Below, one piece after another: positions 1-32,000 of a stretch of 32,000 nucleotides of DNA. Every line of letters starts with the position of its first letter. The stretch's first letter is position 1. The notes beneath the pieces were generated by a model, which ran no database searches, was not told the DNA's origin, and saw only the letters and a program-made list of their open reading frames with translations. Source of the DNA: an uncultured archaeon (GTDB lineage Archaea > Asgardarchaeota > Thorarchaeia > Thorarchaeales > CAZPUN01). The DNA is taken from positions 4,557 through 36,556 of the forward strand of contig CAZPUN010000026.1 of assembly GCA_964589775.1 (NCBI GenBank), read 5' to 3'. A program made the position numbers and the translations under genes.

Positions 1-37
1 CATTTCTTTAAAACACCCAAAATGCAACAATAAGATG

Positions 38-159
38 AGTGTAAAACCTGTATATGCAATTAGGATAGCAGCTACAATTACCGCTACAGAGAACAAATTG
101 TTGAAAACTAGCCCGCAAGGATCGCGGATTGAAATAAAGAAAGAAATATCGCCCAACAC
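38..159 (-). repeat. Degenerate duplicate of a segment of the adjacent CDF gene (VLGD...TGFTL region), interrupted by a net 48-nt insertion
   Basis: 38-97 matches 556-615 at 57/60 nt. 147-159 matches 617-629 at 11/13 nt, and both of those differences are synonymous in the CDF frame. Confidence 0.85.
100..135 (+). repeat. Solitary CRISPR-repeat-like sequence GTTGAAAACTAGCCCGCAAGGATCGCGGATTGAAAT (no array)
   Basis: 36 nt long, starts with GTT, has a CCGC/GCGG stem and ends in an 8-nt ATTGAAAN directly after the stem. Only one copy seen. Confidence 0.4.
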
Positions 160-203
160 CTCTTAAAATCTCCTTTCATAACCCCTATTATTTATGTTGT
201 AAA

Positions 204-1157
204 CTATGAATGCTCATGGGATGCGAAGCAGGCACGTTCTTCAGTTTCTGCCTGAATTGTAATATGGTCAAATCCTAAGTGGTTTAACCGTTTATCTATT
301 TCTGGAGCGATACATTCGAAACGTTCAAGATTTTTCACGCGTACATGAGCGGTAAGTACATTCAGATGAGAGCACAATCTCCATGCATGCACATCATGTA
401 CATCAATAATCTCGTCATAACTTTCCAGGATCTTCCGGATTTGTTCAATGTCATAGGAACTCTTATTCATAATCATATCGACACTTCGCATAATGACGCG
501 ATATGTACTACGAATGAGTATGATTCCAATTAAGATTGCAACGATAGGGTCTATAAGTGTAAAACCTGTATATGCAATTATGATAGCAGCTATAATTACC
601 GCTACAGAGGACAAAGTATCCCCCAATACATGTAAATATGCACTTTCTACATTTAGACTCATACGTCCTTTCGCGTTTTCTTGAGATGATTCATGATGAT
701 TAAACTCATTGGAATCAATATGTGAAATATTATGGTCATGATGCCCATGAGCATGTTCGTGTGATGTGCTGTGTAAAAACTTAGCTGAGACAAGATTCGC
801 AACTAATCCGATTACTGCCACCACAAATACGCCTTCAAATTGGATCAGTTGTGGATGCAGAATCCGCTCGAAGGCGTCAATAAAGATCAGAAGGGTCGTG
901 CCACCGAGTAAAATTCCATTCACGAATCCAGTAATAGATTCCATGCTATGATATCCATATGTGTACTTATCGTTTGCAGGCTTGGATGCCAGATATACAG
1001 TTATGTATGATAGTAGTAAGGATACAACATCAACAAGAACATGAAAAGAGTCGGCAAGCAGACTAATACTATTATAAATTATACCACCAACTAATTCCAT
1101 GAAAAATACTGAAAATGTAGCTATGATTGAATAAAGTAGGGCTTTGCGCTCTTTCAA
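204..1157 (-). CDS. czcD: Cation diffusion facilitator (CzcD/ZitB-like Zn/Co/Cd exporter)
   Basis: SLLADSFHVLVD (TM2 HxxxD), YTYGY..E, His-rich loop, AYLHVLGDTLSS (TM5 HxxxD), DVHDVHAW and HITIQ in the C-terminal domain. Confidence 0.93.
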   Translation of the reverse strand: MKERKALLYSIIATFSVFFMELVGGIIYNSISLLADSFHVLVDVVSLLLSYITVYLASKPANDKYTYGYHSMESITGFVNGILLGGTTLLIFIDAFERILHPQLIQFEGVFVVAVIGLVANLVSAKFLHSTSHEHAHGHHDHNISHIDSNEFNHHESSQENAKGRMSLNVESAYLHVLGDTLSSVAVIIAAIIIAYTGFTLIDPIVAILIGIILIRSTYRVIMRSVDMIMNKSSYDIEQIRKILESYDEIIDVHDVHAWRLCSHLNVLTAHVRVKNLERFECIAPEIDKRLNHLGFDHITIQAETEERACFASHEHS

Positions 1158-1270
1158 TGTTATTCACGAGAATGATATATACATAAAACATATAATTGTA
1201 TTATCTAAATGGCAATTCAAACAAAAAAGAGAAAAAGAAAAGGGGGCAGACATCCCAATTCAAAGGGGAC

Positions 1271-2515
1271 TTATGGCCATAGACCACGCTTAATCAATGC
1301 CTGAACAACTCTATCGACGCTAATGACATAGGCAGCTTCTCTAGGTGTTAAGTCTTTTTGTTGTGCTAAATTCCAAACTGCGTGGAAGGCATCGCGCATT
1401 CTCTTGTCGAGTTTGGTTCTAACTTCATGGAGTTCCCAAATCTCACGGTGCAAGTTTTGGTTCCATTCTAGATAACTTGCAGTAACTCCACCAGCGTTAG
1501 CTAGGATGTCTGGAATAACAATAGTTCCCTTTTCTGTAAGGATTTCTTCTGCTTTAGGAGTCGTTGGACCATTTGCACCTTCAACAATATATTTTGCCTT
1601 AATATCATTGGCGTTCTTCTCAGTAATGGTACCTTCGATTGCCGCAGGAACTAATAGATCCACATCAAGAGTTAGAAGTTCTTCATTTGTGATTTCTTTT
1701 GCTCCGGGGAATTTAATAACAGAACCGGTCTTCTTTACGTGCTCAATTAAAGCTTCAGGATTGAATCCCTCAGGGTTGTAAATACCACCAAATACATCAG
1801 ATACAGCTACTACCTTATATCCAAGTTCATGAGCAGTGATTGCAGCGTATGAGCCTACATTACCAAATCCTTGAATTGCTACAGTGGGAGCTTTCTCACC
1901 TTTAAGCTTCATGAGCTCGTGAGCAACAATCATGACCTCACGGCCAGTCGCTTCAGTTCGACCTTCAAGTCCTCCAACTTCGAGGGGCTTTCCTGTGACA
2001 ACTTCAGGAATCGCATAACCACGATACATAGAATAGGTGTCCATGATCCATGCCATGGTCTGTGGATTTGTATATACATCAGGAGCAGGTACATCCTTGT
2101 AAGGTCCAATCTGGTCTAGAATCGCAACTGTGAAACGACGAGTAAGCCGCTCAAGTTCTCGCTGGGACATCTTTGGTGGATCTACGATTACACCACCTTT
2201 CGCTCCACCATATGGAATATTGACAGCTGCGCACTTCCATGTCATCCACATGGCAAGTGCTTTTACTTCATTTAATGTGACATTGGGATGGTATCGAATA
2301 CCGCCTTTTGTAGGTCCTCTTGCATCATTGTGATGAACACGATACCCTGTGAAAACTTCAATATCACCATTATCCATTCGTACAGGGATAGAAACTTCAA
2401 TTGCCTTTTTTGGCTTCTTCAAAATCTTTAGGAGTCCTGAGTCAAGATCCATAATCTTCGCAACATGTTCAAGCTGCTGAACAGCCATTTCATATGGGTC
2501 GAGAGAGTTAGACAT
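1271..2515 (-). CDS. gdhA: Glutamate dehydrogenase (Glu/Leu/Phe/Val family)
   Basis: GPTKGGIRYHP, MTWKCA, PYGGAKGG, DVPAPD, QGFGNVG, EGANGP, PDILANAGGV. SD GGTGA upstream. Confidence 0.97.
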   Translation of the reverse strand: MSNSLDPYEMAVQQLEHVAKIMDLDSGLLKILKKPKKAIEVSIPVRMDNGDIEVFTGYRVHHNDARGPTKGGIRYHPNVTLNEVKALAMWMTWKCAAVNIPYGGAKGGVIVDPPKMSQRELERLTRRFTVAILDQIGPYKDVPAPDVYTNPQTMAWIMDTYSMYRGYAIPEVVTGKPLEVGGLEGRTEATGREVMIVAHELMKLKGEKAPTVAIQGFGNVGSYAAITAHELGYKVVAVSDVFGGIYNPEGFNPEALIEHVKKTGSVIKFPGAKEITNEELLTLDVDLLVPAAIEGTITEKNANDIKAKYIVEGANGPTTPKAEEILTEKGTIVIPDILANAGGVTASYLEWNQNLHREIWELHEVRTKLDKRMRDAFHAVWNLAQQKDLTPREAAYVISVDRVVQALIKRGLWP

Positions 2516-2530
2516 TAGATTTCACCCATA

Positions 2531-2726
2531 TACAATTTGGTACGTTTTACTAATAAGAATTTCCGAAACGGTACAATTTGGTCTATGTAAAATATGCAGT
2601 TATGATAATTTACATTTACGAAAATATACTTTAAATCTATCTACAAATTCTTTACATTTGTAAAAAATAAAACACCTCAAAAATTTACAAATCCGAAATG
2701 GACAAAACACGCATAAAAGATGTAAA
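2531..2726 (-). promoter_or_regulatory. gdhA upstream region with candidate operator repeats
   Basis: TACAATTTGGT direct repeat at 2531-2541 and 2572-2582. TTTACA-N2-TGTAAA palindrome at 2651-2664, plus further half-sites. Confidence 0.35.
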
Positions 2727-2796
2727 TATATAATAAAAGCAAAAAGCTAAGTTGGTAATTTTGTTTAAACATTAAAAAAAGTATGGGATATAATTA

Positions 2797-4107
2797 CTAT
2801 ATTATCTCAACAAGATCATATCTTGATTTCTTATTCCTACGTGCTTTAAAGACAAAGAATGGATTTATGTGGTATGGCTTTTCAATATATGCGATAAGAG
2901 AACCTAAAATTACGGAGAGTCGTATGGATAAATCGGAAATTGTCATAATATATTGATTTATTTTAGATTCTTGAAATGAGAATAGAAGTAATGTGATATT
3001 TGATTTTGTGAACATCTTATTCATTAAGTTTAATATTTCATCAATAGACATAAATGTTAAGAATGTATCGATGAAAATAGCAATTAATACTTCTTTTTGA
3101 TGTATTATTATGTCATCAATTTTTGTTCTTATATCATAAGAAGCACCTTGTTTCTCTACAAAATTATAGGGATTTATTATAATAACCGTATCGTTTATTT
3201 TATCATCAGTATATTTTTTACGAAGTATTGCTTTTATATGCTCAGTTCGTTCATTACACGGAAGAAGAACTATTAATTTTTTATTATTATCGATCCATGA
3301 CAGCAGGAGTGTACCAAATAGGTCACTTGCATACTCAGTATTTAAATTGTAAGGTAAAATGACATGAAGTGAACTTCCTAATTTTAAGCCGCCACCTAAA
3401 ATTGAATCTACCTTTTTAATTCCGGTTGGAATTATAGTGACTGGCTCTTCATATTTTATTAATTCAATTTGCCGAATATCTTGAGGTTCGGGTATTGGAA
3501 TCGTTCGAAATATGCCATCGACAAGTGTATACACACCGAAAGGTCGCTCGATTGGGACTCCACGAGATTTTGTGATTTCGTATACTCTGAATCGTCGTTG
3601 GTTTATTATTTTGAATCCAAGTTTAATAACTCCAGATACATCCCGTTCAATATTGAACTCATCTTCTTTTTCACTTATGTATATCCAATTTCCTTTTATT
3701 AATTGATGAATTTCTGAAACATGCATATTAGATTTTGTTAAAACTCGTTCAAATGCTTGTATACTATCAATTATGAAAATCGCATCGGGGTTTTGCTTAC
3801 GTAATGTGCGAAGCTGTTCTATCAACGAGATACCATCAGGTGACCTTATTGTTTTAAGATCGCTGTCGTTATATAGGCTGCCGCGTGCATCTACGAGATC
3901 CTCTTTAGACAGTACTTTCTTGGCTATCGGTATTTGTTCTAGGACATCCATAGGATTTCCACGTGTTGAAATATATATTGCCTTTCGTCTAAGTATCTTT
4001 GATATAGTCAAACTTAGAATTGTTTTTCCTGAGCCTGGGCGTCCTTCTATTAAAAGGACTGCATTAGGATTTTTGAAAAATTTCTTAAAGAACTCCAAAA
4101 TGCCCAC
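2797..4107 (-). CDS. GvpD/KaiC-like RecA-superfamily ATPase, two domains, second degenerate
   Basis: Walker A GRPGSGKT, Walker B FIIDS and EITKSRG (KxRG). The second domain starts IPTGIKKVDSILGGGL but has no GKT. Confidence 0.8.
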   Translation of the reverse strand: MGILEFFKKFFKNPNAVLLIEGRPGSGKTILSLTISKILRRKAIYISTRGNPMDVLEQIPIAKKVLSKEDLVDARGSLYNDSDLKTIRSPDGISLIEQLRTLRKQNPDAIFIIDSIQAFERVLTKSNMHVSEIHQLIKGNWIYISEKEDEFNIERDVSGVIKLGFKIINQRRFRVYEITKSRGVPIERPFGVYTLVDGIFRTIPIPEPQDIRQIELIKYEEPVTIIPTGIKKVDSILGGGLKLGSSLHVILPYNLNTEYASDLFGTLLLSWIDNNKKLIVLLPCNERTEHIKAILRKKYTDDKINDTVIIINPYNFVEKQGASYDIRTKIDDIIIHQKEVLIAIFIDTFLTFMSIDEILNLMNKMFTKSNITLLLFSFQESKINQYIMTISDLSIRLSVILGSLIAYIEKPYHINPFFVFKARRNKKSRYDLVEII

Positions 4108-4188
4108 CTGATTGTATCCGATAATTATGAAAAATAGTAAAAAAGACGGCTAAAAATTTTTCTCTTTGAAATATACATATTATTATTT

Positions 4189-4869
4189 TTAAATTATTTC
4201 GGCTCCGACAATTGCTGCTGGCGGAATGTGAGTTGCGATGAATACCAATTTTGCAGGCCTATAGAGCTCAACACCAAGTTCTTTCAGTTTAGATGTAGAT
4301 ATTTCAAACAGCACGACTCGTTTATCAAGTGTATCTTCACTAATGTGTCGTCGTGCAACTTCAATGGCGTCATTCTTATTTAGCGACAAATGCACAAATT
4401 TACGTTTTTGGGGTAAAATTCCGAGTTCCATGATTATCTTTCGATTTCCGATAGGCGAGGCGTGGTAAATTATTTCTGGTGGATGTTTTACAGGTTCAAA
4501 TCCTAGATCAACATTAATCGAATGACCATAAACGGCACGTATTCTGTTATTTCGAATTTCAAACCTTCCTTTAGGATCGAACATAGCAATTGCTCGGATG
4601 TGATCTGCTTCGAAAGGAATTCCTTTTTTCTTACCAATCCTATGTGCTACTACATCAATTGTTTCAACAGTAAAGCCATTATGTGAAAGATGGATATTAA
4701 ATGCACTTGGTTTATGTCTTAAAATTAGTGCGAGAACCTTACTTAGTGACATTCGGACATCTGGCTTTAGTAAAATTCGAGCTTTTTGTCTACAATGATA
4801 AGGTTCTAGTGTAAATTTTCCACAGACTCGACATTGATAAATTGTAACATTGTTGTCATATTGCGTCAT
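4189..4869 (-). CDS. kptA: RNA 2'-phosphotransferase (Tpt1/KptA) with N-terminal Zn-ribbon-like motif
   Basis: LSKVLALILRH, DPKGRF, IRAVYGHS, YH, R..VHLS, and N-terminal CRVC...HC. ATG at 4869 preferred over the GTG at 4917 because of a G-rich SD. Confidence 0.92.
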   Translation of the reverse strand: MTQYDNNVTIYQCRVCGKFTLEPYHCRQKARILLKPDVRMSLSKVLALILRHKPSAFNIHLSHNGFTVETIDVVAHRIGKKKGIPFEADHIRAIAMFDPKGRFEIRNNRIRAVYGHSINVDLGFEPVKHPPEIIYHASPIGNRKIIMELGILPQKRKFVHLSLNKNDAIEVARRHISEDTLDKRVVLFEISTSKLKELGVELYRPAKLVFIATHIPPAAIVGAEII

Positions 4870-5101
4870 TAAAGAACACCCCAATGCCTCAAAGGAATTT
4901 TCGTTTTTAGTAAGCACGCCATGGTTTATATATCTATTTTTTACGGTGTTTTCAAAAAATATATTAAAATCGAAAATCTATAAATTCAGTTAGAATTAAG
5001 ATTCACATTGGGAGAAAGCAACAGCCTTAAATCTTAGTTTTGCGCTATTAATAAGTGATTATGGGATGGATCATTTTTTCCTTAAGGACAGGTGACTACT
5101 G

Positions 5102-5614
5102 TTGAGTGATGGCACAGAGACAAAAACAGACAAGAAAAGAGGTATGTTTTCAGGTATTATTGAGAAACTGAAAGGCGTATTCAAAAGGGAATCTAAACCT
5201 GTTAAATTCATAGATGAGAAAACAGTTGAGAAGATCGTGAGCACACCGACAAGAGTACCAGACAAGTCAAGAGCTGGGTATTCCGAAACGTCTGCACCGA
5301 CTCCTGAATCACCTATTAGAAAGCGAATACCTTTACCACCACCATCTCCAAAATTAGTACCAAAACATGAAACTACGACAGTACCTGAAAAAACAGATGT
5401 GATAAGTCCTGGTTTGGAAGACGTTTCTGAGGAAGACATACAACTCATTAAATTGGAAAAGGAAAAGCAGATAATTCTTGATGAGCTTGATTTAATTGAA
5501 TTAAAATATAAAGAAGGCGAAATAACAGCTCAAGAGCGAGACCGTAGATATGTGGAATTGATTAATAAACTATTCAAAATAAAAAGAGAAATTAGAAGAC
5601 TAAAGCAGGGCTAA
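5102..5614 (+). CDS. Hypothetical protein: amphipathic N-terminal helix, Pro-rich linker, C-terminal helical hairpin/coiled coil
   Basis: SD AGGTGA before a TTG start. KKRGMFSGIIEKLKGVFK, RIPLPPPSP and a charged helical C-terminus. Confidence 0.75.
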   Translation: MSDGTETKTDKKRGMFSGIIEKLKGVFKRESKPVKFIDEKTVEKIVSTPTRVPDKSRAGYSETSAPTPESPIRKRIPLPPPSPKLVPKHETTTVPEKTDVISPGLEDVSEEDIQLIKLEKEKQIILDELDLIELKYKEGEITAQERDRRYVELINKLFKIKREIRRLKQG

Positions 5615-5617
5615 TTT

Positions 5618-6355
5618 TTATTTTTCATCACTTAAAAATGCGTGTCCTGCTTCAAGTGCGATCCTTATCATTGGTTCGAGAGAAATTTTTTCTGAAGAGA
5701 CAGGTTCTCCAGTATGTGTACTTCCAATAATTGTAAGTACGGTTCCTACATGAACTTTACGGATAGAACCGACAACCATCAATGCTGCGGATTCCATTTC
5801 AGTTGCAAGAACATTAGCTTTTTCCCATGTTTTCCAGCGTGCAGTAATATCTGCTTTTGGTACTTCTTCTTCATATTCTGAATAAAAGGCATCTTTTGAA
5901 TGGACAATTCCTATATGATATCGGGCGTTACTCTCTTCCGCAGCTTTACTTAAATATGTAAGTAGTTTAAAAGAAGCAACTGCAGGATACTCCGGTGGTA
6001 CATATTGATGTGTAGTTCCCTCATCGCGTACTGCACCGGTAGCAATGACAATATCTCCAAGATTTATAAAGGGTTGTAATGATCCTGAAGTACCAACCCG
6101 TATGAAACATTTCGCTCCGACTCTAATTAATTCTTCAATCGCAATTGCAGCGGATGGACTACCGATTCCCGTTGATGTTACTGAGATCTCCATATCTTTG
6201 TACTTGCCAGTAAAGGTCCAGAATTCTCTGTTTTTTGCAACTGTTCGATATTCGTCGAAAAAGTTTTCTGCTATCCATTCAGCACGCCCTGGGTCTCCAG
6301 GCAATAATACGCATTTTGCGACATCTCCCTTTCTACACCGTATATGATATTCCAT
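5618..6355 (-). CDS. udp: Nucleoside phosphorylase (uridine phosphorylase-like, PNP/UDP family)
   Basis: YHI, VLLPGDPGRA, NREF, STGIGSPSAAIAIEEL, FIRVGTSG, RDEGTT, EMESAAL. Confidence 0.9.
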   Translation of the reverse strand: MEYHIRCRKGDVAKCVLLPGDPGRAEWIAENFFDEYRTVAKNREFWTFTGKYKDMEISVTSTGIGSPSAAIAIEELIRVGAKCFIRVGTSGSLQPFINLGDIVIATGAVRDEGTTHQYVPPEYPAVASFKLLTYLSKAAEESNARYHIGIVHSKDAFYSEYEEEVPKADITARWKTWEKANVLATEMESAALMVVGSIRKVHVGTVLTIIGSTHTGEPVSSEKISLEPMIRIALEAGHAFLSDEK

Positions 6356-6481
6356 TTTTTACACTCCGGAATTATACTAAATCCTGTATCTAAAAATATG
6401 CTCAAAACAATATAAGATAAACTGTATGGAATGAAATGAAAATTTGATTATATAAAAAATAAATAAAAGGAGAAAGTCAAA

Positions 6482-9400
6482 CTAAGACTTTCTAATTAAC
6501 GCTAATATTTTCTCTCTCTTGAGATAGATAACTACTACCGCAACGACAGTTACTCCGACAACTACTATGACAAGAGCATATTGCGTCAGAAGATCATTTT
6601 GAGCTGTATTATTTTGTGCTGAAAGTACGTGAATAGTGATAGCAAAGGGCGTTTCTAAGTTAAATGCATCTCTGAATTTTATTAATACAGTATATGTACC
6701 CGGCTCACCGGAAAATACGTATGAAATCGTTTGATTTGCTTCCCAAGTGCCTGTTTCTACAGATACATTGTTCACAAGAATTTCATAGGTTGTTGGACTG
6801 AAATCTTCCGCCTTCCATGATAGCGTCACAGTGTCTGTACTATTAATTGTAATTTCATAACTAGATCCAAGAAATGTTACTACCGGCGCAGCTATAGGAT
6901 GTATATATACAATTACAGTGCTCACATTCACAACGTACCATGAATAGATGACTATGGTATAATTATACATTCCGACATCAAGTGTTCCGAGATCGATAGA
7001 GACCGTTACATTCGGAGGCGTATTTACTACATCTATTTCGGTTCCATTCATATAGAGGATGTAGCCTTCTAATGAAAATCCTTCGAGATGCCATTGTAGT
7101 AATTTATGATATGAGTATTCATTATGAATTACACTGGGCCCGGCTTCAATAGTTGGTACGAATATTTGATATATACCATAGGCAAAAAGTCCATAGATTA
7201 AGTTATTACCACCAGATATACTACCATCATTGAATAATACACAATTGTCATTATAAAATGCAGATATGTTTGTGTTAATGAATTCTGAGTAATAATAATC
7301 GCTCGGATTTGGATACACTCCAGTGGAATTTACTTTTGTAGACATCGTTGAAACGCCTAAATATCCATAAACATTTTCGATTGTACAATTATAGTATTTG
7401 TTGTGATTTTCAACAAATTCGGTGAAATTATTTGTAAAGTATGTTGAGTAGATTGAAAGCTTGGTTATATTGCAACCTACGAGCGTTAAGTTTACTACAT
7501 CATATGTATAGACCGTACTTAATTTAACGTTCTTTACATACGAATTCATTGCTCGGCTGGATGAAATTCTTACGGATACTGCAGGATAACTATCATTGTA
7601 TTCATCGTTGATATACGTTAATTTCGCATTGTTGTATACTGATATTTTATAATATGATTCTAGAAAATGAGAGTTTCGAATATTTAATGTTGAATATTGT
7701 TTAATATAGATATAACTATGGAATGTCGAGTTTTCTATAGTAAATTGTGAGTATTCATTTAGATATATTGTCTTATCAAATAAAGTTGTATTTGCATATA
7801 GGGTTGTATGGCCATAACTATAAATGTATCCAACCGTTGAATTTGTAAGCACAAAAGATGCATAATCATACGATCTAATATCTTCATCTACAGTTGAATT
7901 TTTCATAATTATTCGCGAGTTTCCTCGCATTACTATAAATTGAAACTTTGAATTAAGGATCGTTGAATTTATAATTTGCATTGTACTATTTTCGTAGAGC
8001 AATATACAATACGTTTTAGTTGAATAAACAAGGTTTTCTACATGCATTGTTGAATTGATGAAATTACCGCTTACAACATTATCGACCATTGTTATACTAT
8101 TTGTTCCGGTACCCAGAATGAGCTCTTGATAATTATTGACTGTAACATTTACGAAATAATTATTTATATTATCAAAATTATAGGTATTAGTGTATATGTA
8201 TGAATAACCAGAATATGGATTTACGCCAGTGTATATACTGCCTGAAATTTGTACGTTTATTAAACTGAGCTTAGTATTATAGCTAAGAATGGCATAACTC
8301 ATTGTTGTGAATAATGCATTTGATATGTTTACATTACTATCAATCATATAAATTGTTAAAGATACTGAAACATTAGTAATAGCAATAGTTGAGTTATTGA
8401 TATACATTGTACTCAGTGTGGAATTCGAGATCGTTATATTTGAGTTTGAGAATCGGTAGTTGTAATAATTAAAACCGTTAAATGTTGAATTATAAATATC
8501 GACAGTTCCACTTGTAGTAATTATTCCTCCATTTGGATAAATTGAGGTATTTACAAGAATTAATGTTCCGCCATATAACATGAACATAGTCGCAGTCGAG
8601 ATATTTGAAACGCGTACGGTTCCATTATATATGCTAATTGAATTAAAGTAGATTTTTGAATATGTTAGATTCTCAGGAATTAACGTCTCGCCAGATTCCG
8701 TCAAAATACCGCTTGGAGTTATATTTGCATCACAATATATATATGCGGTATCATGATAATATTTGGCGTATACATTGATAATTGTCTGATTTTCTCTTTG
8801 ACTATTGTAGTTGTAAAATTCATAAGTTATATTCACGTTCTTGAAATAGTTAATACTATCATATACTCGAAAGCTATAGATACTTGTATTAACTATTGAT
8901 AATGTTACATTTTTTAAATATGGCGAAAAACTAAAGGATGTAATATTTGAGCCGATAATATTAGCACTTGTATTATAATACGTATACAATGAGTTAATTG
9001 TTGCATTATATAGATACAAGTTTGAATTATCATTCTGATAAACTGTATTCTTAAATTCAGAATTTATTAATTCAAATGATGAATGATATCCGTAAAGTTC
9101 ACTGGAAAGTACAGAAGTATATACATATACCGATGAATAATATGCATATATCCTATGTGGATTAGTTGTACTACCGAGACTATATGATCCATTGATCAAA
9201 TATATTCTATTCCAATTCGTTAAATAGGATAACTGTGTCAAGTCCCAATCGCCTATAAAGATGTAACTATTTGGAGCCATATTTACAATCGAATCTTTTG
9301 TATATTCGTCAAGATCTACTCCAAATGTATGTGTTCCAGTAGGTCCACTGTATTGTATTGAACCGGGACCCCAGCAATATAAAAGACCTAAATAGTTCGT

Positions 9401-10069
9401 AATGTTTGAATGTTGTATATGTACAAATGTCTCAGGGTAATGATTATGATATTCATCCATATATAGGGTCGTAATGTTTGAGTTTTCAATTACCGTATTG
9501 AGTGGAGAATAATCTGCAGAAACCTCATAGTATGTTATGTTTGAGTCCTGTATGGATACTCGAAAAGTACTTCCCTCATTTAATTGGTTTATAGTACTAT
9601 TACGGATGGTAACTATGCTGTAGTCACCCATTTCAAAATAGCCGGTAATATTACAATTGACAAGTTCTATTGTAGCGTATTGATATGATTCAATAGTATC
9701 AACTGTGACGTTATACAAATATACATGAACTCCGCCATAAAGATTCAATGTGTTATCCACAACGGAATTACTGAGCCAGAGTGTGCTGTTATCATTAACA
9801 TAGATCCTGTCAATTATAGAGTTGTTTAATTTAGCAACTTCCGAATTGTATAATCTGAGGGTATGTATTGTAATATTATCAAGATCGATAGCGGTTGTAC
9901 TTGCACCAATCTCTTTCTTACTAAATTCATTAATTTTAGGTGCCATAGAAATTGTATTTTGTATGTTTTGAGATTCGTTTTGAGGTATTGTCATCATATT
10001 TTGTGAAAAACCAAAACTAATCACAAATAACATAAATACAAATACGGCATACGGTTTATTATTGTTCAT
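6482..10069 (-). CDS. Large secreted, membrane-anchored beta-helix-like surface glycoprotein with C-terminal Ig-like domains
   Basis: Signal peptide after MNNNK, long N/S/T/Y/I-rich hxhxNSTh repeats with many N-x-S/T sequons, Ig-like C-terminal repeats (GMYNYTI, GTYTVLI), C-terminal TM plus basic tail. Start at 10069 chosen from the SD; the ORF track starts at 10135. Confidence 0.8.
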   Translation of the reverse strand: MNNNKPYAVFVFMLFVISFGFSQNMMTIPQNESQNIQNTISMAPKINEFSKKEIGASTTAIDLDNITIHTLRLYNSEVAKLNNSIIDRIYVNDNSTLWLSNSVVDNTLNLYGGVHVYLYNVTVDTIESYQYATIELVNCNITGYFEMGDYSIVTIRNSTINQLNEGSTFRVSIQDSNITYYEVSADYSPLNTVIENSNITTLYMDEYHNHYPETFVHIQHSNITNYLGLLYCWGPGSIQYSGPTGTHTFGVDLDEYTKDSIVNMAPNSYIFIGDWDLTQLSYLTNWNRIYLINGSYSLGSTTNPHRIYAYYSSVYVYTSVLSSELYGYHSSFELINSEFKNTVYQNDNSNLYLYNATINSLYTYYNTSANIIGSNITSFSFSPYLKNVTLSIVNTSIYSFRVYDSINYFKNVNITYEFYNYNSQRENQTIINVYAKYYHDTAYIYCDANITPSGILTESGETLIPENLTYSKIYFNSISIYNGTVRVSNISTATMFMLYGGTLILVNTSIYPNGGIITTSGTVDIYNSTFNGFNYYNYRFSNSNITISNSTLSTMYINNSTIAITNVSVSLTIYMIDSNVNISNALFTTMSYAILSYNTKLSLINVQISGSIYTGVNPYSGYSYIYTNTYNFDNINNYFVNVTVNNYQELILGTGTNSITMVDNVVSGNFINSTMHVENLVYSTKTYCILLYENSTMQIINSTILNSKFQFIVMRGNSRIIMKNSTVDEDIRSYDYASFVLTNSTVGYIYSYGHTTLYANTTLFDKTIYLNEYSQFTIENSTFHSYIYIKQYSTLNIRNSHFLESYYKISVYNNAKLTYINDEYNDSYPAVSVRISSSRAMNSYVKNVKLSTVYTYDVVNLTLVGCNITKLSIYSTYFTNNFTEFVENHNKYYNCTIENVYGYLGVSTMSTKVNSTGVYPNPSDYYYSEFINTNISAFYNDNCVLFNDGSISGGNNLIYGLFAYGIYQIFVPTIEAGPSVIHNEYSYHKLLQWHLEGFSLEGYILYMNGTEIDVVNTPPNVTVSIDLGTLDVGMYNYTIVIYSWYVVNVSTVIVYIHPIAAPVVTFLGSSYEITINSTDTVTLSWKAEDFSPTTYEILVNNVSVETGTWEANQTISYVFSGEPGTYTVLIKFRDAFNLETPFAITIHVLSAQNNTAQNDLLTQYALVIVVVGVTVVAVVVIYLKREKILALIRKS

Positions 10070-10300
10070 TGGAATTCTACTCTCCCAATAAATCGAAAAA
10101 ATCGATTTGTGAAATTTCATAAAAAATATTATCATTTTTATTAAAAAGATTTTGGGTGAAACGACTAATATAAAAAATTAGATGATATGAAAAATAAAGC
10201 ATCATTTATTATTTCCAAAATGTTTCCTTTTCAAATATTGTTGGGTTTAATAGTAAAAATTCTGTAAACTCTAACGAATATAATACAGGGATGAACTACG

Positions 10301-10672
10301 ATGATAAATTATGATATTTATGACCGCATGCTTGAAATATTCCCACAAATTGTTGATCTTGGAAATCCACAAAAACCCAGTTCATATACAATAGATAATA
10401 TTCATATCGAATTAACATCTCGAGAGGGCCCGATATTACATATTTCAATTAAACAATTTGATCCGAATCATAAAATCAAATTCAAATACCGCGTAAAAAT
10501 AGATCACAGGAAGAAAACAGCTGAAGTTATTTCTTACAGCGATGAAAATAGGATGTATAACATATATCTCTCAAAATACATTATTGATGTTGAAATTCAA
10601 GAAAAACTAAACCAAATATTTTATGATTGGCTTTCGAAACGTGCAATTGATCTTTATCGTGTAGCGTATTAA
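10301..10672 (+). CDS. Hypothetical protein, possibly DUF1249-like
   Basis: The pattern VKIDH..KTAEV.SY ... EKLNQIFYDWL recalls DUF1249-type proteins. The family call is tentative. Confidence 0.6.
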   Translation: MINYDIYDRMLEIFPQIVDLGNPQKPSSYTIDNIHIELTSREGPILHISIKQFDPNHKIKFKYRVKIDHRKKTAEVISYSDENRMYNIYLSKYIIDVEIQEKLNQIFYDWLSKRAIDLYRVAY

Positions 10673-10763
10673 TTTTCTTTCTTTTCATTTTATGAGAATT
10701 TTGTCATTTTATAAATAACTTTTTATACTTTAGAACGGATAATTAAAAAAGAGGTAGGTACAA

Positions 10764-11570
10764 ATGGGAGATAAAAAATATAAGAGCCTACAAGATATGC
10801 TGTCTTTTAAGGGTAAGCGCGCATTGATCACGGGTTCAGCCGGCGGAATCGGAGAAGCAGCTGCAATTCGTTTTGCGGAAGCTGGTGCGGATTTACAGCT
10901 CGTAGATATTAATCTTGAAGGTTTAGAGAAGGTAAAAAATAAAATACATGAAAAATACAAAGTTGAAATTGAAATTTTCAGGGTAGACTTATCAAATAAG
11001 GCGGAAATTGACAATCTTTGGGAAACTATTAAGGGCAGAGAACCAGACATTCTAGTTAATAATGCGGGAATCTATCCATTCAAGGATTACGAGAAAATCG
11101 ATGAATCGTTCTATAAGAAGGTTATGGACATTAATTTTTCGTCTATATTCTGGATGTGCCAGCACATGATAACCGCCCGAAAGAAAAAGGGGGGACATAT
11201 TGTTAACATTGGGACGATAGAAGCAATATTACCATTTGAGGCAGATCTTGTACATTATAGCCTAAGCAAAGCTGCTGTAATTGCATTGTCTCGATCTCTA
11301 GCACGAAAATATGGCAACAAAGGATTTCATGTGAATGTAATACTTCCGGGTGGTATTTCAACACCTGGAACACGTGATAAGTTAAAGGATGCTCTGACCG
11401 GTGAATTTGGGCTCATAAAATCAGGTATTGAATTCAAATGGCGATTGCCTGCAGGTCGAATGGGCGACCCCGATGAAGTAGCTAGAATGATCCTTGTGCT
11501 ATCAAGTGATTTCGCAAGTTATATGTATGGTGCGATAGTTCCTGTAGATGGCGGGTTCCTTTCAACATAA
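10764..11570 (+). CDS. Short-chain dehydrogenase/reductase (SDR)
   Basis: TGSAGGIG, DILVNNAG, catalytic YSLSK, VNVILPG, PVDGG. Confidence 0.95.
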   Translation: MGDKKYKSLQDMLSFKGKRALITGSAGGIGEAAAIRFAEAGADLQLVDINLEGLEKVKNKIHEKYKVEIEIFRVDLSNKAEIDNLWETIKGREPDILVNNAGIYPFKDYEKIDESFYKKVMDINFSSIFWMCQHMITARKKKGGHIVNIGTIEAILPFEADLVHYSLSKAAVIALSRSLARKYGNKGFHVNVILPGGISTPGTRDKLKDALTGEFGLIKSGIEFKWRLPAGRMGDPDEVARMILVLSSDFASYMYGAIVPVDGGFLST

Positions 11571-11694
11571 GTGCCCATTTTTTATTTTTTTAAAACTTGG
11601 TTTTAATTTACACAGATTCAAAATTTGTATTTATATATAATTTCGGGAATTTACTAAATAACAAAAAATAATTTCTTGGAATTTATGATTGTTT

Positions 11695-12012
11695 TTATGG
11701 TTTATTTACAATCATTATAGCAACAACGGTAATCATAGTGTTAATCAATGTAACTACAAATGTTAATAATCCAAAATATATTCGCATGTGTGAATTCATG
11801 TCTTCGAAACGCTTATTCATGTCCTCTCTAAGTAATTTGATTTCATGCATGGTATTTTCGAAATAGAATTTCAAGTCGTCTTTTGTCGCAAGATCTTTAT
11901 TCCATTTTAGTATGAGTGCTTCTTCAGATTTTATTTTTTCTTCTAACAATGCTAATCGGCGTTCATAATCTTCAAACTTATCATAAAGTTCATCCAATTT
12001 TGATCTGGACAA
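11695..12012 (-). CDS. Coiled-coil protein with C-terminal TM anchor (DUF1640/CCDC90-like)
   Basis: Heptad pattern, LATKDDLK neck-like motif, LREDMNKRFEDMN stalk, hydrophobic C-terminus. SD GGTGAG. Confidence 0.7.
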   Translation of the reverse strand: MSRSKLDELYDKFEDYERRLALLEEKIKSEEALILKWNKDLATKDDLKFYFENTMHEIKLLREDMNKRFEDMNSHMRIYFGLLTFVVTLINTMITVVAIMIVNKP

Positions 12013-12265
12013 ATAATCTCACCTATATAATACTTCAAATTAAAAATATAAAAACATAACTAAAAACTCAAAGTTTTATTAGAAAAAATTTCAAATTTAA
12101 AATATAAAAATATAAAAATATGAATAGCAGTCTATGTGATTTTTAAATATTCTATTCATGATTGATTCAAAATTATATACTATAAAAATTGGAGAATCAA
12201 AAGATTTTATATATGAAAATTACATAGTAATTATGATTTACTCTTTGACTTGGGCTACGGTGGAG

Positions 12266-12315
12266 AGCCAGTAAGCGAATATCACTAATTATGTCTACAA
12301 AGTTGATTACTGGCT
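12266..12315 (+). promoter_or_regulatory. 9-bp inverted repeat, possible structured leader of the WD40 gene
   Basis: AGCCAGTAA (12266-12274) pairs with TTACTGGCT (12307-12315) in a locally GC-richer patch. Confidence 0.3.
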
Positions 12316-12358
12316 ATATCAAATTAGTATATTTAAATTTATTTAGGAGGTGTCTAAG

Positions 12359-14053
12359 ATGGCAACGGATCAGAAAACATTAATTGAACAAAAGGACAGT
12401 GCAGCGAGGATAACATGTCTTGCTGCTTATGATGATTACATCTGCCTCGGTCAGTCAGACGGTATAGTCGCCATCTACAGAGACTCATACGAACCGATCA
12501 AGACATTTGCGGACACCAATGAGCCAATAGTAAGAATCTATATGGATTCCGAATATATTTATGCAAGTACCGATGCGGGGAAGGTTTTCGTATGGTCTCT
12601 ATTGGATGAAAAGCTAGAAACAATCATTGAAGAACATAATGAAGGTGAAGTCATCGTATTCAGTGATGAACATTATTTTTATACTGGAGGGGCAGATGGA
12701 AAACTGATAATTTGGAATAAAAAGATATGGGAACCGAAAAAGAAAATAAAGGCGCATAAGTCAGCAATTCTTTCAATTAGTTCAGACCATAAACATATCT
12801 ATTCGAGTGCAAAGGACGGGAAAATAAAAGTATGGTTAAAAGAAAGTTGGAAATCTGATGTAATTAATGAAAATCTTAAGGATCCAATTGTAGAAAATGA
12901 CGATTCACGACTTTATATAGTATCTCAGAATGAAATACATATTTTCGAAAAAGGAAAATATGATAAGGCTGTGAAAGTTCTCAAAGAAGATGAGCCTATT
13001 GACGAAATCAGAATTGATGAAAAACTAATTTACATTCTGTACAAGAACGGTCATTTCAAAGCAATACTGAAAGAAACTATGACAAAAATCTTCTTCGATT
13101 CGCGAGCCATTGGAAATCCATTGTCACTTGTGCCAACAAAAGAATTTCTCTATGCAGCACATTCAAATGGGTCTATCAGTAGGTGGGAGAAAAAGTATCT
13201 CTTACCCGTTCTTGAAAAGAAAGAGGACAGTCCAATATTATTCAATCGAGTTGACGAGAACTACCTATATATGGTTTTGAAGAATGGAAAGATTATTGTC
13301 AAAGACAAATATACTTTAGAAAAAATCGTTGAATTGTATGAGGGAAATAAGCCTGCTAAGATGATCTGTGTAGATAAGAATTTCGTTTATGCATCGCTTG
13401 AGAAAAACAGAATTGGCATCTGGGAAAAGAATTCATGGAAGTTCGTTATGGAGCTTTCGGACTTCTCATGGTCCGCGTTTATAATTGCAATTGAGAACGG
13501 ATATTTCTACGCTGGTTCGGGATATGACCTATATATCTATGAAAAAGGTTCTTGGAAGCAAATTGCAAATTACTTTGAAGATTCTGGAATTATTACAGCG
13601 TTAATAGTTGATAACAACAATATTTACATCGGAACACACAAAGGAACAATCTCAGTCATTGATAAGCATGAACTGAAACAGATTAAATTAATAAAAGCAC
13701 ATAAATCCGGTGTTAGACGTTTTGTGATTCGAAATAACATATTGTATTCTGCAGGAGCTGATGGCGCGATAAAATCATGGAATATTAAAACATTCGAAAA
13801 GATCAATGAATCACATATTAGTAAAGTACCGATTAGAAGTATGACTGCAGATGATGAGATCTTATATACTGCTGTAGCAGGGGATATTCGAGCATATGAT
13901 CTAGACCTAAACTTAAAATTCATGTATATTAATCAATGGTCCAGCTCAATTGCAACGGATGAGAATTACCTATATTCTGGAAATATGGGCGGTATCATTA
14001 GGATCTGGGAAAAACCAAAACTTTACAGGAATGTCCAGAAAAGGATCAATTAA
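12359..14053 (+). CDS. WD40-repeat protein (probably two beta-propellers)
   Basis: Repeated YxGxxDGxhxhW and AH..AI motifs with ~40-aa period over ~560 aa. SD AGGAGGTG supports the ATG at 12359. Confidence 0.9.
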   Translation: MATDQKTLIEQKDSAARITCLAAYDDYICLGQSDGIVAIYRDSYEPIKTFADTNEPIVRIYMDSEYIYASTDAGKVFVWSLLDEKLETIIEEHNEGEVIVFSDEHYFYTGGADGKLIIWNKKIWEPKKKIKAHKSAILSISSDHKHIYSSAKDGKIKVWLKESWKSDVINENLKDPIVENDDSRLYIVSQNEIHIFEKGKYDKAVKVLKEDEPIDEIRIDEKLIYILYKNGHFKAILKETMTKIFFDSRAIGNPLSLVPTKEFLYAAHSNGSISRWEKKYLLPVLEKKEDSPILFNRVDENYLYMVLKNGKIIVKDKYTLEKIVELYEGNKPAKMICVDKNFVYASLEKNRIGIWEKNSWKFVMELSDFSWSAFIIAIENGYFYAGSGYDLYIYEKGSWKQIANYFEDSGIITALIVDNNNIYIGTHKGTISVIDKHELKQIKLIKAHKSGVRRFVIRNNILYSAGADGAIKSWNIKTFEKINESHISKVPIRSMTADDEILYTAVAGDIRAYDLDLNLKFMYINQWSSSIATDENYLYSGNMGGIIRIWEKPKLYRNVQKRIN

Positions 14054-14329
14054 ATTTTATTTTCCTCTTTTTTGACCACTAAATATTAGAATAAAGATTC
14101 AACACTTGATTTTTCATTCCAGTACATGTAGGTTGCTGAATTTCAAATAGAATCGCTAAGCCTTGTGAAATCATGAGAATTATGAACCAAAATAGTAAAC
14201 GCTAGATCGTTATCAGTGTAATGGAGTAAACGTTTATTTTAGTTAATAATTCCTACTCAAAATTAGTTCTATTAACATTTTTATCTTCGTATTCCTTAAT
14301 TATTTGTAAAAAAAGTTGAGTTGATTTTG

Positions 14330-15646
14330 ATGAGACAAATCAAGAAAGTATTTTATGGTATGGGTCGCCTTGGGTCAACATCTTTGTTGAGTATCATATC
14401 GCTTGCTACATTTTATATATACTTGTCTCATTATAATCTGAACCCTGTTCTAGACGGCTGGGCGAATGGAATAAGTAAATTAGTCATTGCATTTGGTGCA
14501 TATTTTATTGGGTATTTGAGCGATAAAATTTCGAATAGCAAGTCCGGAAGACGCCGCCCATTTATAATAATTGGATCAATTGGACTTGCAATCTCATTCA
14601 TGCTTTTATATTTACCAGAATTCTTTATTCCACTAACAGACCAATTTATTATTTTTCTCTACGAAGCTTTCTGGTTAAGTTTGTTTAATTTCTTCTATGG
14701 TTTTCTTCTTACACCGTATCAAGCATGGATGCAGGAAATCACTACACCAGAGGAGCGAATTGAAGTTTCCGGATACGAAAATACGTTTAATCTGATTGGA
14801 AATATAATTGGTATTGTAGGAACATTTACGCTACCTATGATAATCAATCAAGGCGGTACGCTTCTTATCGAACTAGTAGTTATTCTTGCAATAGTTGAGA
14901 TTATAATGTACATGCCAGCATATCTAACTATTCGAGAACCAGAACGCCCAATTCCGAGTAAGAACATAATTCAGGAAACCTTGCAGGCCGTTAAGAATAA
15001 AAATTATGACCTTTGGTTGATTTCTCAAGGAATGATGTCCGTTGGTTTCTCAATAATAATAACAATAATTTTGACTTATGTTTCTGATTTTCTTAAGCTC
15101 CAAGGATTGAAATTATTTGTATTCGCTCTGATCCTATTATTGGTTGTTCTCGTCTTTTTTGTTATCTGGACAAGAATGGGCAGCCGAATGGGGATAAAAT
15201 CTACAATGACCATTGCATTATCCCTTCTAAGCATAGTTCTATTCATGACATTGTTCATCGGAACACCTACGATACCTTTACCCATAGATTATCAAGGATA
15301 CATCTTCATTGCCTTAGCATCTATAGGAATTTCGGGATACTGGCTGTTTCCATATGCAATCATGGCTCACATTATTGAAGTTGATGAGATTATGTCCGGC
15401 GAAAATCGAGCTGGAATGTATACAGGATTCAATTCGATTCCTCTCAATATATTCCAAGCAATAGCAATGGTTCTTACGGGATACATCGTAGACTTACCCA
15501 ATCAACTTGGTATGTATATTTGGGGCCCTGTATCTTCAATATTCATAATCATCGGATTAATCATATTCAGATATGTAGAAACAGATCCTGACTTTGAAAA
15601 GCTACGCAAAGAGTTTGAAAGACCTGCAATAGAAATCCCAGAGTAA
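14330..15646 (+). CDS. MFS transporter, GPH/MelB-like (MFS_2)
   Basis: About 12 TM segments, GYLSD....GRRRPF, PYQAW..E.T..EER, D....GENRAGMY.G. Confidence 0.92.
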   Translation: MRQIKKVFYGMGRLGSTSLLSIISLATFYIYLSHYNLNPVLDGWANGISKLVIAFGAYFIGYLSDKISNSKSGRRRPFIIIGSIGLAISFMLLYLPEFFIPLTDQFIIFLYEAFWLSLFNFFYGFLLTPYQAWMQEITTPEERIEVSGYENTFNLIGNIIGIVGTFTLPMIINQGGTLLIELVVILAIVEIIMYMPAYLTIREPERPIPSKNIIQETLQAVKNKNYDLWLISQGMMSVGFSIIITIILTYVSDFLKLQGLKLFVFALILLLVVLVFFVIWTRMGSRMGIKSTMTIALSLLSIVLFMTLFIGTPTIPLPIDYQGYIFIALASIGISGYWLFPYAIMAHIIEVDEIMSGENRAGMYTGFNSIPLNIFQAIAMVLTGYIVDLPNQLGMYIWGPVSSIFIIIGLIIFRYVETDPDFEKLRKEFERPAIEIPE

Positions 15647-15733
15647 TCTTTTTCTCTTTTCTTTCTTTTTCAATAATCTTAAAAAAAAATCTATCTATAT
15701 AAGTATCATAATTTATGTAAATTGGGTGACATT

Positions 15734-16612
15734 ATGCTTAAGAAGTACTTTTCACAGATATTTGAAGATTTCTTACTTCAGCTACATCTGACACCTGAAG
15801 AACAGGCATATTATAAACGCATGAAATATCTAATCTCCGTAGGGATTATACGTATTGTTGTAGATAATCCAAATGACCCTAAAGTCTTCCTTGGGTACTA
15901 TAAAAAGAATAGAGAGATCTTTTTGAATTTTATATATATTCGCGATGATGAAAATTGGAAATTTCAAGCAGAAGTTGCGTTATTAAAATTAATGACCGTA
16001 ATCCCAAAATCGATCAGAAAGATAAATGTTGAATCAGCCATTATAAATGATGAGAATCGCTTGCTGAGTGTATTTCAAGAACAAGGATTCAATATTGATG
16101 TCCGTCATATGCTAGAACGCAAGATCGATGACATTCAACACGTACAACTTCCTAAAGGCTTCTCATTTATAAATTATGAATCAAAATTACATTACCAATT
16201 TATCAAGGCATTTTTCGACGCATTTAGAAATTCTCCTGAAGTACATATCTATCCCGAATTAAATAATCTCACACGCACCTCTCAACTAATCGAAGATAAA
16301 ATGCTAAGTGATCGTTTAATAGCAAAGGGATTGATTTTTGGAATTGAAAAGGATAACCGTATAGTTGGAATTGCCATGTTGAAATCTGAATTTAATAAAG
16401 GATTTGTAAACGCAATTGGGGTGATACCACAATATCGTAGTATGGGACTTGGAAAAGCTTTAATGTATGAATCCTTGCGAAGACTAAAGGCCAATGGTTT
16501 TTCGGAAGTCCGTCTAGCAGTAACATGTAGTAATAAACGAGCCTACTCACTCTATCAATCCATGGGCTTTTCGAAGGTCTTAGCTTTCTTAAAGGGATAC
16601 AGATATATCTAA
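15734..16612 (+). CDS. GNAT family N-acetyltransferase (tandem-domain type)
   Basis: IGVIPQYRSMGLGKAL acetyl-CoA motif and N..A..LY.SMGF. SD GGTGA supports the ATG at 15734. Confidence 0.88.
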   Translation: MLKKYFSQIFEDFLLQLHLTPEEQAYYKRMKYLISVGIIRIVVDNPNDPKVFLGYYKKNREIFLNFIYIRDDENWKFQAEVALLKLMTVIPKSIRKINVESAIINDENRLLSVFQEQGFNIDVRHMLERKIDDIQHVQLPKGFSFINYESKLHYQFIKAFFDAFRNSPEVHIYPELNNLTRTSQLIEDKMLSDRLIAKGLIFGIEKDNRIVGIAMLKSEFNKGFVNAIGVIPQYRSMGLGKALMYESLRRLKANGFSEVRLAVTCSNKRAYSLYQSMGFSKVLAFLKGYRYI

Positions 16613-16646
16613 TTTTTAGGATAACCTTTGTGAATTATATCGCAAG

Positions 16647-17111
16647 TCACGCAATCTTTGTGAGTCTAAATTTACATAATCCATTTTTTGGATCAAGATC
16701 TATTGGTATGATTTCAAACGCTGCAGAAAGCGTTTCGAGAAGAGCGGAAAGCTCAATCTCGCAAATTTTGTTGCACTCTAAATCTAGTTTGGAAAAAATT
16801 TCTTTATACCGAATATCTCCATGAATGCTTATAATTATTTCATCATTGCCTTTTTCTATAGTGATCTTCTCAGGAGACATAACTTCATTCGCATAGGCTT
16901 CCACAAGCTTTGTGGCATCCTCAAGTGTGTGTTGTAAGGACTTTTCTTTTATTTCATGTTCCGCAAAAGAAATTGCTGCTCCACTGTATAATGCGGGGTA
17001 AATTATCATTGCATCATCAATACTAAATTGTTGTGCTAACGCCAATAAAATGCCTCGGCTTGCACCTAAGAATGTATGCTTCAATCGCGCTAGGTTTTTC
17101 TCGTCGCTCAA
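16647..17111 (-). CDS. Hypothetical protein, V4R-like small ligand/metal-binding fold
   Basis: C..IC in a helix plus a terminal C.F strand; size and layout resemble archaeal V4R-like proteins. Confidence 0.55.
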   Translation of the reverse strand: MSDEKNLARLKHTFLGASRGILLALAQQFSIDDAMIIYPALYSGAAISFAEHEIKEKSLQHTLEDATKLVEAYANEVMSPEKITIEKGNDEIIISIHGDIRYKEIFSKLDLECNKICEIELSALLETLSAAFEIIPIDLDPKNGLCKFRLTKIA

Positions 17112-17273
17112 GACTTTTCCCTCAGAAGGTATGTGACGATTTCTTAGTATTTATATGTTCCTCGTATGACTGAAAATACAATTTTTAAAAAATTAAATTC
17201 TTCTCTTTTTCATTTTAAAAATTTTTTCCTTAATTATTAGAAAAGTTCCAAAAAATATAATAAAATTATAGAA

Positions 17274-17316
17274 AAGGCATATTTTGCCTTCTTAATATGT
17301 AATATTGCTACATATT
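17274..17316. promoter_or_regulatory. Two adjacent palindromes (candidate transcription-factor operators)
   Basis: AAGGCA-N5-TGCCTT (17274-17290) and AATATGTA-N7-TACATATT (17294-17316), just upstream of a + strand BRE/TATA-like GAAAAATTTTTATAT. Confidence 0.3.
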
Positions 17317-17405
17317 TTTAAAAAAGAGAAAAATTTTTATATGCGAATAGAATGAGCTATCCTTATATGGGATTAATGACAAAATAAATATCAAGAAAAC
17401 AAAAA

Positions 17406-17492
17406 TGGAGCCCGGGTATATCTTGTTTTGAAGGCCCTCAAACGAAGTAATCCCAAAAGTCTCCCCTCCTGACCGTTTTTACCCGGGCTCCA
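17406..17492. ncRNA. Candidate structured small RNA closed by a perfect 13-bp GC-rich stem
   Basis: TGGAGCCCGGGTA (17406-17418) pairs with TACCCGGGCTCCA (17480-17492), enclosing 61 nt with an inner hairpin. On the minus strand there is a TTTAAA box ~25-30 nt upstream and a T-tract immediately downstream. Confidence 0.5.
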
Positions 17493-17624
17493 CCTCTTAT
17501 ATTTATAAATCAAAAATTTAAACTTATTATTTTTATAAACGTAAGACAAACAGAATTAAATAAAAATATATAATCTCCATAAATCAAAAAATGATTGAAA
17601 AAAATTCTTTTCAGAATTTAGATT

Positions 17625-18551
17625 TTATAATCCGAGATATTTAAAAAAGTCGCTTTTGTGTGTTCTAATTGATTTTATGACTTTGTTTATTGTTTCTTTA
17701 TCGATTTTATTTATATGTAAGCTTTGGTTTATAAACTCCAAAAAGTCTGTGATCGTAGATACCGCAAGATCTGCAAGTTTCTCATTATTAAGCTCTTCTA
17801 TTAGCCCATTAAGAACTTCTGACGGGACTAATTTCGTTTCCATTGATGATAACTTGGATAATAGATTGCTTTTTTTCTCCAATAATTTATTAAAACTTAG
17901 TTCTGGTGATTCATTAATAAGATAGACCTTTTCAATTCCGCCAATCTTAGAATATCCCTTAATAATTTTAAAGTTAGCACGACGTTCAAAAAGTTGATCA
18001 TTTATTTCATTAAGCCTTCGGAACATTGTATTTAGGAAGTCTTTATCGATCAAATTTTCTTTTAAGAGGTACAAGTCCGCCTTATTTATGACAGCTAAGA
18101 GTGGAATTTTATTAATTTGAAAATCGTAATGTTTTCCAAATTTAATTAATAATTCAGAAATTACACGTAAAGCGTTTTTGACTTCAGTCGATGGTTTTGT
18201 TACGATGCTATCTCCAAGAATGAAAACTGGCATGATATATTGCTCATTTGTACCTAAACGAAACGTTTTTTGTATGGATTCATTACGATTTCGAACTATT
18301 TCGGATAGATAGCCTCCGCCAGTTGCTAAGAAATTAATATTTGTTTCTGAAAGTTTCCAAACTAATAAATCGTTATCAACAGTTGTTGTTTCTGTTGGGC
18401 TTAACCTAAGTTTTCCTTGTACAGATATTTCAAGCTTTTTGAGTGCATAACTGACGATGTTAGCAAATTGGACCAGGAAGCTTGTTTTTCCAGTATCTTT
18501 TGGGCCCAATATTAAAATCCAAATTTTTGTTCTGGATTTTCTTCTTATCAC
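17625..18551 (-). CDS. Divergent small P-loop GTPase (MglA/CvnD, COG2229-like) with C-terminal helical extension
   Basis: G1 GPKDTGKTS, G2-like TETTTVDND, degenerate G3 FLATGGG, G4 INKAD. SD GGTGA overlaps the upstream stop codon. Confidence 0.75.
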   Translation of the reverse strand: MIRRKSRTKIWILILGPKDTGKTSFLVQFANIVSYALKKLEISVQGKLRLSPTETTTVDNDLLVWKLSETNINFLATGGGYLSEIVRNRNESIQKTFRLGTNEQYIMPVFILGDSIVTKPSTEVKNALRVISELLIKFGKHYDFQINKIPLLAVINKADLYLLKENLIDKDFLNTMFRRLNEINDQLFERRANFKIIKGYSKIGGIEKVYLINESPELSFNKLLEKKSNLLSKLSSMETKLVPSEVLNGLIEELNNEKLADLAVSTITDFLEFINQSLHINKIDKETINKVIKSIRTHKSDFFKYLGL

Positions 18552-18561
18552 TTGGTTTCAC

Positions 18562-20472
18562 CTATGTTTTTACATATGGCCTTCTCCCTATTATTAAGAC
18601 AGAAAATCTACCAATTTTGTAAATAGGATGCTCTTTGTTCCAGATATTTCGCAAGAGCCATAATAGTGTTGATGGATATTTAGAAGATTCTAGCTTCCTA
18701 TGTTCATATTCTGCATAGCTTTTCTGTAAGCTTTCTGATGTATTATTCATAAGGTCTGCAATACTTTTTAGAATTGTTTCATTACGGTTTAAATATGATA
18801 TAAAGTTATTCGCTCTTTCTATTGGGTTCCTTATACCTTTTCTAAAAGACATAGTCGCAAAAACATCAACTATTTCCTTGAAACCCATTTCTTTACTGAA
18901 TTTTTCATTTTCATCCTCGTCGAAGAAATCATCATTATTGCGTTCGCGACCAATCTGGACTATTAGATTTGATATTGGAGGTCTCGATAGCATATTCCAA
19001 TACGTATAGAAGCTTTTGAGTGAGTATGCCCATGTTGTTAGGGATGTTCTTTCATTTATTGCAAGATCTGGTGAAAGAACAAGATCAATATCGCCAAAAA
19101 TCATGGCTACGAATCTAGTAGAAATTGTAAATGTGAATTCATTTCGTCTTCTTGCATGGTTAAGTAATCTTCTGAGGAATCTAGAAGCAATCATGATCTT
19201 TTCGTTTATATAGAATAAATTACTAAGATGCACTGTATATTCGCGATTAATTTCATATTCTTTACTATTTTCAATTATCCAGTACAATAGGTTTACACGG
19301 GGATGTAATATCTCATCGTTTGGATACGCTAAATTCACATGTTCATTAATTGCTTTAATAGGTTTCTCAATTTTATGAAGGCTATATGCGACAGATATTC
19401 CACTTAATAATGAATGTTGTTCGACCAACTCCTCAGACTTTCGCGATATTAGTTCGATCAATAAAGTAAGCATTGCATCCATTCTATTGCTCTCTAGCAT
19501 AGCTAAGTGAAATGTAAATGGATCCAGCATAATTGGTTTCTTTATGCTATTTTGATAATTTGCTTTTGTAATTATTGCATCATCATTGATGGTGAATTCA
19601 TTCACATTCGGTCCAATATTTGAATGATACATCTCTTTAAATGGTGTTAGTAATATTTCATACTCGCTTCTGCAACATTCATTATCAACCAAAGCTATAG
19701 ATTGCGTTGATTTCATAACCATTAATGATTCCGCAGTAAACATTCTTGGGTGTATATTATTATTAAAAATAGGAATGAATCCCACCCAACCTTGTGATAT
19801 GAATGATGCAGGATAGCCAATAACCTGTTGAATGATATTTGAGGGTTGCTTAATATCCTTAGGAATGTATAAGACAAGCCCGAAATAAATTTTCTCGTTT
19901 TTAAGATTATTAATTAATTCATCACAATTTGAAGCGTTCAATAATTCGATAGGGGTTTCATAGAAAAAGAAATCAATATTATATTTCTCAGGATCAAACT
20001 TCCCTATTTGTCCTTCAAGTTCATTAGATTTATCTTGTTCAGTTTTTACTATTTTTAATATATTCAAGAACAGTCTGCTCAAAAAATTAGTATCGATCTC
20101 TTCAGAAGCACTCTTTTGAATTCTAATTGCTAAGCCGTTTGGAAATGCATTTTTCTTTATTGGAGATACTTGTTGTATTCGTCCTTTTTTCGTATGCACT
20201 TTCCAAAAAGAATCGACGATTTTCTTAACGAGGCCCACTTTTTTATGCGTCGAGTAAACTGATTCTGGATCTCTATATGTTAATGCAGAATAGTCCAAGA
20301 TATTGTACTCTCGACCCATTATCCAGATTTTAGGTCCTTTTGCCTTCTCAGGAAATAAGTCCTTAAATTCATTATCAATGATTGTCAGATTTAATTCTTC
20401 ATCATACGCATCATAAGCAATATCTGTACTTGCCTGAACTAATACGAGAGGCAATGCAAAAGTATATGTCAT
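18562..20472 (-). CDS. Hypothetical protein (636 aa), possible degenerate tubulin/FtsZ-like core
   Basis: Long ORF inside the operon. Residues ~196-265 end in IALVDNE with tubulin/FtsZ-like spacing, but there is no GGGTGSG. The CDS is secure; the fold call is speculative. Confidence 0.75.
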   Translation of the reverse strand: MTYTFALPLVLVQASTDIAYDAYDEELNLTIIDNEFKDLFPEKAKGPKIWIMGREYNILDYSALTYRDPESVYSTHKKVGLVKKIVDSFWKVHTKKGRIQQVSPIKKNAFPNGLAIRIQKSASEEIDTNFLSRLFLNILKIVKTEQDKSNELEGQIGKFDPEKYNIDFFFYETPIELLNASNCDELINNLKNEKIYFGLVLYIPKDIKQPSNIIQQVIGYPASFISQGWVGFIPIFNNNIHPRMFTAESLMVMKSTQSIALVDNECCRSEYEILLTPFKEMYHSNIGPNVNEFTINDDAIITKANYQNSIKKPIMLDPFTFHLAMLESNRMDAMLTLLIELISRKSEELVEQHSLLSGISVAYSLHKIEKPIKAINEHVNLAYPNDEILHPRVNLLYWIIENSKEYEINREYTVHLSNLFYINEKIMIASRFLRRLLNHARRRNEFTFTISTRFVAMIFGDIDLVLSPDLAINERTSLTTWAYSLKSFYTYWNMLSRPPISNLIVQIGRERNNDDFFDEDENEKFSKEMGFKEIVDVFATMSFRKGIRNPIERANNFISYLNRNETILKSIADLMNNTSESLQKSYAEYEHRKLESSKYPSTLLWLLRNIWNKEHPIYKIGRFSVLIIGRRPYVKT

Positions 20473-20534
20473 TTTGCAACCCCAAATTTATTCTCCATTT
20501 TTCATCTATATATAATTATTTATAAGTTGACGTA

Positions 20535-21974
20535 CTATTTAGATTTATTTTCATCCGCACTAATTGTTCTAAGGAGAGTCCTTATTTTTTCGCGATAGCC
20601 ACTAAAGAAGCCCATAATGTCTTTTACAGCGATATCTGTACTTTGGTCTTTAAAATCTTCGAAGATTGTTTCTAAGTTATACTTGTTTCGTTTATCAATA
20701 ATATCTTCATATCCCATCAATTTGAAAATGGATAGCATGGGACCATCGAAATCGATCTGAGCTGCTATCTCTTGAGGTGTAATACGTCCTGCCTTAATTA
20801 AGGCCTCCACAAAAGACACCTGGTCTTTAGATATGGTATTGATTTGCTTTAAGTCATAAATCAGAGTTGATAGGTCGTAATCATAATAAGGAATAATAGA
20901 CAAGTTCAAGATTTTCTGCTTTGTTTCATTTTCATATTTTAGCAATTCAAGAAACATCTTTGCTAGAACTTTAGTAAGATTCTTCAAGACACGTTTCGTT
21001 ATATAGTTTCGAGAGTGGTTCTTTTCGTATGCATCTGTTTCGATCTTTCTGATTTTAGTCTCGTGTTCCTCTACATATTTTCCGATTATATTTGATAAGG
21101 ATTTACTTGATAAAATGATACCATTTCCAATTTGAATATCCGTGTCCTTTGATTTACAGGATTCAAATCTTTCCATGGTTGCTTTGGAATCCTTAGTTTT
21201 GAATATTTTCGATACGAAGGATATGAAGCCTTTCTTTTGAGTAAATTCACCACTCAAAGCGACATAATTATTTATTACGACTTGTACAAATGCATTTTTA
21301 CCCTTCTTCTGCATTAGTTTTCGGAACTTCTCAAGCAGTTCAAATTCATTGAGGAGTGATCTCTTATCTGATAGTACCCCTAATCGCAGAATGTGCGTCA
21401 ATGCGAAGTTCTTAGATGGAATTTCCTCAATTAGATTTTCAACAACTTCATTCGCTTCTTCATACTTTCCAAGCTTTTCACTAAGCCAATTCAGGAAGAT
21501 GAAGTTTCGTACCTCTAGAGTTTCAATGTCCGGCGTGATACTATCGAAAGCAGTATTCGTATCGATTACAATATATTGGTATCCTTCGTGTTCAATTATG
21601 TTCTTAGATCTCGAAATAATTTTCCAGAAATCGTGTGATGAACCTCTATTTGCACCTTTGCTCCAAATGACGCCAACATTCTTTTGTTTTCCAGTTCCTT
21701 TTATATTTATGATGTACTTCTTATATGCAATTCGTCCAGCAATGATACGCTCCTCAACTTTGATCTGTTTCGGACCAAAAATCTTGGCATACATATCAAA
21801 AGTGCCGATAGTAATATCTGCAGCATCCGGATTCATGTCATTAGTATCAATGAGTAAGACATTTAATCCTTCATTGAAGGCCTCGTTAATTTTTACAAGA
21901 GCAGTAATGGTTTTTCCACTACCGCCTTTTCTTGCAGTAATTATATCAAGTATTGGAAAAGACAACGTATTCAT
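20535..21974 (-). CDS. MinD/ParA-family (SIMIBI) P-loop ATPase with long C-terminal extension
   Basis: Deviant Walker A KGGSGKT, A' motif VLLIDTN, Walker B YIVIDT. ATGA overlap with the upstream gene. Confidence 0.82.
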   Translation of the reverse strand: MNTLSFPILDIITARKGGSGKTITALVKINEAFNEGLNVLLIDTNDMNPDAADITIGTFDMYAKIFGPKQIKVEERIIAGRIAYKKYIINIKGTGKQKNVGVIWSKGANRGSSHDFWKIISRSKNIIEHEGYQYIVIDTNTAFDSITPDIETLEVRNFIFLNWLSEKLGKYEEANEVVENLIEEIPSKNFALTHILRLGVLSDKRSLLNEFELLEKFRKLMQKKGKNAFVQVVINNYVALSGEFTQKKGFISFVSKIFKTKDSKATMERFESCKSKDTDIQIGNGIILSSKSLSNIIGKYVEEHETKIRKIETDAYEKNHSRNYITKRVLKNLTKVLAKMFLELLKYENETKQKILNLSIIPYYDYDLSTLIYDLKQINTISKDQVSFVEALIKAGRITPQEIAAQIDFDGPMLSIFKLMGYEDIIDKRNKYNLETIFEDFKDQSTDIAVKDIMGFFSGYREKIRTLLRTISADENKSK

Positions 21975-23860
21975 TCTTTATCCTCCTCTTCTGAAGCTGG
22001 GTTCTTATATATAAGCATCAGATTTGCTATACATACAATGATATAGCTCATGATTGTACCGAACAAGAATTGATAGTAGAAGTTTGTAGTAATCATAAAA
22101 CCGATTGCAGAAATTATAAACATCAAAATCATAACTGATAATTTCAACTTAGAAACTCTAAGATATGTTCCGCTTTTAAGATTTGAAGATTCCAGCAAGT
22201 CTTTTTCTGGAACAATATATCCGACCATTGGCATTATGAGTACAGAAAATAGACTAGCAATAATGAATAAAATAGATTCAACTGTCAAATACATTTGATG
22301 CCCGAAGATAGAAATGTTAAGTGAAATTGTGTTTGTATACATCCTATAGAAAATTAAATTAAAATCAAATTTTTCAGAAATACCAATTATTGTTAGAGCA
22401 GGTACAAATAACGTAATCGTAGCCTGTAAAACATGAAGTAATGTCCTTCGGGAATGATATTCAACCTCTTTTGCTCTAGGGCTTAACTGTTTCAAATTAC
22501 TCATTACTCGGTCTTGTTCCCACAAAGCTCTATAGAAGCTTAAAACCGTAATTCCTACTGAAATAAAAATACCAACCCAATAGCTTGTTGTCGGAAGGCT
22601 CAGCTTTAGCATTGCTATGAATAAAGCGATCAATAGTAAGCTTCCTATGGCAAATAGTATTAGTTCATAGAGTTTTATACGCCGATAGTAGGATTTTCTA
22701 ATTTTTAGTGTAGGCCACATGTAGACCGCAGCAGGTCCCGTGAAATATAGTAGTGGAATTCCATATTCTAATGGTGGTTTCACTTCGCCTTCCCAGAACC
22801 CTCTGACAAATGCCTGACTAAGATAATAGAGACCTTTCGGCAAATCTGAGGAGTTAATCAAATTGATTTCTGTGGGTGTAATATTAAAAATCACAATTAA
22901 TCCTAATCCAATGAATGCAGATAAGAGAAATGTGAATAGGAATGAAAATATGAACTGCTCGGGCTTATCTCTTAACAACTTGAGAGAAGTTATAATACCA
23001 TTCTTATACCGGTATAAAATATTGATCGAGAATAATAGAATAATTGGTGCTACTGAAAATGTTATACCCAGCATTCCAAAGCTTATATAGGGTAGAAACC
23101 AACTTGATACTTCATGACCGGATAATATCAAATAAATTTCATAAACTATGCTTCCTTCTACCATAGAAATGACCATAAGGAGAATAAGCAATCGCTCTTC
23201 GGGCGTCAAATTATGTAATGTTCTAAATGGAAGAAATACAAAAATAACTAAACTAAACAAAATGACAAGAATCGGTATTATGAACGCATGATTAAATCCA
23301 AGTGTGATTGAATAATTCGGGAGAATCCACCATACGTCTCCAGTCTCCGGAAAGAATGCCATACTGAAGATATTGATCATTGGAAATATATCGATTATAA
23401 AAATTACAATCGAGATAATAATACTCTTCAAGATACTTTTACGTTCAATTCGCGTGTATCCATCTGCGTAACAGTCTTTATACTTTGCAAACGGTATCTG
23501 TGAAACTAGCAAGATCAATAAAAATGAAAAAGTCAAAGCATGCATGAACGACAAAATCATGAATGAATTCGAATTTATGCGTGAATAGTTTCCTAATGCA
23601 AGAGATATCAATAATATCGAGAGAAGATTAAAATTTAGGGAGAATTGACCTCCGAAATATAGTGACAAAATGGCAAAAATAAGCATTACAGAAAATCCTA
23701 AGAAGAATATGTTTAGATTTGTATATTCAGACTGTTTGTAATGAATGGCCACATATCCAATCAGCATTAGGACTACTAAAACCATCGCAATATCCAGTCG
23801 CTTTGTTGCTTCATTTCGAAGTCTTTGAAGTTCATTGATGTCCCCACTACCAGTAGGCAT
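21971..23860 (-). CDS. Large polytopic membrane protein (~16 hydrophobic segments), unknown family
   Basis: Hydrophobic segments counted by eye. SD GGGAG supports the ATG at 23860; the ORF track starts at 23947. Confidence 0.82.
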   Translation of the reverse strand: MPTGSGDINELQRLRNEATKRLDIAMVLVVLMLIGYVAIHYKQSEYTNLNIFFLGFSVMLIFAILSLYFGGQFSLNFNLLSILLISLALGNYSRINSNSFMILSFMHALTFSFLLILLVSQIPFAKYKDCYADGYTRIERKSILKSIIISIVIFIIDIFPMINIFSMAFFPETGDVWWILPNYSITLGFNHAFIIPILVILFSLVIFVFLPFRTLHNLTPEERLLILLMVISMVEGSIVYEIYLILSGHEVSSWFLPYISFGMLGITFSVAPIILLFSINILYRYKNGIITSLKLLRDKPEQFIFSFLFTFLLSAFIGLGLIVIFNITPTEINLINSSDLPKGLYYLSQAFVRGFWEGEVKPPLEYGIPLLYFTGPAAVYMWPTLKIRKSYYRRIKLYELILFAIGSLLLIALFIAMLKLSLPTTSYWVGIFISVGITVLSFYRALWEQDRVMSNLKQLSPRAKEVEYHSRRTLLHVLQATITLFVPALTIIGISEKFDFNLIFYRMYTNTISLNISIFGHQMYLTVESILFIIASLFSVLIMPMVGYIVPEKDLLESSNLKSGTYLRVSKLKLSVMILMFIISAIGFMITTNFYYQFLFGTIMSYIIVCIANLMLIYKNPASEEEDKE

Positions 23861-24144
23861 TAAATAATCTCCCTTTGCTTTTGTAATATCATATATGATA
23901 AAACTTGTTTTTAAATATTTTTTAAGGCATATTTCGATTTTTTGCATAAATTTTAAGACAATTTATAAAGATTTATTGAGTTTATTATTGCGGAATATTT
24001 GATATGTTTAGTTTCAGAATCCATAAATATTCTTTTATATTACCGATTTTTTAAAAGAATTTGCTTTTTGAAAAAAAAGTTTTCTCATTTGGTTAGTAAA
24101 TTTTAAATATTTTCTGGGCTCTACAATTAATATGGTGATCTCTT

Positions 24145-24663
24145 ATGAGTACATCTAAATCCATGGAGAGAAAGTTTGCAGGCATTACGATGGCTGCAGT
24201 TATGGCAAGCATTCCACATTTGGGAATTGATATGTCAATAGCGGCTAGAATTACTGGAATACAAATAAAAGAATTGATGGAAAAAAGCAACGAGGAAATT
24301 CCTTACAAGAAAATTTTCGAATATATTAAAGAAAATTTTAAACCCAATAGTTCAAGTGATGAATACGATAAATTAAGAGAAATTCTAAAACTATTCAGAG
24401 AGGCTGTAGCAAAATATTCAATAGGCACTTCCATTGAATATTCAGAAATTAAGGATAATAAATTCGAACTAAATATAAAGAATTGCTTCCATAGTTATGC
24501 GAGGAATGCACTAAACATTTTGGGTATTAATCCACCAATTTGTATTGCATTAGGAGTTACTTCAGCATTAATAGAAGAGATATCTGGAAAAGTCCTAAGT
24601 ATTAAGGACTCCACATATGATCCAGAAACTGAAACATGTCGCCATATAATGGAAATAGAATAA
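24145..24663 (+). CDS. V4R-like domain protein
   Basis: IKNCFH ... PICIALG...ALIE ... TCRHIME three-Cys pattern. SD GGTGA. Confidence 0.65.
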   Translation: MSTSKSMERKFAGITMAAVMASIPHLGIDMSIAARITGIQIKELMEKSNEEIPYKKIFEYIKENFKPNSSSDEYDKLREILKLFREAVAKYSIGTSIEYSEIKDNKFELNIKNCFHSYARNALNILGINPPICIALGVTSALIEEISGKVLSIKDSTYDPETETCRHIMEIE

Positions 24664-24692
24664 TTTTTTCCTGCTCATTTTTTTAGTATAGT

Positions 24693-25382
24693 TCATTTCA
24701 CTATGGAATATTCATTTGCTCTTAACCAGAGTAATCTCAGTGCATCTGCAACATCTTCTGAATAATCTGCAATATCTTCGATGAATTCAATAACATTGAG
24801 GGCAATTACAGCATCTATTGGATCTAATTCGCCTTTCTTTGCGGCGTTCCGAATTACACTAATTGTTTTCATATGTGCAATATCAACGACATGCTCTAGT
24901 CTATCGATCTCATCGCAGCGTTCAAGAATGTTTTCACTTTTACCTTTTACCATATCAAATAGGAGTTCATAAGTTCTCTGGGTGCAATCTCTGCTTCCAG
25001 AATACATTTCGGTTAAGAAACTAGCAATCTTTTTCGCAATTGGGAATTCAAACATATTTAGACGAATTCCAGCAAGATGTGCTGCATCGGCCATGTTATC
25101 TGCAGCACGAGTTAATGTCATTAAATCATCACGTTCTGCGCTCGGGAGATCTCCCACTGTAAGCTCATCCAGAATCTTTCGTCTTAGTGCATCTGCTTCA
25201 TGTTCCATTTGCGATATTCGCTTTATTATGACTTCAATATCGCCTTCTTTACCTTTTCTGTATGCCTTTAGTAGATTATCAAAATCAAGAACTGTATCTC
25301 GAACAAGTTTGGCATGGTCAAGAAGCACCTTATATGCTGCTTTTTCCTTTCGTGTTTTTAGCCATTTTCGTATTTCAGCCAT
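24693..25382 (-). CDS. DUF47 / PhoU-like phosphate transport regulator
   Basis: EHEADALRR, R.DL..L....DN.AD, LEH.VD and EDIADYSEDVAD in a repeated helical bundle. Start placed at MAEIR from the SD. Confidence 0.88.
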   Translation of the reverse strand: MAEIRKWLKTRKEKAAYKVLLDHAKLVRDTVLDFDNLLKAYRKGKEGDIEVIIKRISQMEHEADALRRKILDELTVGDLPSAERDDLMTLTRAADNMADAAHLAGIRLNMFEFPIAKKIASFLTEMYSGSRDCTQRTYELLFDMVKGKSENILERCDEIDRLEHVVDIAHMKTISVIRNAAKKGELDPIDAVIALNVIEFIEDIADYSEDVADALRLLWLRANEYSIVK

Positions 25383-25542
25383 TTTTACTCCCTCTTGCGC
25401 AAATATCAACTCTATTTTATTCTGTTTTTAGACTAAAAACATTGTCGGTTTTACCAATTTAGTTTTGGTTTGTTTACATCTCTCATTTTAAAAAAGTCTA
25501 TATTAATAATTTCAATTTTTTAAGAAAAGGAATAAAAGAGAT

Positions 25543-26700
25543 TTAATCGACATCACAATGCTTCCAGCGATCTCTGGAGCCCTCAATTTTGTCGATTGGC
25601 AAGTCATCTTTAATTAATGTATCGATGAATTTTTGTGTATCATGAATTGCTAGTTCTGGGGGTTTTGCTCCGGCTTCGATTTCACCATTTGCCTGCATGT
25701 ATGATAATAGGGCGATTGGGAATCCTGTAGAACGCATCATTGCAGTAAGATTTGTTTCCTCATCATAATAATCAATCATTTCAAATATGCACTTATGGCT
25801 TCCTTTGCCTTCTATGATTACCTTTAATAGGACAAGATCTTTGCCTTCTTTGGGTAGGTTTTTATCCAATATAGCCTCGAATACATCTCGAGGGCGAACT
25901 TTTTTAGAGCCAACCTTGATCTCGTCTTCACTGGCTAATCCGATGTCCAACATCGCTTTCATAATATTGCAATGACCGGGATAACGAACGGTCTTATAAT
26001 CCAGATTCTGGATTTTACCTTTTAGCGTGTATGGTAGTGTTGATACGCCACCTGACGTATGGAAACATTCCAGAGTTCCAAAAGGTTCTCGAAACTTTAC
26101 ATCTTCAACTTCAGTCATGGATTCAACAGTTTTGAGTTCGCCGTCTCTTATGATAATAGATGGCTCTATGTACTCATTTACGAGACCATGAACTGAAAAA
26201 ACGATCATATAATTCAATGGCGGCTTAGGGTCTTGTGGCAGACCCCCAACACGAATTTTAATCGTATGAGCACCTTTGACGCGGTTGTATCCGTCCATTG
26301 CAAGGATCGAAACTAAACCCGGTGCGAGACCCATGTCTGGGACAATTGAAACATCCGATTCTTTTGCCTTATTATCAAGGGATAATTCTTCTTGGACAAC
26401 ATCATTATTTCCGCCTAAATCCGTAAAATGAACATGTTTTTCAATTGCAACACGTGCTAAGGAAAGATTATAATCATATGGAACTGCAGCAATAACACTA
26501 TCAAGTCCATCAAAAAATTTTAACACATCTTCCTTTTTACTTGCATCTACTTTCATAAAATCATCTATGCCATATGTATGGGCTAATTGTTTTGCATTCT
26601 CGAGGTTAATATCGCCAATTTTTAATTCTACGCCTTTCTTAGACAGGTAATATGCGATTGCTTTACCCATTCTACCTGCGCCTAATACACCTATTTTCAT
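25543..26700 (-). CDS. Saccharopine dehydrogenase family oxidoreductase (lysine 6-dehydrogenase-like)
   Basis: VLGAGRMG, DLGG, GLAPG, VGGLPQ.P.PPLNY, GLVNEY, YKTVRYPGH, TAMMRSTGFP. Confidence 0.9.
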   Translation of the reverse strand: MKIGVLGAGRMGKAIAYYLSKKGVELKIGDINLENAKQLAHTYGIDDFMKVDASKKEDVLKFFDGLDSVIAAVPYDYNLSLARVAIEKHVHFTDLGGNNDVVQEELSLDNKAKESDVSIVPDMGLAPGLVSILAMDGYNRVKGAHTIKIRVGGLPQDPKPPLNYMIVFSVHGLVNEYIEPSIIIRDGELKTVESMTEVEDVKFREPFGTLECFHTSGGVSTLPYTLKGKIQNLDYKTVRYPGHCNIMKAMLDIGLASEDEIKVGSKKVRPRDVFEAILDKNLPKEGKDLVLLKVIIEGKGSHKCIFEMIDYYDEETNLTAMMRSTGFPIALLSYMQANGEIEAGAKPPELAIHDTQKFIDTLIKDDLPIDKIEGSRDRWKHCDVD

Positions 26701-26812
26701 TTTTGAACACCAATTATACATAATTAGAACTTACTGATTCATATAGTGATAAACATCTAATAATATTTTTGGGATTTTAACATATGAAAATAAAAAAAGA
26801 AGAAAAAAGACT

Positions 26813-29281
26813 TTATCGCTTCTTAATCTTTATGGCTATTCCGACAAGTACTACGATCGCGATAAATATAGCCATAAATCCGGCATATTTTGATAGATCT
26901 GTAGGTACCTCTGTTGAGGCTTCAGAAACGATAAATGTGTATGTATTTGACTTGGCCATATTATTGTTTCCATCATACGCCGTAATATAGAATGTAACAT
27001 TGGTTCCCTCTGGCAAAATGCCTAATGAGTAATGAAATATAGATTCAGTTGTTTCAGCTTCCATTTCGCCAGTATGCATTTCACCGTTAATGTAGTATGT
27101 AATGTTCACACTGTGTATAACCTGATCAGATACCTTCGCTTTAATTATAATTTCACTACCTGCGTCCGGTGCATTCGGTTCTGTCCAGACCGAAATGAAC
27201 TTGGGCGGTACATCATCATACATTGGATTCTTACCTTGTTGATATTCCTGTAAGTTTGTAAGACCGTCTCCATCAGAATCTTGACTCGCATCAGAAGAAT
27301 TAGTTGGATTCAATCCATACTGTACTTCCCAACCATCTGGCATACCATCGCTATCAGTATCATTGTTTCTTGGATTTGTGTTATGCTGAAATTCTTGTAT
27401 GTTTGTGAGATTATCATTATCCAAGTCAAATGCGGCATCAGAAGAATTAGTTGGATTCAATTCATACTGTACTTCCCAACCATCTGGCATACTATCGCCA
27501 TCGGTATCAGGATTAGTTGCATTAGTATTATGCTGGTACTCCTGCACGTTTGTGAGTCCATCGTTATCTGCATCTAATGCGGCATCAGAAGAATTAGTTG
27601 GATTCAATTCATACTGTACTTCCCAACCATCTGGCATACCATCGCCATCGGTATCAGGATTAGTTGCATTAGTATGATATGTATTGATTTCTGCATAATC
27701 ACTTAATCCATCATTATCTGTATCACTACTGTTGGGATTTGTATGATATGTATTGACCTCTGCACTATCAAGTAGTCCATCACCATCTGTATCGGCATTC
27801 AAAGGATCTGTATGATATGTATTGACCTCTGCACCATCAAGTAGTCCATCTGCATCTGTGTCATTATTCAAAGGATTTGTATTGTATGTATAAACTTCTA
27901 CACCATCAAACAATCCGTCGCCATCTGTATCATTTACAGACATATCAGTACCTTTTCGAATTTCCCAGAAGTTCGATAAGGAATCATCATCATTATCTGC
28001 GGATACGATTTGCCAGTAATAGATATATTTCTCGCTACCATCAAAGTAGTTATGGTAACCAGCAATTATGAAATAATCAATACTACCACCTATGCCTGCA
28101 GGTGGTGTTGACACAAGACCCAAAGGATAATTATCATAGCCCGTGAAATGTGTTACATATTTTGTTGTTGTGAATGAATATGCATCTACAACCCAGAAGA
28201 ACTCATCAAGATAGGTATTTACAACATATCCGGTTATATAAACAGCAGATATACTTTTCATATAAATTGCGGTTGCTCTGCTATGTTTGGAAGATTCTGG
28301 AAAGGTAACAGATCCAGAAGCTGTAAGTGTATCGTTTGTATATCGTTCGAGGATAGCTACATTTACTTTATGACCCACAACATAAATATTATTAAGCGCA
28401 TCTGCAGTGATTCCAGTAAATACAACAGATCCATGATTGTCGGAACTTGTTGCTGTGCCTAATAAGGTTCCATCATATTTGTATTTTAGAATGATTCCTT
28501 GCTGAGCTGTTCCATTCGAAATCGCACCAGATACTAAAACTATTTGATCAATACCAGGATATACATAAATATCACAAGCAAAGTCTTCATCATTTGTATA
28601 GCTATTATCATATGTCTTATACCATATTACATTTCCAGCATCATCAAATTTGATTAATAGAATGTCAGAATCAGTGCTCGTTTTATTTACATAGCCTGCA
28701 ACATAAATTCCATTGCTTTCAGAATAGGAACTTCCATATACATGAACTCCTACAGTATCATATGATGGATCTGTTGGATATTGCCATGCTTTTGCCCATA
28801 CGAATGTTCCATCATTATTCAGCTTAACTAATAATAGGACCCAGTGGCCACTTGTTGAGTTGAATGTACGTCCTGTAATGTAAAGGTTTCCATTGGCACC
28901 ATATGTTATTCCATATCCATATTCATAATTTCCACTTACATCATATGTGTAATTCCATACTACATATCCAGACCTATTAATTTTTTCAACAAAAAGGTCC
29001 GTGTATGCAGATGAACCTTGTTGAACTGCACCTGTGACATAGAAATTACCACTATAGTCTGCTGCCACATCATATCCACGTGGTACTGCCCATTGACTAG
29101 TAATGTTTCGCTCATACACGAAAGCATAATCTGTCGTATCAGCTATAGAAACTTGAGTGTTTTGTATGTTGTCTTTATGTAATACAGACTGATTCATGTT
29201 GCTGGAGGGGATAAATGCAGAGACAAATAGGATTCCAAATGCTATGATAAAAACAATTTTTAGCTTATTGTTCATAATCAT
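26813..29281 (-). CDS. Membrane-anchored surface protein: SBBP-like beta-propeller + Ca-binding DxDxDG (bacterial TSP3-like) repeats + Ig-like domain
   Basis: Signal peptide, GNxYhTG and K.d.dG..vW repeats, many DTDGDG/PDGWE repeats, C-terminal TM plus KIKKR. SD AGGAGG. Confidence 0.88.
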   Translation of the reverse strand: MIMNNKLKIVFIIAFGILFVSAFIPSSNMNQSVLHKDNIQNTQVSIADTTDYAFVYERNITSQWAVPRGYDVAADYSGNFYVTGAVQQGSSAYTDLFVEKINRSGYVVWNYTYDVSGNYEYGYGITYGANGNLYITGRTFNSTSGHWVLLLVKLNNDGTFVWAKAWQYPTDPSYDTVGVHVYGSSYSESNGIYVAGYVNKTSTDSDILLIKFDDAGNVIWYKTYDNSYTNDEDFACDIYVYPGIDQIVLVSGAISNGTAQQGIILKYKYDGTLLGTATSSDNHGSVVFTGITADALNNIYVVGHKVNVAILERYTNDTLTASGSVTFPESSKHSRATAIYMKSISAVYITGYVVNTYLDEFFWVVDAYSFTTTKYVTHFTGYDNYPLGLVSTPPAGIGGSIDYFIIAGYHNYFDGSEKYIYYWQIVSADNDDDSLSNFWEIRKGTDMSVNDTDGDGLFDGVEVYTYNTNPLNNDTDADGLLDGAEVNTYHTDPLNADTDGDGLLDSAEVNTYHTNPNSSDTDNDGLSDYAEINTYHTNATNPDTDGDGMPDGWEVQYELNPTNSSDAALDADNDGLTNVQEYQHNTNATNPDTDGDSMPDGWEVQYELNPTNSSDAAFDLDNDNLTNIQEFQHNTNPRNNDTDSDGMPDGWEVQYGLNPTNSSDASQDSDGDGLTNLQEYQQGKNPMYDDVPPKFISVWTEPNAPDAGSEIIIKAKVSDQVIHSVNITYYINGEMHTGEMEAETTESIFHYSLGILPEGTNVTFYITAYDGNNNMAKSNTYTFIVSEASTEVPTDLSKYAGFMAIFIAIVVLVGIAIKIKKR
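27288..27880. repeat. Intragenic tandem repeats: three 147-bp units followed by 69-bp units
   Basis: GCATCAGAAGAATTAGTTGGATTCAAT starts at 27288, 27435 and 27582. GTATGATATGTATTGA recurs with a 69-bp period near 27672, 27741 and 27810. Confidence 0.9.
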
Positions 29282-29476
29282 AGGTCCTCCTTGATTATTA
29301 TCCTCCCAAATAATTGGGACAAAATATCATAAGATATCTTTGTTAATAAAAACTTTTTGTATAAAATGGAAGATATTATGCATGATTTATTAAAATAAAA
29401 AATTTATTATAAAAAAAATGACTTAAATAAAATAAAAATCATATGATTTCGAAAATATGAAACAGAAGCGAACACA

Positions 29477-30787
29477 ATGAAAGTTACCTATTCCGGAATA
29501 AAAAGCAAAAAGACAATCGATATACCAAATAGAGCAAGAAAACTTGAAATTCATGGGATACGCGAAATCGATTTAAATCAGTTTAGAGACTTAAAATTTT
29601 TAGAAGTTCTGGATCTAAAAATGGGAAAACTCAAATCTATCGATTTAACGCCATTAAAGAATTTACCAAAGTTACGGGTTATTGATTTACGAACAAACAC
29701 ATTAGAAGAGTTAAAGATACCCAAGGACGGATTTAGAAATTTAGAAGAATTCTTAGCTGGAGGAAATTGGGTATCGCGAATCAATCTGGGGCATTTTTCA
29801 GGTTTGGAGAATTTAAAAATCATTGATCTAACGTCGAATCAGTTAGAAGACCTTATGATTGAACAAGAGATGCGTCTCCCAAGCTTAGAACGGCTTACTT
29901 TGATTCAAAACCGACTAGAATCCTTCAACTTTGCACATTTTAACAAGCTGTATCACTTACGTAAGATAGAGTTATCTGAAAATAATATCAGACGTCTTAT
30001 ATTCCCTGAACGAATAATTATACCTGAACTTGAAGAACTGTGGTTGGATTCCAATAATTTAACAGAATTCAACATAGATCAACTGGAAAATACATCAATA
30101 AGAAAGCTCGTACTTGCGAAGAATAAAATTCAGAACATCAACATTAGTGAAACTGTCATTCTGCCACATTTAGAACTCTTACTACTTTTTGAAAATAAAC
30201 TATCAGACATAAAAATTTCACAACATAATTTTCCTAGTTTGAAGGTATTGGATCTTGATAGAAACAATCTGACCGACACAATTTTTGATTCTGAACTTCC
30301 AGAAGGTCTTACTGAATTATCGATTGGTGGAAATAGGCTTAAGGTATTCTCATTCTCTTGGCTTGAGCGATTAAAAAATCTCAGACGACTGTTTCTTCAT
30401 GATAATGAAATTGGTGAAATTGAACTCGAACGGAGTTTCTCGCTCCCCATCGAGTATCTAATGTTGGGAGGTAATCGATTACAAAATATTGACTTGAATA
30501 AGTTAAACTTGACAAATATTAAGCTTTTAGAGTTATCCGAAAATGAATTAACCGAGTTTAATCTGGATTTCCTACGACGTAGCAAGAATAAAAAAATCAT
30601 AATCGATTTGAAATACAATAAAATAGAGGAGATCTTAGTTGATAAAAGTGTTGTGGAAAAGATAGAGAAACTAGACCTTATGCGAAATCCTATCAAGCGA
30701 ATTAAGCTAAAAGGTTTAAAACGGGTTCCAGATTTCATTTGGCTCGATGATGAATTAGAAGGCTCAATTGATTTTATTTTTATTTAA
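29477..30787 (+). CDS. Leucine-rich repeat protein
   Basis: About 16 LxxLxLxxNxL repeats spanning nearly the whole protein; no signal peptide or TM seen. Confidence 0.93.
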   Translation: MKVTYSGIKSKKTIDIPNRARKLEIHGIREIDLNQFRDLKFLEVLDLKMGKLKSIDLTPLKNLPKLRVIDLRTNTLEELKIPKDGFRNLEEFLAGGNWVSRINLGHFSGLENLKIIDLTSNQLEDLMIEQEMRLPSLERLTLIQNRLESFNFAHFNKLYHLRKIELSENNIRRLIFPERIIIPELEELWLDSNNLTEFNIDQLENTSIRKLVLAKNKIQNINISETVILPHLELLLLFENKLSDIKISQHNFPSLKVLDLDRNNLTDTIFDSELPEGLTELSIGGNRLKVFSFSWLERLKNLRRLFLHDNEIGEIELERSFSLPIEYLMLGGNRLQNIDLNKLNLTNIKLLELSENELTEFNLDFLRRSKNKKIIIDLKYNKIEEILVDKSVVEKIEKLDLMRNPIKRIKLKGLKRVPDFIWLDDELEGSIDFIFI

Positions 30788-30849
30788 AACACATAATTTT
30801 TATTGCTGCACATAAATAACAATATTAGTATATAAGAGAGGTGTGAGAC

Positions 30850-31974
30850 ATGACTACAGAGAAGGAACTGCAGAAGGTTCTAAAGGAGTTCTGGGAAGAC
30901 GAGATCGTTGCTACAAATCTGTATGGCTTCTTGAGTAAGAAGACTTCAGATGAGGAACAAAAAAAACTATTTCGCTCGATTTCAGAAATGGAAGCAGGAC
31001 ACGCCGAAGCATGGCAAGAAATAGCGAATAAGATGCTAGGGATTACGTTCAAAGAAGGATTTGGCACACGATTACGAAAGTTTTACATGCGAATGTTGGC
31101 AAGAATACTGCCTTCGACCTTTATGATTAAATTTCTCGAATTAGATGAACAATCTGCAGTTATTGGATATTCTAAATTGTTAGAGCACGTAAAAGATGAT
31201 GAAGAAACAACGAAAAAAGTTCAGAAGATCATTCGCGATGAAGTACATCATGAAGGAACACTCATAAATCTGATAATGGAAAAGGCGGAATATCTGAGTC
31301 GCATCGGGGACGCCATTTACGGAATGACGGACTCACTCGTCGAAATACTCGCACTTGTGATCGGTTTAGCAGGATTGATTTCAAATCCAATTTTGATTGG
31401 TCTAGCAGGTATGATTTCTGCTATTGGCGGAACATTTTCGATGACTTCAGGTGCTTATTTATCTACGCAAAGTGAAAACGATATATATGAAGGAAAAATA
31501 CAAGAACTTGAAATTAAAGAGAAAGTTGTTCCAGACACGTTGAAAGATGATTTGAAAAGAGCTCTAATTGCGAAGAATGTAGAGGAATCTGTGGCAGATG
31601 AAGTAGTGTCGGTCTTAGAAAATGATACCAAGGGACTTGCAATCCTTCTAAAATCATTAGCTATTGAAGAATCTTACGAAGATGCAAAAGCATCTGCAAT
31701 TACTACGGGTAAATATTACATTTTAGGAGCTTTACCTGCGATCATTCCGTTCTTCCTTGGATTTGTGTTTCCGATATCCTCAATATGGGCATCCATAATT
31801 GCAATAGTTAGTGCAGCGATTATCTCATTCATAGCAGGTATATTCACTGCAGTTCTATCTGGGACAAAGATCAAATCAAAAGCAATGAAAAACGTATTGT
31901 TCATTATTGGCTCAGCAATGGCCACATACGTCATCGGAACTTTAGCTAGAATATTTTTAGGTATTGATGTATAA
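30850..31974 (+). CDS. Ferritin/rubrerythrin-like domain fused to a VIT1/CCC1 transporter
   Basis: N-terminal E..A...Y, E..H (EAGH, EVHH) diiron-type motifs. C-terminal DAIYGMTD, FSMTSGAYLS..SE and P..PF TM region. SD GAGGTG. Confidence 0.92.
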   Translation: MTTEKELQKVLKEFWEDEIVATNLYGFLSKKTSDEEQKKLFRSISEMEAGHAEAWQEIANKMLGITFKEGFGTRLRKFYMRMLARILPSTFMIKFLELDEQSAVIGYSKLLEHVKDDEETTKKVQKIIRDEVHHEGTLINLIMEKAEYLSRIGDAIYGMTDSLVEILALVIGLAGLISNPILIGLAGMISAIGGTFSMTSGAYLSTQSENDIYEGKIQELEIKEKVVPDTLKDDLKRALIAKNVEESVADEVVSVLENDTKGLAILLKSLAIEESYEDAKASAITTGKYYILGALPAIIPFFLGFVFPISSIWASIIAIVSAAIISFIAGIFTAVLSGTKIKSKAMKNVLFIIGSAMATYVIGTLARIFLGIDV

Positions 31975-32000
31975 AGCACAATTTTTTATTTTTTCTTTTT

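Follow-up and report, generated by a model that had tools for sequence, protein, structure and literature searches.

A rare, undescribed four-gene unit is present in Asgard archaea. In the window (the whole stretch of 32,000 nucleotides analyzed here), ORF calling identified four minus-strand ORFs that make up the unit and encode a polytopic membrane protein, an ATPase, a large protein, and a small GTPase (Table 1); these genes are inherited together and evolve under purifying selection. Our tentative reading, held with somewhat less than even confidence, is that the unit forms a membrane-anchored, slow two-switch module that relays a cue sensed at the envelope, with conflict or stress sensing as its most plausible role. 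The absence of the usual catalytic residues from both NTPases makes a slow membrane-bound sensor or defense switch appear more likely than a MinD-style positioning oscillator.

Gene Organization and Inheritance

The first-pass annotation of this DNA described four co-oriented genes with three junctions, all of which are present as listed in Table 1; each junction type recurs in a second species (locus L004), which also keeps the gene order and the genomic locus, with protein identities of 50–67%. The membrane ORF extends from 21971 to 23947 (658 aa), and its start was set at Met30 (nucleotide 23860) by comparison with orthologs. The gap between the ATPase and large genes may contain an internal promoter that serves the large and GTPase genes, although the evidence is weak because the DNA is AT-rich; a sigma-70 scan gave matches at chance level, and the sigma-70 consensus is unsuited to archaea.

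Table 1. Features of the four-gene unit (positions are those of the window)
Feature	Position	Strand	Description
Polytopic membrane protein	21971..23860	-	629 aa, 14–15 predicted TM helices, without known family
MinD/ParA-class (SIMIBI) ATPase, divergent	20535..21974	-	479 aa, DxNDMNP subfamily, beta-hairpin and helical inserts
Deviant Walker A of ATPase, RKGGSGKT	21909..21932	-	Signature Lys16; ATP-binding loop intact
Sensor motif of ATPase, DTNDMNPD	21825..21848	-	Asn45 at catalytic Asp position of ParA/MinD DxD
Basic amphipathic segment of ATPase	21198..21236	-	Internal, aa 247–259; candidate membrane-targeting helix
Large soluble protein	18562..20472	-	636 aa, without known family or reliable fold
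TRAFAC-type small GTPase, divergent	17625..18551	-	308 aa, helical C-terminal extension
GTPase motifs			G1 GPKDTGKTS, G2 TTTVxxD, G3 replaced by ATGGG, G4 NKAD
ATGA stop/start overlap	21971..21974	-	Couples membrane gene to ATPase gene; kept in second species
TAGGTGA stop/Shine-Dalgarno overlap	18558..18564	-	Couples large gene to GTPase gene; kept in second species
62-bp gap, AT-rich, TATA-like words	20473..20534	-	Between ATPase and large genes

The proposal of an archaeal (Asgard) host with a co-inherited four-part unit is supported, and a neighborhood search found the same quartet elsewhere, in the second species and in a distant Asgard genus. The distant genus has the same composition, but with two ATPase genes and a rearranged order in which the two gene pairs are split by approximately 220–250 bp or by an inverted membrane gene. 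Searches recovered the complete set from 2 of 400 Asgard genomes and from none of the 86 same-order genomes covered (0/86); because genomes without a match are often incomplete (75–83% in genus g79), absence here means "not found in those searched." One genome (G334) carries a remnant of the unit, and the copy in another (G335) adjoins RHH, PIN, and Macro genes. Strong GTPase matches are confined to two genomes that also hold a complete DxNDMNP ATPase. No relatives bearing the unit's patterns were found in viral contigs.

Around the unit, the host DNA is ordinary housekeeping sequence; GC3 is typical (47th–91st percentile), and the unit has kept its position over a time in which synonymous sites became saturated; a recent horizontal arrival is unsupported by GC3. 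The unit diverges faster than its surroundings, with flanking housekeeping genes 79–95% identical versus 50–67% for the unit proteins, and a neighboring LRR gene diverges equally fast (52%). The dN/dS ratios of the unit genes (0.06–0.19; 0.06 for the membrane protein, L004 versus L006) equal those of flanking genes and thus do not point to a short-range arms race. Between loci L033 and L038, dS is 0.62 for the large gene and 0.40 for the GTPase gene, compared with 0.18–0.29 for the ATPase and membrane genes.

Across lineages, the ATPases are homologous (E values of 1e-19 to 1e-28 between the window protein and nearer copies; subfamily support 98.9/96), and GTPase homology across the two lineages is weak. 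Homology was not detected between the large proteins (hhalign 0.3%, shuffle Z <1), and the membrane proteins gave an equivocal signal (shuffle Z 1.6–3.3) short of detectable homology.

The ATPase

The two P-loop NTPases of the first-pass annotation are confirmed by their motifs, and its MinD/ParA assignment agrees with the predicted structure: the ATPase is a divergent protein of SIMIBI fold and MinD/ParA class, judging from an AlphaFold model (pTM 0.68) whose top PDB matches are all SIMIBI proteins (Z 12.4, rmsd 4.7, 235 aligned). The highest Foldseek rows include TRC40/Get3-like chains, which are level with MinD, ParA, and further SIMIBI proteins, and the CbiA family is matched at E 3e-4. 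Searching PDB sequences with profiles of the two NTPases gave no informative result. The sequence KGGSGKT, signature lysine included, fits the ParA/MinD Walker A as defined in a recent preprint (KGGxGK[ST]; bioRxiv 10.64898/2026.10.19.760177). At the end of strand 2, D-T-N replaces the DxD sensor of ParA/MinD; the catalytic position (MinD D40) is occupied by Asn in all 20 family members and by Asp in all 8 outgroups. In MinD, the D40A change gives a locked dimer that is retained at the membrane (PMC13246001). Asp46, adjacent to Asn45, is invariant in the DxNDMNP subfamily and could be a replacement catalytic base. The terminal Asp138 of Walker B and Asn235 of G4 are also invariant; Walker B lacks its first Asp (QYIVID), and the switch II Pro-Gly that follows is replaced by TN.

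Members of the ATPase family were found here in Asgard genomes only. A multi-pass membrane gene adjoins the ATPase gene in 17 of 18 readable loci (five families), and these membrane partners have 4 to approximately 20 TM segments, without detectable mutual homology. The wider family also occurs without any GTPase; at loci L067–L071 and L087, a wider-family (DxNxxNP) ATPase directly follows a multi-pass membrane gene, and loci of this type encode downstream a longin-type protein of approximately 300 aa with no detectable homology to the 636-aa protein.

The basic-aromatic segments noted earlier in all three soluble proteins are present, their presence being near chance level since such segments occur in 360 of 830 similarly sized ORFs of the host genome. 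Conservation is limited to the ATPase segment, which ranks in the top 5% of windows in seven of eight homologs; the large-protein and GTPase segments lose their positive charge in orthologs. Membrane targeting of all three proteins, as originally suggested, is therefore unsupported. The ATPase segment is a low-confidence helix in the model, and the last ATPase helix packs in the core.

The GTPase, Large Protein, and Membrane Protein

The GTPase starts at the G domain and keeps G1, G2 (within TETTTVDND in the window protein), and G4; the Asp and Gln of G3 are missing, and in each of the five members this motif reads A-[TAS]-G-G followed by G or S. Its description as MglA-like is borne out in G2 and in profile comparison, where two MglA-type proteins are the best non-self matches among host small GTPases (hhalign 85% and 82%). 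In a tree with long branches and weak deep support, it clusters with two further divergent GTPases of the host (92) and not with host MglA, and the GTPases from the two lineages group together (support 88). DO-GTPase2 is the commonest weak Pfam match (four of five GTPases, best E 1e-4), the window protein falling below the 27-bit cut-off.

The large protein has an ortholog (P0002) at 50% identity, and no large protein of any lineage has a Pfam match. There are hints of two alpha/beta ferredoxin-like regions flanking a helical middle, but the AlphaFold model from three sequences is poor (pLDDT 30) and fold searches with it produced no trustworthy match (best Z 5.0, best Foldseek E 0.38); a longin or ferredoxin-like assignment is therefore no more than suggestive. 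The membrane protein is 61% identical to its ortholog at L004, and hydropathy gives 14–15 TM segments, fewer than the approximately 16 first counted. The host has one stand-alone paralog (contig C61:5597-7408). No transporter family matches were found, and ESM Atlas searches with the membrane and large proteins gave scores <0.9 and TM <0.3 by query.

Comparison with Known Systems

As the first-pass annotation supposed, the unit matches no described system among MinCDE, MglAB, conservons, Arco/Dip, DO-GTPase systems, and published ParA conflict systems, and a literature search, largely without subscription papers, found no paper on the combination. DO-GTPase/GAP1 systems (Kaur et al. 2020, PMC7159879) likewise tightly link a divergent TRAFAC GTPase to the gene for a large multidomain partner, with frequent TM components and a patchy spread. 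DO-GTPases are, however, defined by a conserved Walker B glutamate (PMC7159879), whereas the window GTPase has no Glu at G3/Walker B; the large proteins have no Pfam match to GAP1 (N, M, and C domains), and the unit, in which a SIMIBI ATPase is the constant partner, has a single GTPase gene and no recognized effector.

In the available part of their description (Li, Burroughs, Aravind, bioRxiv 10.64898/2026.10.19.760177), ParA conflict systems such as PCTM, ParA-wHTH, and HINPO resemble the unit in a divergent ParA switch with variable inserts and in uncharacterized partners that evolve fast; TM parts or a second NTPase occur in some of these systems. The same text contains no pairing of ParA with both a TRAFAC GTPase and a distinct polytopic protein, nor the word "Asgard"; relative to the motifs given there, the window ATPase lacks the ConB1 Val and the ConB2 Arg/PG and has DxN for DxD. 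A missing G3 Asp and an Arg or Thr adjacent to the G2 Thr are features of MglA/CvnD proteins (PMC4316618) that the window GTPase shows, and MglA groups 2–5 share with the unit GTPase the missing G3 Asp and a Thr-rich G2 followed by Asp; conservons (CvnA–D) also encode a membrane protein within the unit. In contrast to their TVPGQ or GTPGQ (PMC4316618), the unit GTPase has A-[TAS]-G-G and no catalytic Gln, and neither a Roadblock gene nor a sensor resembling a histidine kinase was recognized in the unit; no locus has a small gene within the unit, but a Roadblock or longin domain may lie within the poorly modeled large protein.

MinCDE and Arco/Dip (bioRxiv 10.64898/2026.07.23.738820; PMC13228585) resemble the unit in having an NTPase with an amphipathic helix, membrane-binding in those systems and putatively so here, and Arco/Dip includes a small GTPase. 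Both are widespread, unlike the very rare unit, which has no recognized SepF-like partner. The MinD helix is C-terminal, whereas the conserved segment of the window ATPase is internal (aa 247–259) and its catalytic Asp is replaced; no neighbor in the window or in G335 has a Pfam or NCBIfam match to MinC or MinE. In Arco/Dip, the GTPase has an N-terminal membrane-binding extension, SepF-like and FtsZ-antagonist genes are present, and gene sizes and content differ. Unlike ArsA/Get3, the window ATPase does not keep STDPAH and DTAPTG, both of which occur in the host's ArsA-like protein.

Interpretation

The first-pass annotation favored a polarity or positioning module, in which the MinD-like ATPase and MglA-like GTPase would cycle on the membrane to place a structure, the polytopic protein acting as landmark. 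The SIMIBI fold, the conserved amphipathic insert, the GTPase profile's best matches to host MglA-type proteins, and the existence of archaeal GTPase-based oscillators (Arco/Dip) fit this role. We consider it doubtful because both NTPases lack fast-cycling residues (the ATPase its catalytic Asp and switch II Pro-Gly, the GTPase its G3 Asp and Gln), no MinE, ParB, MglB/Roadblock, or SepF-like partner gene was recognized in any locus, and the unit was not found in the 86 same-order genomes searched, unlike core cell biology; canonical MglA-type and MinD-type genes already exist elsewhere in the host.

It is quite unlikely that the unit is an ATPase-coupled membrane machine of the ArsA-ArsB or Get3-Get1/2 kind, in which a dimer would drive or gate transport or insertion under regulation by the GTPase pair. 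Translational coupling and the near-constant adjacency of the membrane and ATPase genes are consistent with such a machine, the tandem arrangement of ATPase genes is reminiscent of ArsA and of the mycobacterial Get3-like heterodimer, and Get3-like chains rank high in Foldseek; yet those rows are tied with other SIMIBI proteins, the ArsA/Get3 motifs are not kept, and the membrane partners vary in TM number, show no detectable homology to one another, and match no transporter family. Still more improbable are two separate modules (membrane with ATPase, large with GTPase) that move as one but function independently. The sole long gap, with its TATA-like words, parts these pairs, as do the rearrangements in the distant genus; members of the wider ATPase family are found without any GTPase, and the higher dS of the large and GTPase genes hints at separate exchange. 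Against this, the pairs stay in one cluster despite rearrangement, and strong GTPase matches do not extend beyond the two genomes with a complete DxNDMNP ATPase.

In the favored slow two-switch module, the ATPase would dimerize in a long-lasting ATP-bound state (as a heterodimer in loci with two ATPase genes) and be held at the membrane by the amphipathic insert and the polytopic protein in the manner of the locked MinD D40A dimer. The polytopic protein would be a variable sensor or anchor, and the large protein a dedicated GTPase partner (GAP, scaffold, or effector) that may supply the missing catalytic residues in trans. Activation would require both switches, which would set a threshold. 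Across lineages, the NTPases remain related and the membrane and large subunits differ, a pattern that resembles the pairing of constant switches with variable partners in NTPase conflict systems (PMC7159879; bioRxiv 10.64898/2026.10.19.760177). The signaling or defense role that the first-pass annotation kept open fits better than polarity; its defense side is not matched by a recognizable toxic effector or a meaningful PADLOC match.

The patchy spread, the G334 remnant, the rearranged order, and the RHH/PIN/Macro genes beside the G335 copy speak for conflict sensing; the ordinary housekeeping locus, typical GC3, flank-like dN/dS, and equally divergent LRR neighbor speak against it. Asp46 as a substitute base, and the quartet's occurrence in just two independent lineages, also weigh against the slow-switch module.

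Small GTPases on membranes are central to eukaryotic cell organization, and their Asgard context is poorly known; the rarity of the unit (2/400 genomes) limits claims about eukaryote ancestry. A broader proposal, which we regard as rather unlikely, is an Asgard family of naturally hydrolysis-poor MinD-fold ATPases with interchangeable membrane docks and partners (a longin protein, or a large protein with a DxxGQ-less GTPase). If this is true, the quartet would be a direct SIMIBI-to-small-GTPase relay at the membrane, a two-switch platform undescribed in prokaryotes. The unit provides a defined, testable four-protein case in which a small GTPase and a MinD-fold ATPase are kept together with a membrane protein, and it marks out a family of Asgard ATPases in which the residue mutated in the laboratory to lock MinD is naturally substituted.

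Gene Organization and Distribution

An ORF check of the window places the four minus-strand genes as the first-pass annotation had them; the membrane ORF reaches 23947, with Met30 (nt 23860) the start in both orthologues. The ATGA overlap, 62-bp gap, and TAGGTGA junction are all present and recur in a second, related species. Hydropathy predicts 14–15 transmembrane (TM) segments in the membrane protein, fewer than the ~16 first proposed. The four proteins have no hit above a curated cut-off in Pfam, NCBIfam, or PADLOC.

The host genome (2.16 Mb, 97% complete; the sole representative of its family within the collection) encodes actin (439 bits) and profilin, and the host is thus an Asgard archaeon. 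The closest solved structure to its profilin is 7pbh, which we take to be a Thorarchaeota profilin, a lead only as to class.

In a search of 5.8 billion proteins, the large protein and the ATPase each matched a single further cluster, both from the second species (GCA_053940065.1 and sequencing runs). This species has all four genes (61, 66, 50, and 55% identical to the window proteins) in the same order and locus, after a PhoU-like gene. Profile searches of 400 Asgard genomes and 1.84 billion representatives revealed a second lineage: genome G335, placed in the host's phylum and encoding actin, together with metagenome contigs of vent type (L033, L038, and L043). Its members carry two tandem ATPase genes, a 900–980-aa membrane gene on the opposite strand, a 658–735-aa unknown, and a 299–312-aa GTPase. 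The contigs probably belong to the genus of G335 and G333, because in G333 the membrane gene adjoins the same HAD gene as in L033; the independent lineages with the quartet number two, not five. Between lineages, homology is clear for the ATPases and weak for the GTPases, which share motifs, and was undetected for the large and membrane proteins, each kept inside its lineage. Strong GTPase matches are confined to the two genomes that hold the complete ATPase, and 86 same-order genomes gave no match to ATPase, GTPase, or membrane queries. In sister genome G334, a quartet-type ATPase is reduced to a C-terminal piece, convergent with an HD-CE phosphohydrolase protein gene, which suggests decay of the unit there.

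Unit proteins are 50–67% identical between the two related species, versus 79–95% for three flanking housekeeping genes; the nearby LRR gene shows 52%. Between close copies dN/dS is 0.06–0.19, flanking genes being alike, and GC3 is within the host's typical range. By these sequence measures, the unit genes are functional, fast-evolving, and long resident.

Features of the window and related loci
Feature	Location	Remarks
Membrane protein	window 21971..23860 (-)	
MinD/ParA-type ATPase	window 20535..21974 (-)	
Large protein	window 18562..20472 (-)	
GTPase	window 17625..18551 (-)	
Small unnamed proteins flanking unit	window 24145-24663, 16647-17111	V4R-like by eye, Pfam giving no confirmation; first has paralogues elsewhere in host genome; both missing from corresponding places in second species (L004)
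GC-rich non-coding element, 88 nt	window 17406-17493; L004 about 12915-13005	just downstream of GTPase gene
BRE/TATA-like word	window 17326-17343 (+)	conserved
Secreted 822-aa protein, C-terminally anchored	window 26813-29281	nine bacterial TSP3 calcium-binding repeats; shorter genes take its place in second species
Surface protein, 1217 aa	window 6482-10135	weak beta-helix match
Double WD40 propeller protein	window 12350-14053	
LRR protein	window 29477-30787	
KaiC/GvpD-like P-loop protein	window 2797-4107	
Wider DxNxxNP ATPase family	L067-L071, L084-L087, L026-L029	adjoins genes of 4-11 TM; two ATPase genes in tandem in L029
ATPase remnant (G334)	L025:2716-3081	
HD-CE protein gene (G334)	L025:3119-5410	
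Stand-alone membrane-protein paralogue (host contig C61)	L054:5597-7408	23% identity over full length
Divergent G3-less GTPase (host contig C61)	L054:1367-2041	kin of unit GTPase (hhalign 78%); 3.5 kb from membrane paralogue
Third divergent small GTPase (host)	contig C30:14032-14922	G3 AVGGQ; overlaps upstream unknown 342-aa gene

The 88-nt element is a candidate new small RNA on sequence grounds. Its ends pair as a 13-bp stem (fold z -3.9 and -4.8); it lies near a BRE/TATA-like word and is ~97% identical in the second species versus 55% for neighbouring proteins. It has no Rfam match and was not found in the 86 same-order genomes or the distant lineage's loci.

ATPase and GTPase

The ATPase was correctly recognized as MinD/ParA-type, with a SIMIBI fold in the predicted model (pTM 0.68) and an intact Walker A with the signature lysine. 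The DxD motif is the defining mark of the ParA clade (bioRxiv 10.64898/2026.10.19.760177); here the position reads D-T-N, and switch II is without Pro-Gly. A nine-sequence profile draws in a wider family spanning five Asgard families, with Asn at the third position in 20 of 20 members versus Asp in eight of eight outgroups. Trees split this family from outgroups (support 92.7/95) and eight quartet-type ATPases from remaining members (98.9/96). The Asn aligns to MinD Asp40, mutation of which yields a locked dimer retained at the membrane (PMC13246001). From its sequence, the ATPase would be expected to hydrolyse ATP slowly; Asp46, invariant in the quartet-type subfamily, could compensate for the Asn.

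Possible bacterial relatives come from the ESM Atlas (row 2), where an unnamed 363-aa cluster of Pseudomonadota, with 70 members and CbiA in 11%, aligns with the ATPase model across 296 residues (TM 0.49/0.62), exceeding canonical MinD/ParA rows.

The GTPase retains G1, the G2 threonine, and G4; its G3 is A-[TAS]-G-G, with Asp and Gln both missing. "MglA-like" is a fair description because its profile scores best against host MglA-type proteins and MglA, too, is characterized by a missing G3 Asp (PMC4316618), although the MglA G3 motif is absent and the tree places it apart from host MglA. The DO-GTPase glutamate is also missing. The contig C30 GTPase falls with the unit GTPases in the tree, where long-branch attraction is possible. 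On contig C61, a multi-TM protein, possibly with a longin-like tail, lies between the membrane paralogue and the GTPase.

Of the three amphipathic segments noted in the first-pass annotation, the ATPase one has a basic amphipathic counterpart at the same position in seven of eight homologues, and those of the large protein and GTPase lose their charge in orthologues; such segments occur in 43% of comparable host ORFs.

Functional Interpretation

Our tentatively preferred reading, drawn by analogy, has the unit anchored at the membrane and working with two slow switches, resembling NTPase-centred conflict systems: an ATP-locked SIMIBI dimer would dock onto the variable polytopic membrane protein, and the GTPase would rely on its tightly coupled large partner. 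The unit's NTPases, which stay constant as their partners vary, its patchy distribution, and its decay in a sister genome recall published systems of this kind. We hold the reading no more firmly because no effector was found for the unit and its surroundings in the host are not those of a defence island.

The polarity module of the first-pass annotation, proposed alongside positioning or membrane remodelling, seems unlikely. An ArsAB/GET-like machine is rather improbable: the ATPase model matches MinD, ParA, Get3, and related SIMIBI proteins, none favoured, and the unit lacks defining features of ArsA/Get3, as of MinCDE, MglAB, conservons, Arco/Dip, and DO-GTPase systems, which upholds the original view that it matches no described system. 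That the genes form two independent pairs is the most doubtful alternative.

Of 18 loci whose flanks could be read, 17 have a gene with at least four TM segments next to the ATPase, a count that includes kin and is hence not independent, the link being present in each of five families; membrane protein and ATPase therefore form the core. What follows this core downstream differs: a longin-type protein in Asgard family f26 (where an arginase-like gene also lies near the ATPase), the large protein and GTPase in the window. The large and GTPase genes are 5–19 bp apart in the window, L004, L035, L033, and L038, and the same quartet composition, for which a neighbourhood search had been suggested, co-occurs in the second species and the distant lineage.

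The unit is absent from the ParA conflict systems in the available portion of bioRxiv 10.64898/2026.10.19.760177. We class it among NTPase-switch membrane modules, not apart, because its presumed working principle is drawn from such systems; it is a real, undescribed, and rare unit with two unusual enzymes.
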